A stretch of 64,000 nucleotides of DNA, taken from the NCBI GenBank assembly GCA_963770565.1, contig CAVYQE010000002.1, positions 96,001-160,000 on the forward strand, written 5' to 3'. Of the stretch, positions 1 through 64,000 are shown piece after piece. The number at the start of each line of letters is the position of its first letter. Within the stretch, counting starts at the first letter, position 1. The DNA is from an uncultured Actinomycetota bacterium (GTDB lineage: Bacteria; Actinomycetota; Actinomycetes; JAFAQI01). Made by a program: the position numbers and the translations under genes. The notes under the pieces were generated by a model. The model made no database searches and was not told the origin of the DNA. It was given only the letters and a program-made list of their open reading frames with translations.

Positions 1-753
1 ACCCGATAGCACCGCATCGATGCGCGGCGCCAGCGCCAGCGCGGCCGCGTCGAAGAAGCCGTAGCCGCCGGCCGCGCCCGACGGCGGGTTGCCCATCGAG
101 ATCAGGTGCGCGATCGGGTCTCGCACCTGCCAGGTCCAGGTGCCCAGATGCGTGCCGAGCAGCTCCAGGTAAGTCACGACGACGAATGCCCCGATGAACA
201 CCGTGGGCTGCCGGCCACGAAGCAGGAACCCGGCAAGGCAGCCGAACCACAGGACGCCGAGCACGTCCTGCCGGCCAGACAGGAACAGACCCCAAAACGC
301 ATACGCCCCGGCAGCTGCCAGCGTCAGCGGGACGAGCACCCTGGCCCGTGACGTGACCGCCGGCGACCGGCCGATCGCCAGCGCTCCGAGGTAGACCAGC
401 CCGTGGCCGGGCGGGACGAACCACGGCACGTTGTGCAGCCGGTAAATGTAGACGTGGAGCTCGTAGGAGAACGTGTATTCGACCAGCGTCGCGAACGCGA
501 CGACCACGCCGACCTGGGCTCGGATCCGGAGCGGCTCGCGGGCCAGCAACGCCGCGAGCAGCACCCAGGTGCCGACCCCGAGCCAGCGCTGCGACGCCAG
601 CGCAGCGCCATGCGCGCCGAGGCTGTGGTCCAGGGTGAGGACCGCGGTGATCCAGACCAGCACCGCGCCGACGATCTGCGCGCTGCGCAGCCGCGGCTGC
701 GATCGGACCCGCTGCTGCGGTCGGACCCGCTGCGGTGCGGCTAGGTCGAGCAC
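1..753 (-). CDS. Integral membrane protein, 3' end outside the window
   Basis: Not in the ORF track. Manual translation from GTG at 753 stays open to base 1: VLDLAAPQR...IVGAVLVWITAVLTL...LHNVPWFVPPGHGLVYLG...YLELLGTHLGTWTW...GNPPSGAAGGYGFFD. Several hydrophobic segments; same strand as the upstream acyltransferase. Confidence 0.7.
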   Translation of the reverse strand, partial: MLDLAAPQRVRPQQRVRSQPRLRSAQIVGAVLVWITAVLTLDHSLGAHGAALASQRWLGVGTWVLLAALLAREPLRIRAQVGVVVAFATLVEYTFSYELHVYIYRLHNVPWFVPPGHGLVYLGALAIGRSPAVTSRARVLVPLTLAAAGAYAFWGLFLSGRQDVLGVLWFGCLAGFLLRGRQPTVFIGAFVVVTYLELLGTHLGTWTWQVRDPIAHLISMGNPPSGAAGGYGFFDAAALALAPRIDAVLSG

Positions 754-773
754 CCGTCCAGTATCCGCCGGCA

Positions 774-1358
774 CTAGTCGTGCCAGGCGCGGGTGACGCC
801 TTCGGGATAGACCAGCTCGCGGATCACGCGGGCCGGATTGCCGCCGACGAGGGTGTCGTCCGGTACGTCGCGGGTGACCACCGCTCCGGCGGCCACCAGC
901 ACCCGGGAGCCGATCGTCACGCCCGGCAGGATGATCGCCCGGGCGCCGATCCACGAGCCGTTCCCGATCCGGATCGGCGCCTCGCGTACGGCACGGCCCT
1001 CGACCCCGTGGCTGTCGCTGTCGGTGAGGTAAGCCTCGTTGGCGATCGCGACGTCGTCGCCGATCGTGATCTCATGCACGCAGGAGATGAAGACCCCGTT
1101 GTTGAGAAACACCCGGTCGCCGATTCGCAGCCGGCCCCACCCGGTCACCAGGGTGTGGCGGTGCGAGGACCAGATCTTGAAGTGGTCGCCGACCGTCATG
1201 TCGGAGGCGTCGACGGTCGGCCGGCCGAGAATGGTGGCCTGGGCGCCGACCGACTTGCAGTGCCGCAGGTGCCAGTCCGCCGCGGCGCGCTGCGTGCCGT
1301 AAGCCCAGTAGAACCTCGCCTCGACGCGGCGGCGGCGCCACTCGGCCTTGAGGTCCAC
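774..1358 (-). CDS. Hexapeptide-repeat (LbH) O-acyltransferase, maltose/galactoside acetyltransferase-like
   Basis: IRIGNGSWIGARAIILPGVTIGSRVLVAAGAVVTRDVPDDTLVGGNPARVIR signature. Confidence 0.9.
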   Translation of the reverse strand: MDLKAEWRRRRVEARFYWAYGTQRAAADWHLRHCKSVGAQATILGRPTVDASDMTVGDHFKIWSSHRHTLVTGWGRLRIGDRVFLNNGVFISCVHEITIGDDVAIANEAYLTDSDSHGVEGRAVREAPIRIGNGSWIGARAIILPGVTIGSRVLVAAGAVVTRDVPDDTLVGGNPARVIRELVYPEGVTRAWHD

Positions 1359-1368
1359 CGCGCAGACG

Positions 1369-2667
1369 CTAGCGGGCCGCCTCGACCACTTCGAGCACCG
1401 CCTCGGCGGCCGGCTCCGACAGTGGCTCGGGCCTGTGGCCGGACCGCTCGGCCCGGCGAAGCCGGCGCAGCACGAGCCCGCCCAGCAGCGCGGCGACCGC
1501 GCAGGACAGCCCGCCGAGGCCGAGCCCCCAGCGTGGGCCGACGTACTGTGCGACCGCGCCCGTCACCGGCCCGCCGATCGGCGTCGAGCCGAGGAATGCG
1601 ACCGCCCAGAGGGCCATCACCCGACCGCGCATCTGCGGCGCGGCGGCGAGCTGCAGGGTGCTGTTCCCCTTGGACAGGAACGTCACACTCGCGGCGCCGA
1701 CGCCGGCCAGCGCGACCAGCTCGACCGTGAGGTTGGGCGCAAGTGCCGCGGCCGCGATCACCACGGTGAAGATCACACACGACCGGGTCAGTGAGGCGAG
1801 CCCGGTCTTGCCGCGCCCGGCTGCATAGAGCCCGCCGACGACAGCGCCGATGCCCATCGACGCGGTCATGAACCCGTACGCCTGCGAGCCGCCGTGGAAG
1901 GCGCGGGTCGCCATGACCGGCAAGGTCACCTGGAACTCATACGCCAGGCACCCGACGATCGCCATCATCACCAACGGGATGAGCAGCCCGACCTCGTTCC
2001 TCACGTAGCGGACGCCCTCCCGGAGCTGGCCCTTGGCGCGCACGGCGGGGGTCGACGGCGACAGCGTGCTGGTGTCCATCTTCAGCAATGACGCGACCAC
2101 GGCAACGAAGCTCGCCGCGTTGACGATGAAGCAGACGCCGTATCCGCCGGCCGCGATGATGATGCCGGCGGCGGCCGGGCCGACCGCCCGCGCGACGTTG
2201 ACCAGCACCGAGTTCAACGTGACGGCGTTGCGGAGGTCCTTGGGGCCGACCATCTCCAGCACGAAGGTCTGGCGGGCCGGGTTCTCGAAGGTGTTGTTGA
2301 GACCGAGGATCACCGCGAGCACGCAGATCTGCCAGAGCGTGATCAGGTGGGTGAGCGTCAGGATGCCGAAGACGAGCGCCTGCACTCCCATCAGCGACTG
2401 CAGGATGATCATCAGCCGCCGCTTGTCGACCCGGTCGGCGACCACGCCGCCGTACGGGCCGAGCAGCAACACCGGCAGCGTCTGCAGCGCGACCACCAGC
2501 CCGACGTCGAAGCCGGAGCCGGTGATGTGCAGCACCAGGAACGACTGCGCGATGGTTTGCATCCAGGTCCCGACCAGCGAAGTGGCCTGGCCGTAGAAAT
2601 ACAGCTTGTAGTTCGGGTTGCCCAGCGAGGCGAAGGTGTCTCGGCGCAGCCGCTGGATCCGGGTCAT
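1369..2667 (-). CDS. MFS transporter (MFS_3/EntS-like)
   Basis: About 12 TM segments; YFYGQATSLVGTWMQ and motif A GGVVADRVDKRR; 4-bp overlap with marR. Confidence 0.9.
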   Translation of the reverse strand: MTRIQRLRRDTFASLGNPNYKLYFYGQATSLVGTWMQTIAQSFLVLHITGSGFDVGLVVALQTLPVLLLGPYGGVVADRVDKRRLMIILQSLMGVQALVFGILTLTHLITLWQICVLAVILGLNNTFENPARQTFVLEMVGPKDLRNAVTLNSVLVNVARAVGPAAAGIIIAAGGYGVCFIVNAASFVAVVASLLKMDTSTLSPSTPAVRAKGQLREGVRYVRNEVGLLIPLVMMAIVGCLAYEFQVTLPVMATRAFHGGSQAYGFMTASMGIGAVVGGLYAAGRGKTGLASLTRSCVIFTVVIAAAALAPNLTVELVALAGVGAASVTFLSKGNSTLQLAAAPQMRGRVMALWAVAFLGSTPIGGPVTGAVAQYVGPRWGLGLGGLSCAVAALLGGLVLRRLRRAERSGHRPEPLSEPAAEAVLEVVEAAR

Positions 2668-3134
2668 GAGGCCGATCCGTCAGGACGCGCGAGGGCATTG
2701 ACCAGAGCCTCGAGCGCGGGCAGCGCGGCCTCGACCGCGACGACGTCCTCAGGGCTCAGCCGTTCGAGCCCGGTCATCAGCACCCGACCCCGCTCCGCGC
2801 GCAGCCGGTCATGGGTACGCCGGCCGCTGGCGGTCACCTCGAGCAAGCCGGCTCGCCGGTCTTCCGGGTCGGTCCGCCGCCTGATCAGGCCGGCCTCGTC
2901 CAGCGCTGCCACGACCCGGCTGAGCATGGTCGGGTTGACGCTCTCGATCTCAGCCAGCTCGGACAACCGCAACGGGCCCTGCCGGGCGACCACGCCGAGC
3001 GCGGACAACTGTGCGGGCGTCAGGCCGGAACCGCGAGTGAGGGCGTTGAACCGCCGGGCCAGCTTGCCGATCACCGCGCGCAGCCGGGCCGGGGTCTCGG
3101 CGTCCACGGTGGTCGGCGTCAGCGCGGTTGGCAT
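2664..3134 (-). CDS. MarR family transcriptional regulator
   Basis: LTPAQLSALGVVARQGPLRLSELA...LIRRRTDPEDRRA winged HTH. Confidence 0.92.
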   Translation of the reverse strand: MPTALTPTTVDAETPARLRAVIGKLARRFNALTRGSGLTPAQLSALGVVARQGPLRLSELAEIESVNPTMLSRVVAALDEAGLIRRRTDPEDRRAGLLEVTASGRRTHDRLRAERGRVLMTGLERLSPEDVVAVEAALPALEALVNALARPDGSAS

Positions 3135-3151
3135 GGTCGCAGTATATATAG

Positions 3152-3169
3152 TTGCCTGCTAGCACGCAA
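3152..3169. promoter_or_regulatory. Near-palindrome, probable MarR operator
   Basis: TTGCCTGCTAGCACGCAA (16/18 self-complementary) just upstream of marR in the divergent intergenic region. Confidence 0.5.
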
Positions 3170-3240
3170 ATTGTTGTGACGTGTCGCATGCGACCACGTT
3201 CACCCCTCGCCCGGAGCCCGAACGGGCGTAAGGTTCACGA

Positions 3241-4620
3241 GTGGATCAAGCAGCCCGGCTCGCGGACTACCACGCCCGGGTCGACGCCCTGCGGGACGCG
3301 CTGCTGACGCTGCCCACCGATGCGCCGGTCCGGTTGCGCAAGTCGCGCGAGACCTCCAACCTCTTCCGGTCGCGAGATGGCGCCCATCGCGCCCTCGATG
3401 CCGACGGGTTCACCGGCGTTCTCAGCATCGACACCGCCAACCACACCGCCGACGTGCTGGCGATGACGACGTACGACGACCTGGTGGCAGCAACCCTGCC
3501 GTACGGCCTGATCCCGCTGGTCGTCCCGCAACTCAAGACGATCACGCTCGGCGGCGCGGTCACCGGGCTCGGGATCGAAGCGTCGTCGTTCCGCAACGGC
3601 TGCCCGCACGAGTCCGTGATCGAGATGGACGTGCTCACCGGCGACGGCCGCGTCGTCACCGCGACCCGCAGCAACGAGCATCGCGACCTGTTCTTCGGCT
3701 TTCCGAACTCCTACGGCACGCTCGGCTATGCGCTCCGACTGCGGATCGAGCTCGAGCCTGTGACGCCATACATCCACCTGCGGCACATCCGGTTCGACGG
3801 AGTCGGCGCGTGCGCACAGGCCATCACCGAGGTCTGCGCGAGCCGGGAGTGGGACGGCGAGCAGGTCGATTTCGTCGACGGCACCTGGTTCAGCCCGGCC
3901 GAGTGCTACCTCACCCTCGCGTCCTACTCCCCGACCGCGCCGTCCGCGTCGAACTACACCGGCCAGCAGATCTACTACCGCTCCATCCAGGAGCGCAGCG
4001 AGGACTGGCTCACCACCCGCGACTACCTGTGGCGCTGGGACACCGACTGGTTCTGGTGCTCGCGCGCGTTCGGCGCGCAGAACCCGCGGATCCGCCGGTT
4101 CTGGCCGGCCCGCTGGCGGCGGTCGGACGTCTACTGGAAGCTGATCGCCCTCGAGACCCGGTACGGCGTCAAGCGGCGGATCGACCAGCGCAACGGCAAA
4201 CCCGACGAAGAGCGGGTCATCCAGGACGTCGAGATCTCGGTGGACCATCTGGCCGAGTTCATCGACTTCCTCAACGCCCGCACCGGGATCGAGCCGGTAT
4301 GGATGTGCCCACTGAAGCAGCGCGATCCCGCCGCACACTGGGATCTCTACGCCCTTGACCCGGCCACGCTGTATGTCAACGTCGGCTTCTGGTCGACCGC
4401 CCCACTGCCTCCCGGCGAGCACGACGGCTACCACAACCGGGCCATCGAGGAGAAGGTCGCCGAGCTCGGCGGGCGAAAGTCGTTGTATTCCACCGCGTTC
4501 TATCCTGAAGATGAGTTCTGGGCGACTTACGGCGGCGAGGTCTACACGCTGCTCAAGAAGACCTACGATCCCAATGGTCGCCTGCTGAACCTCTACGACA
4601 AGACCGTCAAACGTCGATAG
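3241..4620 (+). CDS. FAD-binding oxidoreductase (Rv3719/BfaA/TmsA-like 10-methylene fatty acyl reductase)
   Basis: VVPQLKTITLGGAVTGLGIEASSFRNG and FPNSYGTLGY motifs; directly upstream of a Cfa-type methyltransferase. Confidence 0.85.
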   Translation: MDQAARLADYHARVDALRDALLTLPTDAPVRLRKSRETSNLFRSRDGAHRALDADGFTGVLSIDTANHTADVLAMTTYDDLVAATLPYGLIPLVVPQLKTITLGGAVTGLGIEASSFRNGCPHESVIEMDVLTGDGRVVTATRSNEHRDLFFGFPNSYGTLGYALRLRIELEPVTPYIHLRHIRFDGVGACAQAITEVCASREWDGEQVDFVDGTWFSPAECYLTLASYSPTAPSASNYTGQQIYYRSIQERSEDWLTTRDYLWRWDTDWFWCSRAFGAQNPRIRRFWPARWRRSDVYWKLIALETRYGVKRRIDQRNGKPDEERVIQDVEISVDHLAEFIDFLNARTGIEPVWMCPLKQRDPAAHWDLYALDPATLYVNVGFWSTAPLPPGEHDGYHNRAIEEKVAELGGRKSLYSTAFYPEDEFWATYGGEVYTLLKKTYDPNGRLLNLYDKTVKRR

Positions 4621-4646
4621 CGTTTCGAGTTCACCCCCGGGGAGAA

Positions 4647-5903
4647 GTGATGCCGCGCAAGCCGATCGCACAGGTCGTTGCCAACGCTCTCGGCCACCCT
4701 GACCTGCGCATCTCCGCGTACGACGGGAGCGCTACGGGTCCGGCCGACTCCTCGGTCAGCACCCATCTGTCGTCTCCTGCCGCCCTGTCCTACCTGATCA
4801 CCGCGCCGAGCTCGCTGGGTCTGGCGCGCGCGTTCGTCAGTGGCGAGCTCGAGATCGAGGGCGACCTCTACACCGCGTTGTCGATGCTGTGGAGCGACCG
4901 GATCGGCCGGCTGTCGTGGGCGGATCGGCTCGACGTGTTGCGCAACCTCGACCCCGCCGCGATCCGCTGGGTCGAGCCTCCTACCGAGGAGTTCGGCGCG
5001 CGCCGCCTGCAATACGGCTTCCGGCACTCGAAGGCCCGCGACGCGGAGGCGATCAGCCACCACTACGACGTGTCGAACAACTTCTACTCATGGGTGCTCG
5101 GGCCGTCGATGACCTACACCTGCGCCTGCTACCCCGAGGACGCCTCGACCTTGGAGGAGGCGCAGGCACACAAGTACGACCTGGTCGCCCGCAAGCTCAA
5201 CCTGCAGCCCGGCATGCGACTGCTCGACGTCGGCTGCGGATGGGGCGGAATGGTCCGGCACGCCGCGAAGCACTACGGCGTACATGCCCTCGGTGTCACG
5301 CTGTCGCGCCAGCAGGCCGAGTGGGGCGCGAAGGCGATCGCCGAGGACGGCCTCACCGGCACGGCCGAGATCCGGTTCTCCGACTACCGGGACGTCCGCG
5401 AGCGTGACTTCGACGCGGTGTCCTCGATCGGGCTGACCGAGCACATCGGCGCCTCGAACCTCGGTGCCTACTTCCGCTTCCTGCGTTCCAAGCTGCGGCC
5501 CGAGGGTCGCCTGCTCAACCACTGCATCACCCGCCCGACGACGACCGAGCGGGTCCACATCCGTGGCTTCATCGACCGCTACGTCTTCCCCGACGGCGAG
5601 CTCGAGGGCGCCGGACGGATCATCTCCGCGATGCAGGACAACGGGTTGGAGGTCCGGCACGAGGAGAACCTCCGCGAGCACTACGCGCGCACGCTGCATG
5701 CGTGGTGCGACAACCTCAACGACAACTGGGACGCCGCGGTGCGCGAGGTCGGGCTCGGCCGGGCCAAGGTCTGGGCGTTGTACATGGCGGGTTCGCGGCT
5801 CGGTTTCGAGCGCCGCACGATCGAGCTGCACCAGGTGCTCGGCGTGCGGGTGGCCGACAACGGCGAGTCCGGAATGCCGCTTCGCCCCGACTGGGGCGTG
5901 TAG
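4647..5903 (+). CDS. cfa: Cfa-family SAM-dependent fatty acyl methyltransferase (Rv3720/BfaB/TmsB-like)
   Basis: ISHHYDVSN, MTYTCA, LLDVGCGWGG, FIDRYVFPDGEL, HYARTL motifs. Confidence 0.9.
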   Translation: MMPRKPIAQVVANALGHPDLRISAYDGSATGPADSSVSTHLSSPAALSYLITAPSSLGLARAFVSGELEIEGDLYTALSMLWSDRIGRLSWADRLDVLRNLDPAAIRWVEPPTEEFGARRLQYGFRHSKARDAEAISHHYDVSNNFYSWVLGPSMTYTCACYPEDASTLEEAQAHKYDLVARKLNLQPGMRLLDVGCGWGGMVRHAAKHYGVHALGVTLSRQQAEWGAKAIAEDGLTGTAEIRFSDYRDVRERDFDAVSSIGLTEHIGASNLGAYFRFLRSKLRPEGRLLNHCITRPTTTERVHIRGFIDRYVFPDGELEGAGRIISAMQDNGLEVRHEENLREHYARTLHAWCDNLNDNWDAAVREVGLGRAKVWALYMAGSRLGFERRTIELHQVLGVRVADNGESGMPLRPDWGV

Positions 5904-5948
5904 GCAGAGCCCCGACTGGGGCGTGTAGGCAGAGCCCCGACTGGGGCG
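5884..5948. repeat. 25-bp tandem repeat (2.6 copies), each copy with a GCCCC-GACT-GGGGC hairpin
   Basis: GCCCCGACTGGGGCGTGTAGGCAGA starts at 5884, 5909 and 5934 (last copy partial); fills the gap between convergent cfa and mmpL. Confidence 0.95.
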
Positions 5949-5949
5949 C

Positions 5950-8274
5950 CTAACGTCCAGGCTGCGACCCGGCTTCCGCGGCCTCGAGGTCGAGGTGGCG
6001 GTCGTGCAGGTCGCTCGGCCACCAGTTCCACTTGCCGAGGATCGCGACGGTCGACGGCACGAGCAGCGTCCGCACGAGGAAGGTGTCCATCAGGATGCCG
6101 ATCGCCAGGCCCGCACCGAGATCGGTGAACTGCTCGCCACCCGGAGTCTGCGAGCCGACGACCGCGAACACCGCGAACGTCCCGGCCAGCACAAGCCCCG
6201 CGCTGGTGACCGTCGATCCGGTGATTCCCACGGCGTGGCGTACCGCGGTCCGCAACGGCACTTCGTGCGCCTCCTCGCGGATCCGGGTCATCACGAGGAT
6301 GTTGTAGTCCTCACCCAGCGCGAGCAGGAACAGGAACATCAAGAACGGCAACAGGAACGTCAGCCCGTCGCTGCCGGCGATGCCCTGAAAGATGATCACG
6401 CAGAGGCCGAGGGCAGCAAGGTAGGACAGCGCGACGGAGATGATCAGATACAGCGGCGCCACCAAGCTGCGCATGACCACCGCGAGCAGGAAGCCGATGA
6501 TGAGGATCGCGATCGGAATGACGGTCCGCAGGTCGTGGTCCGAGGTCGCGGAGATGTCGTAGATCGCCGGTGCCTCACCGCCGACGGCTGACGCCGATGC
6601 GTGCACTTGGTCACCGACTTCGGTGACCACCCTCCGGACCTGCGGGACGACGCTGAGCGCCTTCGTGCTCGCGGGGTCACCGACAGTGAGGCTGGCGAGG
6701 TACTGCACGGTCTCGCCGTTGCTGCTGACGTAGTTCGCCTCGGCTCGATAAAGCGCGTAATCGAGGTCGGACATCTTGACACTCGCGGGCTTGACCGCCG
6801 GCAGCTTGCGCGGGTCACCGTTGGACACGAGTGCCGCAAGCTCGCTGTGCAGCCGCTGGTACGCCGCGCCGCCGAGCGTCGCGCCGTTGGGGTTGGTCGG
6901 GCCGGTGACCTCGTTGAACACGGTCGCCTTGGAGAGCAACTGTTGGGCCTGATCGAGCTCGGCCGGCGTCGTCCAGACCGGCTGACTGAACCGGAAGATC
7001 ACGTTGGTCGGGTTGGCAGCCGCCTTCGGGAAGTGATCGTTGAGCACGGAGTCGCCGGCCCGCGCGTCGGTACCCTTCGGGGCGGCGACGGTACTGCCGA
7101 AACCAGCCGGGGTGTAGGCGAGAACGGCCAGCGCGAGCCCACCGAACACCACAAGGCCCACCCCTAGGGTCAACGCCGGTCGCGCGATCACCCGCCCGGC
7201 CACGCGCCCCCACAGCGGTGTCTTCGCGTCGGGCTCGGGCTTCAGCTTGACCGGCCAGAACACCGCGCGGCCGAAGATCGCAAGCAGGGCTGGCAGCAAC
7301 GTCAATCCGGCGAGCAGCATCAAGAAGATCGCGATCGCCAGCGGAGCGCCAAGGCTCGAGTAGATGCCGAAGGTCGCCGCCAGCAGGCTGAGCAGGGCCG
7401 CGATGACGGTGCCCGCGGAGAAGGTGATGGACTCCCCGACCCGCTCGACCGCCCGCACAATCGCGTCCTGTGGCGGCAGCCCGGACCGGATCTCCTCCCG
7501 CACCCGGAAGATCAAGAAGAGCGCATAGTCGGTGCCGGCGCCGAGCACCAGGATGATCAGCATGATCTGGGACAGCGACGAGACCTGCAAGCCGGCGTGG
7601 GTGAGCTCGGCGACCACTCGACCGGCGAATTGACTGATCAGCAACGCCGGCAGCAGCGTGATGAGTGGCGCGAGCGGTGACCGAAAGATGATGATCAGCA
7701 GGATCAGGATGAACACGACCGACAGCAGCTGGACCTGTTCGGCAGTGTTGCCGGACTTCGCCTCCTGATCGATCTGGTCCGCCAGCATCCCCGCGACGTT
7801 GGTCTGCACCCCCGGCGGCGGGTGCAGCGTGCGAATCGCCGCCCGCAGGTCGTCGACCAGTTTCTTGGAGGGCCCATCCTGCCCGAGGTTGATGTCGGAC
7901 AGGGTCTGGATCTGGTTGGCGACGCCGTCCGGCGAAGTGCCAAGGTCCCGCACCTGCTTGACGGCTGGCACCTTGCCCAAGACGGCGATCAACTGCTCGA
8001 CGTACGGGACGTCACTCGCCGTCAGTTTGCCGGTCGTGCTCGACACCACCACCGGAACCGGCGTGAAGTTGGAGTTCTGCAAGGGCGAGGCCAGGTTGCT
8101 CGCGAGAGTGCTGGGCGAGTTCTTCGGCAGGAAGTCCGAGTTGTTGGCCTTCACCACGCTTGTCAGCGAAGGGAAGACCGCGAACGACCCGAAGATCGCG
8201 ACCAACCAGCCCAGGAGCACCAACCATCGGAACCGGACGGTGAATCGGCCGAGCGCTGAGTAGGCGGCGTGCAT
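5950..8274 (-). CDS. MMPL family (RND) transporter
   Basis: GAGTDYALFLIFRVREE and LGEDYNILVMTRIREE motifs; ATG at 8274 with GGAGG upstream. Confidence 0.92.
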   Translation of the reverse strand: MHAAYSALGRFTVRFRWLVLLGWLVAIFGSFAVFPSLTSVVKANNSDFLPKNSPSTLASNLASPLQNSNFTPVPVVVSSTTGKLTASDVPYVEQLIAVLGKVPAVKQVRDLGTSPDGVANQIQTLSDINLGQDGPSKKLVDDLRAAIRTLHPPPGVQTNVAGMLADQIDQEAKSGNTAEQVQLLSVVFILILLIIIFRSPLAPLITLLPALLISQFAGRVVAELTHAGLQVSSLSQIMLIILVLGAGTDYALFLIFRVREEIRSGLPPQDAIVRAVERVGESITFSAGTVIAALLSLLAATFGIYSSLGAPLAIAIFLMLLAGLTLLPALLAIFGRAVFWPVKLKPEPDAKTPLWGRVAGRVIARPALTLGVGLVVFGGLALAVLAYTPAGFGSTVAAPKGTDARAGDSVLNDHFPKAAANPTNVIFRFSQPVWTTPAELDQAQQLLSKATVFNEVTGPTNPNGATLGGAAYQRLHSELAALVSNGDPRKLPAVKPASVKMSDLDYALYRAEANYVSSNGETVQYLASLTVGDPASTKALSVVPQVRRVVTEVGDQVHASASAVGGEAPAIYDISATSDHDLRTVIPIAILIIGFLLAVVMRSLVAPLYLIISVALSYLAALGLCVIIFQGIAGSDGLTFLLPFLMFLFLLALGEDYNILVMTRIREEAHEVPLRTAVRHAVGITGSTVTSAGLVLAGTFAVFAVVGSQTPGGEQFTDLGAGLAIGILMDTFLVRTLLVPSTVAILGKWNWWPSDLHDRHLDLEAAEAGSQPGR

Positions 8275-8297
8275 TCGGTCGAGACCCTCCAGAGTGC

Positions 8298-8310
8298 TTG
8301 CTAGTAGCAA
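8298..8310. promoter_or_regulatory. Palindrome upstream of mmpL, possible repressor operator
   Basis: TTGCTA-G-TAGCAA. Confidence 0.4.
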
Positions 8311-8377
8311 CCATTCTTGCAAGCGATCGACCCGGCGATGCATCGGCCCTTGGACCGGCGGTCGGGGATGCGGTGAC

Positions 8378-10027
8378 TTAAGCGGTCGGCACGCTCGCGG
8401 CGCGCTGCAGGCCGAACTGCTCGACGGTGGCTTCACGCATCTTGAACTTCTGCACCTTCCCGGTCACCGTCATCGGGAACTCGCTCACGATCAGCACGTA
8501 GCGCGGCACCTTGAAGTGCGCCAGCCGACCCCGGCAGAACTCCCGCACCTCGTCCTCGGTGATCGCCTCACCGTCCCGTACGACGACCCACGCGCAGAGC
8601 TCCTCGCCGTACTTCTCGTCCGGGACACCGACCACCTGCACGTCCGCGATCGCGCGATGGGTGTAAAGGAACTCCTCGACCTCGCGGGGATAGATGTTCT
8701 CGCCGCCCCGGATCACCATGTCCTTGATCCGCCCGACGATGTTGAGGTAGCCGTCCTCGTCCATCGTCGCGAGGTCGCCGGTGTGCATCCAGCGGGCCGC
8801 GTCGATGACCTCAGCGGTGCGCTCGGGGTCGGCCCAGTAGCCGAGCATCACCGAGTAGCCACGAGTGCACAGCTCGCCCGGCGTTCCTCGCCCGACCGTC
8901 AGGCCGGTCTCCGGGTCCACGACCTTGACCTCGACGAACGGATGCACCCGCCCGACCGTCGACACCCGCCGCTCGAGATCGTCGTCGGCGCGGGTCTGGG
9001 TCGACACCGGCGAGGTCTCGGTCATGCCGTAACAGATCGTGACCTCGTCCATGTGCATCTCGGTGACGACCCGCTTCATCACCTCGACCGGGCACGGCGA
9101 GCCGGCCATGATGCCGGTCCGCAGGCTCGTCAGGTCATAGGTCGCGAAGTCCGGCAGCGCGAGCTCGGCGATGAACATCGTCGGTACGCCGTACAGCGAG
9201 GTGCAACGCTCCGCCTGCACGGCCGCCAGGGTCAGTGCCGGGTCGAACCCCGGCGCCGGGATCACGATGCACGCGCCGTGGGTGGTCACAGCGAGATTGC
9301 CGAGCACCATCCCGAAGCAGTGGTAGAACGGCACCGGGATGCAGACCCGGTCGCGGTCGGTGTAGCGGCAACCTTCGCCGATGAAGAACCCGTTGTTGAC
9401 GATGTTGTGATGGCTGAGCGTCGCGCCCTTCGGGAACCCGGTCGTGCCGCTGGTGTATTGGATGTTGATCGGATCGTCCGCCGACAGTGTCGCGGCCCGG
9501 GCGCGCACCGGGTCGAACGACGCCGACGCATCGCCGCGGGTGCTCACCCGCTCCCACTCCGGTGACCCGAGGCAGATCACCGTCTCGAGCGCAGGCACGT
9601 CACCGCGCACCTCGCCCACCATCTCGACGTAGTTGGAGGTCTTGAACTCCGGCGCGCAGACCAAAGCCCGGCAACCGGACTGGTTCAGGGCGAAGGCGAG
9701 CTCGTGCGTGCGGTACGCCGGGTTGATCGTCACCAGGATCACGCCGATCCGGGCCGTGGCGTACTGCACGAGCACCCACTCGGCACAGTTCGGCGCCCAG
9801 ATCCCCAGTCGGTCCCCGCGGGCCAGGTCGAGCTCGAGCAGGCCGAGCGCCAGCTCGTCGACCGCCGCGTCGAGCTGGCGATACGTCCACCGCCGCCCAG
9901 TCGCGCAGTCGACCAGCGCCTCCGAGTCGGGCGCAAGCGACGCAGTGCGCGCGAGGTTGTCGCCGATCGTCTCGCCGAGCAGCGGCAGAGCACTCGTCCC
10001 AGCGGCGTACGACGGGGTCTGGCTCAC
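8378..10027 (-). CDS. AMP-dependent fatty acyl-CoA synthetase (FadD/ACSF2-like)
   Basis: [45 protein letters not shown]. Confidence 0.95.
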
Positions 10028-10137
10028 TCCTCAAACCTTGCCACGGCTAGCGGCATGCGTCACGAGACCAGGTCTCCGCGGTCGGCTGGGCCAGGTCGGC
10101 CGCCCCCACGGGTAGCTTCGTCCGGGTTCATCTGTCC

Positions 10138-11127
10138 TCACACCAAGTAGCCGACCAGCTCCACCGTGACGAGCGCCCTCCCGGAATGCGCCGCGGAACG
10201 GACCGCGATTGCCCGTGCGGAAGAGACAGCGGTCGTCACAGTGTTCGCCGTTCGTCCGCCGTGCGGACCCCACTCCGCCGCGACCACCGCAGGCGAGGTT
10301 CCCGCCGCACCGGCGTGGAGCACTCCGGCTTTCGTGGTGCCATTCACCGCAACGGTGTAGATCGCGCCATTGGCACCCTTCGGCAGATGCGCGGCGAGTG
10401 GGATCACTTTGGTCTCGTTGGCCGTGATCGGCGACTTCGAGTGGTACACGGTGGTCGGCTTGGTCAGCAGGACCGGGGACAACGGCGCGTTGAGCAGCCC
10501 AACCCGAAAGCCGTTCACCTTGATGCTCTGGTTGGCGAGAGTGTCGACGTACACGGCGAGCATGCAGCCGTGCGGAAACGGCCCGTTCACCGACTTGGGG
10601 ATGACGAGCCGGGTCACGTGCATGGACGATCCGGCGAACGGACCGAGCTGCGTGCTTGCAATCACGTTTCCGAGGGTCGCGATACCCGACGACCAGACTG
10701 CAACGGACAGAGTGGTGTTCGTGTTGGCGATGTAGTACACCTCGGCATCGCGCACCCGGGCGCCTGGTGGCAGCTCGAAGAAGCAGCCAAGAGGGTCGCT
10801 GGTAGTTGCGCTGACGCCCTCGCTCACGAACACCCGCCCGTCTGCCAAGCTGTTGAGCGGCGTAAGGTCACCCCAACTCGCGAACCGATAGGACACGCCG
10901 TGCTCCGGCGGCGAGCTGATCGAGGAGAGGCCGCCCGGCGTGCCCCGCGGGAGAGCACCCGCGCTGGGTACGACCACCGCCGGCGGCACAGCGGCCGACG
11001 CCACCGAACCCGTGCCGATCAGTGCGGCACCGCTCGCCGCCCCGGTCAGAAGACTTCTCCTGCTGATGTAGTGCGACCCCGATCCATGCCGAATTAGAGC
11101 ACGCCCGACAGGCGCGATGTGGCGCAC
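10138..11127 (-). CDS. Putative Tat-exported surface protein (start uncertain)
   Basis: SRRSLLTGAASGAALIG twin-arginine signal; C-terminal beta-rich domain ending VTVELVGYLV. Confidence 0.6.
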   Translation of the reverse strand: MRHIAPVGRALIRHGSGSHYISRRSLLTGAASGAALIGTGSVASAAVPPAVVVPSAGALPRGTPGGLSSISSPPEHGVSYRFASWGDLTPLNSLADGRVFVSEGVSATTSDPLGCFFELPPGARVRDAEVYYIANTNTTLSVAVWSSGIATLGNVIASTQLGPFAGSSMHVTRLVIPKSVNGPFPHGCMLAVYVDTLANQSIKVNGFRVGLLNAPLSPVLLTKPTTVYHSKSPITANETKVIPLAAHLPKGANGAIYTVAVNGTTKAGVLHAGAAGTSPAVVAAEWGPHGGRTANTVTTAVSSARAIAVRSAAHSGRALVTVELVGYLV

Positions 11128-11318
11128 AGGCCGATTATTGACGCCGTGTACGGGAAGCGGTTGTCCGATTGACGCGAACGCAACCCTTGTTCGGCCGGTT
11201 GACCACGTTCTAGCCAGGACAAACAGCCATGGCGGGTTAGGGGCCCGCTGTGACCTCCAACTCGCCATGATCTTGGCCACCGAGCGGCTGGTGGTCGAGT
11301 CTCTCCGGGCTGGTCGGG

Positions 11319-12341
11319 TCAGCGGGCCTGGCCGCTGTGCGGCGCGACTTGCAGGCTCGACTCGTCCACCGCCTGGAAGGCACTCGCCGGGATCGTCTTG
11401 AGTTGCTCGATCATCGTGTCCGACCACTTGGTGCTGGCCTCGCCCTGGAAGTACCACGGCGACCCGTTGTCCGCGAGGATCAGCCCGAAGGTCTTCATCG
11501 CCTGCAGGACGACTCTGGTGGCCCGGCTGTATCCGGTCATCGAGAAGCTCGCCTTCAACCGGAACCGCGCGCCCATCGGCGGGTAGTCGAGGCTGCGCTT
11601 GCTCCCGGCCTGGTGCTCGGCCGGCCAGATGAAGTGCTCCGACGTCACCGGCGCGGTGAACCGGATCGCGTGGTCGACGTACCCGGCTCGGACCTCGCTC
11701 GGCCGCAACAGCCCGGGCAGGATCGGAAGCCCGGCGGCGTCCGCCGAGGTCAGACCGCTGGCGCCGAGGTTCAGGTGCGCCTTGAAGCGCAGCTTGTTGC
11801 TGTTGAGGTTCCAGACCGCGCCGGATCCGGCGGTCCAGCCCTTGTTGGTGTCGCGGGTGGCGAAGGTCTCGTAGTCCAGGCAGGTCGCCTTGTCGACGAC
11901 GATCGCGTGCCGGTCGCCGCCAGCGTTCCGGCCGCCCTCGATCTTCGTGTCCTTGCCAAGCGGGTAACGGACGTGATCGCTCTCCGAGCCGTACATGAAC
12001 TTCACGTGCACCTTCGGGTGGCTGGCACTCACAACCGTGATCGGGATGCCGTACGGCACCGGCTGAGCGCCGAACGACGGACCGAAGTCGGGGTGCAGCA
12101 GGTCGGACCGCCCGATGTGCTTCACCCACTCCGCGCTGTGCTTGTTGACCGGCAGCTTGCTGATATCGGTGTTCCAGACGTTGTCAGCCGGGAAGACCGC
12201 GCACGTCGTACCCGGCAGGTGGCTCGGCGGAGGCGTCGCCGCGGCTCGCCCGGCAGGCACCGAGCCCGCGGCGGGTATGGCAATGACACAACCTGCGGCG
12301 GCGAGCATTGCGGCGGCCGCGGACCCCACGAGACGTCTCAT
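11319..12341 (-). CDS. Secreted conserved hypothetical protein
   Basis: Sec signal peptide; FPADNVWNTDIS, GDRHAIVVD, SADAAGLPILPGL, HAIRFT, PPMGARFRLK, FGLILADNGS blocks of a widespread uncharacterised family. Confidence 0.8.
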   Translation of the reverse strand: MRRLVGSAAAAMLAAAGCVIAIPAAGSVPAGRAAATPPPSHLPGTTCAVFPADNVWNTDISKLPVNKHSAEWVKHIGRSDLLHPDFGPSFGAQPVPYGIPITVVSASHPKVHVKFMYGSESDHVRYPLGKDTKIEGGRNAGGDRHAIVVDKATCLDYETFATRDTNKGWTAGSGAVWNLNSNKLRFKAHLNLGASGLTSADAAGLPILPGLLRPSEVRAGYVDHAIRFTAPVTSEHFIWPAEHQAGSKRSLDYPPMGARFRLKASFSMTGYSRATRVVLQAMKTFGLILADNGSPWYFQGEASTKWSDTMIEQLKTIPASAFQAVDESSLQVAPHSGQAR

Positions 12342-12419
12342 TCCGTGTATATCGGCACGCAGACACCCCCGTTACACCTTTCTCGGCCACGATCTCGGTG
12401 CTTCGATCAGGTCACCGCT

Positions 12420-13727
12420 CTATCCGGACCGGGCTTCCTCGAGGCCGGCGTCGATATCCGTCATCGCCAGCAGCACCCCGCCGGCGATGAACAGCACCAG
12501 CAACGACAGGATCGCCTGCCGAAACGAGCCAGTCGCGTTGACGACGATCGTGAAGAGCAGCGGCGCCGCCCAGGAGGTCCCTTCGTTGGCGACTTCGTAG
12601 AGCCCGAAGTACGTCGCTTCGTGTCCGGCCGGCACGAGCTGCGACCACAGCGATCGCGCGAGTGCCTGCGAGCCGCCGAGCACGATGCCGATCGCGATCC
12701 CCACCCCAACCGCCTGCGACTTCGAGTGCAGCTCGAGGTAGGTGTAGAGGATCAGCAGGCACCACACGACCAGGGTGGCGAGAATCGCGCGCTGCGCGCC
12801 GATCCGTGCGGCAATGCGGGCCGCAAGCACCGCGCCGCCCATCGCGACGAACTGGATCAACAGGATCAACGCGAACAGGAACGTCGCCGCCTTCGAGGCG
12901 CTGTCGCCGAACAACTCGTGCGTGATGAACGTCGACGAAAGTCCGATGACTGCGGAGATCGCATCGGAGAACAGCAGGTACGCGATCAGGTAGCGCCGGG
13001 TGTTCGGCCGATGAGCCAGCACCCTGGCCGCATCGGCCAGCCGGGCGCGCGCTCTTGTCCGGCCGCCGAGCGGATGCAGCTCTCGCGGCGGCGGCAGCAT
13101 CCTCAGCGACCACAGCCCGAAGCCGGCCCACCACAGTCCGGCCGAGACGAAGCAGATCCGCACTGCGGTCGGCTTGTCGAGCCCGATCGCGTGGTGGGCG
13201 AGGAGCAGAGCCAGGTTGAGCGCGAGCAGCAGGCCGCCGCCGAGGTAGCCGTACGCGAAGCCCCGGCTCGACAACGCGTCGCGCTCCCCAGGAGCCGCCA
13301 GCGCCGGCAGGAGTGAGTTGTAGAGGACGTTGGACGCGCCGTACGTGAGACTTCCGAGCAGCATCAGGATGCCGGCCGCGACGTAGTCGCCGCCCGAGGT
13401 GGCCGCGAATGCCACCGCGATCGCGGAGCCGCCAACGCAGGCGAATGCGAGCCAACGTTCGACCGACCGGCGATGGTCGGCGGCCGCACCGAGCAGCGGC
13501 AGTACGGCGACCTGGGCGAGCGCCGCGATCGTGATCACCAGCGAGGGGTAGGACTCGGTCCGCAGGTGCAGCGGGCCGACCGACACCAGGATCGACCGCT
13601 TCGCGTGATGCTTGGTCACGAGTGCGAGCAGCCACGGACCGACCAGCACGGTAGAGACCGTGGTCTCCCAGCCGTGGTTCGCCCAGGAGTACATCGACCA
13701 GCCCTTGACGGCACGGTCGTCGGCCAC
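12420..13727 (-). CDS. MFS transporter, Atg22/UMF1 (YxiO-like) family
   Basis: WSMYSWANH, YNSLLP, SSRGFAYGYLGG, GGSQALARSL motifs. Confidence 0.88.
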   Translation of the reverse strand: MADDRAVKGWSMYSWANHGWETTVSTVLVGPWLLALVTKHHAKRSILVSVGPLHLRTESYPSLVITIAALAQVAVLPLLGAAADHRRSVERWLAFACVGGSAIAVAFAATSGGDYVAAGILMLLGSLTYGASNVLYNSLLPALAAPGERDALSSRGFAYGYLGGGLLLALNLALLLAHHAIGLDKPTAVRICFVSAGLWWAGFGLWSLRMLPPPRELHPLGGRTRARARLADAARVLAHRPNTRRYLIAYLLFSDAISAVIGLSSTFITHELFGDSASKAATFLFALILLIQFVAMGGAVLAARIAARIGAQRAILATLVVWCLLILYTYLELHSKSQAVGVGIAIGIVLGGSQALARSLWSQLVPAGHEATYFGLYEVANEGTSWAAPLLFTIVVNATGSFRQAILSLLVLFIAGGVLLAMTDIDAGLEEARSG

Positions 13728-13776
13728 GCGGTGAGCGTGTCACAACGGCGGAAGCGGATCGCCCTAAAGTGGCGGC

Positions 13777-14247
13777 ATGCTGCTCAGCGGGTTCAACCAC
13801 GTGGCCACCCTCACCAACGACAGCGATCGGCTGCACGCCTTCTACCGCGAGGTCTTCGACGCCGAGGTCGTCCGCGACGGCGCCGAGTTCGCCGACCAGG
13901 GCGGACCCCGCCTGTCGGTGATCAGGATCGGTCCGGGCTCCGAGCTCAACGTGTTCGAGATCGACGGAAACACCGAGGCCGACCGGCAGACCCCGATGTT
14001 CGGCCGGGGCCGGATCGACCACCTCGCCCTCGAGGCGTCGTCACTGGAGAGCTTCGAAGAGTTGCGAAGCCGGCTGATGGCCCGAGGTGCAGCCGATGAC
14101 TTCGTGACCGACTTCGGGTCGATCCTGAGCGTCTTCTTCCGCGATCCCGACGGGCTCGAATGTGAGCTGGTCGTACCGAACCCGGATGCGGCGGCGGACG
14201 TTCACAACCCACCGGGCACCCGCGCCGCGCGGTACCCGGCCGCCTGA
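13777..14247 (+). CDS. VOC/glyoxalase family protein
   Basis: FNHVATLT...FYREVF, IDHLAL, SVFFRDPDGLECEL. Confidence 0.9.
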   Translation: MLLSGFNHVATLTNDSDRLHAFYREVFDAEVVRDGAEFADQGGPRLSVIRIGPGSELNVFEIDGNTEADRQTPMFGRGRIDHLALEASSLESFEELRSRLMARGAADDFVTDFGSILSVFFRDPDGLECELVVPNPDAAADVHNPPGTRAARYPAA

Positions 14248-14395
14248 CACGATTGCGTATCGCCTCGCACAGGGCGGACGTCGTGATGACCGAGCGAGCC
14301 GGAACGCACGGCGACCCGTTCTGGCAGAACGAGTGTCCGCTGATGGTGGCCTGGGCGTTTGGCTTGCGAGTACGAATTGCCGCGTGCCGGTCTGG

Positions 14396-15364
14396 TCAGG
14401 TCGGGTAACGCACGTACGCCGTACCGAGGGTGCGGACGAAGTCGGGGTCGGCGACCGGGTCGGCCGGGATGTCGAGCGGCTCGTCGCAGCCGGCGAAGTC
14501 GGCAGCGAACCGGCTGAGCACCTCGTCAAGGTCGAGATCCTCGGTGTGGTCGTCATGCCGGCGCCGGTCGGCCTCGTCGTGGAAGGCGATTGCCTTCCAC
14601 GACAAGCTCACCCGCAACTGTTCGGCCGGGAACACGGCCCGGTCAACGCCCTCCTCGGAGATGGCCCAGGCGCCGCTGTCGCGACGGACCAGCTCGGCTT
14701 CGCGGGTCAGCGTCACCATGCCGTCCTCGACCCGCCCGGTCGGGCGCACCCGGTGCCACATGAAGTCGTTGTCGGCGACGATCGCCGTGTTGTCGATCGC
14801 CCCCTCGTGCACGACCGACGCGCCGTCGACGCCGGCTGGCCAGTATTCGAAGCCGCCGTCGGCACCGCGATAGAACCAGGCGACCGCGGTCGCCACCTTC
14901 ACCCGCGCGTCCTCGAACAGCCCGGACAACCCCATCATGGTCAGGAACGTGATCGGGTACTTCGTACGGTCGAAGCCGCGGAACGCCGGCACGTCGGTGT
15001 GACCTGCGCCTTGGGCGAACGGCAGCTGCCAGGTGAGGTTGACGTAGACGGTTGTCGGCCGGACGATCTCCGCACCGAAGAGCCGACGTGCGGCGTCCGC
15101 GAAGCGCGCGCTCTCGAGGATCGGCCGTACGCCGTGCAGCGGCTCGCCGTCGGTCGCCCAGTTGCCGCGGAAGACCGGCGCGATGATCATCTGGGCCGGC
15201 TCCGCCTGCCCCGACAGGGCCGCGTACTCGGCGCTGTTGGCGAAGTATCGCTGCACCGGCCAGTACGGCTGATGCGCGTCGATCAGTGACCGGACCAGTC
15301 CCGGGTCGTCGACAGCGGTGTCGAGCACGACCGGCGGGCGTGGAAGCGGCGTGCCTTCTCCCAT
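14396..15364 (-). CDS. Hypothetical protein, probable 2OG-Fe(II) oxygenase fold
   Basis: HxD (GHTDVP), GGFEYW, distal His (MWHRV) and RxS (LRVSLSW) in the expected order. Confidence 0.6.
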   Translation of the reverse strand: MGEGTPLPRPPVVLDTAVDDPGLVRSLIDAHQPYWPVQRYFANSAEYAALSGQAEPAQMIIAPVFRGNWATDGEPLHGVRPILESARFADAARRLFGAEIVRPTTVYVNLTWQLPFAQGAGHTDVPAFRGFDRTKYPITFLTMMGLSGLFEDARVKVATAVAWFYRGADGGFEYWPAGVDGASVVHEGAIDNTAIVADNDFMWHRVRPTGRVEDGMVTLTREAELVRRDSGAWAISEEGVDRAVFPAEQLRVSLSWKAIAFHDEADRRRHDDHTEDLDLDEVLSRFAADFAGCDEPLDIPADPVADPDFVRTLGTAYVRYPT

Positions 15365-15384
15365 CAGATCTGCGGCCGGATCGA

Positions 15385-15591
15385 CTACTGGTGTTCTGCG
15401 GTTCGAGCCGCCTCAGCAGCTTCGACCGCGGCAGTCATTCGGGCCGCCGCCGCCCGCACAACGCGGTCCTCATCGGCGGTGAGGTCCGCGGCCCGCATCT
15501 CGATAACCCATGCGATGCGTTCTAGGTCGAACACGATCCAGGGCGTCAGCCGATCGTCAACCGCCCATGCCCTGAACGTCGCTTCGTCCAT
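15385..15591 (-). CDS. Small hypothetical protein
   Basis: MDEATFRAWAVDDRLTPW..., 68 aa, ends 20 bp before the oxygenase-like gene. Confidence 0.45.
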   Translation of the reverse strand: MDEATFRAWAVDDRLTPWIVFDLERIAWVIEMRAADLTADEDRVVRAAAARMTAAVEAAEAARTAEHQ

Positions 15592-15809
15592 TCGTGCAGT
15601 CTGAGCCACCAGACGGGCTTTGTCATCACACGTGATTCGTGCGAGACGGCACGAGATCACGTCTGATGGAGCGGCATCCGCCGGGGCGGCAGGGTGCGCC
15701 GGAGCTGTGGGCCTTGACGTCGGCAACCGTTCGGTTCGTGAGCCGTTACGGGTGGCGGGGCACTTCTAGCGGCTCACACATCGCTCGGCGGTGGTGGGCG
15801 ACGCGGGGC

Positions 15810-16364
15810 TCAGTCGCGAACGACCAGGGTGTCGAGCGGCGTGCGGCTGAAGACCTCGCGCGCCATCGGCAGGAAGCGGTCCAGCGACTCGGTCGGGTAC
15901 GCCGGATCGAACGACCGTTGGTCCCATCGCTCGCAAAACCGCACGCAGGCCTTGAAGTACGGGTTGCTCCGGTAGGCGTCGCGCATCGTGCGGTCCTTGC
16001 CGATGTGGTGGAAGTAGTAGTAGCCCTGGAACAGGTCGTGGTGCTTGACCACCCACCAGTTCTGGTCACCGACGAACGGGCGCAGCACCGCCGCCGCGAC
16101 CTCGGCGTGATTGTCCGGGGCGAGCGAGTCCCCGATGTCGTGCAGCAGCGCACACACGACCGTCTCGTCGTCCTCGCCGTCGTGCAGCGCCCGGCTCGCG
16201 GTCTGCAGGGAATGGACGTACCGGTCGACGGCCGCCGTACCCGGGTCCTCTTCCTTCAGCAACTCGAGCTGGGCGAGCACGAAGTCGAGGGTGGGCGGCG
16301 CCGCGATGGTGTCGAGATCCGCGCAGTCCTCGGCGGTCATGTGATCCATGCGCGTGTAGGTCAT
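15810..16364 (-). CDS. HD-domain protein, PhnZ/TmpB-like (COG4341 type)
   Basis: H (VHSLQTA), HD (LLHDIG), H (NHAE), H (KHHD), D (WDQ) di-iron ligand pattern; 6 bp downstream of sqdB. Confidence 0.8.
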   Translation of the reverse strand: MTYTRMDHMTAEDCADLDTIAAPPTLDFVLAQLELLKEEDPGTAAVDRYVHSLQTASRALHDGEDDETVVCALLHDIGDSLAPDNHAEVAAAVLRPFVGDQNWWVVKHHDLFQGYYYFHHIGKDRTMRDAYRSNPYFKACVRFCERWDQRSFDPAYPTESLDRFLPMAREVFSRTPLDTLVVRD

Positions 16365-16370
16365 GGTGCG

Positions 16371-17558
16371 TCAGTCGTGTTGGCGCCAGAGCGAGCGCGC
16401 CGGGATCTTGTCGACGTCGACCCGGTCGACGAAGCGCTGCGCGATCGCAGTCACCTCTTCCAGCAGGCCCTCCTCGAGTGTGATCGGCGAGAGCCCGAGC
16501 TCGATCAGCTGGCCGTTCTCGACCAGCAGGTCGTTCTCCTCGGCCTCGTTGCGCGGGTTCTTGACGTGGTCGATCTCGACGCCGGTGAGCCGCGAGACCA
16601 GCTTGGCGAGGTCGATCAGGCGATGCGTCTCGGTCATCTGGTTGAAGACCCGCACCCGCTGGCCCTTGGCCGGCGGCTGCTCCAACGCAAGCTGGATGCA
16701 GCGAACCGTGTCCTGGATATGAATGAACGCACGGGTCTGGCCACCGGTGCCGTGCACGGTCAGCGGGTAGCCGATCGCCGACTGCATCAGGAAGCGGTTG
16801 AGCACCGTGCCGTAGTCGCCGTCGTAGTCGAACCGGTTGATCAGCCGGTCGTCCCGACTGGTCTCAGCGGTCTGCGTGCCCCAGACGATGCCCTGGTGGA
16901 GGTCGGTGACCCGAAGGGCGTCGTTCTTGTTGTAGTAGGCGAACAGCAGCTGGTCCTGCGTCTTGGTCATGTGGTAGATCGAGCCCGGGTTCGGCGGGTA
17001 GAGGATCTCCGACGACACCGTCTCGCCGTTGCCGATCGGGATCTCGACCTGCAGGTATCCCTCGGGGATCTTGACCCCGGCCGTGCCATAGCCGTAGACG
17101 CCCATCGTGCCCAGGTGGATCACGTGGATGTCGAGGTCGGCCTCGACGATCGCGGCCAGCAGGTTGTTGGTGGCGTTGAGGTTGTTGCTGACCGTGTAGC
17201 GCTTGTGCCATGACGACTTCATCGAGTACGGCGCGGCCCGCTGCTCGGCGAAGTGGACGACCGCGTCCGGCTGCCAGTCCTGCAGCAGCGTGAGCAGCCG
17301 GTGGTAGTGGACCGCAACGTCGAAACGGTCGAACCCGATCTCCTTGCCGCTGAGCTCACGCCAGGTCTTCAGCCGGATCCCCATCGGCGTGATCGGCGTC
17401 AGCGACGACGCCTCAAGCTCGATGTCGGCCTGCCGCCGGGCGAAGTTGTCGACGATCCGCACATCGTGGCCCTGCTCCGACAGGTGCAGTGCAGTCGGCC
17501 ACCCGCAGAAGCCGTCGCCACCGAGAATCAGGACCTTCACCGGACCACCTTTCGCCAT
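16371..17558 (-). CDS. sqdB: UDP-sulfoquinovose synthase
   Basis: GGDGFCGWPTALHLS, HFAEQRAAPYSMKS, HLGTMGVYGY, PGSIYHMTK, RFDYDGDYGTVLNRF, NPRNEAEEN. Confidence 0.95.
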   Translation of the reverse strand: MAKGGPVKVLILGGDGFCGWPTALHLSEQGHDVRIVDNFARRQADIELEASSLTPITPMGIRLKTWRELSGKEIGFDRFDVAVHYHRLLTLLQDWQPDAVVHFAEQRAAPYSMKSSWHKRYTVSNNLNATNNLLAAIVEADLDIHVIHLGTMGVYGYGTAGVKIPEGYLQVEIPIGNGETVSSEILYPPNPGSIYHMTKTQDQLLFAYYNKNDALRVTDLHQGIVWGTQTAETSRDDRLINRFDYDGDYGTVLNRFLMQSAIGYPLTVHGTGGQTRAFIHIQDTVRCIQLALEQPPAKGQRVRVFNQMTETHRLIDLAKLVSRLTGVEIDHVKNPRNEAEENDLLVENGQLIELGLSPITLEEGLLEEVTAIAQRFVDRVDVDKIPARSLWRQHD

Positions 17559-17636
17559 GCCGTGCCGAGTCGCGCCATGCTCAGGGCTGCCGGGATCGCC
17601 GGCAGGCCGCCCCGAGCCTAGCGACAGCAGCGGCCG

Positions 17637-18644
17637 CTACGCGGGGGCGGAGCGTTTGGCCCGCCAGGCCGGCACCGAGACCACGGCCAGCACGGTCAGC
17701 TCAGCAAGCACGGTCACCAACCTCGACGTGATCGCCGCGGCCTGCAGCTCGGCGTGCGGATAGAGGTTGCGCAGCATCCAGATGTAGACGACCTCACGGA
17801 CGCCTACCCCGCCGGGCGCGAACACAACCACCAGGCCGACCGCCCACGCCACGCACGTTGCGCCCGCGACGTACAGCGGGTAGGTCGGGTTGCGGATGCC
17901 GGAGACCGCGAGCTGGCTGAGGATGCCCGCGATGCCGTAGGCGACATACCCGAAGGAGTAGGTGCCGGTCGCCCGGACCACGCCGGCGTGAGTGACCCTG
18001 GTACGCCGCTCGAGCCAGCGCCCGCACAACGTGGGCACTACGACGACGATCGCAAGCGGCAGGTAGATCGGGTTGTGCACGGTCGCCCACAACGCGCCGA
18101 CGCCGAGCGCGGCCGCCAGCACGATGACGTTCTCGGCCGCGACCGCGGCGGCTTTGTCGCGAACCCGTCCCTGCACGGTCGTGGCCCGAGTGAGCGGGGC
18201 CCAGATCCCGCCCGGGAGATAGCGGGTGACCTGCGTCTTGCACCACTGCTCGACCGGCAGCCGGTGAATGCGTTCGGTGATCAGCACGGACCAGCCGAAG
18301 GCAAGCGCGACCCACCAGACCAACGCCGCGGCGTACGCGAGCACGAGCGCCCAGATCCTGACCGTGGACAGGTCGATCTTGGTCGCGGCTCGATAGGCGA
18401 TGTAGCCGACGAGGATCAGCGCGAGCGGGAGGTAGACGACCCGCGCGATCGCGATCGCCCGTGGCGCTCGGCGCTCGAGCTCCTTGAAGCGCTCGTGCCC
18501 GCGCATCAGCAGCCGATGACTGCGGGTCATCAGCCCGACCTTGGCGGGCCCGGTCTTGGTTGGCTCAGTCGTGGTCGGCTCAGTCGTGGCGGGCGCAGCC
18601 TCGGCGGGGAGCTCGAGACCTTCCTGCTCGGGCGCGATCGACAT
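17637..18644 (-). CDS. Lysylphosphatidylglycerol-synthase-TM / flippase-like membrane protein
   Basis: RYLPGGIW and APGGVGVRE motifs, multi-TM; ATG overlaps the GT2 stop (TGATG). Confidence 0.75.
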   Translation of the reverse strand: MSIAPEQEGLELPAEAAPATTEPTTTEPTKTGPAKVGLMTRSHRLLMRGHERFKELERRAPRAIAIARVVYLPLALILVGYIAYRAATKIDLSTVRIWALVLAYAAALVWWVALAFGWSVLITERIHRLPVEQWCKTQVTRYLPGGIWAPLTRATTVQGRVRDKAAAVAAENVIVLAAALGVGALWATVHNPIYLPLAIVVVVPTLCGRWLERRTRVTHAGVVRATGTYSFGYVAYGIAGILSQLAVSGIRNPTYPLYVAGATCVAWAVGLVVVFAPGGVGVREVVYIWMLRNLYPHAELQAAAITSRLVTVLAELTVLAVVSVPAWRAKRSAPA

Positions 18645-19465
18645 CAGCCGCCGGCCAGCCGACCGGCCCGTCTGGCCCGGTTCCACTCGCGCCACCACGT
18701 GGTCAGGATTACCCGGGCGTAGCGCCCGGCATACAGAACGTTGTGCCCCTTCTTGCTCTCGCCCGCGAGCCGCTTATGCATCGTGATCGGGCGCTCGGCG
18801 ATCCGGTAGCCGTGGTAGATCGCCCCGATCAGCAGCTCCGAGGTCTGATACTGCACCTGCACCTGCGGCACGGTCTGGGTGACCTCGACCCGCATCGCGC
18901 GGAAGCCGCTCGACGTATCGGTGACGTGGGTGCGGGTAAGCAGGCTCACCAGCTTGGCGAAAACGGTTACGCCGGCGTGCCGGAACCGGTCGTCGGTCTC
19001 CGCCACCCCGAGGACTCGGGAGCCGATGACGAAGTCGGCCTCGTCCTGGACCAGCGGCTCGAGCACAGTCGGGATCTCGACCGGGTCCCACTGCATGTCG
19101 GCGTCGAGGGTGACGACGTACTGCGCGGCGAACTCGCTGGCCAGCTGGTAGCCAAGCCGCAGGGCCACCCCGTGGCCGCAGTTGCGCTCGAGCCGGGCCA
19201 GATAGACGCCCTCCCGGTCACGGACGACGTCGCTGGTGCCGTCGGTGCTGCCGTCGTCGATCACCAGGGTGTCGACCTCGAGCCCGCAGGCGGTCGCCGG
19301 GATCGCGTCGAGCACCGCGCCAAGGCTGTCCTGCTCGTTGAGCGCGGCGATGATCGCAACCGTCGGCGCCAGCTTGAGCGACGCGTGTCTGGTCCGGAAG
19401 TCTTCGAGCGCGGCCGACCTGACCTGGCCGATATACGGCCGGTCCTTGCGGTTGGTCGCGGACAC
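18644..19465 (-). CDS. GT2 glycosyltransferase, polyprenol-phosphate glycosyltransferase (DPM1-like)
   Basis: IIAALNEQ, VIDDGSTDGT, NCGHGVAL, TLDADMQ, VIGSR, TDTSSGFRA. Confidence 0.92.
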   Translation of the reverse strand: MSATNRKDRPYIGQVRSAALEDFRTRHASLKLAPTVAIIAALNEQDSLGAVLDAIPATACGLEVDTLVIDDGSTDGTSDVVRDREGVYLARLERNCGHGVALRLGYQLASEFAAQYVVTLDADMQWDPVEIPTVLEPLVQDEADFVIGSRVLGVAETDDRFRHAGVTVFAKLVSLLTRTHVTDTSSGFRAMRVEVTQTVPQVQVQYQTSELLIGAIYHGYRIAERPITMHKRLAGESKKGHNVLYAGRYARVILTTWWREWNRARRAGRLAGG

Positions 19466-19528
19466 GACCCATACCCTACGGTTCGGCGGTACTAGCGATA
19501 CATCGAACGATCTCGACAGGAACATCTC

Positions 19529-21124
19529 GTGCCCGGTGAGACATCTCAAGGCGGTGACTCCGCGACGTTGGCGACCCGGTCGCCGGCGGCCTCGGACGCG
19601 CCCGAGGTGACCGTCTCGGCGGATGGGTCGACCTCGACTGCCGGCCGGTTCGAGCGCTGGATCCGCCCGGGAGTGGTCGTCGTACTCCTCGTCTCGATCG
19701 CGCTGCGCTTCATCGCGCCGTCGCCGCTGTGGCTCGACGAGGCCCAGACCGTCAACATCGCCCATCGCTCGCTCCACCACCTGATCAGCGCGCTGCGGGA
19801 GGACGGCTCACCGCCGCTGTACTACCTGCTGCTGCACGCCTGGATGGCGGTCTTCGGCACGAGCACCTTCGCGGTCCGCGCGCTGTCCGGCATCTTCTCG
19901 GTCGCGTCCCTGCCGGTCATGTACGTCGTCGCGCGCCGGTTCCGGCTGGTCGGCGACTCGGCGTGGGCGGCGGTCCTGCTGCTGGCCACCTGCCCGTTCG
20001 TCGTGCGCTACGGCAGCGAGACCCGGATGTACTCGCTGGTGCTGTTACTCGTGTTGCTGGCGATGCTGACCTATCACTGGGTGTGGACCGACGGCGGGCT
20101 CTGGCCGAACGTCAGCGCCGCGCTCGTCACCGCGGCTCTTGTGCTCACGCAGTACTGGGCGTTCTTCCTGACCGCGACCGCGGTCGTGGCGATCGGCGTC
20201 GCGGCGTGGCGCGGGACCCGGCGGGCGCTGTGGCTGCTGCTACCGATGGCGGTGGGCTGGCTCGCGTTCATCCCGTGGCTCCCGTCGTTCGCCTACCAGA
20301 ACGCCCACACCGGCGCGCCCTGGGGAACTCCGCCCGGCCTCGAGGTGCCGGTCCTGACGATCGGCGCCTGGGTCGGGAACGGGCTGACCGCGCCCGCGCT
20401 GAGCTGGTCCTACTACCTGCTCATCGTCGCCGCAATCGCCGGCTACGTGACCGCGAGCGGGCGGATCAGCCTCGGCCGGCCGCTTCGGCAGTGGCCGACG
20501 CTCGTGCTGGGGCTCGCAATCCTGACCATGCTCGTCGGCACGATCGCCAGCGACCTGAGCGACACGTCGTACTCACCGCGGTACAGCGCGATCGTCGTGG
20601 GACCGATCCTGCTGGTGATCGCCGCTGGCTTCGCGGCCCTGCCGGCTCAGGTGCGTAACGGCGCGATTGCGGTGGTGACCGTGCTCGGTCTTGCGAGTGC
20701 GGCCTTGATCCCTGGTCAGCTGCGGACCCAGGCCGGCCAGGTCGCCACAATTCTCAAAGCAGCCGGGCCGCATGACCTGGTCGTGTTCTGCCCCGATCAG
20801 CTCGGCCCCGCGGTCAACCGGATCGCGCCGCACGAGGGCACCCAGGTCGTCTATCCGAGCTTCGGCTCGGCGGCAATGGTCGACTGGGTCGATTACGCGA
20901 AGCGCAACGAGACCGCCGACCCGCTGGCATTCGCCAAGACCGCGTTGCAGCGCGCGGACGGGCACCAGATCTGGCTGATCTACGCGATCGGCTACCAGAC
21001 CCTCGCGGGTGGCTGCACCTCCCTTTATGCCTCGTTCACCGCTGCCCGCGGCGTACCGATCGATGCCCTGAACCCGCACTCCGCGTTCGAGAAGTACAGC
21101 GTCGCCGAGTTCCCCGCCAAGTAG
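19529..21124 (+). CDS. GT-C fold membrane glycosyltransferase (GT39/PMT_2/ArnT-like)
   Basis: LWLDEAQT, DGSPPLYYLLLHAW, ETRMYSL; multi-TM with extracytoplasmic C-terminal domain. Confidence 0.85.
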   Translation: MPGETSQGGDSATLATRSPAASDAPEVTVSADGSTSTAGRFERWIRPGVVVVLLVSIALRFIAPSPLWLDEAQTVNIAHRSLHHLISALREDGSPPLYYLLLHAWMAVFGTSTFAVRALSGIFSVASLPVMYVVARRFRLVGDSAWAAVLLLATCPFVVRYGSETRMYSLVLLLVLLAMLTYHWVWTDGGLWPNVSAALVTAALVLTQYWAFFLTATAVVAIGVAAWRGTRRALWLLLPMAVGWLAFIPWLPSFAYQNAHTGAPWGTPPGLEVPVLTIGAWVGNGLTAPALSWSYYLLIVAAIAGYVTASGRISLGRPLRQWPTLVLGLAILTMLVGTIASDLSDTSYSPRYSAIVVGPILLVIAAGFAALPAQVRNGAIAVVTVLGLASAALIPGQLRTQAGQVATILKAAGPHDLVVFCPDQLGPAVNRIAPHEGTQVVYPSFGSAAMVDWVDYAKRNETADPLAFAKTALQRADGHQIWLIYAIGYQTLAGGCTSLYASFTAARGVPIDALNPHSAFEKYSVAEFPAK

Positions 21125-21133
21125 CCCGCGCTA

Positions 21134-21191
21134 CCCCACCAATGGGCCATGCGTGGGGCTATAGCCCCACCGATGGGCCATGCGTGTGGCT
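21134..21191. repeat. 31-bp tandem duplication of a hairpin unit (REP-like)
   Basis: CCCCACC(A/G)ATGGGCCATGCGTG(G/T)GGCT at 21134 and 21165; junction forms the perfect 18-bp palindrome GTGGGGCTATAGCCCCAC (21153-21170). Confidence 0.9.
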
Positions 21192-21218
21192 TGACACATT
21201 CCGATAGTGGAATATGTT
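21191..21218 (+). promoter_or_regulatory. SigA-type promoter with overlapping ArsR operator
   Basis: TTGACA-N16-TATGTT with inverted repeat ATTCC-N6-GGAAT in the spacer; GTG 6 nt downstream suggests a leaderless mRNA. Confidence 0.75.
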
Positions 21219-21224
21219 TGGGTC

Positions 21225-21566
21225 GTGGCCCGATCCTCCACGACGTCGGACGTCTTCAACGCGGTTGCCGAGGCGCACCGGCGCGAGATCCTCGACGTAC
21301 TGATCGCCGGTGAGAAGGCGGTCGGGGCGATCGTGGACGACCTGTCGATGTCACAGCCCCAGGTGTCCAAACACCTCCGGGTGCTCAGTGAGGTCGGGCT
21401 CGTCAGGTGCCGGACGGATGGGCGTCGCCGGCTCTACCGCCTGGAGCCAGCGCGCCTTCGGCCGTTTCACGAGTGGCTGGCCAAGTACGAGCAGGCCATG
21501 AACGACCGGCTGGACCGGGTGGACGACTACCTCAAAGAGCTCCAACAACAAGGAGAACGGCAGTGA
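21225..21566 (+). CDS. ArsR/SmtB family regulator
   Basis: DVFNAVAEAHRREILDVL...SQPQVSKHLRVLSEVGLV. Confidence 0.92.
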   Translation: MARSSTTSDVFNAVAEAHRREILDVLIAGEKAVGAIVDDLSMSQPQVSKHLRVLSEVGLVRCRTDGRRRLYRLEPARLRPFHEWLAKYEQAMNDRLDRVDDYLKELQQQGERQ

Positions 21567-22066
21567 CCCCTCATCGACACAGGACGGCCGTCATCGAGTT
21601 CCCGAACGATCTGGAGATCGTGGTCACTCGAGAGTTCGACGCTCCGATCCAGCTCGTCTTCGACGTCTTCACCAAGCAGGAGCATGTGCGCAAGACGTTC
21701 GCTCCATTTGGGGAGGAGGTGACGGTCTGCGATATCGATCTGCGGGTGGGCGGCGACTATCACTACGTCATGGTGACCGACGACGGAATCGAGTGCTCGT
21801 TTCGTGGCACCTTCCTGGAGATCGAGCCGCCGTCGCGGACGGTCGAGACCTGGCTGTTCGAAGGATGGCCGGATGCGGAAGCCGTCGAGACGATCGAGCT
21901 GCACGAGACCGACGGGGTCACGAAGCTCACGTGGACGCTGGCGTTCAGCGACCAAGCCGGCCGGGACCACATGACGAAGTTCGACGGCATCGAAGCGAAC
22001 TTCGACAACGTGGAGGCTTACTTGTGGTCACTGCTCGACACAGACGACACTGTCTCTCATGGGTGA
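21563..22066 (+). CDS. SRPBCC/AHSA1 (CalC-like) protein
   Basis: IVVTREFDAPIQLVF, DLRVGGDYHY, FRGTFLEIEPPSR; GTGA overlap with arsR. Confidence 0.9.
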   Translation: MTPHRHRTAVIEFPNDLEIVVTREFDAPIQLVFDVFTKQEHVRKTFAPFGEEVTVCDIDLRVGGDYHYVMVTDDGIECSFRGTFLEIEPPSRTVETWLFEGWPDAEAVETIELHETDGVTKLTWTLAFSDQAGRDHMTKFDGIEANFDNVEAYLWSLLDTDDTVSHG

Positions 22067-22247
22067 CCCTGACGAGCCCATGCCCGCGCCACTCCCGCGA
22101 GCGTCATTGGCCCGCCGGGTCTGGCATCGGTTCACCCACCTGCTGGATGACCGGGAGCCCGGCGAGTACTCATCGATCGCACCCCGGGACGCGGACGGGA
22201 CCCGCAAGACGATCTTCTTCTTCAACGGCAGCGGACGTGGCCGCTAA
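22059..22247 (+). CDS. Small hypothetical protein
   Basis: 62-aa ORF overlapping the SRPBCC stop and filling the gap to the next convergent gene. Confidence 0.3.
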   Translation: MGDPDEPMPAPLPRASLARRVWHRFTHLLDDREPGEYSSIAPRDADGTRKTIFFFNGSGRGR

Positions 22248-22250
22248 CGC

Positions 22251-22787
22251 CTACCGGATGACGCGGTAGTCGACGAGCAGATGGCCGCTGGGCGAGGCCT
22301 CGCCTCGGATCGCTTCGAGCCGAATCGACGGCAGCCCGTCGAGAAGCCTTCGTCCGCTGCCGACGATTGCCGGCGCGATCACGAGCCTGAGTTCGTCGAC
22401 GACGTCGGCAGCAAGCAGCGCGCGAGCGACCGAGATGCTGGCGTGGACGCCGATGTCTCCTCCGGGCCGATCCTTCAGGTCCCGCACAAAATCGACCAGC
22501 CCGCCATCGACCACGGTCGAATTGGCGAATTCCCGATCGAGCGGCGTGGACGTGGCGACGTACTTCTGCACTCCGTTGATGAACGTCGAGAACGGCTGGA
22601 TTTCACTGCCCGGCCAGAACTCAGCCCACTCCTCGTAGCTACGGCGGCCGAGAATCACCGCGTCCTGCGCGGCGATGACCGCAGCGAGGTTGGTGTCCAT
22701 CGCGTCGTCCCATTCGGTGATGAATCCGTCGGGAGCTTCGGCGACGCCATCGAGGGACAGCAACTCGTACACGACGACCTTGCGCAC
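22251..22787 (-). CDS. RibD C-terminal / dihydrofolate reductase family protein
   Basis: SLDGVAE, ILGRRSYEEW, KYVATST, VDELRLVIAPAIVGSGRRL. Confidence 0.9.
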   Translation of the reverse strand: MRKVVVYELLSLDGVAEAPDGFITEWDDAMDTNLAAVIAAQDAVILGRRSYEEWAEFWPGSEIQPFSTFINGVQKYVATSTPLDREFANSTVVDGGLVDFVRDLKDRPGGDIGVHASISVARALLAADVVDELRLVIAPAIVGSGRRLLDGLPSIRLEAIRGEASPSGHLLVDYRVIR

Positions 22788-22814
22788 GCTCACCACCTCC
22801 AGGTGATCCGAACG

Positions 22815-24269
22815 CTAGCCGGGTGGGCAGGCGGTCAGAACCGTCCACCGCTCCTTCGCCGGACCTGATACGCCGCGGAAGGTGTAGACGGTCCGCAGGT
22901 CGACCGGAACCCGGGGTGACAACCCGACCTGCAGCACTGTGCCGGTCGCGGTCGGGATGATGCCGACCGAGCCGACCGGAACGTTGAGTCGCCAGGCCAC
23001 CAGCGGCACCTGGAACCGCTGAACGTTCAGCGGGCCGCAGCGCAGGATCTCCGCGCGGCCGCCGGCGAGCGCAATCGCATGCGGAAGCGCGGCCGCCAGC
23101 TTGCCGGCCAGCCGTCCGGTGCCGACCCCGGTGTGCACCTGGCGCCCGACGGTCAGCCCGCGCGGGAGGATGCACAACGCCAGCACCAGCCAGACCGCCA
23201 CGAGCACACCGACCGACGCCCTCGACCGCGGCCCCCAACGGGCGACCGCGCGGCACACGTCCGCGACGAACAGCCCCGCCACCACACACGCCAGCGCATC
23301 GCCGGGCAGGAGGTATCGGGGCGCGCCGGTCGCGAAGCGGCCCTGCGCAAGGACGGCGTCCACTACCAACCAGCCGAGTGCGGCCAGGCTGAGCCACAGC
23401 GAAGGACTCGCAACCCGATCGCGTCGCCATGCGACGAGCGAGGCGAGGAAGCCGGCGATGAACAGCACCTCGACCGGCCCGGACAGCAGATGCCAGGTCT
23501 CCCGGATCGTCGCGATGCCCGGTTGACGGGTCAGCAGCGGGCCGCCCTGGCTCTGATGCGTCGCGGCGTTGGCCGACCGGAAGAACTGCCGCGCGCCGAA
23601 CCAGTCGATGACGAACCACGAGAACGGTACGGCGACACCGACCGCGACCGCGAGCAGGCGCCGGCGCCACGACCCGGACCAGGCCAGCCACAGCAGGTAG
23701 CCGAGCAGGAACGGCCACGCCTCCGGCCGCAACCAGCCGGCAAGCAGAAGACAGACCAACACCCAGCGTTTGCGGCCGGCGAGATAGCAGTCGACCGCGG
23801 CAAGCACGGCGGCTGCCGCCATCGGCTCGGACATCCCTTGCACCAACAGGTAGGCGAGGTACTGGTTCGACGCGGCCAGCCCGACCGCGGCAACCGCGCC
23901 GGCGCCCGGGCCGGCGAGCCGGCAGCCCAGCCGGAAGGCGATCGCGAGCGACAACAACGCCGCCGCCCGGGCGGTCACCAACCACAGGATCGGCGCAGCC
24001 GACCCGAAGATGGCAAAGAATGTGTCGAGCGCGATCGCCAGCGGCTTGACCGAGGTTGCCGCCAACCGGGTGTCGAGGTTGCCGTGCAGGATCTCGCGGC
24101 CCCAGATCAGCCATGACCACGGGTCGTAGGCGATGCCCCGCGGCAGCACCAGCAGAGAGAGTGCCGCCAGCGCGACGCTGCCGACCAGCATCACCGGCCA
24201 GCTCGGCAGCCGGCCGACCGAGCGTGCGGACGCGCCGACCGGAGCGCCCGAGACTCGGTCGGCTGGCAT
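22815..24269 (-). CDS. Multi-pass membrane protein, probable GT-C glycosyltransferase
   Basis: YDPWSWLIWGREI first loop, GMSEPM, LRPEAW, PRYLLP; more than 10 TM segments. Confidence 0.65.
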   Translation of the reverse strand: MPADRVSGAPVGASARSVGRLPSWPVMLVGSVALAALSLLVLPRGIAYDPWSWLIWGREILHGNLDTRLAATSVKPLAIALDTFFAIFGSAAPILWLVTARAAALLSLAIAFRLGCRLAGPGAGAVAAVGLAASNQYLAYLLVQGMSEPMAAAAVLAAVDCYLAGRKRWVLVCLLLAGWLRPEAWPFLLGYLLWLAWSGSWRRRLLAVAVGVAVPFSWFVIDWFGARQFFRSANAATHQSQGGPLLTRQPGIATIRETWHLLSGPVEVLFIAGFLASLVAWRRDRVASPSLWLSLAALGWLVVDAVLAQGRFATGAPRYLLPGDALACVVAGLFVADVCRAVARWGPRSRASVGVLVAVWLVLALCILPRGLTVGRQVHTGVGTGRLAGKLAAALPHAIALAGGRAEILRCGPLNVQRFQVPLVAWRLNVPVGSVGIIPTATGTVLQVGLSPRVPVDLRTVYTFRGVSGPAKERWTVLTACPPG

Positions 24270-24465
24270 GCGGAGCACGTTCGTCGCCCCGTTCGTCAGT
24301 GAGGGTGTCGCCGTGCCGGCGACAAGGCAGCAGGCAGACGATATCCGGAGGTTTTGGCCGCCCGCCGACCGCGCATCCTAGGATGGAACGACCGCCATCA
24401 TCGATACGTAGTCGCTCCGCTCCGGACGCTGCGTCCCAGATGCGCGAGAAGCCCGGAGGAGATCG

Positions 24466-25977
24466 GTGTCGCGGCAAGACGAGCAAGTCGTCGTGATCGG
24501 CGCCGGCCCGGCCGGGCTGACCGCTGCCTACGCCCTGGTCAAGGCGGGCAAGCCGGTGACGGTCTTCGAGGCCGATGACGTTGTCGGCGGCATCAGCCGA
24601 ACGGTCGAGCGCGACGGCTGGCGCTTCGACATCGGCGGCCACCGGTTCTTCACGAAGGTCGGTGCGGTCGAAGACCTGTGGCACGAGATCCTGCCGGACG
24701 AGGACTTCCTGCTCCGCCCGCGGATGAGCCGGATCTACTACGACAACAAGCTCTTCGACTACCCGCTGAAGGCGTCGAACGCCCTGAAGAACCTCGGCAT
24801 CGTCGAAGCCGTGAAGTGCGTGCTCTCCTACATCTGGGTACGGATTCACCCACCCAAGGACCAGTCGACGCTCGAAGGCTGGGTGGCGGCACGCTTCGGC
24901 TGGCGGCTCTACCGCACCTTCTTCAAGACCTACAACGAGAAGGTCTGGGGCGTCCCGGCGAGCGAGATCGCCTCCGACTGGGCCGCCCAGCGGATCAAGA
25001 ACCTGTCGCTGTTCAACGCGGTCGTCAACTCCTTGCTTCCCCGCCGCAACCAGACCGAGATCACGACGCTGATCGAGGAGTTCCAGTACCCCAAGTACGG
25101 CCCGGGGATGATGTGGGAGCGGGCGCACGAGCTGGTGACCGCCGGCGGCGGCACGGTCGTGATGGAGACCGGCGTGACAGCGGTCACGCGCGACGACTCG
25201 GGTGCGACCGCAGTCGTGACGACCCATGACGGCAATCAGACGTCGACGCCGGCGAGCGCCGTGGTCAGCTCGATGCCGCTTCCGCTGCTGGTGCTCGCGA
25301 TGGACCCGCCGGCCCCCGACGACGTGCAGCGCGCGGCGCACCGGCTCTCGCATCGCGACTTCCTGACCGTTGCGCTGGTCGTGCCCGCGTCGGCCAGCTT
25401 CCCCGACAACTGGATCTACATCCACTCCCCCGACGTGAAGGTCGGCCGGATCCAGAACTTCGGCTCGTGGTCGCCGTACCTGGTCAAGGACGGCCGGACC
25501 TGCCTGGGTCTCGAGTACTTCGTGTTCGAGGGCGACGAGCTGTGGACGATGCGCGACGATGACCTCGCGGTGCTCGCCGAGAAGGAGCTGATCGAGCTCG
25601 GCCTGGTCGGCAACGGGCAGGTCGAAGCGTCGTTCGTCGTACGGATGCCTAAGGCCTACCCGGTGTACGACGAGGGCTACAGCGACGCGGTCGACGTAAT
25701 CCGTGGCTGGCTCGCCGAGGCAGTGCCGAACGTCTATCCGGTCGGCCGCAACGGCATGCACAAGTACAACAACCAGGACCACTCGATGCTGACCGCAATG
25801 CTCTCGGTCGACAACCTGATGAACGGTGCGTCACACGACGTGTGGGCGGTCAACGTCGAAGAGGACTATCACGAGGAAGACTCTTCGGCGACCAAGCCCG
25901 CACCTGGCGCCGGCACCGGTCGGGGCGCGCCGGTCGTGCCGAGAGCAACCACGAGCAAGCCGAGCGGCAACACGTAG
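24466..25977 (+). CDS. FAD-dependent oxidoreductase, UDP-galactopyranose mutase/protoporphyrinogen oxidase-like
   Basis: [50 protein letters not shown]. Confidence 0.85.
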
Positions 25978-27176
25978 TGATTGAAGAAGGTCTGCGTGTT
26001 GGTGAGGTCGTAGGCCCACATCACCAACGCGCAGGATAGCGCCAGACCTGACGGAGTGCGCGGCACGCGGAGGACAACGATCGCGTACGCCGCGAGCAAC
26101 GCCGCCGCGAGCAGCCAGAAGCCCACTTTGTGCCCGTGCTGCAAGAGCAGCGCGGGGATGTTCAGCGCCTTGGTCTTGGCGCCGAGCGCGAGCTGGGCGT
26201 GCACCGCGTCGTGCCACAGGTCGCGCGGGCCGGCGATCAGCCAGGGCAGCCCGATCGCGAACGCGATCGCGACCGAGCCGATCGCCCGGCGCAGGCCGAA
26301 CGACGGCCAGAGCGCGAAGGCCGGCACCAGCAGCACGACCGGCTGCTTGCTCGCCAGCGCGACGGCGAGCGCGACCATCGCGAGACCCGGACGATCGTGG
26401 TCGATCGCAACGATCGCCGCGGCGATCAGCATCACTAGCAGCGGCTCGGTCCACGAGCGGTTGATCAGGTAGACCCAGCCCGGCATCACGAGGAGCAAGG
26501 CGGCGAGCATCGACGACCGGCTGGCGCCGTACCGGCGGAGCAGGACCGCGGACAGCACTGACGCCGCCAACAGACCGAACCGCACATCGCCGGTCAGCCA
26601 GCGAAACGGCGCGAGCACCAGGGTGCTGGCCGGCAGGTACGGATAGACGTTCTGCAGCCCGGTGCTGTGCTGCCAGTGCTGGCGGTAGAGGTCGTCACCG
26701 TGCAGCAGGCCGGTGCTCGACTGCTGCAGCAGGTCCCACACGTCGATGTTCGGGTTGCTGATCAGCACGATGGTCACGACGCCGGCGGCTCCGGCGAGTA
26801 CGACGACGGCGTACCACGCTGCTCGTTGCCACCGCTGCGGAACCACCAGCGCGAGCGCCGCAGCTACCGCCGCGGCGACCCCGAGCAGGTGGATCGCGAC
26901 CAGGTCGCCACCGTGGAGGTAGAGAAAGGCCTTCGACGGCAGACGGACCGCTTCGACGACGCAGACCGCCATCGGCACTGCGAGCAACCGGCAATCAGGC
27001 AAAGCCAGCGACGCACCGCTGCCCGCCACGACCACGACCAGCGCGAAGCCGACCACGATGCAGACCAGCCCGACCGCGCTGTAGTAGCCGGCGTGCGTAT
27101 CGTCGCCGATCGCGAGCAGGCACCAGGCGAGCAGGACCGCGGCGGTTGCGGCCGTGCTGCGACGGGTCGCAGTCAC
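25869..27176 (-). CDS. Membrane glycosyltransferase, GT87-like (GT-C)
   Basis: NIDVW, YPYLP, GDVRF, WTEPLL, ASKQ, QTFFNHY; multi-TM. Confidence 0.7.
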
Positions 27177-27239
27177 CCGACCTCCCACTGCCGCTCCGGC
27201 GCCCGCGGCCGGCTGGAGGCGACCCTACCGGCGCTGCGC

Positions 27240-27536
27240 TCAGCCGCCGGCCATCGCGCCGATCACGTAGAACGGCTCGGCGCCGCTCGCGACCGCCGCC
27301 GGCAACGGTGCGTCCGGCGGCTCGTGGGAGAGATCCTCCTCACAAGCGAAGAACCGGATGAATGGGCGGCGCCGCATCGTGGCCGGGTCGCGGATCGTGC
27401 CGGACAGCGCGGGAAATCGCGCCTCGAGCTCATCGATCACGGCCTGCTGGGTCGGCGGATCGGCCACGTCGAGCGTTATCTCGGACCCGATTCCCGCGAG
27501 GGTCCGCAAGTGGTAGGGCAGGACGACGCGGATCAC
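27240..27536 (-). CDS. MoaD/ThiS-family ubiquitin-like protein
   Basis: [15 protein letters not shown]...[10 protein letters not shown] with C-terminal GG; GTGA overlap with the upstream gene. Confidence 0.88.
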
Positions 27537-28648
27537 GCCAGGGTCTGAACTTCCACCGAGAGAACGCGTGGCAGGTCGTGGACGATCGGCTGCCAGCTGT
27601 CGCCGGCATCCGCCGACCCGTAGACCTGACCGCCGGTCGTGCCGAAGTAGATCCCGCACGGGTCGAGGGAGTCGATCGCCATTGCGTCGCGCAGCACGTT
27701 GTGGAAGCAGTTCTCCTGGGGCAGCCCGTTGGTGAGCGGCTCCCACTCCTCGCCGCCGACCCGGCTGCGATAGACCCGCAGCTTGCCCTCGGGCGGGTAG
27801 TGCAGCGAGTCGCTGGTGATCGGTACGACGTAGACCGTGTCGGGCTCATGCGCGTGCACGGCGATCGGGAACCCGAAGTCGCTCGGGAGGTTGCCGCTGA
27901 TCTCGCGCCAATTGCTGCCGCGGTCGTCGCTGCGCATGACGTCCCAGTGCTTCTGCATGAACAGCGTGTCGGGCCGGTCTGGGTGCCGGGTGATCCGGTG
28001 CACGCAGTGACCGACCTCCGCGTCCTCGTCCGGGATGCCACCAGAGCGCAGGCCGCGGTTGGCCGGCTCCCAGGTCTGCCCGGCATCGTCACTGCGGAAC
28101 GCACCGGCCGCCGAGATCGCCACGTGCAGCCGGTCAGGATCGACGGGGTCGATCAGGACCGTGTGCACGCACATGCCGCCGGCGCCGGGTTGCCAGTCGG
28201 GCCCGGTGCGGTGGGTTCGCAGACCGGCCAGCTCGTGCCAGGTCACCCCGCCGTCGGTGGTCTTGAACAGCGCGGCATCCTCCGCACCGGCGTAGACCAG
28301 GTCGGGGTCGGTCGCCGACGGCTCGAGGTGCCAGACCCGGGCGAACTCCCACGGGTGCGGGGTGCCGTCGTACCACTGATGCGTTCCCGGCGTGCCGTCG
28401 TAGGCGAACTGGTTGCCCACCGCCTCCCAGCTGCGGCCGCCGTCATCCGAGCGCTGGATCACCTGCCCGAACCACCCGGAGGTCTGCGAGGCGTAGATCC
28501 GGTCGGGCTCGGCCGGGCTGCCGGCCAGGTGATAGACCTCCCAACCGCCGAAGTGCGGACCGCTCACCTCCCAGTCGGCGCGCCGGCCGTCCGAGGTCAG
28601 GACGAACGCGCCCTTTGCAGTGCCCACCAGCAGTCGTACGCCGCTCAA
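27533..28648 (-). CDS. BNR/Asp-box beta-propeller (sialidase/Ycf48-like), no signal peptide
   Basis: Repeated SxDxGxxW boxes ([44 protein letters not shown]); TTG start after GAGGAG. Confidence 0.9.
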
Positions 28649-28768
28649 TTCGACTCCTCGATTCGTGTGTGAACCCGGCCCGGGTCGGCTTGTGGCCTGC
28701 CGAGCGCCCACAGTTTGGCGTGCACCACTGACATCCGTGGGTCACGAATAGGTTCCGATCAGGAATAC

Positions 28769-29740
28769 CTATGAAGTGCCTACTTTTTGGGCGCGCTGAG
28801 TGGCGAGCAGCAGCCGGTCGCCGGCGGCGAGCACAGGATCGGTCCCGATCCCGAGGTCGACCGTGCCATTACGGACGATCGCAAGCACCAGACCCGCGTG
28901 GTCGCGGCGGATCGCGCTAAGCACCTTTCCGACCGCGGCGGGATCCGCGTCGATCTCGACAAGGGCGTGGTCGTCGGAATCCATCAGCTGCTCGACCAGC
29001 GGGCCGGCGTGCGGGGTCTCGAGGCTCTTGGCCAGGGTGTGCGCGACCAGGCCGTCCACCGAAAGGGTCTGCTGGACGCCGAGCGCTTCGAGCGCATCGC
29101 GAACGGTGTTGGAGTTGGTGAGCGCGGTCATCGGCACGTCGGGCGCCGCGCGTCGGAGCAGCACCGCACTCACCAGCACGTCGCCGTCGTTGGTGGCGGT
29201 GACGAGGATGTGGTCGGCGCCGACCGGCCGGCCGCGGGCAATCACCGCCGGGTCGGTCGGGGCGCCGTGGATGACGTGCACATCGCTCGGGACGAGACTC
29301 GCGTCGAGGTCGCCGATCACGACCACGTCGACGTCGACGGCGTCCAGCTCGCGGACGATGGCGGGAATGGTCTGATGGTTCCCGACGACCAGGCGGTAGG
29401 TGCCGGTCGGGAAGTGACGTTCCATCTGCATGAACCTCCGGATTCCTGCCGAGACCGACGCGCCGGTGACGACCGCAAAGATCGCTCCGAGCAACGGGAT
29501 CGCGGTCAACATGACGAGCGAGGCGACGACGCGGCCGGATGAGTTGTGCGGCGAGATGTCGCCGTACCCGACCGTCGTCGCCGTCGTGACGGCCCAGTAG
29601 AGCGCGCTGCCGTAGCCGATCCCCTGGGTCGCGGCGAACAGACCGGCACCACCGAGCACCACGACGACGAACCCACCGAACAACATTGCGAGGTGCCGGC
29701 GCACGCGAACGCTGAAGAACTTCGCGAGGAAGATCAGCAC
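28769..29740 (-). CDS. 2-TM potassium channel with RCK (TrkA-N/C) domains
   Basis: Selectivity filter TATTVGYGD; Rossmann-like cytosolic domain. Confidence 0.92.
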   Translation of the reverse strand: MLIFLAKFFSVRVRRHLAMLFGGFVVVVLGGAGLFAATQGIGYGSALYWAVTTATTVGYGDISPHNSSGRVVASLVMLTAIPLLGAIFAVVTGASVSAGIRRFMQMERHFPTGTYRLVVGNHQTIPAIVRELDAVDVDVVVIGDLDASLVPSDVHVIHGAPTDPAVIARGRPVGADHILVTATNDGDVLVSAVLLRRAAPDVPMTALTNSNTVRDALEALGVQQTLSVDGLVAHTLAKSLETPHAGPLVEQLMDSDDHALVEIDADPAAVGKVLSAIRRDHAGLVLAIVRNGTVDLGIGTDPVLAAGDRLLLATQRAQKVGTS

Positions 29741-29797
29741 GCGGACAGTGTCCCCGACCGCGGCGCCACATCCCGGCGCGAATCGCGCAGGGTCGGG

Positions 29798-31288
29798 CTA
29801 GTCAGCCAGTGGCAGCCGTACGACGAACGTCGTGTTGCCGGGCTGGCTCGACAGTGTGACGTCACCACCGTGGGCCCGCGCGACGGCGGCCACGATCGCC
29901 AGGCCGAGACCACTGCCGCCGGTCATCGGGGCCCGGCCCGGGTCGGCTCGGTAGAACCGCTCGAACACCCGCGGCTGCGCAGCTGCCGGGATGCCCGGTC
30001 CGTCATCGCTCACCCGCAGCACCGCGAACCGGCCCAGATCGTCCCGGGTCGCGGTCAACTGCACCGTGGTGCCAGGCGGGGTGTGAGTTCGTGCGTTCGT
30101 CAGCATGTTGGTCACCAGCTCGCGGAGCCGGTGGTCGTCACCCATGACGATGATCGGCTCCCGCGGCAGGTCGAGCAGCCAGTGATGGTCGCGGCTGGCC
30201 GCCTGAGCATCGTCTATCGCTTCGATCGCGAGCCGGCTCAGGTCGACGTCCTGGCGCTCGAGCGGGCGCCCGGCATCGAGTCGCGCCAGCAGCAACAGGT
30301 CGTCGACCAGCACCCCCATCCGCTCGGCCTCGGACTCGATCCGCGCCATCGCCGACAGCACCGGCTCCGGAAGCGGCTCGCGCAGCCGTCGCACCGATTC
30401 GGCGTGACCGCGGATGGCCGCGACCGGCGTTCGCAACTCGTGCGAGGCGTCGGCGATGAACTGCCGCAGCCGCTGCTCGGTGTCGCGGCGGGTCAGCAGG
30501 CTCGACTCGACGTGGTCGAGCATGTGGTTGAACGCGACCCCGAGCTGGCCGACCTCGGTGCCGGGCATCGGCGTCTGCACCCGATGCGACAGCTCCGGGT
30601 CGTCCTCGGCCAGCGACGACTCGCTGACCCGCCGCGCGGTCGCCGTGACCCGGGTCAGCGGTCGAAGCGAGAGCCCGATCAGCCATCCACCGGTTACCAC
30701 CGTGATCAGCAGTACGCCACCGAAGACCGCGAGCTCGACCACCAGCAGCTCCGCCAAGGTCTCGTGCAGTGGCTTCAAGGGCAGGCCGACCACGACCCGG
30801 TCGCCGTCTCGCAACGTCGCGGCGCGCAGGCGGTAGTCACCGAACAAGCCGAGATCGCGCGAGACGTAGCGACCGACCGGCAGCGCGACCAGAATCTGTC
30901 GCACGTCGGCTGGCGCGACCGGCGGGTGATGCCGGCCGACGATGCCGATCGTGCTCAGCTGAGTCCCGGTGATCCTGGCGCCCAGGGTTCCTTGGGCCTG
31001 CCCCCGCGCGTCGCCGAAGCCGTCGTCCGCGTCGTCGTCGCCGTCGTTGGTGACCAGCGAGCGGCCGGACTCGTCAGCGGCGGACACGTAACGGGCGCTC
31101 GCCGCGTTGACCTGTTGATCGAGGCGGCCGAGCAGGAAGCGGTTGAGCGCCAGGACGGTCACCAGCGCGATGACCGCGAACGCGCCGACCATCACCGCGA
31201 GGATGCTGGCGAGCACGCGGAACCGAAGAGTACGGCGCTCCCACCACGGCGTACCCACGGGCGTCTCGCGGCGTCGCCGACGGGTCAC
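29798..31288 (-). CDS. Sensor histidine kinase (HAMP-HisKA-HATPase), TcrY/PhoR-like
   Basis: FIADASHELRTP, NMLTNARTHT, DDGPGI, GSGLGLAIV. Confidence 0.95.
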   Translation of the reverse strand: MTRRRRRETPVGTPWWERRTLRFRVLASILAVMVGAFAVIALVTVLALNRFLLGRLDQQVNAASARYVSAADESGRSLVTNDGDDDADDGFGDARGQAQGTLGARITGTQLSTIGIVGRHHPPVAPADVRQILVALPVGRYVSRDLGLFGDYRLRAATLRDGDRVVVGLPLKPLHETLAELLVVELAVFGGVLLITVVTGGWLIGLSLRPLTRVTATARRVSESSLAEDDPELSHRVQTPMPGTEVGQLGVAFNHMLDHVESSLLTRRDTEQRLRQFIADASHELRTPVAAIRGHAESVRRLREPLPEPVLSAMARIESEAERMGVLVDDLLLLARLDAGRPLERQDVDLSRLAIEAIDDAQAASRDHHWLLDLPREPIIVMGDDHRLRELVTNMLTNARTHTPPGTTVQLTATRDDLGRFAVLRVSDDGPGIPAAAQPRVFERFYRADPGRAPMTGGSGLGLAIVAAVARAHGGDVTLSSQPGNTTFVVRLPLAD

Positions 31289-32037
31289 GACGGCGGACGG
31301 AGCACGTAGCCGGCCCCCCGAACCGTGTGGATCATCGGCGTCCGGCCAGCGTCCACCTTCTTGCGCAAGTAGGAGATGTAGAGCTCGACCACATGGGCCT
31401 GGCCGCCGAAGTCGTACTGCCAGACCCGGTCGAGGATCTGCGCCTTGCTCAGGACCCGCCGCGGGTTGTGCATGAGGTATCGGAGCAGTTCGAACTCGGT
31501 GCCGGTCAGGTCGATCGGAGTGCCGCCGCGCTGCACCTCGTGCGCGTCCTCGTCCAGGGTGAGGTCGCCGACCGAGAGGACCGATGAGCCGGCCGCCTGT
31601 GCCATGCCCATCCGCCGGAGCACACCGCGCAACCGCGCCAAGACCTCTTCGAGGCTGAACGGCTTGGTCACGTAGTCGTCACCACCGGCGGTGATGCCGG
31701 CGATCCGGTCTTCGACCGCGTCCCGCGCGGTGAGGAAGACCACGCAAACGGTCGGGTTGTCGGCCCGCAGCTTCGCCATGACCGCGATCCCGTCGATGTC
31801 CGGGAGCATCACGTCGAGGATCACGGCGTCGGGGCGGAACGTCCGCGCCACGTTCACCGCGTCAGCGCCGGTGCCGGCGGTTTCGACCGCCCAGCCCTCA
31901 TAGCGCAAGACCCGGGAGAGCAGTTCCGCCAGGCTGGGTTCGTCGTCGACGACCAGCACCCGGGCCGGCGTACCGTCCGCCCGGGTCAGCGCGGACGACG
32001 TGACTGCGGCCGTCGCGCCGCCCCGACGAGTGCTCAT
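31285..32037 (-). CDS. OmpR-family response regulator, TcrX/PhoP-like
   Basis: VLVVDDE, LDVMLPD, GGDDYVTKPF, VVELYISYLRKK. Confidence 0.95.
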   Translation of the reverse strand: MSTRRGGATAAVTSSALTRADGTPARVLVVDDEPSLAELLSRVLRYEGWAVETAGTGADAVNVARTFRPDAVILDVMLPDIDGIAVMAKLRADNPTVCVVFLTARDAVEDRIAGITAGGDDYVTKPFSLEEVLARLRGVLRRMGMAQAAGSSVLSVGDLTLDEDAHEVQRGGTPIDLTGTEFELLRYLMHNPRRVLSKAQILDRVWQYDFGGQAHVVELYISYLRKKVDAGRTPMIHTVRGAGYVLRPPS

Positions 32038-32075
32038 CCGTCCAGAATGGCCCGCCGCGACCCCGAATTGTCCGC

Positions 32076-32169
32076 GTGAACCTCTGAATCTGCGCTGAGG
32101 AGCCTCGGGGTCTGCTATCCGGTTTGTACGGAAATTCGATTAGTTTTCAGCGCTGGGTCAGAAGTTCAC
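32076..32169. promoter_or_regulatory. Two inverted copies of an OmpR-type direct-repeat box
   Basis: TCAGCGCTGGGTCAGAAGTTCAC (+, 32147-32169) and TCAGCGCAGATTCAGAGGTTCAC (-, 32076-32098), 19/23 identical; each has TCAG at 11-bp spacing. Confidence 0.7.
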
Positions 32170-32185
32170 CGGGCATCGTGAGGAC

Positions 32186-33559
32186 GTGACCACGACGCTT
32201 CCGACCCGCCAGCTCGAGGCGCGGCGGATCCGGCCGGCCCGGGGCACCCATCAGGCCCGGGCCGCAGCCTTGCTGTTCGCGATCGGGCTCGGCGCGCTCG
32301 CGGTCCTCGGCTTGTGGTGGCACGACACGACGTCGATTAGTGGCCTTGGCGCCTGGCTGACCAATGCCGGGCGGGTGACCGGCCTGCTCGCCGGCTACGG
32401 ACTCGCCGTACTGCTGGTCTTGATGTCTCGCGCACCGTTCCTCGAACACGGCCTCGGCGCCGACACCCTCGCGCGCTGGCACGCGCACGGCGGCCGCTAC
32501 ACGGTCTCCCTGATCGTCGCGCACGGCCTGCTCATCGTCTGGGGCTACGCGGTCGTTGCGCATACCAACGTGGTCCACCAGACCGACACCCTGCTGTTGA
32601 GCTATCCCGACGTCCTGATGGCGACGGTGGCCGGCCTGATGTTCGTCGGGATCGGCGTGGTCTCGGCCCGTGCGGCTCGCGCGCGGCTGAGCTACGAGAC
32701 CTGGTACCACCTGCACCTCTACACCTACCTCGCGATCGCGCTGGCGTTCAGCCACCAGTTCTCGACCGGCGCGGACTTCGTCGCCAACTGGCGGGCCAGG
32801 GCACTGTGGTCGGCGTTGTACATCGGCGCTGCGGGCCTCGTGGTCTGGTATCGGATCTGCGTCCCGATCAGGGGCGCGTTCCGCCACCAGATGCGGGTGA
32901 CCGAGATCCGCCGCGAGGCCGGTGGCGTGATCTCGATCATCATCACCGGCCGCGATCTCGACGAGCTCCGCGCCGAGGCGGGCCAGTTCTTCCGCTGGCG
33001 GTTCCTGACCCGGGACGGCTGGTGGCAGTCGCATCCGTTCTCGCTGTCGGCGCCGCCGCATTGGCAGTTCCTCCGGATCACGGTCAAGAACCTCGGCGAC
33101 CACAGCAACGACCTCCAACGCCTCAAGGTCGGGACCCGGGTGCTGGCCGAAGGCCCGTACGGCGCGATGACCGCACGTCGTCGACGCCGGCGCAAGGTCC
33201 TGCTGGTCGCCGGCGGGGTCGGCATCACCCCGCTCCGTGCGTTGTTCGAGGAGATCCCGGCTCGGGCCGGTGACCTCACGCTGCTCGTCCGGGCGAACCG
33301 CGAGGACGAGATCGTGTTCCGCGACGAGATCGACGAGATCGCCACTCGCCGAGGGGCGAACGTGGTCTACGCGGTCGGTCCGCCCGGCTCGCCGGACGAC
33401 CCGTTCGTGACCGGACGACTGGGCCGGGTCGTGCCCGACATCAAGCACCACGACGTCTTTCTGTGCGGGCCGCCGGCCTTCATGGCGGTCGCATCGCGCT
33501 GCATCAGACGATGCGGGGTTCCCTCTCGACACCTTCATCGCGAACATTTCGCGTTCTGA
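32186..33559 (+). CDS. Ferric-reductase-like TM domain fused to an FAD/NAD(P)H-binding (FNR) domain
   Basis: Heme His pairs (RWHAHGG...VAHG; WYHLH...FSHQ), HPFSLS, EGPYG, AGGVGITP, LCGPP. Confidence 0.9.
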   Translation: MTTTLPTRQLEARRIRPARGTHQARAAALLFAIGLGALAVLGLWWHDTTSISGLGAWLTNAGRVTGLLAGYGLAVLLVLMSRAPFLEHGLGADTLARWHAHGGRYTVSLIVAHGLLIVWGYAVVAHTNVVHQTDTLLLSYPDVLMATVAGLMFVGIGVVSARAARARLSYETWYHLHLYTYLAIALAFSHQFSTGADFVANWRARALWSALYIGAAGLVVWYRICVPIRGAFRHQMRVTEIRREAGGVISIIITGRDLDELRAEAGQFFRWRFLTRDGWWQSHPFSLSAPPHWQFLRITVKNLGDHSNDLQRLKVGTRVLAEGPYGAMTARRRRRRKVLLVAGGVGITPLRALFEEIPARAGDLTLLVRANREDEIVFRDEIDEIATRRGANVVYAVGPPGSPDDPFVTGRLGRVVPDIKHHDVFLCGPPAFMAVASRCIRRCGVPSRHLHREHFAF

Positions 33560-33576
33560 CCAAAGGAGATAACACC

Positions 33577-34110
33577 GTGCGGCGAGTCGCCGTCGCTCTT
33601 GTCGCGACGATTACCGGGCTGGTACTGCTGCTGCAGTTCAAAGTCCATCCCACCACTGGAGTGGTGGCGCTCGCGGCTGGCCCCACGCCGACCACGCGGT
33701 CGTCCACGGTGGTGCATCCGCGGCACCACCACGTGCGCCCCGCGCCGCTGCTGCCATCGAGCCATCCCGCGACGTCACCGGCCCACACGCCGTCGTCGAC
33801 ACCATCGAGCCACCACCAGCAGTCGATCACCGCAGCGGCACCGAAGACGATCGTCGGGCAGACCGTTCAGACCGCGTTCGGGCCGGTTCAGGTCAAGATC
33901 GTCGAAACCAGTGGCCGGCTGACCGACATCACCGCGCTGCAGCTCCCGAGCGACAACTCGCACTCGGCACAGATCGCGGCCGTTGCCGTGCCGATCCTGC
34001 GGGCGGAGGCGCTGAGGGCCAACAGCGCGCGCATCGACGTGGTGTCCGGTGCGACGTACACCAGTGACGGGTACGCCCAATCGCTGCAGAGCGCACTCGA
34101 CAAGGCCTGA
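33577..34110 (+). CDS. Membrane-anchored FMN-binding (flavinylated) protein
   Basis: N-terminal TM, Pro/Thr/His linker, FGPVQV and the flavinylation motif DVVSGATYTS. Confidence 0.9.
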   Translation: MRRVAVALVATITGLVLLLQFKVHPTTGVVALAAGPTPTTRSSTVVHPRHHHVRPAPLLPSSHPATSPAHTPSSTPSSHHQQSITAAAPKTIVGQTVQTAFGPVQVKIVETSGRLTDITALQLPSDNSHSAQIAAVAVPILRAEALRANSARIDVVSGATYTSDGYAQSLQSALDKA

Positions 34111-34117
34111 ACCCGCC

Positions 34118-34912
34118 ATGCTCGACGCCCCTCGGTTGACGGTCGCGCGATCCGCCGGCAGTCCGATGGTGCAGGGCCGGCACACCGTGTCGGTCATGGG
34201 CACCGTGGTGTCGTTCGACCTCCGCGACCCGGTGCCGAGCTCGGCGCTCGCCGACGCGACCCGTGCGCTGCATCGGGCCGACGAGCTGTTCTCGACGTAC
34301 AAGGCAAACAGCCCGATCTCGCGACTCGGGCGCGCCGAGATCACCTTCGACCAGTGCCCACCCGACGTGGTCGAGGTGCTCAACCTGTGCGAGCGAGCGA
34401 CCGGCTGGACGAACGGTTACTTCGACGCGTACGCCAGCGGTCGCCTGGACCCCAGCGGGCTGGTCAAAGGCTGGGCGATCCGCCAGGCGAGCGACATCCT
34501 CAGCGATGCCGGGTCGCGGCACCACAGCGTGAACGGCGGCGGCGATATCCAGTTCGCCGGCGGCACCGACGACGGGACGCCGTGGCACGTGGGCATCGCC
34601 GATCCCCATTCACCGGACCAGCTGCTGGCGGTGCTCGAAACGGTCGGTGGCGCGATCGCGACGTCGGGATCAGGCGAGCGCGGCCCTCACATCACCGACC
34701 CGCGGACCGGGCAGCCCGCAACGCACTTCCTGAGCGTGACCATCGTGGCGGAGTCGATCGTCGACGCCGACGTTATCGCCACCGCAGCCTTCGCACGTGG
34801 CGGGTCGGCGGTCGACTGGGTGTGCCGGCTGGACGGGGTCGAGGGACTTTTCCTCACGACCGGCTTGCATCTGCTGGCAACCCCCGGCCTACCACTCGTG
34901 CAGCCGGACTGA
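34118..34912 (+). CDS. apbE: FAD:protein FMN transferase
   Basis: VMGTVVS, LFSTYK..SPISRL, DPSGLVKGWA, NGGGDI, IATSG, HITDPRTG, ADVIATA. Confidence 0.92.
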   Translation: MLDAPRLTVARSAGSPMVQGRHTVSVMGTVVSFDLRDPVPSSALADATRALHRADELFSTYKANSPISRLGRAEITFDQCPPDVVEVLNLCERATGWTNGYFDAYASGRLDPSGLVKGWAIRQASDILSDAGSRHHSVNGGGDIQFAGGTDDGTPWHVGIADPHSPDQLLAVLETVGGAIATSGSGERGPHITDPRTGQPATHFLSVTIVAESIVDADVIATAAFARGGSAVDWVCRLDGVEGLFLTTGLHLLATPGLPLVQPD

Positions 34913-34931
34913 CCACGTCACCATCGACGCG

Positions 34932-36422
34932 CTAGGCGACTAGTTCGGCTTGGCGAAGGACGTCGTATACGCGGGCGGCGTAGTTTCCGAAGCTGTCGTT
35001 GAGGGCGGTGCGGACTTCGGTGTATTCCTCTTCGTTGAGTGGCGGTGGCTGCGGGAAGAGATCGACCGGATCGCGTGGGTCGGTCCGGTCCGGTGGGTCG
35101 GGCGGGTCGACGAGGTCGGGCGGGTCTGTCTGGTCGGGTGGGTCGGGCAGGTCGATCGGGTAGGTGGCCGGAGGCCGGCGGTATTGGAAGCCGAGCGCGG
35201 AGGTGAACACCTCGGTCCCGTCGGGCTCGATATCGACTCGCCATGCTTTGCGGGTCTTGATGTCGTGATGCATCGGGCACATCAGGTGCAGGTTCGCTTC
35301 GTCGGTCCCGCCCAGCGGCCACGCGACCCGATGGTCGATGTCGCAGCTGGTCGCGCGCCGGGAGCAGCCGATGTGACGGCAGGTCCGATCCCGCGCCTCG
35401 ATCAGCCGTCGAAGCCCGGCCGACGGGCGGTAGCGGTCGCGGCCCAGGTCGAGCATCCGGCCATCGAGGGGATCTGTGACCAGTCGCCGCAGCCACGCCT
35501 GTTTCGACAGCTCTCGCGCGTACTCGGCGGTGATCGGGCCGTAGCCGGAGAGCTCACCAGGACGCTGGGTGAGCCCGAGCAGGGTGGTCAGGTCGACGGT
35601 GACCACGGTCTCGACGACCGGTCGCCGGGCTGCGTCGCTGCCGAGCACCAAATCGGCGAGGGCATCCATCCGACGGTGCCCAATCGGGCGGGTGTCGCCT
35701 TCCCGCCCGAGCTCGGCCGCGCGGATCTCAATCGCATCGCTGACCCGGAGCACCTGCCCGGCGGCGCCGACCGCGACAAGGCTCGCGGTGTCGTCCACCC
35801 CCGGATACAAGCGAACGTCGGCGTCGGCCTTCGCTGCCGCGGCGCGATCCGCGGCCGCCACCGGATCAAGGGCCATCAGCGCCTTCACCGCTGCCCGCAT
35901 CAGCTGAGTCGGGGTCCACCCGCGAAGGATCGCCGTAGGCAGCACGCGGCTCTCGACAGCCGCGGCGACCCGCGGTGTCGCGACGCCCACCACCCTGGCC
36001 AATGCCTTGAGATGGGCCAGGCTGATCTCGCCGCGGTCGAGCGCAACCCAGGACGCCGGCAGTTGCTCTGCGACCTGGTCAGCCAATGCCACCCGCGCCA
36101 GCGAGGTCGAGTACGGCATGCTCGACATCGCAGCCAACTCGTGCCCGATCAACCGTGACGCATCAACACCGAAGCCCTCGGCAAGCAGGTCGGCAGAATT
36201 GACCGCCTCAACCGTCGGGATCATCGACTGCGCCTCGCAATGCGCCGCGAACCGCAACCACAACACGGTCGCCCGGACCGCACCCGCACTATCCATCGGG
36301 GTGGCCCGCAGCGCGACCAGACCGGCATACAACCCGACCCCGACCGCCAGCTGCTCGAGCTCGTCCAGCTTCACCGCGGCCCGCGCGTACAGCACCTGGT
36401 TCGTCGGGTGGATCGGCTCCAT
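34932..36422 (-). CDS. DUF222 + HNH endonuclease (13E12/Rv1128c-like family)
   Basis: RRMDALADL, LSGYGPI, RRLVTDP, RDRTCRHIGC...DIDHRVAW..GGTDEANLHLMCPMHHDIKT; DPPD-repeat tail. Confidence 0.9.
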   Translation of the reverse strand: MEPIHPTNQVLYARAAVKLDELEQLAVGVGLYAGLVALRATPMDSAGAVRATVLWLRFAAHCEAQSMIPTVEAVNSADLLAEGFGVDASRLIGHELAAMSSMPYSTSLARVALADQVAEQLPASWVALDRGEISLAHLKALARVVGVATPRVAAAVESRVLPTAILRGWTPTQLMRAAVKALMALDPVAAADRAAAAKADADVRLYPGVDDTASLVAVGAAGQVLRVSDAIEIRAAELGREGDTRPIGHRRMDALADLVLGSDAARRPVVETVVTVDLTTLLGLTQRPGELSGYGPITAEYARELSKQAWLRRLVTDPLDGRMLDLGRDRYRPSAGLRRLIEARDRTCRHIGCSRRATSCDIDHRVAWPLGGTDEANLHLMCPMHHDIKTRKAWRVDIEPDGTEVFTSALGFQYRRPPATYPIDLPDPPDQTDPPDLVDPPDPPDRTDPRDPVDLFPQPPPLNEEEYTEVRTALNDSFGNYAARVYDVLRQAELVA

Positions 36423-36425
36423 CAC

Positions 36426-36441
36426 TCGAACATACGTTCGA
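36426..36441. promoter_or_regulatory. LexA (SOS) box
   Basis: TCGAACATACGTTCGA matches the actinobacterial consensus TCGAAC-N4-GTTCGA; 3 bp upstream of the DUF222-HNH ATG. Confidence 0.92.
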
Positions 36442-36489
36442 CCCGAGAACGCGTCAAGACCGCATCCACAACCTGTCGATGGCATCGGA

Positions 36490-38370
36490 TCACCGAGGCC
36501 GGCGGACCCCTCCAACGCCGATCAACGACGCCAGGAGCGCCTGCGTTTCAGGGTCAACCGAGTGGACGACTGTGCCGACCATGCCACGCGTCAGCAAGAC
36601 CTTGTACACGTTGCGAAGCAGGGCATGCGCCTGCTCAGGCGGCACGCCCCGAAGTGCTGGATCCTTCGACCCTTGCGGCTGCACGACCCACCGATCCTTG
36701 CGCCACACCAGATCCGGCCCGAAGATCACGCCGTTCCAGTCGTACTCGAAGCCTTGTGCCGTGTAGATGCAGCCGACTTGTCCGAAGCCAGCCGGGTCGG
36801 TCGCCCACAGACTGGCCGGCGGGTAACCGCCTACGCTTCGATCACCTCGCAGATTCCACGGATGTCGCCACGCACCGATGACAACGTCATCCACAAGCGT
36901 GCCGTCGGGTCGAGGGTCGCTCCACGGCCAGCAGAAACCAGCCGTCATTCGCGCACCGTAGGCCTCGGCCGTCTTCGACTGCAGCAGTTGTTCGAGCTCA
37001 GGCGGGGACTGGACAAGGCGCACGTCGAAATAGGTGTCGCCTGCCCATGAGATCGGCCCGCCGGGCTCGAGTCCGAGCAGGCGAAGCACCCACTCCTCAT
37101 AAGCACGCGACCCGCCACAGCGAAACTGCGCGTCGAGCGAGACCTCGACGACCTGCAGACCAAGTTCGTCGGCCTGGTCCCTAATGAGCCTCGGCGTACC
37201 CGTCTCCCCAGGCCGGACGACCTGGTGTTCGTCGAGCATGAACACGGGCACGCGCGCCGCGTCGATAAGTTCGCGGACCTGGGCTTTACCCGTGCGCATT
37301 TCTGCCCGGGTGTAGCGGTTCGCTGAGGTCTCGCGCATCCGGTGTGCCTCATCGCAGATCAGCACGTCGAACCCATTGCGCTCGGCTGCCATGAAACTGT
37401 TGAAGTACTTGAACAACGCCTTCACTCGGGGGTTGCGATGACCCGCCACCTTGCGCAGGGTCTCGGTGAAGGACTTCGACCCCGTCGCGTGCATTGCCGA
37501 GCGGCCCTGCCGCCACAGCTCGCCAAGCAACGACAGCGCGATGACGCTCTTGCCTGATCCGGGCCCGCCGGTGATGAGAACGATCTGCTTGGCATCCGAC
37601 GCCCGAGCGTGCTCGACCGCAGTGAGGACGAGACGGTACGCAACCTGCTGCTCATCGAGGAGGGTGAACTGCTCCCTCATCTGAACCTCGTCCGCCGCCA
37701 CCTTGAGCAGTTGGCGGCTCGGCGCCACCTTGCTCGAGAGGAGAAGATCCGCTGCTTCTGCCCCGGGATCGGGCGCGAGTCGCGATTGGAGGAACTCCAG
37801 AAAGTCGCCTCGCCGCTCACGGGTGAAGAGCCGGCCGTACGTGTCCTCGGGCAGTGCCCGCAGGCTGCTGATCCCGAACTCGGTGGCGTTGTGCAGGTAC
37901 GCCGCTCCGGCGACCGGGTCGACTGCCTCCGCCCATGCGCCGGTGAAGTCGGCGAGGAACGAACAGTAGCGGCGTACTTGTTCAGCGGGGTGGAGAACGG
38001 GGTGCCGGCCGTATGCCTCGATGTAACACAGGTCGTCGGCATCCTCGTGACCCTCGGCCTGGCTCCACTGCTTGAGCTCAACGAGGACATAGGACGGCGC
38101 ACCGGTCTTCGGATGCACCCCTGCGAGGAGCGCGTCGACCCGCTTGCTTGACAGCGGCAACTGGAACTCTGCCAGCACCTCGATCTGGCTCAGCCCGGCG
38201 TCGTGAAGATCGTCGGCGAGCACGGGAAGGCTCCGCTCCCAGGATCGCACCTCGGACTCCGCCGCCCTGCGTCCGAGCGCGAACGCGTACTGCTCCGAGA
38301 GATGCTGTGCCAATCGCCCTGCCTGAGCCTCCGACCGCAGCGACTCGGCCGACGCGCGGAACAGAAGCAC
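36490..38370 (-). CDS. DUF2075 (Schlafen group-3-like SF1 helicase) with an N-terminal PD-(D/E)xK-like nuclease domain
   Basis: EFQLP..SKRVD...LVELKQW; Walker A GGPGSGKS; Walker B LICDEAH; QFRCGGS, GCIYTAQGFEYD, YKVLLTRG. Confidence 0.88.
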   Translation of the reverse strand: MLLFRASAESLRSEAQAGRLAQHLSEQYAFALGRRAAESEVRSWERSLPVLADDLHDAGLSQIEVLAEFQLPLSSKRVDALLAGVHPKTGAPSYVLVELKQWSQAEGHEDADDLCYIEAYGRHPVLHPAEQVRRYCSFLADFTGAWAEAVDPVAGAAYLHNATEFGISSLRALPEDTYGRLFTRERRGDFLEFLQSRLAPDPGAEAADLLLSSKVAPSRQLLKVAADEVQMREQFTLLDEQQVAYRLVLTAVEHARASDAKQIVLITGGPGSGKSVIALSLLGELWRQGRSAMHATGSKSFTETLRKVAGHRNPRVKALFKYFNSFMAAERNGFDVLICDEAHRMRETSANRYTRAEMRTGKAQVRELIDAARVPVFMLDEHQVVRPGETGTPRLIRDQADELGLQVVEVSLDAQFRCGGSRAYEEWVLRLLGLEPGGPISWAGDTYFDVRLVQSPPELEQLLQSKTAEAYGARMTAGFCWPWSDPRPDGTLVDDVVIGAWRHPWNLRGDRSVGGYPPASLWATDPAGFGQVGCIYTAQGFEYDWNGVIFGPDLVWRKDRWVVQPQGSKDPALRGVPPEQAHALLRNVYKVLLTRGMVGTVVHSVDPETQALLASLIGVGGVRRPR

Positions 38371-38550
38371 CGGACTCCCCAGGCAGCACGAACCAGTCGC
38401 GCGGGTGGGGGCATGTCCGGCAAGGAAGCCCGTCGGGCCGCAGTGCGAGCAACCTTATCCACTGGGACCGAGCCATCCACAGATGTTGCACGGGCCGCCG
38501 CCGGCTCGCGTCTCCCAGGCGAACCTGCAGAGGTCGTGGTCGTTGCAGCT

Positions 38551-38931
38551 ATGTCGGAGGTATCGGTGGGCTCATGGCTCGACAAACGGGTCGACGAGGT
38601 CCGTTCGCTCACAACGCACGCCGACGACGGTTCCTTGTGGATCATGTTGTTCGAGGACCCGTACGGCGCTCCCGTCGTGGCGACGACCGTCGATGGTGCG
38701 ATGGCACAGCTGGACGATGTTCTGCTTCGCAACATTGCGTGGATCCTCGGCGAACTTTCTGCGAAGGCGACATTGCTGTTCATTCCGCGAGCCGACGGCC
38801 GCCCAAGGGCAGTGGACCGCTGGCTCTGGCCCGAGCTACAGCGCCGTGTGCACGGGACGATCGAACTTCTCGACCTGGTCGTGGTTGGACCCGCAGGCTA
38901 CTGGTCAGCGCGGGCCGCGCCGATGCTCTGA
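38551..38931 (+). CDS. Hypothetical protein resembling a degenerate RadC/JAB domain
   Basis: C-terminus PRAVD...IELLDLVVVGPAGYWSA resembles RadC PSxxD...LLDHIIIG...YxS; HxH absent. Confidence 0.5.
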   Translation: MSEVSVGSWLDKRVDEVRSLTTHADDGSLWIMLFEDPYGAPVVATTVDGAMAQLDDVLLRNIAWILGELSAKATLLFIPRADGRPRAVDRWLWPELQRRVHGTIELLDLVVVGPAGYWSARAAPML

Positions 38932-39012
38932 CCGCCCCAGTTCGCCGTAGGGGATGACAAGTCGCCGCTGACGAGGTGGGATGGCGGCGCAATCCGTCGA
39001 GATGGGGCACGG

Positions 39013-40407
39013 GTGAGACGTCAATCGGTTGTCGTGGTTGTTGCGTCCGGTTTGGCCGTGGGGGCCGGTCTCGCGGTTGCGCCTATGGCACAGGCCTCCG
39101 GCGGCGCTACGAGGCTGCCGCACTACGTGACGAACGAACTCGTGTCGAGCAAGTCGAGGCCTAGCGGTTACCTGGGAGCTGACGTAGCCATCTCCGGCAG
39201 GACCGTGGTGGTGGATGCCTACGGAACGCGGGTTCACGGGCACCCCGACGCAGGGGCGGTCTACGTCTACATCCGTTCCAAGTCGGGCAAGGGCAGGCTG
39301 ACCCAGCGGGCCGTGATCTCCACACCAGGGGTAGGGGCCGACGAGGACGTCGGCCCGGTCGCCGTGTCGGGAGACACCATCGTCGTCGGAGCACCGTCTG
39401 CCACGGTCGGCGCAACGAGCGAGGCCGGCGCGGCGTACGTGTTCGAGAAGCCGGCATCGGGATGGAGGAGCACCTCGCATCCGACCGCGACGCTTTCGCT
39501 CGGAACTGCCGTCATCGGAGCACATGTCGGGGCGAGCGTCGCGATCAGCGGAAGCACGATCGTCGTCGGCGCACCGGACCAGACGATCGGTGCCAACACC
39601 AACCAGGGTGCCGTTCTCGCGTACACCAAACCAGCCCACGGATGGGTGAACTCCAGCACACCGGCCGTGCTGACCTCGGCTTCCGGGAAGGGAGACGACT
39701 ATCTCGGAGAGTCGGTGGCGATCGCCGGCGGCACCGTCGTCGGAGGCGCCCCTGGCCGCGAGATCGGCGGACAGAACGACACCGGCATGGCGGACGTGTT
39801 CGTCAAGCCGCATAGCGGTGGCTGGGCGACGAAAACCGACACTCGGGAGCTCGCTCCAAAGACCGCCGTCGCCGACCTGAACTTCGGTACGGCGGTCGCG
39901 GTCTCGGGTAGGCACGCCGCCGTGGCCGCCGAGGGTCGCGCTGACCCTTCCAGCCTCGTCCGTCCCGCAGTCTTCGAGTTCAACGAGCCCACCGCCGGCT
40001 GGGGTACGGGAGTCGGCCCACCGCTGCATCCGAGAGCGAAGCTCACCGCGTCCCATGGAGGGCCCTATGACTCGTTCGGGCAGTCGATCGCGATCTCGAG
40101 TTCCATGATCGTTGCCGGAGCGCCGGATGCCTCGCTCGATCGCAAGTACGAATCCGGGGCGGTGTATCTGTTCGACAAGCCCAAGAAGGGCTGGCGCAAC
40201 GCCACGCAGTCCGGCCAGTTCATAGCGGCGAACACCGAGCGATGGGACTCGTTCGGCTACTCCGTGGCGTTGAGCGGCACGACGATCGTGGCCGGCGCGC
40301 CGTACTCGGACTTCACCGGAGTTCACAACTCCAACGACCGCGGGACCGCGTACGTCTTCTCCCAGCAGTTCCAGCACCACCGGTCCAAGATCGAGCCGGC
40401 GAGATGA
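39013..40407 (+). CDS. Secreted FG-GAP (integrin-alpha-like) beta-propeller protein
   Basis: Signal peptide; repeated (F/L)GxSVAISGxTIVVGAP...GAVYVF units. Confidence 0.88.
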   Translation: MRRQSVVVVVASGLAVGAGLAVAPMAQASGGATRLPHYVTNELVSSKSRPSGYLGADVAISGRTVVVDAYGTRVHGHPDAGAVYVYIRSKSGKGRLTQRAVISTPGVGADEDVGPVAVSGDTIVVGAPSATVGATSEAGAAYVFEKPASGWRSTSHPTATLSLGTAVIGAHVGASVAISGSTIVVGAPDQTIGANTNQGAVLAYTKPAHGWVNSSTPAVLTSASGKGDDYLGESVAIAGGTVVGGAPGREIGGQNDTGMADVFVKPHSGGWATKTDTRELAPKTAVADLNFGTAVAVSGRHAAVAAEGRADPSSLVRPAVFEFNEPTAGWGTGVGPPLHPRAKLTASHGGPYDSFGQSIAISSSMIVAGAPDASLDRKYESGAVYLFDKPKKGWRNATQSGQFIAANTERWDSFGYSVALSGTTIVAGAPYSDFTGVHNSNDRGTAYVFSQQFQHHRSKIEPAR

Positions 40408-42062
40408 CCAGCAGCGCGCGAGCGGTCTCGAGCCGCTTGATCACCTCGTCCGCGATCGCGATCGTCGCCTGCGCCGCCGCGCTGCTACCAGCCTCGACCG
40501 CCACGGCGGGTGGGCACGTCGGAAAGACCTGGGCCGAGGCGACCATGCGATCCGGCGCCGCCCATCCGAGCACCGATCTCGGCTATCCGGTCGCGATCTC
40601 CGGCAACACGATGGTGGTCGGCGCAGCGGGCACCGTCGTCGGGCCCGACGGTGGCGGTCAGGGCGCGGTCTACGTCTACACCAGGCCGAAGTCAGGCGTG
40701 TGGGCCGACGCGACGCCGACGGCAGTGCTGACGGTTGCCGGCTCGCCACCGAGCGAGGAAGCCGACGGTCTCGGCACCGGCGTTGCGATCGAGGGCAACA
40801 CGATCGTTGCCGGGGATAGCGCAGCCGGCAAGGATCAGGCCGGCGCTGTCTACATCTTCAACAAGCCACGGCACGGATGGCGCACCACCTCCCATCCGTC
40901 CGCCGTGCTGACGGCGAGCTCAACCAGCGACATCGGTGTGTTGGGCGGGTCGGTTGCGATTCATGGCGCCACCATCGTCGCCTCAGCGTTGTCCGGGGAC
41001 TACCCGGCGGCAGTGGTGTTCACCCGGCCGGCCTCCGGATGGGCGGACGAACATGAGACCGCCGACCTGGTCAACAGCACAGCCACGGGCTTCGATGCTC
41101 TCCTGCCGGTCGGGGTGTCAGCCGACACGATTGTGGTCGGCGGCCTGTTCGATGAGGAGGCGTGGGTGTTCGCGAAGCCGCCAACCGGGTGGGCGACGAC
41201 GACGACCCCGACTCAGGAACTTACCGAGAGCCACGCCGGCGATGTCCCACCGGACGGCTTCGGTTACACGGTCGCCGTGGACGGCTCGACGGTGGCGGTC
41301 GGCGCCCCCGGCGACCTGTTCTTCGACCAGCCACCGAGCAAGGGCGCGGTCTACCTCTACACGGAGCCGGCCGGCGGATGGGGGTCAGTGGCATCTCCGA
41401 TGTACGACACTCTGAAACTGCAATCGACGCATGAGCCCAAGGGCGACTCTTTCGGCGGCAGCGTCGCGCTCTCGGGACCGAGGCTCGCCGTCGGCGCCCC
41501 GACTCATGTCCTGGGACAGCATGACTCGGCCGGTGAGGGGTACGTCTTCCACACCATCGACAACTGGGCTCACGGCAAGCAGGTCGTCTCTCTGCCGGAT
41601 CCGAACGGTGGCCCGTACGACGAGCTCGGATGGTCGACCGCCATCAGCGGATCCTCGGTGGTGTTCGGTGCCGAATACGCCTACAAGTCCGCGGGTGCCG
41701 CCGATGTCTACACGGCCATGGCGAAGCCGACATTGTCGAAGCTGTCGCAGTCGCACCATTCCTGGCGGCTCGGGACCCGCAAGCCGTCGGTAAACCCAAG
41801 GCACGCCCCCAAGGGAGGGACCCAGTTCACCTTCCGGCTCAACGAGCCGGCCACCGTGACGCTGACGTTCACCTCCTCGGGCGCCAAAGCCCTGAGGTTG
41901 AGAGTCGCCGCCAGGACCGGCCTGAACAACGTGTACGTCGATGGACCGATCACCAAGCACAGCGGGTTGCTTCCCGGTCACTACACGGTGACGGCGCGGG
42001 CCAAGAACGCGGCGAGCGCGAAGTCATCATCGGAGAAGCTGCACTTCGTCGACGCTGACTAG
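40404..42062 (+). CDS. Secreted FG-GAP beta-propeller protein with a C-terminal beta-sandwich domain
   Basis: ATGA overlap with the paralog; signal peptide; FG-GAP repeats; FTFRLNEPATVTLTF...LPGHYTVTARA tail. Confidence 0.88.
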   Translation: MTSSARAVSSRLITSSAIAIVACAAALLPASTATAGGHVGKTWAEATMRSGAAHPSTDLGYPVAISGNTMVVGAAGTVVGPDGGGQGAVYVYTRPKSGVWADATPTAVLTVAGSPPSEEADGLGTGVAIEGNTIVAGDSAAGKDQAGAVYIFNKPRHGWRTTSHPSAVLTASSTSDIGVLGGSVAIHGATIVASALSGDYPAAVVFTRPASGWADEHETADLVNSTATGFDALLPVGVSADTIVVGGLFDEEAWVFAKPPTGWATTTTPTQELTESHAGDVPPDGFGYTVAVDGSTVAVGAPGDLFFDQPPSKGAVYLYTEPAGGWGSVASPMYDTLKLQSTHEPKGDSFGGSVALSGPRLAVGAPTHVLGQHDSAGEGYVFHTIDNWAHGKQVVSLPDPNGGPYDELGWSTAISGSSVVFGAEYAYKSAGAADVYTAMAKPTLSKLSQSHHSWRLGTRKPSVNPRHAPKGGTQFTFRLNEPATVTLTFTSSGAKALRLRVAARTGLNNVYVDGPITKHSGLLPGHYTVTARAKNAASAKSSSEKLHFVDAD

Positions 42063-42069
42063 CACTCCG

Positions 42070-43128
42070 CTATTCGTGTGCGCGAATCGTTGGAATCGAG
42101 ACGTCGACGCGCAACCCGCCGGGTAGCCCGGTGCGCGCCGATACCGCACCGTCGTGAGCCGCACAGATCGACCGAACGATGGTGAGTCCCAAGCCAGCGC
42201 CGCCGCCGTGGTGGGTTCGGTCGGCGGCGCCGCGCCGGAACGGCTCGAAAAGCCCGTCGACGGCCTCCGCAGGGATCTGCGGACCGGTGTTCTCGATGAC
42301 GAGGTGGCCGGTATCGGTCACGGTCACGCGTACGTCGCCTCCCTCGACGTTGTAGACGATGGCGTTGCGGACCAGATTGGTCACGAGCCGCTCGAGCAAC
42401 ACCTCTTCGCCAGCGATGACGCACTCGGTCAACTCGCAGGTCAAGGTGATGGTTGACAGCGCCGCCAAGTCACGGTGCGCATCCACGACGTGAGCTGCGA
42501 TCAGGTCAAATCGCTGCGGAGTGCGCGATACCAGTCCGCGGTCGCTCTCGCTGAGCACGAGCAGTCCCTCGATGAGTCGCTCATTGCGTTCGTTGGTCGC
42601 CAGCAGCTGCTCAGCCAGCAGCGCGACCTGGCTGGGCGATCGGGCACCCGACATGCTGACCTCGATCAAGGTCCGCTGGACCGCGAGTGGCGTCCGCAAC
42701 TCGTGTGAGGCGTTCGCCGCGAAGCTGCGCTGTCCTTCGTAGCCGGAGGCGAGCCGGTCCATCATCTCGTTCACCGCGACGGTGAGCCGAGTGGTCTCAT
42801 CACGACGTGAGCCGATCGGGGCGCGCTCGGCGAGGCTCTGCGGTCCGAACCGGCGCACCATGTCGGTCAGCGCGCCGATCGGTTGCAGTGACCAGATCGC
42901 CAGCGAGACACACAGAGCCACCAGCACCAGCCCAACGATCAGAGCGAGGATCACCTCAGCCAGCGAGCGGTGGTGGGTGCCGAAGTTACAGGTGTGCGTC
43001 ACACGCACGATTGCAGACTGACAGCCGAGCGAGCTAATGCACCAACGGAAGACGCCGAACGCCGCCAGGCCGACCACGGCCATAGCCAGACAGGACAACT
43101 CGACCCTGACCCGGGGTGTCAGGCGCAT
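42070..43128 (-). CDS. Sensor histidine kinase, CutS/VanS-like
   Basis: FAANASHELRTP, NLVRNAIVYN, ENTGP, GAGLGLTIV; CxxxxxxxxxC in the short extracellular loop. Confidence 0.92.
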   Translation of the reverse strand: MRLTPRVRVELSCLAMAVVGLAAFGVFRWCISSLGCQSAIVRVTHTCNFGTHHRSLAEVILALIVGLVLVALCVSLAIWSLQPIGALTDMVRRFGPQSLAERAPIGSRRDETTRLTVAVNEMMDRLASGYEGQRSFAANASHELRTPLAVQRTLIEVSMSGARSPSQVALLAEQLLATNERNERLIEGLLVLSESDRGLVSRTPQRFDLIAAHVVDAHRDLAALSTITLTCELTECVIAGEEVLLERLVTNLVRNAIVYNVEGGDVRVTVTDTGHLVIENTGPQIPAEAVDGLFEPFRRGAADRTHHGGGAGLGLTIVRSICAAHDGAVSARTGLPGGLRVDVSIPTIRAHE

Positions 43129-43132
43129 CAGA

Positions 43133-43792
43133 TCAGCGACTAATCCGATAACCGGCGCGTGGCACAGTCTCAATCACCGGCGGCTCGCCAAGCTTGCGGC
43201 GCAACGTCATCATCGCGACCCGCACCGCGTTCGTGAACGGGTCGGCGTTCTCGTCCCAGGCCTGCTCGAGGAGGTCCTCGGCGCTGACGATCTGACCGTC
43301 GGCCCGCAGCATCACCTCCAGGACTGCAAACTCTTTCGGGGTGAGGTCGAGTGGCCGGCCGTCGCGGCTGGCGAAGTGCCGCGCCGGATCGAGCAGCACA
43401 CCCGCCTGCTCGAGCACCGGGCGGACCGCGGGCCGAGATCGGCGGCCGAGCGCCTGCACGCGCGCCACCAGCTCGGCGAAGGCGAACGGCTTCGTGAGGT
43501 AGTCGTCCGCGCCGATGCTCAGACCGTCGACCCGGTCGCGGATCCCGCTCGCTGCGGTCAGCATCAGCACCCGCACGTTGTCAGTCGACTCTGCGATCCA
43601 CTGACAGATCTCGTCACCGTGGCGCCCTGGCATGTCGCGGTCGAGCACCGCCACGTCGTACCGATGGGTCGAGACAAGGTTCATTGCCTCCTGACCGTCG
43701 TAACAGACATCGACCGCCATCGACAGGCGCCGCAGCCCCTCCGCGATCGTGTCGGCGAGGAGTGCCTCGTCGTCGGCCACCAGTACCCGCAA
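43133..43792 (-). CDS. OmpR-family response regulator, CutR/VanR-like
   Basis: LRVLVADDE, LDRDMPGRHGD, GADDYLTKPF, WDENADPFTNAVRV. Confidence 0.93.
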   Translation of the reverse strand: MRVLVADDEALLADTIAEGLRRLSMAVDVCYDGQEAMNLVSTHRYDVAVLDRDMPGRHGDEICQWIAESTDNVRVLMLTAASGIRDRVDGLSIGADDYLTKPFAFAELVARVQALGRRSRPAVRPVLEQAGVLLDPARHFASRDGRPLDLTPKEFAVLEVMLRADGQIVSAEDLLEQAWDENADPFTNAVRVAMMTLRRKLGEPPVIETVPRAGYRISR

Positions 43793-43853
43793 CGCTGCTC
43801 CCCACGGTGTGCGATCGCGGACAAACTCGGCGTATCCAGTATGCGGCCCGCCG

Positions 43854-43869
43854 ATAAGGCCGCCATAAG
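43854..43869. promoter_or_regulatory. Direct repeat, candidate response-regulator box
   Basis: ATAAG-N6-ATAAG at 11-bp period between the divergent regulator and DD-carboxypeptidase genes. Confidence 0.45.
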
Positions 43870-43916
43870 CCGCGAGCTGACGGTGGCAATACGGGTCGCT
43901 CGCCACGATCGTGCAC

Positions 43917-44855
43917 ATGGCTCTGGCCACCCTCGATCGACCACCGCAGCCAATCCGCACCCGACGGCATCGGGGCGCTGCCGCAGTGGCCGTCCTCAGT
44001 CTGCTCTGTGCCGGCCTGCTGTGGTGGGTGGGCGGCCCCGATCGCGGCCCCACGCCGCTGCACCACCACCGTCTGGGATCGCTCACCCTCACTTGGCCGA
44101 CTGACGGCCAATCGGCGATCGAGCTGGTCGGCGCCGGGCATCACACGAGCGGTCCGGAAAGCCCCGTTCCGATCGCGAGCCTTGCGAAGGTGATGACGGC
44201 GTACGTCGTTCTGCGGGAGTCCCCACTCGGCGCCGGTCGGGCTGGGTTCACCATCACCATGACGGCGGCCGACGCCAACCAGGCACTCGCCGACAAGGAC
44301 AGCGATCAGTCGTCAGTACCGGTCGAGCCTGGTGAAACGCTCACCGAGCGCGATGCGCTCGAGGCGCTGTTGCTGCCATCGGCCAACAACATCGCGCACG
44401 CCCTCGCGGAGCACTGGCCAGGTGGCGAGGCTGCGTTCGTTCAAGCCATGAACACTGTGGCCCGGTCACTCCATATGACACAGACCCGATACACCGATCC
44501 GAGCGGCCTGGAGCCCGCTACGACGTCGACCGCCCTCGACCAGCTGCGACTCGCGCGAGCGGCGATGCGGCTGCCGACATTCGCCGCGATCGTCGCGATG
44601 CGGAACGCGGTCGTACCGATCGCCGGCTCGATCGTCAACACCGACAGCCTGCTGGGGCACGACGGGTTCGTCGGCATCAAGACCGGGTCGACGAGCGCGG
44701 CCGGCGGCTGCTTCATGTTCGAGGCACGGCAGATCCGCGCCGGTCGGGCGCGCACCGTCATTGGTGCCGTCCTCGGTCAACGCGGTGGCCCGCTGATCGA
44801 GGCGGGTCTTTCCAGCGCAGAAGACCTCGTACGCGCAGCCATGGCCCAACTTTGA
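43917..44855 (+). CDS. D-alanyl-D-alanine carboxypeptidase (peptidase S11)
   Basis: SxxK (IASLAKVMT), SxN (PSANN), KTG (GIKTGST); N-terminal TM. Confidence 0.92.
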   Translation: MALATLDRPPQPIRTRRHRGAAAVAVLSLLCAGLLWWVGGPDRGPTPLHHHRLGSLTLTWPTDGQSAIELVGAGHHTSGPESPVPIASLAKVMTAYVVLRESPLGAGRAGFTITMTAADANQALADKDSDQSSVPVEPGETLTERDALEALLLPSANNIAHALAEHWPGGEAAFVQAMNTVARSLHMTQTRYTDPSGLEPATTSTALDQLRLARAAMRLPTFAAIVAMRNAVVPIAGSIVNTDSLLGHDGFVGIKTGSTSAAGGCFMFEARQIRAGRARTVIGAVLGQRGGPLIEAGLSSAEDLVRAAMAQL

Positions 44856-44943
44856 CCCGCGCACCCATCAACGGCTGAGCGGTGAAACAAGCTGCGGTCG
44901 CCCTGGCCGGCGTACTCGCCGCGGCCCGCGGCTACGAACCCGT

Positions 44944-46131
44944 CTAGCTGCCTGCCGGGATGTCAGTCACGGAGTTGCCGCCGTTGTTCGTGACCCACAG
45001 GTGGCTGCCGTCGAAGGCGAGGCCGATCGGCACGTTGAAGCCAAACGACGCGCCGGACAAGGTGGTGATCCACCTGCCCTGGGTGTCGATCTCGGTCAGC
45101 GAGCCGCTCTCGTTGGTTACCCATAGATGGGCGCCATCGAAGGCGATCCGGGCCGGCGAACTGAAGCCGTAGGAGGCGTCGGTCAAGGTCGCCACCCAAG
45201 TGCCGGCGGTGTCGAACTCCGTCACGGAGTTGCCACTGTGGTTGGCCACCCACAGGTCCTTGCCGTCGAACGCGATCCCGTCGGAGAAGTTGAAACCGAA
45301 CGAGCCGCCCGACAGCGTCTGCACCCACGCACCGGCCGGATCGAACTCGGTCACCGAGTCGCCGGCACGGTTGGTCACCCAAAGATGAGCGCCGTCGAAC
45401 GCGATCGCGGCCGGGTTGTTGAAGGCGTACGAGCCTCCAGACAGAGTCTGCACCCACGCACCGTTCGTCCCGATCTCCGTCACGGAGTCGGCGCCGAGGT
45501 TCGTCACCCAGACATGCGAGCCGTCGAACGCGATCGCGAACGGGTCGGCAAAGCCATAGGACCCACCGGAGATCGTCCGAACCCACGCACCGTTGGTGCC
45601 GAACTCGGTCACCGAGTCGCCGGTTGTGTTGGTGACCCACAAGTGGACGCCGTCGAAGGCAATGCCATCCGGCCCGTCGAACCCGTAGGAACCCCCGGAG
45701 ATCGTCCGCACCCACGCGCCGTTGGTGCCGAACTCGGTCACCGAGTTGCCGACCACGTTCGCCACCCACAGATGCGTCCCGTCGAAGGCGATCCCGCCGG
45801 GCTCGTCGAAGCCGTACGAGCCACCTGAATGCACCCCGCCCCACCAGTCCAGCAGCGCCACCCGCGAAGGGTCAGGATGTGGCACCAGCCCGGCCGGACC
45901 GCGCGGGCCGGACTTGCCGGGCACGCCTTTCGGGCCACGGGCGCCGATCAACACCCGGACCGTGCCGCGCGGACACTTCCCGTGCCGCTGCAACGACAAC
46001 ACCCGCTTCGCGCTCGCGCACGCGTGGTACGACGACGAACCGCTCGCGGTCGCCGCTACCGAGACGCCGGCAGCCGCCACGGCTATCGCGCCGACTGCAA
46101 GCCCGCACCCGATCAACCTCGACCGACCCAT
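44944..46131 (-). CDS. Secreted protein: short collagen-like linker plus 7-bladed NHL/YVTN-like propeller
   Basis: Signal peptide; GARGPKGVPGKSGPRGPAG; seven ~43-aa repeats GFxxPxxIAFDGxHLWVxN...SVTEF (129-bp DNA period). Confidence 0.88.
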   Translation of the reverse strand: MGRSRLIGCGLAVGAIAVAAAGVSVAATASGSSSYHACASAKRVLSLQRHGKCPRGTVRVLIGARGPKGVPGKSGPRGPAGLVPHPDPSRVALLDWWGGVHSGGSYGFDEPGGIAFDGTHLWVANVVGNSVTEFGTNGAWVRTISGGSYGFDGPDGIAFDGVHLWVTNTTGDSVTEFGTNGAWVRTISGGSYGFADPFAIAFDGSHVWVTNLGADSVTEIGTNGAWVQTLSGGSYAFNNPAAIAFDGAHLWVTNRAGDSVTEFDPAGAWVQTLSGGSFGFNFSDGIAFDGKDLWVANHSGNSVTEFDTAGTWVATLTDASYGFSSPARIAFDGAHLWVTNESGSLTEIDTQGRWITTLSGASFGFNVPIGLAFDGSHLWVTNNGGNSVTDIPAGS

Positions 46132-46302
46132 CACGGTCTCCCTCCGTGAGAGGCGGCTTCGCGCCGTGCCCACGGCATCCGACGTCCGCCTCACTGGATC
46201 GTCGCACCTGAGGCCGCGCAGTGGGCGTTCCCCGCCGGGCGCGACTTGCGCGGCGACCTGGCGCGCGCCAGATCCGGAAGCCGAGGGCCGAGAACCGCTC
46301 GC

Positions 46303-46415
46303 GGGTTATCTGGAACGGGTTGGGATTGGCAGGGATCTATCCCGAAATGGGTCAGGGCCATGATCGTTGATCATGGCCCTGACCTAGGGTTTTGCCTCAG
46401 TGGCGAAGGTGGGAT
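46303..46415. mobile_element. att-module copy J1, left part: arm A, terminator hairpin and degenerate tRNA 3' end
   Basis: Collinear with 59579-59690; reverse strand reads ATCCCACCTTCGCCAC versus ATCCTACCCCCGCCAC at J3. Confidence 0.8.
46350..46384. terminator. 16-bp perfect stem-loop
   Basis: GGTCAGGGCCATGATC-GTT-GATCATGGCCCTGACC; same hairpin at 59628-59656. Confidence 0.8.
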
Positions 46416-46420
46416 GCGGG

Positions 46421-46585
46421 TCAGGAACTTGCGCTGCCCTCAGAGTCGGCCGCCTCGGAGGACGTGTCCGATTCAGCCGCCTCGCTTGACTCGGCTGAGT
46501 CCTTCGCGTCCGTTTCCGGACTGTCATCCTCGGTCTCGAATGGGTCCTCTTCAATGGCATTCGGATTTGAGATGCCTTCGGGCAT
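46421..46585 (-). CDS. 54-aa highly acidic Ser/Glu/Asp-rich peptide
   Basis: AAAGGAG RBS 7 nt before ATG; MPEGISNPNAIEEDPFETEDDSPETDAKDSAESSEAAESD... Confidence 0.55.
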   Translation of the reverse strand: MPEGISNPNAIEEDPFETEDDSPETDAKDSAESSEAAESDTSSEAADSEGSASS

Positions 46586-46704
46586 GTTCGGTCTCCTTTG
46601 AGTTTCTCGACGGGTGGCGCAACTGCGTTCCGCGGGTTTGATCATCATGTGCCGCGGCGACGCCGGTGACAAGGATCGGTTTGACGGCGCGGTCTGGACG
46701 GGCT

Positions 46705-46785
46705 GTCTTCCCTTTGCTATCAACAGAATCCCGGCCCCGACCGGCACTGCCGGCAGGGCGTGGATGTCCGCCACTTAGAGGCAGG
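46705..46785. mobile_element. att-module copy J1, right part: diverged arm B
   Basis: TCTTCCCTTTGCTATCAAC...GTGGATGTCCGCCACTTAGAGG aligns by eye with TTTTCCGTGTGTTAGCAAC...GTGGAGGTCCACCATTTAGGGG (59767-59843). Confidence 0.55.
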
Positions 46786-46849
46786 TCAGGGGTGGATCCT
46801 GCTCCGAGATCCGAGACCGGCGTTCTGCGTTGGCTTTGCGTTCGGTGGG

Positions 46850-47931
46850 TTCGGCTGCTCGGGAGGGCTAGCCGAAGCAATGTGCCGCGTGTTGTCTTGG
46901 CCCAAAGCGCTCCGGGGGTGGCCGCGACGATGGCTCCTGTTCCTCGCAGCGAGTGGAGCGGCTGGATGCTGTGGTGGGGTGCGATGCGGAGCAGTCGTCC
47001 GTGAGTGAAGTCGCTGACGTAGGCGGCGCCCTGGTCGTAGGCGATTGTGTCGTCAGCGCCGGCGAACTGCCAGGTTTGCAGGTTCGCTGGGTCCGAGGGT
47101 TGATCGCTATGACGACACTGATGTTGCGCCAGCCGATGTAGGAAGGAGCCGCGACGGGCCCGGAGGCGTACGCCCAGATCAGGCCGCCGCCGCCGGCGAG
47201 CTGGGAGACGTCGAGCTGCCCGCCGCTGCAACGGAAACCGGCCGAACGTGCACTCTGTCGGCGCCGGGAGCGGCGAAGCCGACACCGTCGAGGTCTTCAG
47301 CCACCCAGGTGCCGGATGGCCCCACGATGGTTGTGTTGTTCTCACTCGGGGTTGGCAGCATCGCCACCAGCCGCGAGGTTCGCTGGTCGACCTGCGCGAT
47401 CAAGCCGGCGGGTGAGGACACCCACACGCTCCCCGCCCCCACACTGACGCTGCTGGGATCGAACCGACGGTCGTGCCGGCTGACCCGGACCGGCAGGACG
47501 AGCCGCGTCGTCGTAACGGTTCGCCCGTCTTGCGGGTCGACCCGTGTGAGCGTTTCCGAGAAGGGGTGGGCGAGCCAGATCGCTTCCCCGCCGACGGCCA
47601 GCGACCCGGCGTCGAGGACGGGGAATCGCTTGATGACCAGGCCGGTGCGATCCGCGACCTCGGAGAGCTGCCCGACCATAGGCTGCTCGCCCGTGCAGTC
47701 CCGCACGCAGGACAGCACTCACAACGATCCGGGTGCTGCCGCCGCCGCGATCGTCGCGCCAGCGAGGCTGAGAGGTGTGGTGGTGGTACCGCCTTGCGTT
47801 GGCTGTCCCGACTGGGTCCCGCCGGGGTTGCCGCTCAGCGACCAACCCAGAGCGGCCGCGGCGATCGCTACCAGCGCGATCCCGACGCGGAGGTGGCGGC
47901 GATGCTGACGGCGACGGGCATCCTTGATCAC
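46850..47931 (-). pseudogene. Frameshifted membrane-anchored beta-propeller protein (boundaries approximate)
   Basis: Three consecutive frames: TM anchor (47719-47931), YVTN-like blades LAVGGEAIWL..TRVDP, VSVGAGSVWV (47179-47718), and IAYDQGAAYVSD...GALWA (below ~47180). Confidence 0.6.
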
Positions 47932-47986
47932 CGCCTACCACGGGGCGTCCCACCAGCGACCCGGGTGGACAACTGTCGTGCCTATA

Positions 47987-48005
47987 GAGCTATTGTTACT
48001 AGCAC
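47987..48005. promoter_or_regulatory. YtrA/GntR-type operator
   Basis: GAGCTA-N7-TAGCAC immediately before the gntR ATG. Confidence 0.55.
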
Positions 48006-48006
48006 T

Positions 48007-48354
48007 ATGTTCGGGGTCAAAATTGACCGGACCGGTCCGACCCTGCTGCATGATCAGGTCGCCGCACAGATCCGCCGCGCGATCGCAGAGGGCGAGGCCG
48101 CTCCCGGTGAACGCCTGCCGCCGGCTCGCGACCTCGCGGCCGTTCTCGGGGTGAACACGAACACCGTGCTTCGTGCCTTACGCCTGCTCCGTGACGAGGG
48201 AACCCTAGAGTTCCGACGTGGTCGAGGCATCACCGTCGCCGGCACACCCGACACCAGCACCGTACTCATCAAGGCACGGGAGCTCATCGCTCTAGCGGCC
48301 CACCGCGGCTACCAACGCGACGACCTGATCCGGCTCATCGAGAGCCTGCCCTAG
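48007..48354 (+). CDS. GntR family regulator (YtrA subfamily)
   Basis: LHDQVAAQIRRAIAEG...GERLPPARDLAAVLGVNTNTVLRALRLLRDEG..EFRRGRG. Confidence 0.92.
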   Translation: MFGVKIDRTGPTLLHDQVAAQIRRAIAEGEAAPGERLPPARDLAAVLGVNTNTVLRALRLLRDEGTLEFRRGRGITVAGTPDTSTVLIKARELIALAAHRGYQRDDLIRLIESLP

Positions 48355-48537
48355 CAGCCTCGACCACCCGCCGAGCCCACCCAACAACTCGAACTGGATT
48401 CGCGGACTGAGCGCTGGCGCCCCCGGGGGCGTGACTCGGCCATTTGACCGCGACATCGTTGGAGGCCGGCATGCGTCGCGTCTTGCGCTGCCTTCAGGTC
48501 GGTGGGATGACGCTCGCGCGGCTGGAAAGGGGTCAGC

Positions 48538-48981
48538 TTACGTCGTTGGTGTTGGCAACTGTCGGCCGGAGATCTGTTGGGCCTCAATCTTGACGTAGTG
48601 CGGCAACTCGCTACCGACCCAGCTGTGCATGCTTAGCCGGTCAAGCACGGCGACCTCGTTTGAGTCAGTGACCACGCGGGACGGCCCGACGACGAGGACA
48701 CTCCAACCACGGCGCTGGGCCGGGTCGAGATCGTCAATCTCGAATGCCACGACGGTGCCGTTCAACGCGGCGCTGAGTTTGGTGCCAGGCGCGGTACGGA
48801 ACGTGATCGCGTTGCCCACCAACTGGTAGTTCACCGGAAACGCTGCTGGCAGTGCATCGACGGACAGCACTACCCGCCCAACCGTAGCTAAGGCGAGCAG
48901 TCGACGGCAGTCGGACTCACCGAGTACCAACAGATCAGCAGAGGACAGCACCACCTCATCCAAGGTCATAGTCGGCTGCAC
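48538..48981 (-). CDS. Pyridoxamine 5'-phosphate oxidase-like flavin-binding protein (Rv0080/NimA-like)
   Basis: ECRRLL-type start (DCRRLLA), VGRV, PAAFPVNY, FRTAPGTKL, VAFEID, GWSVLVVG. Confidence 0.88.
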   Translation of the reverse strand: MQPTMTLDEVVLSSADLLVLGESDCRRLLALATVGRVVLSVDALPAAFPVNYQLVGNAITFRTAPGTKLSAALNGTVVAFEIDDLDPAQRRGWSVLVVGPSRVVTDSNEVAVLDRLSMHSWVGSELPHYVKIEAQQISGRQLPTPTT

Positions 48982-48984
48982 GAC

Positions 48985-49002
48985 CAGGGGCGTTAGACCC
49001 TG
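48985..49002. promoter_or_regulatory. Possible DosR/DevR-type box
   Basis: CAGGGGCGTTAGACCCTG; reverse strand GGGTC-TAAC-GCCCC is one mismatch from GGGAC-N4-GNCCC. Confidence 0.35.
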
Positions 49003-49650
49003 CGGCAGTGCCGAGCCCCGACAGCATCAACCAACAGGCGGTAGCCCGGACGGCGCAGCCATCGCTCGCGATCGGCGCTCGGCGCGGCCGCACCGGCACC
49101 GATACTGGTGATATCGACCATTGCGGTCCAAGAGAACACGAGGGCACACATGATGCCGGGCCGAATGGTCACCGTAACCTGCCCGGCATGCCAGACCACG
49201 ACGACCGTGCGATCACGTCGAGGATTCAGCAACTTCGACGACACGCACCAGGTCAGCTGTCAGACCCGGATCGAACCGACCGAGCCCGATCTTGATGTGC
49301 TCCTCGACCTCCCACCCGATGACCATCCCAACCCGGAGCCCGGCCACGACTCGACTCGCGCCGCGAAGAGCGAGCCAGGCGTCCGTCACCCGGGTCGGGA
49401 GGGGCGATTCAGTGAACCGGTTCTGTAGTGGCAACAGATTCAACGACCGGATGGGCGCGCGCTATTGCCACGCGTGCGTTCATCCGGCATTAACCGGACG
49501 GCGTCCTGCCCGCTTGGCAGCATCGTGCTCGACCTCATCGACGGTGTCACGGTCGTGGGTCAGATCGACCCCATGACCCAGGCCGAAAACCTCCAGTGGC
49601 AGTGATTCTCCGATACTTGGAATAATTGAAGATTAGGCTACGATCACGCA

Positions 49651-49986
49651 GTGCCACACAACGCGCGACCAGTGCATGAGGCGAAGGCGAGCCTGTTCCG
49701 GGTGCTAGGCCATCCCGCCCGGATCCGGATCTTGGAGCTGCTTGGTGAGGGTGAGCGATCCGTGGGGGCGTTGCAGGCGGATCTCGGTTTGGATTCCGGT
49801 GGGACGTCGCAGCATTTGGCGGCGTTGCGGCGGGTCGGGGTGGTGCAGTCGCGCCGCGAGGGGACGACCGTGTTCTACCGGGTCGATGACAAGCGGGTGT
49901 TTGATCTGCTCGCTACCGGCCGCGACATCATCACCCGGCGACTCGGTGAGCAGCAGTCGCTGCTGAAGGACCTCGCCAAGTCGTGA
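49651..49986 (+). CDS. ArsR/SmtB regulator, Rv0081-like
   Basis: KASLFRVLGHPARIRILELL..GERSVG...SQHLAALRRVGVV.SRREG; first gene of the hyf/ehr operon. Confidence 0.9.
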   Translation: MPHNARPVHEAKASLFRVLGHPARIRILELLGEGERSVGALQADLGLDSGGTSQHLAALRRVGVVQSRREGTTVFYRVDDKRVFDLLATGRDIITRRLGEQQSLLKDLAKS

Positions 49987-51932
49987 TTGCCGCGCTGTAT
50001 CTCGTCGCCGTCTTCGTGGTCGTGTTTGGTGGGCTGCTGACGCTCGCGCCGGTTCAGTGGCGCCTGGGTCTGGGGGTGCAGGCTGCGGGTGCGGCACTGC
50101 TGGTGGTGGCAGGGCTCGCGACGCTGGTGACCGGGCACACCGTGGGCGCACCGTTCGCGAGCGAGCTTGCGCCGCGTCTGGGTGTCGATCGGCTCTCAGG
50201 TTTGTTCGTTGCCACGCTCGGGTTGGTTGCTGCACCGGTGGCCGTGTATTCGGCGCGTTATCTGGATGGTTCGCCTCGCGATCGTCTTGTGGGGGCTCTG
50301 ACCGGTGGATTCGTGCTGGCGATGGCGGGGGTGCTGTGTGCCCGTGACCCGGTCACGTTGCTCGGCGGCTGGGAGCTGATGACGTTGCTGCCGGCAGTCA
50401 TCATCCTGATCGCTCGCTCGGCGGATCCACACTCACGGCGGACGGTGTTCACCTATCTGGCGATCACTCACCTGGGTGGGGTGGGGACCTGGGTCGCGGT
50501 GCTGCTGCTGGCGGATGCGGGTGCGCTCGGTGGGTCGGGTGTGATCGCGCCGGGCTCGGCGTTGCAGATCGGGATCGCGCTGGCCGCGCTGGTCGGGATG
50601 GGCACGAAGGCGGGTGTCGTGCCGTTGCATGCCTGGCTGCCGCGGGCACATCCGATCGCGCCTGCGCCTGTGTCGGCGTTGATGAGCGGTGTGATGATCA
50701 AGGTCGCGATCTACGCGATGATCCGGGTGTTCATCGACTGGCTCGGGGTGCTCCCGCTGTGGTTCGGGGTCCTGGTCCTCGGTGTCGGCGCGGTGTCCGC
50801 TCTCGGTGGGGTCACCTACGCGCTGTTCAGTCATGAGCTCAAGCGGCTGCTCGCGCTGCATTCGATCGAGAACGTCGGCATCATCGTGCTCGGGCTCGGC
50901 GCCTGTCTGGTGCTGCGAGCCCGGGGGGAGGACACCTGGGCGGCGCTGGCGCTGGCGGCGGCACTGCTGCACACCGTGAACCACGCAGTGTTCAAGGCGT
51001 TGTTGTTCCTCGGCGCCGGATCGATCGAGCGCGCGACGGGATCACTCGAGCTCGACCGCCTCGGTGGGCTGCTACGCCGGATGCCGTGGACCGGGGGCGC
51101 GTTCTTCGTCGGGGCGATGGCGATCAGCGGGCTCCCGCCGTTCAACGGGTTCGCCTCGGAGTGGCTGACACTGCAAGCGCTGCTGCACGTCCCGATGTCC
51201 GGTCATGCCGACGACGGCGTGGCCGGCGCCCTCGCGCTTGCCGCGCTCGGCGGGACCGCCGCCCTGGCGGTGTTCTGCTTCGTAAAGGTGGTCGGGCTGG
51301 TCCTGCTGGGTCCGCCGCGACGCGCCGCGGCCCGCGACGCGCACGAGGTCGCGGTCTCGATGCGGGCAGCGATGGTGGGTCTGGCGGCGGCATGTGTGGT
51401 GCTCGGCGTCGTGCCGGGTCTACTGGTGAGCCGGCTGGTCGCGGTCGCTCCGTGGCCCGTGCATCTCGTGGGTCATCCCGGCCTGTCCGTGCCGGGCACA
51501 GGATCGTTGCCAACCGTGGCCATCGCCGTCGTCCTGGTTGCGGTCACCGCCGGGCTCATTGGCTTACGTGGCCGGCGAGTGGCTGCGCCCGCCGCGACCT
51601 GGGTGTGCGGGCAGCCGGTGGTCGCGCAGCTGAACTGGTCGAGCGCGGGGTTCAGCAAACCGCTGCGGCTGGTGCTGGAGTCCGTGCTGCGCCCGCGCCG
51701 GGAGATTGAGGTACTCACCTCGTCCGCCGGCATCGTCACCGGCGTCTCGTATCACGGTGAGGTACCGAACCTGATCGACGAGCGGGTATACGGGCCGGTG
51801 GCCCGATGGTCACTGACTGGCGCAGCGTACGCGCGCCGGCTGCAGAGCGGAACCCTCGGGACCTACGTGGCGTACCTGATCGGCCTGGTCGTCGCGGTGC
51901 TGGTCGCCGGGCGGATCGGCTGGCTGGGATGA
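49983..51932 (+). CDS. hyfB: HyfB/HycC-like antiporter-type membrane subunit
   Basis: WELMTL, KAGVVPLHAWLPRAHPIAPAPVSALMSGVMIK, KRLLALHSIEN, GLPPFNGFASEW. Confidence 0.88.
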   Translation: MIAALYLVAVFVVVFGGLLTLAPVQWRLGLGVQAAGAALLVVAGLATLVTGHTVGAPFASELAPRLGVDRLSGLFVATLGLVAAPVAVYSARYLDGSPRDRLVGALTGGFVLAMAGVLCARDPVTLLGGWELMTLLPAVIILIARSADPHSRRTVFTYLAITHLGGVGTWVAVLLLADAGALGGSGVIAPGSALQIGIALAALVGMGTKAGVVPLHAWLPRAHPIAPAPVSALMSGVMIKVAIYAMIRVFIDWLGVLPLWFGVLVLGVGAVSALGGVTYALFSHELKRLLALHSIENVGIIVLGLGACLVLRARGEDTWAALALAAALLHTVNHAVFKALLFLGAGSIERATGSLELDRLGGLLRRMPWTGGAFFVGAMAISGLPPFNGFASEWLTLQALLHVPMSGHADDGVAGALALAALGGTAALAVFCFVKVVGLVLLGPPRRAAARDAHEVAVSMRAAMVGLAAACVVLGVVPGLLVSRLVAVAPWPVHLVGHPGLSVPGTGSLPTVAIAVVLVAVTAGLIGLRGRRVAAPAATWVCGQPVVAQLNWSSAGFSKPLRLVLESVLRPRREIEVLTSSAGIVTGVSYHGEVPNLIDERVYGPVARWSLTGAAYARRLQSGTLGTYVAYLIGLVVAVLVAGRIGWLG

Positions 51933-52853
51933 CCGCGGCGAACGTCGCGAGCGGCGCGGTCGAGCTTCTCGGCGGCATCGCGGTTGCGCCGCTGCTGCCG
52001 GGTCTTGATCCAGCACTGGAAGGCGAGGCTGCAGGGCCGGCGCGGACCCTCGCCGGTTCAGCCCTACCGGGAGCTACGACGGCTCTGGCGCAAGAGCGTC
52101 GTCGACGTCGCGGGCACCACCGCGGTCTACCGGCTGGTACCGGCCGTCGTCGCGGCCAGCTGTCTCGCCGCAATCGCGGTGGTGCCGGTCACTGCGGCCG
52201 CTCCAGACCTCGGTCTCGGTCATGACCTGATCACGGTCGTTGGCCTGCTGGCGTTGGCCCGGTTCGCTGCCGCGGCCGGCACCTGGGACGCCTCGAACGG
52301 GTTCGCATTGATGGGAGCGAGCCGTGACCTCACGCTGTCGGTGTTCGTCGAGGCGGCGTTGCTGCTGGCGCTCGCGGTCGTCGCCGTACTGGCCAGGACC
52401 ACGAACCTGGTGGGGATGGTCGCGGCCAGCGCTGGTGGCGGGGTGTGGTCGAGCCCGGCCCTGCCGCTCGGCGCGGTCGCGTTCGCGATCGTGGTCGTCG
52501 CCGAGACCGGCCGGCAGCCCTTCGACAACCCCGACACCCATCTCGAGCTGACCATGATCCATGAAGGCCCGCTGCTGGAGTACGCGGGCCGTGACCTCGC
52601 CTATCTGCAGTGGTCAGCCGCCGTGCGGCACTGGCTGGTTCTGGTGCTCGCCGCACAGCTGTTCGTGCCGCATCCGAGGAACGTCTGGTGGCAGCTCGGG
52701 TTGCTGCCGGTCGTGCTCGTGGTGCTGTGCGGCGCGCTGGCGCTGGTCGAGACGGTACAGGTGAAGATGCGGATCTTGGCCGCCCCGCGGCTACTCGCGG
52801 TCGCCGCGGTGGCTGCAGTTCTCGGTGTGGCCGGTCAGGCCGGTGGCTGGTGA
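51929..52853 (+). CDS. hycD: HyfC/HycD (NuoH-like) membrane subunit with one frameshift near 52004
   Basis: ATG 51929 gives MTAANVA...APLLPG; the +1 frame continues LIQHWKARLQGRRGP, ETGRQPFDNPDTHLELTMIHE. Confidence 0.8.
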
Positions 52854-53461
52854 CTGGCGCTGCGGGGTGGCTGCTCGTCGCGCTCGGGCTCGGCGTGGTC
52901 GTGGTACGCCGACGGTCGGTCGCGGTCGGATTGGTCACGGTGCAGGCGCTGGTGGTCGCTGTGACTGCGCTGGTCGACTCCGCTTCGACGAGTGAGGTGG
53001 TCGCCGGGCTGACCCTCGCCGTGCGGGCGGTCGCGCTCGGCGTGCTGTTCCTGCTCGCGGTCTCCCGCAGCCGGGAAGCTCAACCGGTGCGCGCCCGGGT
53101 GCCACCCACGGTCCGGGTGGGCATCGCCGTGGTGCTCATGCTGGTGCTGACCGAGTTGGTGCCGGCGTACGGGCTCACCTCACGCTCGGCCGAGCGATCG
53201 GTGCTCGCGCTGGTCGCAGCGGGTCTGGTGTGCGCCGCGACCAGGCGGGCCACGCTGTTCCAGGTACTCGGGATCGTGGTGGTTGACAACGGGTTGGCGC
53301 TGGCCGCCGTCACCTCGCCGCACACCTCGTCGCTGGTAATCGAGCTCGGGGTGACCCTCGACCTCACCCTGATCGTCTGTGTCGCCGCCCTGTTCCACCT
53401 CCGGATCTTCACCGAGTTCGGCGCCGGCGACAGCGCAGCAATGCGGAGACTGCGTGACTAG
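52850..53461 (+). CDS. hyfE: HyfE-like membrane subunit
   Basis: Multi-TM; QVLGIVVVDNG, IELGVTLD; GTGA coupling with the upstream gene. Confidence 0.8.
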   Translation: MTGAAGWLLVALGLGVVVVRRRSVAVGLVTVQALVVAVTALVDSASTSEVVAGLTLAVRAVALGVLFLLAVSRSREAQPVRARVPPTVRVGIAVVLMLVLTELVPAYGLTSRSAERSVLALVAAGLVCAATRRATLFQVLGIVVVDNGLALAAVTSPHTSSLVIELGVTLDLTLIVCVAALFHLRIFTEFGAGDSAAMRRLRD

Positions 53462-54917
53462 CACCCAAACGCTGGCCGTGACGGTTGTGGCAGTCCCGCT
53501 CGCCACGGCGGCGCTCGTCGGGCTGGTCCCAGTGAGTCGGCTCCGCATGGTCGCGCGGGTCGGCGCGGTCGCGACCTCGATCCTCGCGCTGACCCTGGCC
53601 GGTCTCGCCGGGCACGCCGCCGCCCGTCCGGTCACCGGGCGGTGGATCGTCATCGACGCCGCCGGTGCACTTCTCCTCGCCGTAGTGGCTGTCGTCGGTC
53701 TAGCGAGCGTGCTGACCTCGTCGTCCTACCTGAGCAGCGCGGGTGGGTCGTTGGTCGCCGAGCACCGTCGCGACCGGGTGTACTACCTGGTCTTGCTGGT
53801 GTTCTGGGCGATCCTGCTGGCGGTGCCACTGGCCGGCAACCTCGGAGCGGCGTGGCTGCTGATCGAGGCAACCACCGCCGCGTCAGCGATGCTGGTCGGG
53901 TTCAGCGGGAAGGCTCACGCGCTTGAGGCGGGCTGGAAATACCTGATCCTCACCTCGCTCGGGCTCGGTGTCGCGCTGCTCGGGATCGCGATCCTCGCCG
54001 CCGGCGACCATAGCGGTGGGATCGACGGGCTGGCCTGGGCCCGGCTCGCGACGGTCGGGTCCGGGCGTTCGGTGATCCTGACGGCCTACCTGCTGGTGAT
54101 GGTCGGACTGGCCACCAAGATCGGATGGGCACCGGTGCACAACTGGCTGCCCGACGCCCACTCCGAGGCGCCACCACCAGTCTCCGCGCTGCTGTCCGCC
54201 GCTCTGCTCCCGACCGTCCTGCTGGTTGCCTGGCGAACCGAGCACGCGTTGGCACCGGTACTCGGAATCCATGCCGCGCAACGGGTCCTGATCGGGTTCG
54301 GGCTGGTCTCGCTTGCGGTCGCGGTGCCGTTCCTGTGGCGGCCGATGCCGTTCAAGCGGCTGCTCGCCTACTCCAGCCTGGAACACCTCGGGGTCATGGC
54401 GCTCGGGATCGGGTTCGGCACCCCGCTCGCGCTGACCGGGGTCGCCGTACACATCGCCGGTCACGCGGTCGCCAAATCGCTCGGCTTCTACGCCGCCACC
54501 CCGCTGCTCAGCCACGAGCCCCGCGCCGCCCGGCACGCCGTCAGCGGGATCGGACGCACCTCGCCCGCGCTCGGCGCCACCATCGGCATCTCTCTCGGGG
54601 CGCTGTCCGGGCTACCGCCCTCACCGCTGTTCGTCAGCGAGGTGCTGATCCTCGCCGGCGGAGTCGCCTCCGGCCGGCCGTGGCCCGCCGCCATCGCCGC
54701 AGTGCTGCTTGCGCTGGGGTTCCTCGGACTCGCGCACGCCGGCATCGACACCGTCGCCGGCCGCCCACACCGCCGGCGGCACCGCGCGCCGACCGGCCTG
54801 CGCGCGGTCACCGTCCTCGCCGGCGCATCGCTTGTCCTGCTGGCCGGGCTCGCCGCGGCGGCACCCTGGCTGTCCGGCGGTAGCTTCGTCGCCGCTCTCG
54901 TCCGGGGCGTGCCATGA
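53454..54917 (+). CDS. hyfF: HyfF-like antiporter-type membrane subunit
   Basis: IEATT, LEAGWKY, TKIGWAPVHNWLPDAHSEAPPPVSALLS, KRLLAYSSLEH. Confidence 0.88.
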   Translation: MTSTQTLAVTVVAVPLATAALVGLVPVSRLRMVARVGAVATSILALTLAGLAGHAAARPVTGRWIVIDAAGALLLAVVAVVGLASVLTSSSYLSSAGGSLVAEHRRDRVYYLVLLVFWAILLAVPLAGNLGAAWLLIEATTAASAMLVGFSGKAHALEAGWKYLILTSLGLGVALLGIAILAAGDHSGGIDGLAWARLATVGSGRSVILTAYLLVMVGLATKIGWAPVHNWLPDAHSEAPPPVSALLSAALLPTVLLVAWRTEHALAPVLGIHAAQRVLIGFGLVSLAVAVPFLWRPMPFKRLLAYSSLEHLGVMALGIGFGTPLALTGVAVHIAGHAVAKSLGFYAATPLLSHEPRAARHAVSGIGRTSPALGATIGISLGALSGLPPSPLFVSEVLILAGGVASGRPWPAAIAAVLLALGFLGLAHAGIDTVAGRPHRRRHRAPTGLRAVTVLAGASLVLLAGLAAAAPWLSGGSFVAALVRGVP

Positions 54918-56323
54918 CAGCCGCCCCGCTTACTGGCGCCGAGTACCGCGCCGAGGTCGAGACCGCCCTCGACGACGGATGGCGGCCCCGGAGCCTGTAC
55001 GCGACCGAAGGCGGACGGCTGATCCGCCTGCTGCTGACCGGGCCCGACGGTCAGACCCGGCTTTCCACCGTCGAGGTCGACCCTGACCGGGGTGTCCCGT
55101 CAATCGTCGACCTGGCGCCGGCGATGGGCTGGGACGAACGGGAAGCCCATGACCTCTACCGGGTGCAGTTCGCCGGTCATGAACCGATCCGGCCGTTGGT
55201 CGACCACACTGCGGCGCTGGACGCATGGACTGTGCCGGTCCGTGGGCGTGACCCCTATCAGGTTGCGGTCGGCCCCATCCACGCCGGGGTGATCGAGTCC
55301 GGGCACTTCCGGTTCCATGTCGTCGGCGACCGGATCCTGCATCTGGACGCCCAACTGTTCTACAAACACCGCGGCCTCGAACGCGCCGCGGAAGGGCTGA
55401 CCGCAACCGCGGCGCTCCCCGTCGTCGCGCGGGCCTGCGCCGCGTGCACCGTCGCGAACAGCGTCGCGTTCGCCACCGCGACTGAAAACAGCCTCGGACT
55501 TCGAGGCACCGACGAGCTCACCCGGGCACGGACCCTGCTTCTCGAACTGGAGCGAGTATGGAACCACCTCAACGACATCGCCGCGATCTGCGCCGGAACC
55601 GGGATGGCCGCCGGCAACAGCTACTTCCTCGCCCTCACCGAACGCGCCCGGGCACTCAACGCCCGAGTCACCGGCCACCGGTTCCTGTTCGGTGCGGTCC
55701 AGATCGGAGCCAGCGACTTGCATCTCGACCCCGACACCCACCGGATGTGTGCGCAGGAACTGGACGCGATGCGTGTCGCCGCGGACGCCGGCTGGCGTGA
55801 CCTTGAGTTCAATACTTCCTTCCAGGACCGGCTCGACAAGATCGGGATCATTGATGCGGCCAGCGCGCACCGGCTCGGCGTGGTCGGCCCAGCCGCCCGC
55901 GCCGCCGGCGTCGCCGACGACGCCCGGGCCACCTCCACGTACCCCGCCTATGCCGACCTGGTCCCGGTCACCGCAGCGATCGCGACCGGTGACGTGAATG
56001 CCCGGGCCACCCAGCGGATCCTCGAGCTCCGACAATCATTCGACCTGATCACGGCGGTGCTCACACACGGACCGATCACCCCCAGCATCGCCGCCAACGA
56101 CAACGGCCCCACTCCGATCGGAGCCGGAATGACCGAAAGCCCACGCGGCGCCACCAGCTGCATCTGCGAATACACCAACCACAAACTGCAGCGAGTGCAC
56201 CTACGGACCGGCTCCTACGCCAACTGGCCGGCCGTTGCGCACGCCGCCACCGGCAACCTGCTCCCCGACTTCCCGCTGATCAACAAGAGCTTCGAGCTCT
56301 GCTACGCCTGTGCGGACCGCTGA
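54914..56323 (+). CDS. hycE: HycE/HyfG-like (NuoC-D fused) large subunit with both CxxC motifs
   Basis: WDEREAHDL, GPIHAGVIESGHFRF, HRGLE, RACAAC, ELERVWNHL, ESPRG, SYANW, DFPLINKSFELCYACADR*. Confidence 0.88.
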   Translation: MTAAPLTGAEYRAEVETALDDGWRPRSLYATEGGRLIRLLLTGPDGQTRLSTVEVDPDRGVPSIVDLAPAMGWDEREAHDLYRVQFAGHEPIRPLVDHTAALDAWTVPVRGRDPYQVAVGPIHAGVIESGHFRFHVVGDRILHLDAQLFYKHRGLERAAEGLTATAALPVVARACAACTVANSVAFATATENSLGLRGTDELTRARTLLLELERVWNHLNDIAAICAGTGMAAGNSYFLALTERARALNARVTGHRFLFGAVQIGASDLHLDPDTHRMCAQELDAMRVAADAGWRDLEFNTSFQDRLDKIGIIDAASAHRLGVVGPAARAAGVADDARATSTYPAYADLVPVTAAIATGDVNARATQRILELRQSFDLITAVLTHGPITPSIAANDNGPTPIGAGMTESPRGATSCICEYTNHKLQRVHLRTGSYANWPAVAHAATGNLLPDFPLINKSFELCYACADR

Positions 56324-56796
56324 TGTTCACCCTGCTCCGCGACCTCCGACAGCTTCGACGACACCTCGACCTGCCCCGCCCCGACCGTGGCCGCAGCCTC
56401 GCGATCCGCCACGTCGACGCCGGATCATGCAACGGCTGCGAACACGAACTCTCCCTTACCGCCGGCCCGCACCACGACCTGCAACGCTTCGGCCTCGGGA
56501 TCGTCGCCTCACCCCGACACGCCGACCTCCTGCTCGTCACCGGCACCGTCACCACCCGGATGCACCAAGCGCTACTCACTGCCCACCAAGCAATGCCCGA
56601 ACCACGCCGCGTCGCCGCCCTCGGCAACTGCGCCCTCGGCATCAACGTCTACGCCCAGCCCGGCACCCTCATCGGACCCGTCGCCGACATCCTGCCCGTC
56701 GACCTCACCATCCCCGGTTGCCCACCCACACCCCAGCAGATCGCGGAAGGATTACTCACCCTTCTCGACCGAGACCGCTCGGGTGCCTCCCGCTAA
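56323..56796 (+). CDS. HycG/HyfI (NuoB-like) Fe-S small subunit
   Basis: GSCNGCE, SPRHAD, GNCA, IPGCPP. Confidence 0.9.
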   Translation: MFTLLRDLRQLRRHLDLPRPDRGRSLAIRHVDAGSCNGCEHELSLTAGPHHDLQRFGLGIVASPRHADLLLVTGTVTTRMHQALLTAHQAMPEPRRVAALGNCALGINVYAQPGTLIGPVADILPVDLTIPGCPPTPQQIAEGLLTLLDRDRSGASR

Positions 56797-56840
56797 CCGG
56801 CCGGTGCAGCGATGCGACAGCGAAACGCGCGCGCACGTGG

Positions 56841-57045
56841 TGGGTCATGTGGAACTTGCAGGCAATGGTAGGAATTGATCTTGAAAAAGCAGCCAGGCCA
56901 TGATCGGAATCCAGCGGACCTTTTCCGTTTGTTACCAACGTTTTGCCTGGCACTGGCCGGCATCCACAGGCACCGGGGGGAGGTCCACCTTTTGGGGGCC
57001 CAGTAGGGAACATGACCCTCCAGGTGAAAGGAGCGCTGTCGTGGC
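56841..57045. mobile_element. att-module copy J2: arm A fused to arm B, tRNA core deleted, ends at the integrase start codon
   Basis: 56841-56905 aligns with 59578-59640 and 56906-57045 with 59751-59892, including AAAGGAG and GTGGC. Confidence 0.88.
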
Positions 57046-57081
57046 AGAAACCACTCATCGGGGCCAGCGACCGGGAATGCG

Positions 57082-57738
57082 TCAACCGCGTTCGGCTGGT
57101 GCACGCCTGAAAAGGGGCGGGAGGTAGCGCACCATCAGCGCCGACCAGGTGAGATGTGTGAGCATTGGTGCCTGCACGCCGCCCGATATCCGGCGCTCCC
57201 ACGCAAACAGCGTTCCCATCACCGCAGAGGCAAGCACCAGCGCGGAGTTCTTCGTTGCGGTTGTGGCCAACACGTAGCCCGCGGTGGAGACCACGACCGG
57301 GTTGTATGTCCCTGCGGCGGTGTAGAGCGCGCCGCGGAAGAACAGCTCTTCGGCGGCGCCGTTCGCGAGTGCGGTGAGCATGACGAGCCGGTTTGATCCT
57401 TGGTGGGCGTACTGCAGGATCGACGTGAGCGCCTCGTTGAGGACTGGGGCACGGCGCGCCACGAGCGCACCACCGTAAAAGGCGGCGAAGGCACCGGCCC
57501 CGACGAGGACGGGCACGACCACCGGTCCGAGTCCACCCGAATTCTCGGGCTGAGGATTGAAATGCATTGCTCCCGAGCTCAGCCCGCCGACCGTCCAGAC
57601 CGACGCGACTCCGAGAGTCAGGGCGTAGAACTCCACCGAGTCCGGCTCGGTCGACAACGACAAGCCGAGAAGACCGACACCCGCGACGCCAGCCGCGGCG
57701 ACTCTGCGGCGCGGATGCCGAAGTCCTCCGACGGTCAC
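57082..57738 (-). CDS. CPBP (Abi/CAAX) intramembrane glutamic endopeptidase
   Basis: AEELFFRG and HLTWS motifs; multi-TM. Confidence 0.88.
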   Translation of the reverse strand: MTVGGLRHPRRRVAAAGVAGVGLLGLSLSTEPDSVEFYALTLGVASVWTVGGLSSGAMHFNPQPENSGGLGPVVVPVLVGAGAFAAFYGGALVARRAPVLNEALTSILQYAHQGSNRLVMLTALANGAAEELFFRGALYTAAGTYNPVVVSTAGYVLATTATKNSALVLASAVMGTLFAWERRISGGVQAPMLTHLTWSALMVRYLPPLFRRAPAERG

Positions 57739-58640
57739 TTGCGCCTCGCTCTCGCACGCTCACCCAATGCGAGCAGCACCGCAGCGTCATAACCCATCGG
57801 TTCGAACGGCACCAGCGCACGGATACCGTCGTCACGGACCACAACTTCGTTGCTCATCGAGTCGATTAGCGATCGGCCAGTCTGAACATCGACGTCGGTC
57901 ACGAGCGAGAGCCACCACGACGACAGCGATGGACTGAGCAGGGGTACCGGGATCACCATGGTGTGTCGTCCCTCGATGAGGGCAACGCGGCGCATCATCT
58001 CGACGTACTCCAGAACCTCCGGGCCGCCGATGTCGAAAGTTCGTCCCCGTGCCTCCGGCAGTTCCAGGACACCGACCAGATAGCGGATCACGTCGTCCAC
58101 AGCGATCGGCTGAGTCTTGGTTCGTACCCAACGCGGCGTGATCATCGCGGGCAGATGTTCGACGAGCTGGCGGGTCATCTCCCAGGAGATCCCACCGTGC
58201 CCGACGATGATGCCCGCGCGCAACGTGGTGACCGGAACCCCCGCCGACCCAAGAAGTGTCTCGACCTCTCGCCGGCTACGCAGATGGGCCGACAACGCGT
58301 CCTTGTCGTCGCCGAGACCACCAAGGTAGACGATCCGATCCACACCCACCTCGGCCGCGCAGCGTCCAAACACGCGCGCACCGGCCGCATCGAGATCAGC
58401 GAAGTTCACGGCGTCGAGAGCATGCACGAGGTAGTACGCACACTCACATCCACCCATCGCCGCTAGGAGGGAGGCAGCGTCATCGACATCGCCCCGCACC
58501 GCGGTCCCCGCACCCCGATAGGCGTCAGGACGACGCGTCATCGCCCGCACCTCGTAGCCGGCACCGACCAGAGCCGAGGACAGCCGACCACCCACGAACC
58601 CCGACGCGCCAGCCACCAGCACCCTCACGATCCAGGTCAT
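57735..58640 (-). CDS. NAD(P)-dependent atypical SDR (YbjT-like)
   Basis: VLVAGASGFVGG, AYYLVH, IVYLGGLG, SAHLRSRREVE, TQPIAVDDV. Confidence 0.9.
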   Translation of the reverse strand: MTWIVRVLVAGASGFVGGRLSSALVGAGYEVRAMTRRPDAYRGAGTAVRGDVDDAASLLAAMGGCECAYYLVHALDAVNFADLDAAGARVFGRCAAEVGVDRIVYLGGLGDDKDALSAHLRSRREVETLLGSAGVPVTTLRAGIIVGHGGISWEMTRQLVEHLPAMITPRWVRTKTQPIAVDDVIRYLVGVLELPEARGRTFDIGGPEVLEYVEMMRRVALIEGRHTMVIPVPLLSPSLSSWWLSLVTDVDVQTGRSLIDSMSNEVVVRDDGIRALVPFEPMGYDAAVLLALGERARARRK

Positions 58641-58754
58641 CCCCATCTGTTCCCGCCGCACACCCCTAGGCACCGAAAGCAGCGAGCGTCCTTGCTTCGA
58701 TGCTCTGGCCGCCGACGGGTACGGGCCCAGCCGCACCAACGCCAGCCGCCCGGT

Positions 58755-58794
58755 GCCCAGTAGGGAACGATGACCCTCCAGGTGGCAAGGGGCG
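58755..58794. repeat. att-module fragment J2b (integrase leader/RBS segment)
   Basis: GCCCAGTAGGGAACGATGACCCTCCAGGTGGCAAGGGGCG, 37/40 identical to 59843-59882. Confidence 0.85.
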
Positions 58795-58811
58795 ACCGGC
58801 CGGCTGTCGGC

Positions 58812-59355
58812 TCAGGACGTGGAGAACTCCACACCGTCCAGGCTTACCGGACCCGGCTGGAAAGTCGGCCTCCACGAAGCCCTTCTTGTCGATGAACAGG
58901 GCCCCGAACTCGTCAGAGCCATTCATATTCACCGTGAGCCATTTGAAGGCGTCCGGGCGGGCGTTCTTCGGCAGGGTGAATGCGACCGTCGCGCTGAGAC
59001 CACCTGTCATTACGCCCTGGAGGTGCACTATCCCCTGAGCGTCCACTGCGTAGGACGGGACGTCGTAGTAAACCGTGGAGTACACCACCCAGGGGTTCTG
59101 CAGCGCCAGCTTGTGCCAAACCAGCTTCGGCAACGTCTTCGCCTCCGGCACGACACCGAGCGTCGACTCCTTGACCTGCTTACCGGTGACCGTATTGTTC
59201 TTCAACCGGTTCCCGGCGATCGAATGCTCTTTGATCGTGCTTCCGTTGACCTTGCTGGAGATCTGGTGCGCTGCGGCTGGCGCCTCGAGACCTATCGCCA
59301 GCGCTACCACGGCGACGAGAAAGGTTCCCGACGGCTTGATTCTGCGAATGTTCAT
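58812..59355 (-). CDS. Secreted protein with a phage-fibre-like C-terminal beta domain; probable frameshift near 58862
   Basis: GGAGG + ATG; signal peptide; GIVHLQG...AFTLPKNARP; removing one T gives DFQPGPVSLDGVEFSTS*. Confidence 0.65.
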
Positions 59356-59627
59356 CGTGACCTCCAAGGCAGGCTCGGTACCGGGACAAGGCATCAGCAC
59401 CAACACCGGGTAGACCGCGGCCGTATCGGCGTACCTCCCGGTCGCGCCCATCCTCCCGGTATCCCGATATCGAAGACAACCCCACCACCGCCGCCGGTAC
59501 GACGTAGTGGGTGACCTACCCGGAGGAGTACTCCGGCAGCTGCAACACCGTCGGCTGCGAACGGAGGCTTGGACCTCTGGGTCATGGGAACGGTTAGGAA
59601 ATGGTAGGGATTGATCGTGAAAAGCAG

Positions 59628-59656
59628 CAGGGCCATGATCGTTGATCATGGCCCTG
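59628..59656 (-). terminator. Terminator hairpin downstream of the tRNA fragment
   Basis: 13-bp stem CAGGGCCATGATC-GTT-GATCATGGCCCTG; minus strand followed by CTGCTTTT. Confidence 0.75.
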
Positions 59657-59674
59657 ACCTGCGGTCTTGCCTAG

Positions 59675-59716
59675 TGGCGGGGGTAGGATTTGAACCTACG
59701 ACCTCTGGGTTATGAG
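59675..59716 (-). tRNA. 3' half of initiator tRNA-Met(CAT); att core fragment, not a functional tRNA
   Basis: Minus strand CTCATAA-CCCAG-AGGTC-GTAGG-TTCAAAT-CCTAC-CCCCGCCA: anticodon loop, variable loop, T arm and 3' acceptor strand. Similarity stops exactly at the 5' edge of the 7-nt anticodon loop. Confidence 0.9.
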
Positions 59717-59887
59717 GGCTGCGACCAGCCGGTAGTGACTGGCGGTGACCGGAATCCAACAGAGTTTTTCCGTGTGTTAGCAACGGTTTCCCTGGCACTG
59801 GCCGGTATCCACAGGCACCGGGTGGAGGTCCACCATTTAGGGGCCCAGTAGGGAACGATGACGCTCCAGGTGGAAAGGAGCGGCCTC

Positions 59888-60106
59888 GTGGCTTACGTCC
59901 GGAAGAAGACCCGCAAGGACGGCACCATCCGCTGGTATGCCCGTTACCTGGGCACCGATGGCCGCTACCACGAAGAAGGCGGCCACCCGTCCAAGCTCGC
60001 GGCCGCGCGTAGGGCTCGTAATGAGTCCGTAAGACACTGGGCCGCGGGCCCCGATGGCTCAACTGATGACGAGGCCGACCGGTGGTGTCCCAGCCCGGCA
60101 GGCTGA
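59888..60106 (+). pseudogene. Truncated tyrosine integrase (N-terminal arm-binding domain only)
   Basis: GGAAAGGAG + GTG; VAYVRKKTRKDGTIRWYARYLGTDGRYHEEGGHPSKLAAARRA; adjacent to the att core; no catalytic domain follows. Confidence 0.75.
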
Positions 60107-60124
60107 TCGGCGACTCCAACGCGG

Positions 60125-61976
60125 TCAGATGGCCGCCGTTGACTGCGAAGCGGCTAATGACGAGCACGCCTCCGGCCGGGCATCAGCGGTGTTAGGTGAT
60201 TGGAGCCGGCTGCTGTAGGTCTGCAGGATGTCGTGGTGGTTGACCCACCCGACGAGTCGAAAGCCGTCGCTGGACACCACTGGTACTCCGGTCGTGTCAC
60301 GGCCGATCAGCGTTTGGACCACTTCATGCAGTGACTGCGTCGCGCGCACGGTGGGCAGCGAGCGGGCCAAATCGCCCGCGGTCGCGTCGGCAGGGCCCTC
60401 CGCTAGCGATTGCTCCTAACTCCTGGGGGTCACCGTGCCGCGGTAGCGACCGTCGACATCGATCACCGGTAGCGCTTCGCGGGCCTCCGTCGGTGAAGCG
60501 CTTGACGATTTGCTCGAGCGGATCGGCTGAGGAGAGCGCGACCGGCACGGGCTGCATCGCGTCGCTGACGGTCAAAGTGCGCATCAGGTTCTCGGGTCGG
60601 CCGCGAGCGATGTCGATGCCTCGACGGCGCAGTTTGAGCGTGTAGATCGTGTCCTTGGACAGCCTGCCGCTGACGGCGGTCGCGAGCACGATCGCGACCA
60701 TCAGCGGCAGGACAATCGTGTAGTCGCCGGTGAGCTCGAAGATGATCAGCACCCCGGTGATCGGTGCACGGGTCGCGCCGGCGAACACCGCGCCCATCCC
60801 GACCAGGCCGTAAGCGCCGGCTGGACGCGGCAAGGTGCGGGCAGGACCTGATGCACACCGTCGCCGTAGGCGGTGCCGAGCATCGCTCCGATGAACAGCG
60901 ACGGGGCGAACACCCCGCCGGAGCCGCCGATGCCGATGGTGAGGCTGGTCGCGACCATCTTCCCGATCGAGCAACACGATCAGGAACCACACGACATAGT
61001 GGCCGGCGACGCCCGTTTTCCAGGATCGGGTAGCCGACGCCGTACATCTCCGGCAACGCCAGCATCAGACCGCCGAGCAGGACCCCGCCGGTGGCGGGCC
61101 GCAGCCATATCGGGCCGCGCCAGACCCGGTCGCAGATGTCCTCGATGCCGTAGAGCACCTCGGATGAACCCGACCCCACCGGCGGCTGCGAGCACCCCGA
61201 GAACGGCGTAGAAGGCGATACTCGACCGGCGGAGTGCACCGATGAACGGCGGGGAGCATCAGGAACGGATGGTTCCCGAAGGCGGCCCGGCCGATCACGT
61301 CGGCGGTAACCGAGGCAAGGACCACGGCGCCGAAGGACTCGGTCTCGAAATCACGCAAGATCAGCTCGAGGGCGAAGAACACCCCGGCGATCGGTGCGTT
61401 GAACGTCGCGGAGATTCCGCCAGCAGCACCGCAGGCGACCAGCAGCCGCAGCCGGGACTCCGGCACCCGCAACCACTGCCCGATGCTCGACCCGAGCGCG
61501 GACCCGATCTGCACGATCGGTCCTTCCCGTCCTACCGAACCTCCGGACCCGATGCACAGCGCGGAAGCCAGGGACTTCACGATCGCGACCTGCGGAGCGA
61601 TCCGCCCACCCCGTTCGGAGACGGCGAGCATCACCTCAGGCACACCGTGACCGCGGGCTTCCTTGGCGAACCGGTCCACGATCGGCCCGTAGATCAGCCC
61701 ACCGATCACCGGCACTAGCAGCACGAAGTAGATCCCCAACACGGGGAAATGCGGGCTCGCGACATGCCCCGCGTCGCTGTAGTCGGAACGCCCGGTGAAC
61801 ACCTCAGTGAACCCCAGGATCAGGTAGCGGAAGCCGACCGCGCCACCGCCGGCACCAGCCCCGGTCACCACGGCCAGCGCCATCAGACCAGCCGCCGAAC
61901 CGCGCAGCCAGTCCAGCACGCGGATCGCCGGCTCGCGTGGCAGTCGCAATGTCCCACCGTGCGCCGACACCCTCAT
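60125..61976 (-). pseudogene. ClC chloride/proton antiporter with CBS pair, split by multiple frameshifts
   Basis: [33 protein letters not shown] and CBS domains spread over at least six frame segments. Confidence 0.88.
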
Positions 61977-62004
61977 ACCGGCTCCGCGAGATGAGCACCC
62001 GTTG

Positions 62005-62493
62005 TCATTCCAGGCCCCAACCCAGCGACCACGCCTGCTCCGGAGCCTCACCGGCCGCCTGCGCGAACGCCGCGAGCGCCGCCACCAGACCTTGCTGCGC
62101 ACCGGGTGTCATCTTTCGCAGAATCGACCGGACCAGGCTCTTGCGCCGCCGCATCACCGCGGCCACAAGCTGACCGCCAGCCGGAGCGATCGTGACAATC
62201 ACAGTTCGCCGGTTGTCATCCGGACGATCCCGCGCGATCAGCCCTTTGCGGTCCAGCCGGTCACACATCCGAGTGACCGTCGACTGATTGACCCCCAACG
62301 CGACGGCCAACTCCGTCATCCGCTGCGGACCGCGCATCGCCAATACGACCAGCGCGCGGTACTGCGGAAGTGTCACCTCCTCCTCGGCCGCGGCAAGCGA
62401 CTTCGCCGCGACCGCGACCAGCGCACGGCTCGCGGCCAGGACGCCATCGACCACGTCGACCGGTTCTGTGACCTCGCTCGAGGAAGTATGCAC
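62005..62493 (-). CDS. MarR family regulator
   Basis: VTLPQYRALVVL...LAVALGVNQSTVTRMCDRLDRKGLI.R...DNRR. Confidence 0.92.
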   Translation of the reverse strand: MHTSSSEVTEPVDVVDGVLAASRALVAVAAKSLAAAEEEVTLPQYRALVVLAMRGPQRMTELAVALGVNQSTVTRMCDRLDRKGLIARDRPDDNRRTVIVTIAPAGGQLVAAVMRRRKSLVRSILRKMTPGAQQGLVAALAAFAQAAGEAPEQAWSLGWGLE

Positions 62494-62503
62494 CTAACGA
62501 TTA

Positions 62504-62516
62504 TTGCATAGTGCAA
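62504..62516. promoter_or_regulatory. Probable MarR operator
   Basis: TTGCA-TAG-TGCAA 10 bp upstream of the marR start. Confidence 0.55.
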
Positions 62517-62601
62517 GGGTTTTGGTGGCTGGTGAGCGTAGCGCCGGCGGCGCCCGACACGATCGAAGAGGCGGCCCTGGCCTTCGGCCTGGCCCTTGCG
62601 G

Positions 62602-64000
62602 TCAGGCGTGCGTCGCGGATGGCGGGTCGGGTGTGGGGTTGTGCCAGGTCCCGGGGTGCTCGATGAGGGCGTCGGCTTGGGTTGGCCCCCAGGTGCCCGG
62701 CTGGTAGCGGTGGGCCGGACGGGGGTGTTCGAGGACGGGATCGACGATGGCCCAGGCGGCTTCGACGGTGTCTTCGCGGGTGAACAACGCGCCTTCCCCT
62801 TCAGGGCGTCGCTGAGGAGCCGTTCGTAGGGTTGTTCTTCGTCCGGCTGCCCGTTGAGTAAGGACAGTTCGCGCTGGTCGCCGAGGAACTGCTCGCCGGC
62901 CCGTTTGACCCGGGCGGCGAGCGCGATCACCGGGTTGGGTGAGAGTCGGAACCGTAGATAGTTGGCGCGGCCTTGTGCGGGGGCGGCGTCGGCGAACAGC
63001 GGTTGGGGTGGGGGTTTGAGCTCGACGAGGACCTCTGCGGCGGTCTGCGCCAAGCACTTTCCGGACCGCAGGTACCACGGCACACCGGCCCAGCGCCAAG
63101 AGTCGATGAACAGCCGTAGCGCGCAGAAGGTCTCAACGTCGGAGTCTTTCGCGACTCCGGGCTCGTCGCGGTATCCCGCGAACTGGCCGCGGACCACGTC
63201 GTCGGAGCTCCAGCGGTCGGATCGCCTTGAAGACGTTGAGCTTCTCCCCCTGCACAGCACCGAAGCCCTGGTAGGCCGGGGGTTCCATCGCGAGCAGCGC
63301 GACGATCTGGAACAGATGATTCTCGATCACGTCACGAAGGGCGCCAGCGGTCTCATAGAACGCACCCCGCCCCTGCACCCCGAATCCCTCGGCGACGGTG
63401 ATCTGGACGCTGGCGACATAGTTGCGGTTCCAGATCGGTTCGAGGAAGGAGTTAGCGAAGCGGAAGTACAGGAGGTTCATGATCTCCTCCTTGCCGAGGT
63501 AGTGATCGATGCGGAAGATCGCAGGCTCCGGGAACGCCGCGCGCACCACCCGGTTGAGCTCGCATGCAGAGGCGAGATCCCGCCCGAACGGCTTCTCGAC
63601 CACGACCCGCGCATCGCGGTTCAGGCCCGCCCCTTCGACCCCCTCGATCACCGTCGCGAACAGGCCCGGCGGGGTGGCGAGGTAGTGCGCCGGACGACGC
63701 GCGGCGCCGAGCGCGCTTCGCAACGCGGTGAAGGTGGCCGGGTCCGCGTAGTCGCCGTCGACGTAGTCCAGCAGCGACAGCAACCGGTCAAGAGCGGCGC
63801 TGTCATCGATGCCATCGCCTGACTCAGCGACGGCTATCTCGGGCGTGCTCGCGAAGCCGCGGCAGGTCCCACCGGGAGAACGCGACGCCGATCACCGGCA
63901 CGTCCAATGTGCCGCGCTTCACCATCCGGTAGAGCGCCGGGAAGATCATCTTATGGGCCAGGTCACCGGTCGCACCGAAGAAGACGAGCGCATCCGAGGC
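62602..64000 (-). pseudogene. zwf: Glucose-6-phosphate 1-dehydrogenase; start outside the window, at least three frameshifts
   Basis: [49 protein letters not shown] in successive frames (shifts near 63835, 63215, 62800). Confidence 0.88.

Follow-up and report, generated by a model that had tools for sequence, protein, structure and literature searches.

The 64,000-nucleotide stretch of DNA analysed here (the window), located on contig C2 of a 4.43-Mb assembly (G000), most probably carries a fossil tandem array in which cargo islands were inserted serially by an arm-binding tyrosine integrase at a single initiator tRNA-Met and then decayed. This is a known route of foreign-gene build-up in bacteria and not a new gene-capture machine; tandem accretion of such a kind has already been described in Dehalococcoides, Prochlorococcus and streptococci. 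The junction copies (J1, J2, J2b, J3 and J4) lie in tandem and in one orientation with unrelated gene blocks between them, in the order J1, E1, J2, E2, J2b, E2b, J3, E3 and J4, the last containing the intact tRNA. Serial integration of related elements at one tRNA-fMet, as the first-pass annotation supposed, is supported by the intact tRNA, the anatomy of the junctions, the full-length integrases found at the same tRNA fragment and the variability of the locus among relatives.

The junction repeats are real and far beyond chance. When window positions 59560-59900 were compared with the whole assembly by blastn, matches to J3 were obtained for J4, which lies outside the window (163 nt, 90%, E 8e-60), J2 arm B (145 nt, 87%, E 1.6e-43), J1 (104 nt, 81%, E 3e-20), J2 arm A (66 nt, 83%, E 2e-10) and J2b (46 nt, 89%, E 7e-10). 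All module-length matches were on the plus strand of C2 within a span of no more than 21.5 kb, and a repeat search within the window returned the same pairs. The genome-wide scatter that the first-pass annotation had named as contrary evidence was not observed by blastn, since no complete or near-complete module occurs elsewhere in the 4.43-Mb assembly. Identity to J3 by alignment was 158/177 (89%) for J4, 131/152 (86%) for J2 arm B and 82/112 (73%) for J2 arm A; with J1 at 81%, divergence from J3 rises with distance from the tRNA. Of the four copies of a ~320-bp module previously described, the repeats and their common orientation stand, but only J3 is complete, with J1, J2 and J2b being partial. 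GC content is 0.60-0.76 throughout and does not set the blocks apart, and ARAGORN called no tRNA gene inside the window.

J3 (59556-59892) is the sole complete module, comprising arm A, a hairpin, a 42-nt 3' fragment of tRNA-Met, arm B and an integrase start. Arm A (59556-59627, plus strand) contains a fossil second tRNA core at 59572-59586, identical at 15/15 positions to the tRNA core in J4, together with three GGGAA-like direct repeats; within J3, this second core with arm A aligns to the core with arm B at 32/49 positions. The GGGAA-type repeats are candidate arm-type integrase sites, and arm A probably holds an older collapsed junction. The hairpin (59628-59656, minus strand), located downstream of the tRNA 3' end, has a 13-bp stem, after which the tRNA-sense strand reads CTGCTTTTCA. 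It was matched by a terminator scan, folds at -28.6 kcal/mol (z -3.69) and has compensatory stem variants in G001, G014 and G019, and this terminator-like structure may well terminate transcription of the tRNA. The tRNA-Met fragment, which forms the att core (59675-59716, minus strand), extends from the acceptor 3' end to the anticodon loop and is 100% identical to the 3' part of the intact tRNA-Met on the same strand; its boundary at GGGTTATGAG recurs beside full-length integrases in G019, G044, G047 and L027. Arm B (59717-59887, plus strand) is the integrase-proximal att arm, ends in a GGGAAC repeat and a ribosome-binding site, and is 86-89% identical to J2 and J2b and 87% identical to G004:C11.

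The intact minus-strand tRNA-fMet that had been predicted beyond the 64-kb end was found there. J4, a fifth copy of the junction, lies 3.7 kb past the end of the window; its arm A and hairpin directly adjoin an intact initiator-type tRNA-Met(CAT) on the minus strand (window-equivalent 67771-67845; L001:3771-3845). Alone among three CAT tRNAs, it has the 1:72 mismatch and the GGG/CCC anticodon stem, which we take to be the marks of an initiator. The J3-J4 segment is thus bounded on one side by the intact tRNA and on the other by its 3' part as a direct repeat. In 8 of 11 loci from relatives, other families included, the intact tRNA is likewise followed by the hairpin and proximal arm A, which may therefore be ancestral host flank copied by the elements rather than element DNA.

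An integrase stub (59888-60106, plus strand) follows arm B of J3, consisting of the first ~40-48 codons of a ~370-aa tyrosine integrase and then unrelated sequence and a stop. Similarity in J3 had been thought to end at the integrase start, but the stub is identical at 33/37 residues to the N-terminus of P0001, a 370-aa integrase (BLASTP), and matches a family integrase at 81% over 48 residues (tblastn). P0001, P0004 and P0006 carry PF14659 and PF00589, and the stub region corresponds to the arm-binding N-terminus of a lambda-type tyrosine integrase. No Pfam match to the PF00589 catalytic domain was obtained in the window. The expectation of a full integrase starting like the stub was borne out in part: full-length relatives (~370 aa) were found in related genomes and metagenomes, but none in the assembly, in which no other integrase exceeds 33% identity to P0001. 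At four of the five full-length loci inspected (G019:C60, G044:C40, G047:C30 and metagenome contig L027) the same tRNA-Met fragment is followed by an arm of ~190-230 nt and then the integrase, the adjoining genes in G019, G044 and G047 being full PF00589 plus PF14659 genes; the fifth locus (G008:C133) uses another tRNA. Separate intact elements are also present at the initiator tRNA in other family genomes. Transfer genes were seen neither in the array nor in the inspected full-length relatives. Decay is evident within the family, P0002 having an internal deletion and the G004 integrase being frameshifted and cut at about residue 185.

J1 (46303-46415, plus strand) is the outermost and oldest junction remnant. 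It retains arm A with a partial fossil core, the hairpin (46353-46381, an exact 29-nt match) and a ~15-nt remnant of the tRNA-Met 3' end (46401-46415), and a reading of its sequence found no crossover core, arm B or integrase. The first-pass annotation had extended J1 to 46785; the sequence that follows (46416-46700) is instead that of a small acidic-protein gene (~46424-46588, minus strand), also found in another context in G003, where homology begins at 46415, the J1 end. J2 (56841-57045, plus strand) is a fusion of arm A (56841-56905) with arm B (56906-57045). Alignment with J3 shows that ~110 nt have been deleted, taking with them half of the hairpin, the core-bearing tRNA fragment and the beginning of arm B; no integrase follows. 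It is not an assembly artefact, because two independent soil-metagenome contigs bridge it (X2, 56755-57224; X1, 56804-57031). J2b (58752-58797, plus strand) repeats, in isolation, 46 nt from the end of arm B next to the integrase, with a GGGAAC-type repeat and a degenerate ribosome-binding region, and in both J2 and J2b arm B stops within a few bases of the integrase start. As the anticodon-loop crossover core is missing from J1, J2 and J2b, the intervening blocks have no usable att sites at their ends.

Pfam agreed with the cargo labels given previously (GntR, Pyridox_ox_2, hydrogenase-like, CPBP, SDR-type, Voltage_CLC, MarR and G6PD). The blocks are multi-gene, occupy both strands and have their own regulators, and no cargo is duplicated between them. 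In addition to the acidic-protein gene, E1 (46416-56840, 10.4 kb) contains two family-less ORFs, a GntR regulator, a Pyridox_ox_2 (Rv0080-like) protein, an ArsR-type HTH protein and a six-gene operon of the group-4 hydrogenase (hydrogenase-4) or complex-I-like type (49983-56796). The E1 cargo is accessory, because the hydrogenase-like large subunit was found in none of the four same-genus genomes; among 31 other genomes of the family, 4 had it, with identities of 40% or less, and no DNA match to the operon was detected in the four same-genus genomes among the best 40 candidates scored per genome. E2 (57046-58751, minus strand) encodes an Rce1-like CPBP protease (57082-57738) and an NmrA/SDR-type NAD(P)-binding protein (57735-58739). 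In G003:C73 the CPBP-SDR unit (57035-58755) recurs at 93.7% identity, with other flanks but the same two breakpoints; simple deletions explain the right breakpoint without coincidence and the left one (57029-57035) less well. E2b (58666-59355) is a secreted-protein gene with a signal peptide, which is translated from the minus and not the plus strand (59355 to 58669) in a frame running through J2b. The protein belongs to a paralogous family with eight matches in G000 and members in 9 of 36 family genomes (G000 counted). In G003 and a rhizosphere contig, the interval from the SDR gene to arm A does not contain the gene.

E3 (60107-64000, continuing to window-equivalent ~67658; ~7.8 kb in total) carries, on the minus strand, a ClC channel gene with a broken frame (60185-62102), a MarR gene (62005-62493) and zwf in two frames (62373-63783), and past the window end a P-type ATPase in three pieces. 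Extra bases at 60487 and 63209 are absent from near-identical soil contigs, so part of this gene breakage may be assembly error. The same order of integrase remnant, ClC and MarR was found in G004:C11. E3 alone is an integrase-less block between two intact, identical att cores (J3 and the intact tRNA at J4), unlike E1, E2 and E2b, and could at most be cis-mobilisable if a related element with a working integrase arrived.

Four same-genus genomes were searched, in two of which (G001 and G004) the intact tRNA and its right flank were assembled. They share right-flank synteny over at least 10 kb, but beyond the hairpin their DNA is unrelated; the integrase that G001 carries at the same tRNA (404 aa) shares only 28% identity with the stub family. 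An empty site was not recovered in any relative, so the limits of the inserted DNA are provisional, and J1 arm A may be native flank or part of a still older element. The closest relative, G003, has kept the J3-type junction in a differently deleted form, its arm B ending ~15 nt past the core, and the junction is therefore of long standing and passed down vertically. The relatives are mostly fragmented metagenome-assembled genomes, in which some of the context differences may be chimeric joins.

In the order of integration events that we infer, a lambda-type integrase would have inserted small islands one by one at the anticodon-loop region of tRNA-Met, each incoming element bearing an attP composed of arm A, the terminator hairpin, the tRNA 3' part, the core, arm B and int. 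With each integration, element DNA would have restored the tRNA and the earlier junction would have been displaced outward, and later deletions would have stripped the integrases and most of the cores, leaving E1, E2 and E2b fixed in the chromosome.

Accretion of the ICESt1 type in streptococci, reportedly the subject of work by Pavlovic et al. in 2004, is said to give rise to CIMEs, integrase-less attL/attR units left after deletion of the recombination module. These units reportedly derive from conjugative ICEs at fda, and a related incoming element is said to integrate beside them and move them along. On sequence alone E3 fits the description of a CIME; unlike in streptococci, no transfer genes were seen here, and E1, E2 and E2b are without usable att sites. 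In Dehalococcoides, according to the ssrA study (McMurdie et al., 2011; PMC3146451), islands lie in tandem downstream of one essential small-RNA gene with direct repeats of its 3' end between them, the repeat-adjacent sequence is conserved and the region varies between strains. Some of those islands have no integration module and are discussed there as cis-mobilisable or fixed (PMC3146451). Tandem islands, 3'-end repeats, integrase-less units and strain variability are common to both systems, whereas a tmRNA target, a serine recombinase and a 20-bp repeat are replaced here by an initiator tRNA, an arm-binding tyrosine integrase and a ~165-330-nt junction, and every integrase in the present array has been lost or truncated. 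The tycheposons of Prochlorococcus are tyrosine-recombinase cargo elements at tRNA genes with only a partial tRNA between neighbours, a spacing read as successive integrations by which older elements were moved outward; earlier events are recognisable from integrase fragments and additional partial tRNAs, and foreign DNA accumulates tRNA-distally (Hackl et al., bioRxiv 10.1101/2020.12.28.424599). The tyrosine recombinase, partial tRNAs and serial outward displacement of those islands are shared by the present array. The phylum and integrase family differ, circles and excision were demonstrated by experiment in Prochlorococcus while the present array is known only from its sequence, and no intact element is left here.

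An active integron-like capture array, in which integrase-less blocks are moved in trans with the integrase-proximal end of arm B as the cassette site, is a very unlikely alternative. Class 1-type integrons comprise IntI, attI and attC cassettes, the latter being promoterless and of a single ORF. The present array resembles them in being one-directional, with unrelated genes and a recurring non-coding element by the start of a tyrosine recombinase, and the CPBP-SDR unit does lie between two arm-B-end copies (J2 and J2b). The surroundings of this unit, of an NHL gene and of an M20 peptidase gene differ between G000 and G003, the breakpoints falling 20-50 nt from where the genes end, and J2b with the secreted-gene segment is an indel relative to G003 and the rhizosphere contig. 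Integrase-less att-flanked islands have also been considered possible cis-mobilisable elements in the Dehalococcoides paper (PMC3146451). Against this, the anticodon-loop core lost from J1, J2 and J2b is the tRNA boundary in all four inspected full-length members linked to tRNA-fMet, and no motif, attC-like or other, is common to the eight unit boundaries in G000 and their eight counterparts in G003. The arm-B ends of J2, J2b and J3 mutually differ at 3-5 positions, and thus no one of them arose recently from another. An IntI-type gene is lacking, as are attC-like imperfect palindromes at the block ends and promoterless single-ORF cassettes, and the sole recombinase trace, the PF14659/PF00589-type stub, is inside the array and not at its head as in an integron with IntI, attI and a cassette promoter. 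The multi-gene blocks with their own regulators on both strands, the missing cognate integrase, the decay of the integrase family by deletion elsewhere (P0002, G004) and the differently deleted J3-type junction in G003 all argue in the same direction, as does, weakly, the lack of any inter-junction joint in the assembled contigs of four metagenome runs, contigs dropping rare forms. The trans-mobilised att cassettes of the first-pass annotation are thus not upheld, and the recurring element is a tRNA att junction, not an integron site.

A single integration followed by in-situ duplication of one att junction, through unequal homologous recombination or segmental duplication, with unrelated DNA inserted later, is very unlikely. 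The copies are indeed close together and in the same orientation, and the internal paralogous core and proximal arm B within arm A indicate that local duplication or collapse has happened. The copies are only 73-89% identical rather than near-identical, the blocks share no cargo, and tandem integration of related attP sites would give just the A-core-B order of J2 and J3, a reading also favoured by the separate intact elements at the initiator tRNA in other family genomes.

That the module is a MITE- or REP-like dispersed repeat or an artefact of assembly, and owes nothing to integration, is hardly credible: a 30-nt palindromic motif shared with the hairpin does occur at six other sites in the assembly, but modules that are complete or nearly so are confined by whole-assembly blastn to this array and one strand, they contain a tRNA fragment and an integrase start, and independent metagenome contigs bridge J2. 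Of the six motif sites, that at C1:419472 lies directly after a displaced tRNA-Lys fragment and that at C11:798399 ~230 nt after an integrase fragment.

Repeat finding, together with a blastn search of 59560-59900 against the whole source assembly (4.43 Mb in 11 contigs, 67-70% G+C, 94.9% complete), recovered all the repeat copies listed in the first-pass annotation, every one on the same strand. Four copies of one module had been described there; all are present, but only J3 is complete and the others are partial. J3, read on the plus strand, consists of arm A (about 59556-59627), a hairpin with a 13-bp stem (59628-59656), a 42-nt tRNA piece in reverse complement that covers the 3' part of the tRNA as far as the anticodon loop, the anticodon being CAT (59675-59716), arm B (59717-59887) and, from 59888, a plus-strand ORF with a GTG start, the integrase stub. 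In J1 (46312-46415, plus; 81% over 104 nt, E 3e-20) arm A and the exact hairpin survive together with a ~15-nt remnant of the tRNA 3' end, and a gene for a small acidic protein follows directly. Some 110 nt are deleted in J2, joining mid-hairpin to arm B (arm A at 56841-56906, plus, 83%, E 2e-10; arm B at 56901-57045, plus, 87% over 147 nt, E 1.6e-43), and J2b (58752-58797, plus; 89% over 46 nt, E 7e-10) is the final 46 nt of arm B and nothing more. A fifth copy, J4, lies past the window end at C2:163659-163821 (plus; 90% over 163 nt, E 8e-60).

If related elements integrate in tandem, the inner junctions should consist of arm A, the tRNA 3' part, the core and arm B, and the last junction of arm A followed by an intact tRNA. 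J2 and J3 match the inner pattern and J4 the last one: its arm A and identical hairpin lead into an intact tRNA-Met(CAT) on the minus strand (L001:3771-3845, equivalent to window positions 67771-67845). A non-Watson-Crick 1:72 pair and three G-C pairs at the anticodon loop are hallmarks of the bacterial initiator tRNA, and among the three CAT tRNAs of the assembly only that of J4 has them, so the name tRNA-fMet used in the first-pass annotation is correct. No tRNA was called by ARAGORN anywhere in the window, as expected given that the J3 piece is only a fragment. Newer arrivals would displace older elements outward, which the ranking of identity to J3 would fit (J4, 89%; J2 arm B, 86%; J1, 81%; J2 arm A, 73%). 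Serial integration at the initiator tRNA, as originally proposed, is well supported by the junction patterns, the intact J4 tRNA and the full-length integrases found at the same tRNA fragment.

The stub shows 89% identity to the 370-aa tyrosine integrase P0001 over its first 37 residues (81% over 48 residues by tblastn). P0001, P0004 and P0006 are full-length and carry PF14659 and PF00589, and a search of 36 family genomes, the source included, gave four full-length close relatives (48-68% identity). Five full-length loci, one of them on a metagenome contig (L027), were inspected. A tRNA-fMet 3' fragment lies ~190-230 nt upstream of the integrase start codon in four (G019:C60, G044:C40, G047:C30 and L027), with one and the same boundary in the anticodon loop; the fragment of the fifth, G008:C133, comes from a different tRNA. 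Given that full-length integrases adjoin the same fragment and boundary in four of the five loci, J3 is a standard junction of a family recombining in the initiator tRNA anticodon loop. Each subfamily also has two or three short direct repeats just upstream of the integrase start, of the type GGGAAC/GGAAC in G000 (the source assembly), G019 and L027 and ACGGACG in G044, G047 and G008; arm A likewise contains three similar GGGAA-like repeats. These repeats and the conserved N-terminal domain would fit arm-type binding sites of a lambda-like integrase. Genes beside the full-length integrases include signalling, transport and defence-like genes, with an HTH_17 Xis-like gene in G047, and the assembled parts showed no genes for conjugation or virions. 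Scans of genome and metagenome contigs with P0001 returned short contigs only (including L027-L029), one of them, from a MAG labelled Pseudonocardia sp., bearing the C-terminal part of a related integrase. The literature search yielded nothing specific on tRNA-fMet as attB, the sole paper with the term concerning phage-borne tRNA genes; priority is not claimed.

On the tRNA-sense strand the hairpin stem is followed by CTGCTTTTCA and scores as an intrinsic terminator (fold -28.6 kcal/mol, z -3.7). It follows the intact tRNA-fMet in eight of the 11 relatives' loci inspected, the 29-nt sequence being identical in five of the eight, and compensatory stem changes were found in G001, G014 and a displaced copy in G019. 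In the source assembly it follows just one of 62 intact tRNAs. Since it is copied with each junction there, the hairpin belongs to the DNA brought by incoming elements; in origin it may have been either element DNA or flanking host sequence. At the start of J3 arm A there is a second copy of the tRNA core, 15/15 identical in J4, and the ~35 nt after it resemble the beginning of arm B (32/49 for core and following sequence together), with modest statistics (E 0.009 in a small search). This copy is tentatively read as a still older junction whose element was wholly deleted and which was then carried within the arm. Further junctions or integrase remnants were not found elsewhere in the window by tblastn with three integrases or a relaxed tRNA-fragment search (best extra match E 0.22, near 17.8 kb). 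In the junction regions only the tRNA exceeded the Rfam gathering threshold, with one sub-threshold chance match at E up to 1 over 44000-64000, and neither GC content nor skew changes abruptly at the junctions. Matches to the module query in 34 of 41 genomes mostly reflect the conserved tRNA; that tally includes the unpublished G032, on which nothing else rests.

E3, the ClC-MarR-zwf-P-type ATPase block between J3 and J4 (about 8 kb), is the sole unit with identical 42-nt cores at both ends, and on sequence alone it possibly qualifies as a cis-mobilisable element. A broader reading holds that the array is not wholly dead, the family accreting and then mobilising: E3 would still be cis-mobilisable, composites would have moved as single elements and GGGAAC-type repeats would be secondary sites. 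If so, the collapsed older junction in the compound arm A would show that already-accreted composites travelled as one element, and the GGGAAC-type repeats flanking the CPBP-SDR unit (block E2) might let single genes swap between relatives; we regard this combination as improbable. In contigs of four metagenome runs compared with 46000-64000 (the best run holding at most 0.21 of the sampled words), no joint between junctions indicative of excision or circles was found. The one good joint, from 58720 to 59628 with a side of 92, in run X4, is the arrangement of the relative G003; joints with 20-27-nt sides were taken as spurious. Loose contig ends at 59716 belong to other organisms' intact tRNA-fMet genes, which show three differences from that of the source.

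The relatives' genomes are mostly fragmented assemblies (2.4-4.1 Mb). To the right of the intact tRNA-Met lies a UPF0182 gene, and at least 10 kb on that side are syntenic with G001 and G004 (76-79% identity). After the hairpin, G001 has a different tyrosine integrase (404 aa, L018:4099-5310, on G001:C120; 28% identity to P0004) and an Mrr-type restriction nuclease gene, so at least two integrase families use tRNA-fMet in the genus. G004 has other genes there, with no integrase detected by the queries used, and neither stretch matches anything in the source assembly. On another contig, G004 carries the arm-B end and a longer copy of the stub's integrase, frameshifted and truncated, with a ClC-MarR block as in E3 (84.5% identity) 2.4 kb after it and a separate 20-residue match to the family C-terminus (75%, E 2e-4) 1.7 kb upstream. 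G003, the closest relative (roughly 86-96% identical in shared segments), has in order the acidic gene, an M20 peptidase gene located on C1 in the source, the CPBP-SDR unit (93.7%), 110 nt, arm A, the hairpin, a mutated tRNA fragment, ~15 nt of arm B and a Zn-dependent dehydrogenase gene. Its SDR-to-hairpin joint also occurs in a rhizosphere contig. The J3-type junction is therefore older than the G000/G003 split, with different erosion in each of these two lineages. The hydrogenase-like large subunit of block E1 was found in none of the four same-genus genomes (96, 84, 55 and 92% complete); among 31 other family genomes, four had a match, none above 40% identity. Synteny with the same-genus genomes is already gone left of J1; the empty site was not reconstructed when the left flank 38000-57000 was sought in these four genomes and the best places were read.

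It had also been proposed that the blocks are cassettes of an integron-like capture system. The left breakpoint of CPBP-SDR, common to G000 and G003 (57029-57035), is less easily explained otherwise and is the main residue for this proposal, which is not supported by the remaining evidence. The core is lost at J1, J2 and J2b, so that E1, E2 and the secreted-protein block E2b are not flanked by sites where the family is seen to recombine. There is no cognate integrase in the 94.9%-complete assembly, where tblastn with the stub finds the stub alone and five other integrase matches reach 28-33% identity to P0001. The eight block boundaries and their G003 counterparts have no common motif, and the three arm-B ends differ mutually at 3-5 positions, so none is a fresh recombination product. 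Blocks range from a single gene to roughly a dozen, with genes on both strands and regulators of their own. Deletion derivatives of the stub's integrase are known elsewhere, namely the G004 copy and the metagenome protein P0002, and for J2b two independent deletions from a longer ancestor suffice without coincidence of breakpoints. The array is a mostly immobilised fossil of serial integration, not a gene-capture device. P0002 itself (199 aa) has its first ~46 residues fused to its last ~45 and is a natural in-frame internal deletion derivative lacking the catalytic domain.

No new mechanism is revealed; the array is another case of described tandem accretion. Work on ICESt1 of streptococci reportedly dealt with accretion and CIMEs. 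In Dehalococcoides, tandem islands are separated by tmRNA 3'-end repeats, and some without integration genes are discussed as cis-mobilisable or fixed (PMC3146451). In Prochlorococcus, elements integrated one after another have partial tRNAs between them, broken integrases trace older events and newer arrivals push older ones outward (bioRxiv 10.1101/2020.12.28.424599). The Dehalococcoides and Prochlorococcus islands and streptococcal accretion follow the same logic as the present array. In this little-studied, high-GC soil lineage, represented largely by MAGs, one essential tRNA gene acts as the landing pad for incoming accessory genes, which are subsequently fixed; in the present array they comprise transporters, regulators and a hydrogenase-like respiratory operon. 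The tyrosine-integrase family defined here, with its target mapped to the initiator tRNA anticodon loop and a recognisable attP layout, aids island annotation in related genomes.

Near-identical short contigs were found in soil and rhizosphere metagenomes. In E3, as assembled, local frame slips affect the ClC gene (a shift near 60487 and an in-frame TGA at 61065-61067), zwf is split over two frames and the P-type ATPase is broken into three; the 6.8-kb E1 operon and the 973-aa UPF0182 gene, on the other hand, are undamaged. At both 60487 and 63209 the near-identical soil contigs are one base shorter, so the E3 breaks, some of which may be assembly errors or very recent changes, are not leaned on. 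Single-base indels relative to the soil and rhizosphere contigs occur at 46914, 47080, 47227, 52003, 56687, 56884, 60487 and 63209, with a two-base indel at 63328; two positions coincide with the apparent ClC and zwf frameshifts, hinting at residual assembly indel errors. Comparison with paralogues of the secreted protein is compatible with J2b either truncating its C-terminus or not. A plus-strand ORF at 58819-59514 was rejected as a gene, its translation being arginine-rich nonsense.

Several other features were observed in and around the array. The stretch 48538-56796, where a Pyridox_ox_2 gene and an ArsR-type regulator precede a six-gene hydrogenase-4/complex-I-like operon, was not found in the four same-genus genomes, and its layout resembles that of the mycobacterial Rv0080-Rv0087 region. 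At 44944-46194 (minus) an NHL-repeat/beta-propeller gene contains about six 129-nt (43-aa) tandem repeats of 62-74% identity; G003 has the same single gene, 92% identical, in a different context beside DNA located on C10 in the source. The M20 peptidase gene (C1:812050-813506; L017:10518-11974 in G003) is 96% identical in unrelated contexts, with breakpoints ~28 nt past the stop codon and ~45 nt ahead of the start, which may reflect either genuine movement of one gene or a chimeric contig in a MAG. Nine copies of a 30-nt motif, GCAGGTCAGrGcCATGATCAACGATCaTG, are present in the source assembly, including J1, J3 and J4, with sites outside the array at C1:419472, C11:798399, 803541 and 813123, C8:12828 and C10:170406. 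One outside copy directly follows a displaced tRNA-Lys(TTT) 3' fragment, and three, all within 15 kb, make up a ~100-nt repeat family whose region also contains an integrase fragment, an HTH_17 gene, a DDE transposase and a Fic gene; the motif may be an end-motif common to several integrative elements. A c-di-GMP-II-GAG riboswitch aptamer match was found on the minus strand of C10:171206-171335 (L021:6206-6335), with 48.4 bits against a gathering score of 40.

Follow-up and report, generated by a model that had tools for sequence, protein, structure and literature searches.

A seven-gene operon for a probable group 4f-type energy-converting complex in an actinobacterial genome

The seven-gene operon at positions 49651–56796 of the window (the whole stretch of 64,000 nucleotides that was analysed) probably encodes an energy-converting, membrane-bound complex of six subunits that belongs to the type listed by HydDB as group 4f ('Ehf'), with its own Rv0081-like repressor in front; on the sequence evidence we put the probability of this reading at about 60%. 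The genes encode, in order, an ArsR protein, HyfB-, HycD-, HyfE- and HyfF-like membrane proteins, a large subunit and a small subunit. The operon is an ordinary member of a very large soil-actinobacterial family and not an oddity. The group 4f type is already catalogued in HydDB. The copy found here is a typical family member with nothing special to add, and may even be broken.

All seven genes lie on the + strand. The first (49651–49986) encodes an ArsR/SmtB-family regulator without cysteines (Pfam HTH_5/HTH_20, NCBIfam HTH_metalloreg). Its best PDB match, over residues 5–109, is Rv0081 (6jmi_A, E = 2.8e-24), in agreement with the sequence-only reading, which had called it Rv0081-like. It is followed by a HyfB-like antiporter-type membrane subunit of 649 residues with an ND3-like C-terminal part (49983–51932; Pfam Proton_antipo_M), a HycD/HyfC/NuoH-like membrane anchor broken by a one-base insertion (51929–52853; Pfam NADHdh), a HyfE-like small membrane subunit of 203 residues (52850–53461; NCBIfam hydrogenase 4 membrane subunit, E = 9e-10, below the cut-off) and a HyfF-like antiporter-type membrane subunit of 487 residues (53454–54917; Pfam Proton_antipo_M). 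The operon closes with a large subunit of 469 residues, in which a NuoC-like N-terminus is fused to the NuoD/[NiFe] large-subunit fold (54914–56323), and a NuoB/HycG/MbhJ-like small subunit of 157 residues (56323–56796; Pfam Oxidored_q6). Starts and stops overlap at every junction: the ArsR stop with the HyfB-like start (GTGA), the HyfB-like stop with the HycD-like ATG at 51929 (ATGA), the HycD-like stop with the GTG start of the HyfE-like gene (GTGA), and then by 8 nt, ATGA and TGATG. The gene set, order and coupling given by the sequence-only reading stand at these coordinates and its families hold in both Pfam and NCBIfam. Its picture of a minimal complex resembling group 4 is likewise supported: two antiporter-like subunits stand beside one NuoH-like and one HyfE-like subunit, the large subunit is of the fused NuoC/D type and the small subunit of the CxxC type. 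The top NCBIfam matches of the HyfB- and HyfF-like proteins are hydrogenase 4 subunit B and the hydrogenase 4 subunit F models, respectively, again below the cut-off. The HyfB-like residues aligned to HycC E135, H222, K239, H328, H332, K336, E391 and C537 are conserved, with Lys at the position of L208; HyfF-like E138, K222, H236, H333, H337, K341 and E396 align with conserved channel residues, and the E-channel residues of the HycD-like anchor are conserved.

The four putative [NiFe]-ligand cysteines that had been claimed for the large subunit are all present, and the motifs and Cys codons (at 55436, 55445, 56300 and 56309) proved exact to the base: RACAAC starts at residue 173, ESPRG at 408, SYANW at 434 and DFPLINKSF at 452. 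ELCYACADR stands directly before the stop, with no C-terminal extension, and its Arg is paired with the last residue of E. coli HycE that the alignment to 7z0s_E covers. This chain is the best solved relative of the large subunit by sequence (best PDB match, E = 3.6e-47) and by fold, being the top Foldseek match (TM 0.78) to an AlphaFold2 model with a pLDDT of 78.3, a pTM of 0.84 and low confidence at residues 92–149 and 451–469, around the active-site loops. Cys175, Cys178, Cys463 and Cys466 align with HycE C241, C244, C531 and C534. For the catalytic and proton-path residues of HycE we used those named in PMC9474812: the residues aligned to H188, E193, H284, R395, E437 and R478 are identical, while Asn stands at the S283 position and Glu at the D529 position. 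The second-sphere residues conserved in the protein are also conserved in Cys-less Ehr proteins and therefore do not discriminate. Of the two patterns quoted in PMC7886697, the group 4 L2 pattern [DE][PL]Cx[AGST]Cx[DE][RL] is matched by ELCYACADR; the L1 sequence CAACTVAN keeps both cysteines and departs from C[GS][ILV]C[AGNS]xxH at positions 2, 3, 5 and 8.

The small subunit has the motifs GSCNGCE, GNCA and GCPP, and this CxxC...C...C arrangement would provide the ligands for one [4Fe-4S] cluster. Its top PDB matches are MbhJ (6cfw_J, E = 7.2e-32) and HycG (7z0s_G, E = 2.5e-27), above the NuoB chains. The best solved relatives, HycE, MbhJ and HycG, are true hydrogenase subunits, which speaks for the hydrogenase reading. 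A point that had been missed is that the small subunit comes last in this operon and first in the Cys-less operon of the Rhodococcus plasmid; presumably it is also first in the M. tuberculosis Ehr operon.

In such a complex, electrons would come from a soluble donor of low potential, probably a carrier of the ferredoxin type, and enter at the small subunit with its single [4Fe-4S] cluster, from which they would reach the four-cysteine, presumably NiFe(CN)2CO, site of the large subunit. Protons supplied via Glu128 of the β1–β2 loop would give H2 at this site, or the reverse, and the reaction would be coupled to ion translocation via the HycD-like E-channel and the two antiporter-like subunits. 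Our observations comprise the gene set, the motifs, their conservation among relatives and a position beside a 4f reference in the tree; that the site holds Ni–Fe, that the chemistry is that of H2, which donor is used, which way the reaction runs and that hypoxia regulates the operon are what we infer.

The closest catalogued type is HydDB group 4f ('Ehf', formate-coupled, putative), for example WP_015945149.1 of Desulfitobacterium hafniense. Both proteins have the four cysteines, a fused NuoC-like N-terminus and DFPLINKSFELCYxCxDR at the extreme C-terminus with no extension. According to supplement 2 of HydDB, a 4f complex should consist of six subunits with a [NiFe] centre and one [4Fe4S] cluster, among them NuoL, NuoH and two antiporter subunits; the make-up of the operon matches this, with the HycD-like gene frameshifted in this copy. 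The differences are that all 23 HydDB 4f references are from Firmicutes, whereas the present family is from Actinomycetota; that L1 reads RACAAC...N in the family but R[IV]CG[AV]C...H in 4f; and that the operon, unlike the 4f references, carries an ArsR/Rv0081-like regulator. The protein is ∼35–44% identical to Cys/His representatives. HydDB gives the role of group 4f as 'undetermined', and in a 2026 preprint the group is described as 'previously uncharacterised'.

The careful maximum-likelihood tree comprised 54 rows and contained one identified HydDB reference, P0159, without references for 4b–4i. P0159 is from D. hafniense and its first 70 residues are identical to those given for WP_015945149.1. 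It falls together with the window family in a Cys-bearing clade of 28 rows (support 92/94; inner node 97/91), in which the family forms a group of 13 rows (support 100/100) on a long stem of 0.89 changes per column. The Cys-less proteins (19 rows) form a separate clade (support 94/96), and quick trees gave the same topology. The idea of an Ehr that kept its cysteines thus loses ground to a grouping with the 4f reference, although the latter is suggested rather than decisively established: an AU test did not reject a topology in which the family and the Cys-less proteins are united (p = 0.166, lnL difference 19.8). E. coli HycE and HyfG branch outside the superfamily as a whole (support 95/99). 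When the tree is rooted on them, its deepest branches carry the cysteines, which makes these look ancestral and their absence a derived state. In this tree the cysteines were lost in at least two lineages, with the whole complex and the channel residues kept. Where they disappear within the family the loss is joint, the P0129 lineage retaining one of the four.

The sequence-only reading had remarked on the joining of DFPLINKSF to a CYxCxDR end and on the Asn-for-His replacement. The former context is also found in P0159 and the Asn in five of the 23 HydDB 4f references. That reading had itself noted that novelty would be gone if the operon nested within a described subgroup, 4f for instance, that had similar motifs; this is largely what we find, since 4f references likewise show DFPLINKSF, a make-up of six subunits, Asn in place of His and no C-terminal extension.

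Conservation was assessed in the 120 best large-subunit homologues and in 80 related genome loci. The four cysteines are retained in all 120 homologues and in 76 of the 80 loci, which is far beyond chance; the L2 CxxC is present in 80/80, and L1 reads CxxD in three. An identical seven-gene order, with the ArsR gene upstream, is seen in 57 of the loci, and the HyfE-like subunit has a tblastn match in 77. Across GTDB species genomes we count at least 567 stretches with the family, most of them from Gaiellales, Solirubrobacterales and other soil Actinomycetota.

Three other assignments were considered and rejected. Ehr complexes (M. tuberculosis Rv0081–Rv0087, Geobacter GSU0739-45 and the plasmid copies of Rhodococcus, Rhizobium and Azospirillum) have the same subunit set, in the Rhizobium plasmid with the identical seven-gene order and a leading HTH gene, and share DFPL.NKSF, the absence of a C-terminal extension, and the channel and second-sphere residues; the regulator is homologous to Rv0081 of the M. 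tuberculosis locus. The Ehr label was nevertheless set aside since the large subunit has all four cysteines. Passages of PMC6349859 and PMC10284858 describe Ehr large subunits as being without CxxC motifs, and we saw directly that those of Rhodococcus, Rhizobium and Azospirillum (∼31–35% identical to the present protein) are Cys-less, with R.SGD... and ...SY[AS]G.DL. E. coli Hyc/Hyf have in common with the operon the catalytic Glu, the canopy Arg, the proton path and the four cysteines, and its order is collinear with hyfB, C, E, F, G and I, with hyfA, D, H and J missing. In contrast to Hyc/Hyf, it is without HyfA/HycB, the HyfH/HycF ferredoxin, HyfD, HyfJ/HycH, FdhF, the HycI protease and the C-terminal extension, and its L2 begins with EL instead of DP. 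A group 4a formate hydrogenlyase was rejected as the window has no HycB/HycF-type ferredoxin, FdhF, or C-terminal extension for a HycI/HyfK protease to remove, and HycB, HycF and HycI gave no tblastn match in 82 sequences. NuoD/NuoB of complex I were rejected because all four cysteines are retained, GSCNGCE gives the small subunit a CxxC, and hydrogenase small subunits outrank NuoB among its PDB matches.

The surroundings of the operon bear on whether the complex is a hydrogenase at all. As had been claimed, no hyp gene, FDH, CODH, HycF/NuoI-type ferredoxin or maturation protease was found in the window (Pfam scan of 106 candidate ORFs). With E. coli queries, tblastn found HypA–F in none of 82 sequences (the window and L001–L081, up to 10 kb on each side), and the same held for HycI, HycF, HycB, HydN and HycH. 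No conserved electron-input gene was found beside the cassette, non-cassette neighbour clusters each occurring in at most ten of the 80 loci; formate dehydrogenase is not a conserved neighbour in these loci. The description of the operon as island cargo found no direct support: there is no tRNA, no integrase or transposase adjoins it, and at 0.700 its GC content exceeds that of the flanks (0.668 and 0.659) only slightly.

The complex could instead be an Ehr-like, redox-driven ion pump that is not a hydrogenase, its four cysteines serving another metal or cluster or a thiol-based role, with no NiFe(CN)2CO. The lack of hyp genes in the window and within 10 kb of 80 related operons speaks for such a pump, but weakly, since hyp genes are often unlinked to hydrogenase operons. 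The losses of cysteines elsewhere in the superfamily from complexes that kept their channel residues, the atypical L1 (Ala-Ala between the cysteines, Asn for His) and the three CxxD variants point the same way. So does the related M. tuberculosis complex, which, according to a passage of PMC6728331, does not function as a hydrogenase, since maturation genes are absent. Against this, the four cysteines occupy the exact [NiFe] ligand positions with the constancy that a real metal site predicts, L2 is canonical for group 4 and the nearest Cys-bearing relatives are catalogued hydrogenases. We therefore regard the pump as rather unlikely.

A different possibility is that the copy in the window is decaying or inactive. 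A DNA alignment with two related loci (L002 and L011) shows one extra T near 52004–52005 of the HycD-like gene, which leaves codons 1–26 in one frame and the remainder in that of the ORF at 51984–52853; this frameshift had been missed by the sequence-only reading. Two further genes of the window, for a CLC channel (60327–62108) and G6PD (62376–63891), are also interrupted. However, the other six operon genes are intact and overlap at each junction, the HycD-like break is a single base within a TT run, and three indel-type breaks per 64 kb would also be compatible with indel errors in the assembly, so that we consider decay improbable. As the HycD-like gene is frameshifted as assembled, function of the complex in this genome hinges on whether the extra T is real.

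An Ehr/Hyc–Hyf evolutionary intermediate, the alternative offered by the sequence-only reading, or an Ehr that regained a hydrogenase C-terminus, might be read from the DFPLINKSF context joined to CYxCxDR and from the hyf-like gene order, but is very improbable given that DFPLINKSF followed by ELCYxCxDR is normal for Cys-bearing members including P0159, that HycE and HyfG fall outside the superfamily and that its earliest branches are Cys-bearing.

Returning to the 4f-type hydrogenase, a further, tentative proposal, possible but not one that we favour, is that the Cys4/Asn actinobacterial clade is a distinct and very widespread subgroup of energy-converting [NiFe] hydrogenases with no dedicated ferredoxin or FDH module, taking electrons directly from a soluble carrier and controlled by an Rv0081-type regulator, and that the Cys-less Ehr complexes, including the mycobacterial one, are its degenerate descendants. 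To our knowledge, group 4f is among the few [NiFe] hydrogenase subgroups without biochemical data, and we know of no function for the Cys-less Ehr complexes; the M. tuberculosis Ehr locus Rv0082–Rv0087 is induced by hypoxia. The Cys-bearing branch, abundant in soil Actinomycetota and accompanied by an Rv0081-like regulator, offers a tractable, non-pathogenic way into this minimal complex-I-like machine. If the proposal is true, largely aerobic soil bacteria could shed reductant as H2, or conserve energy, once oxygen runs out.

The operon at 49651–56796 comprises seven co-directional genes with overlapping start and stop codons at every junction: an ArsR-family regulator comes first, followed by HyfB-, HycD/NuoH-, HyfE- and HyfF-like membrane subunits, a large subunit of 469 amino acids and, at the end, a NuoB/HycG-like small subunit of 157 amino acids. 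Pfam and NCBIfam agree on these gene families, and the NCBIfam equivalog scores of the operon proteins all lie below the curated cut-offs. The cysteine codons reported from the sequence-only reading (55436, 55445, 56300 and 56309) are exact, and the large subunit contains RACAAC, ESPRG, SYANW and DFPLINKSF and terminates in CYACADR directly before the stop codon, as had been described. The cysteines form two CxxC motifs, L1 (Cys175 and Cys178) and L2 (Cys463 and Cys466). Neither a promoter/terminator scan nor an inspection of the sequence upstream of the regulator gene for an operator with inverted repeats gave anything above shuffles.

The operon probably belongs to the group-4f lineage, whose members are putative energy-converting [NiFe] hydrogenases, and within it to an actinobacterial branch. 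A search of a library clustered at 50% identity, at E values of up to 0.001, gave 4,202 proteins, and the DFPL[IV]NKSF C-terminal context without an extension is common to three kinds of large subunit. The first has four cysteines and a canonical L1 (e.g. RICGVC..SH ... ELCYSC.DR) and includes the representative protein P0159; the second has four cysteines with Asn in place of the L1 His, and is the type found in the window; the third (R.SGD... ...NLSY[AS]G.DL) is Cys-less and corresponds to the Ehr complexes (‘energy-converting hydrogenase-related’). Residues 1–70 of P0159 are identical to those printed for WP_015945149.1 of Desulfitobacterium hafniense, which HydDB uses as a reference for group 4f. 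HydDB holds 23 references for this group, all from Firmicutes, five of which (from Acetonema, two Anaerovibrio, Phascolarctobacterium and Sporomusa) resemble the window protein in having Asn for the L1 His. HydDB predicts that a 4f complex has six subunits, among them NuoL, NuoH and two antiporter subunits, and carries one [4Fe4S] cluster besides the [NiFe] centre.

The operon had been described as Ehr-like and possibly an Ehr/Hyc intermediate; we find that it is not an Ehr and, most probably, not an intermediate. Ehr is defined by the absence of the CxxC motifs in passages of PMC6349859 and PMC10284858, the latter adding that it is ‘phylogenetically close to the group 4f’. We confirmed the Cys-less state in plasmid-borne copies from Rhodococcus, Rhizobium and Azospirillum, and the Rhizobium copy has a seven-gene order identical to that of the window. 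The cysteine state of Rv0087, from the Mycobacterium tuberculosis complex Rv0081–Rv0087, is taken from the literature; with the Rhodococcus plasmid protein as the query, M. tuberculosis did not appear among the 120 matches listed, which included Rhodococcus, Cellulomonas, Kribbella and Nocardioides. The representative P0129, a Cys-less relative with 50% identity to the query, proved to belong to a rare lineage. In the text of bioRxiv 10.1101/2025.08.29.672306 that describes them, Methylocystis proteins called ‘group 4f’ by HydDB have a motif ending AARVS; this is similar to the L1 region of Ehr proteins, which is Cys-less and reads R.SGD, and for this reason some published 4f calls may be Ehr.

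Three trees were built: a quick tree of 103 rows (representatives outside 430–575 residues, or without aligned motif residues, having been dropped beforehand), a quick mixture-model tree of 54 rows and a careful IQ-TREE analysis (LG+C20+F+G4) rooted on Escherichia coli NuoCD. With rows that hold no references for groups 4b–4i, all three trees place E. coli HycE and HyfG outside the superfamily (95/99) and unite the 19 Cys-less rows in a single clade (94/96). P0159 falls in a Cys-bearing clade (28 rows, 92/94), and so does the family of the window protein, which is nested there in a subclade of 19 rows (97/91); this window family has 13 rows with support of 100/100, and its stem measures 0.89 changes per column. 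Because the branches that diverge early are Cys-bearing, the cysteines appear to be ancestral and Ehr derived. A tree joining the window family with the Cys-less clade was not rejected by the AU test (p = 0.166, lnL difference of 19.8).

The four cysteines of the window large subunit are not unusual. More than 4,800 relatives of the large subunit were found at E < 1e-10 among 7,999 scored candidates. RxCxxC and the ELCYxCxDR C-terminus are each present in 120 of the 120 best homologues (61–100% identity, query included), and the residue four positions after the second L1 Cys is Asn in 119 of these and Ser in one. A scan of GTDB with one genome per species gave at least 597 matching stretches and at least 567 confirmed relatives; the best 80 of the latter, all from metagenome-assembled genomes of Actinomycetota and none from the window's own genome, were taken as related loci. 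Gaiellales, Solirubrobacterales, Thermoleophilia, Acidothermaceae, Streptosporangiaceae and Kineosporiaceae are represented, and the highest identity is 72%. Some of the loci (e.g. L011, L042 and L075) come from chromosomes that are complete or nearly so, and the family is also present in a cultured species, Capillimicrobium parvum (P0384). The L2 CxxC is retained in all 80 and the full set of four cysteines in 76; the other four loci comprise one broken reading frame and three (L055, L058 and L068) in which the second L1 Cys is replaced by Asp (RACGAD or RACAAD) with L2 intact. In P0172, a representative from the 50%-identity clusters, Asp occupies the position of the second Cys of L2. The small P0129 lineage (P0129 and P0276–P0279), which lies within the window family and is 50% identical to the query, has lost three of the four cysteines, showing that ligand loss recurs even inside this clade.

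Among solved structures, E. coli HycE is closest to the large subunit in sequence (E = 3.6e-47). HycE is likewise the top Foldseek match (7z0s_E, TM 0.78) of the subunit's AlphaFold2 model (pLDDT 78.3, pTM 0.84; low confidence at residues 92–149 and 451–469). Of the residues named for HycE catalysis and proton supply in PMC9474812, H188, E193, H284, R395, E437 and R478 are identical in the aligned window protein, in which S283 corresponds to Asn and D529 to Glu. Since Cys-less Ehr proteins show this pattern as well, it does not tell the two apart. The small subunit keeps its CxxC...C...C ligands and is closer to MbhJ and HycG than to NuoB, and the channel residues are kept in the antiporter-like and HycD-like subunits. 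The regulator has Rv0081 as its best solved relative (E = 2.8e-24) and, like Rv0081, which according to bioRxiv 10.1101/465575 lacks both Cys and a metal site, contains no Cys. Hydrogenase activity of the encoded complex is plausible, and we regard it as putative.

The gene order ArsR–HyfB–HycD–HyfE–HyfF–large–small is the same in 57 of the 80 related loci; in most of the others it is obscured by contig ends or by a mix-up of the two antiporter paralogues. The neighbourhood of the cassette differs in all relatives: five genes flanking it in the window recur in none of the 80 loci, and when 2,643 flank ORFs were clustered, no non-cassette neighbour appeared in more than ten. The clusters present in up to ten loci are of generic families such as SDR, ABC ATPase, GNAT and aminotransferase, and conserved neighbours were rejected as electron donors. 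The Pfam scan of 106 candidate ORFs over the 64 kb bears out the earlier statement that hyp, formate dehydrogenase, CODH, HycF/NuoI-type ferredoxin and maturation protease genes are absent from the window. E. coli HypA–F, HycI, HycH, HycF, HycB and HydN as tblastn queries found nothing in the 82 sequences comprising the window and L001–L081 (the related loci with up to 10 kb on each side), while the remaining Hyc subunits, which served as positive controls, gave hits in 77–82 of them. Given this result and the lack of a neighbour shared by more than ten loci, neither an electron-input module nor a maturation system is linked to the operon, whether in the window or in the flanks of the related loci.

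The suggestion that the operon is island cargo was not upheld. The search for island signals found no tRNA genes, the Pfam scan placed no integrase or transposase gene close to the operon and the GC content differs only slightly (0.700 for the operon versus 0.668 and 0.659 for the flanks). A genomic island is thus not demonstrated in this window. Portability of the cassette is plausible, since its neighbourhoods differ in all relatives and the M. tuberculosis hyc locus is listed as horizontally acquired in a part of PMC3087520.

Three genes in the 64 kb are interrupted. The HycD/NuoH-like gene (51929–52853, +) has its true start at ATG 51929, overlapping the hyfB stop, and shifts frame after 26 codons; aligned as DNA with the related loci L002 and L011, the window has one additional T, near 52004–52005. 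The CLC chloride-channel gene (60327–62108, −) and the glucose-6-phosphate dehydrogenase gene (62376–63891, −) are each split into two ORFs. These breaks are either assembly indel errors or real gene decay, and the HycD-like frameshift may disable this copy of the operon.

Elsewhere in the window, two overlapping ORFs at 38932–42059 (+), each with FG-GAP_2 repeats, are either paralogues or another frameshift-split gene. A DUF222-family gene adjoins a Schlafen-group-3-like DNA/RNA helicase gene at 34935–38454 (−), roughly 11 kb upstream of the operon; the pair may be mobile or defence-related. A group of genes at 4515–10030 encodes a methyltransferase of the mycolic-acid cyclopropane-synthase family, an MMPL transporter and an acyl-AMP ligase, which is consistent with an actinomycete having a complex lipid envelope.

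In the open-access literature searched, no paper was found that studied 4f or Ehr biochemically or that described the actinobacterial branch. The group 4f literature listed contained, by title or abstract, no Actinobacteria paper, which hints that the clade is perhaps not in print. HydDB annotates 4f as ‘Formate-coupled (putative), undetermined role’, and in a preprint of 2026 it is termed ‘previously uncharacterised’. Geobacter Ehr subunits increase on formate in the results excerpted from PMC7894505, and the M. tuberculosis complex is held, in a statement in PMC6728331, not to be a functional hydrogenase, the maturation genes being missing. The actinobacterial branch is large, conserved and annotated yet unstudied, and the copy in the window is an ordinary member of this family.
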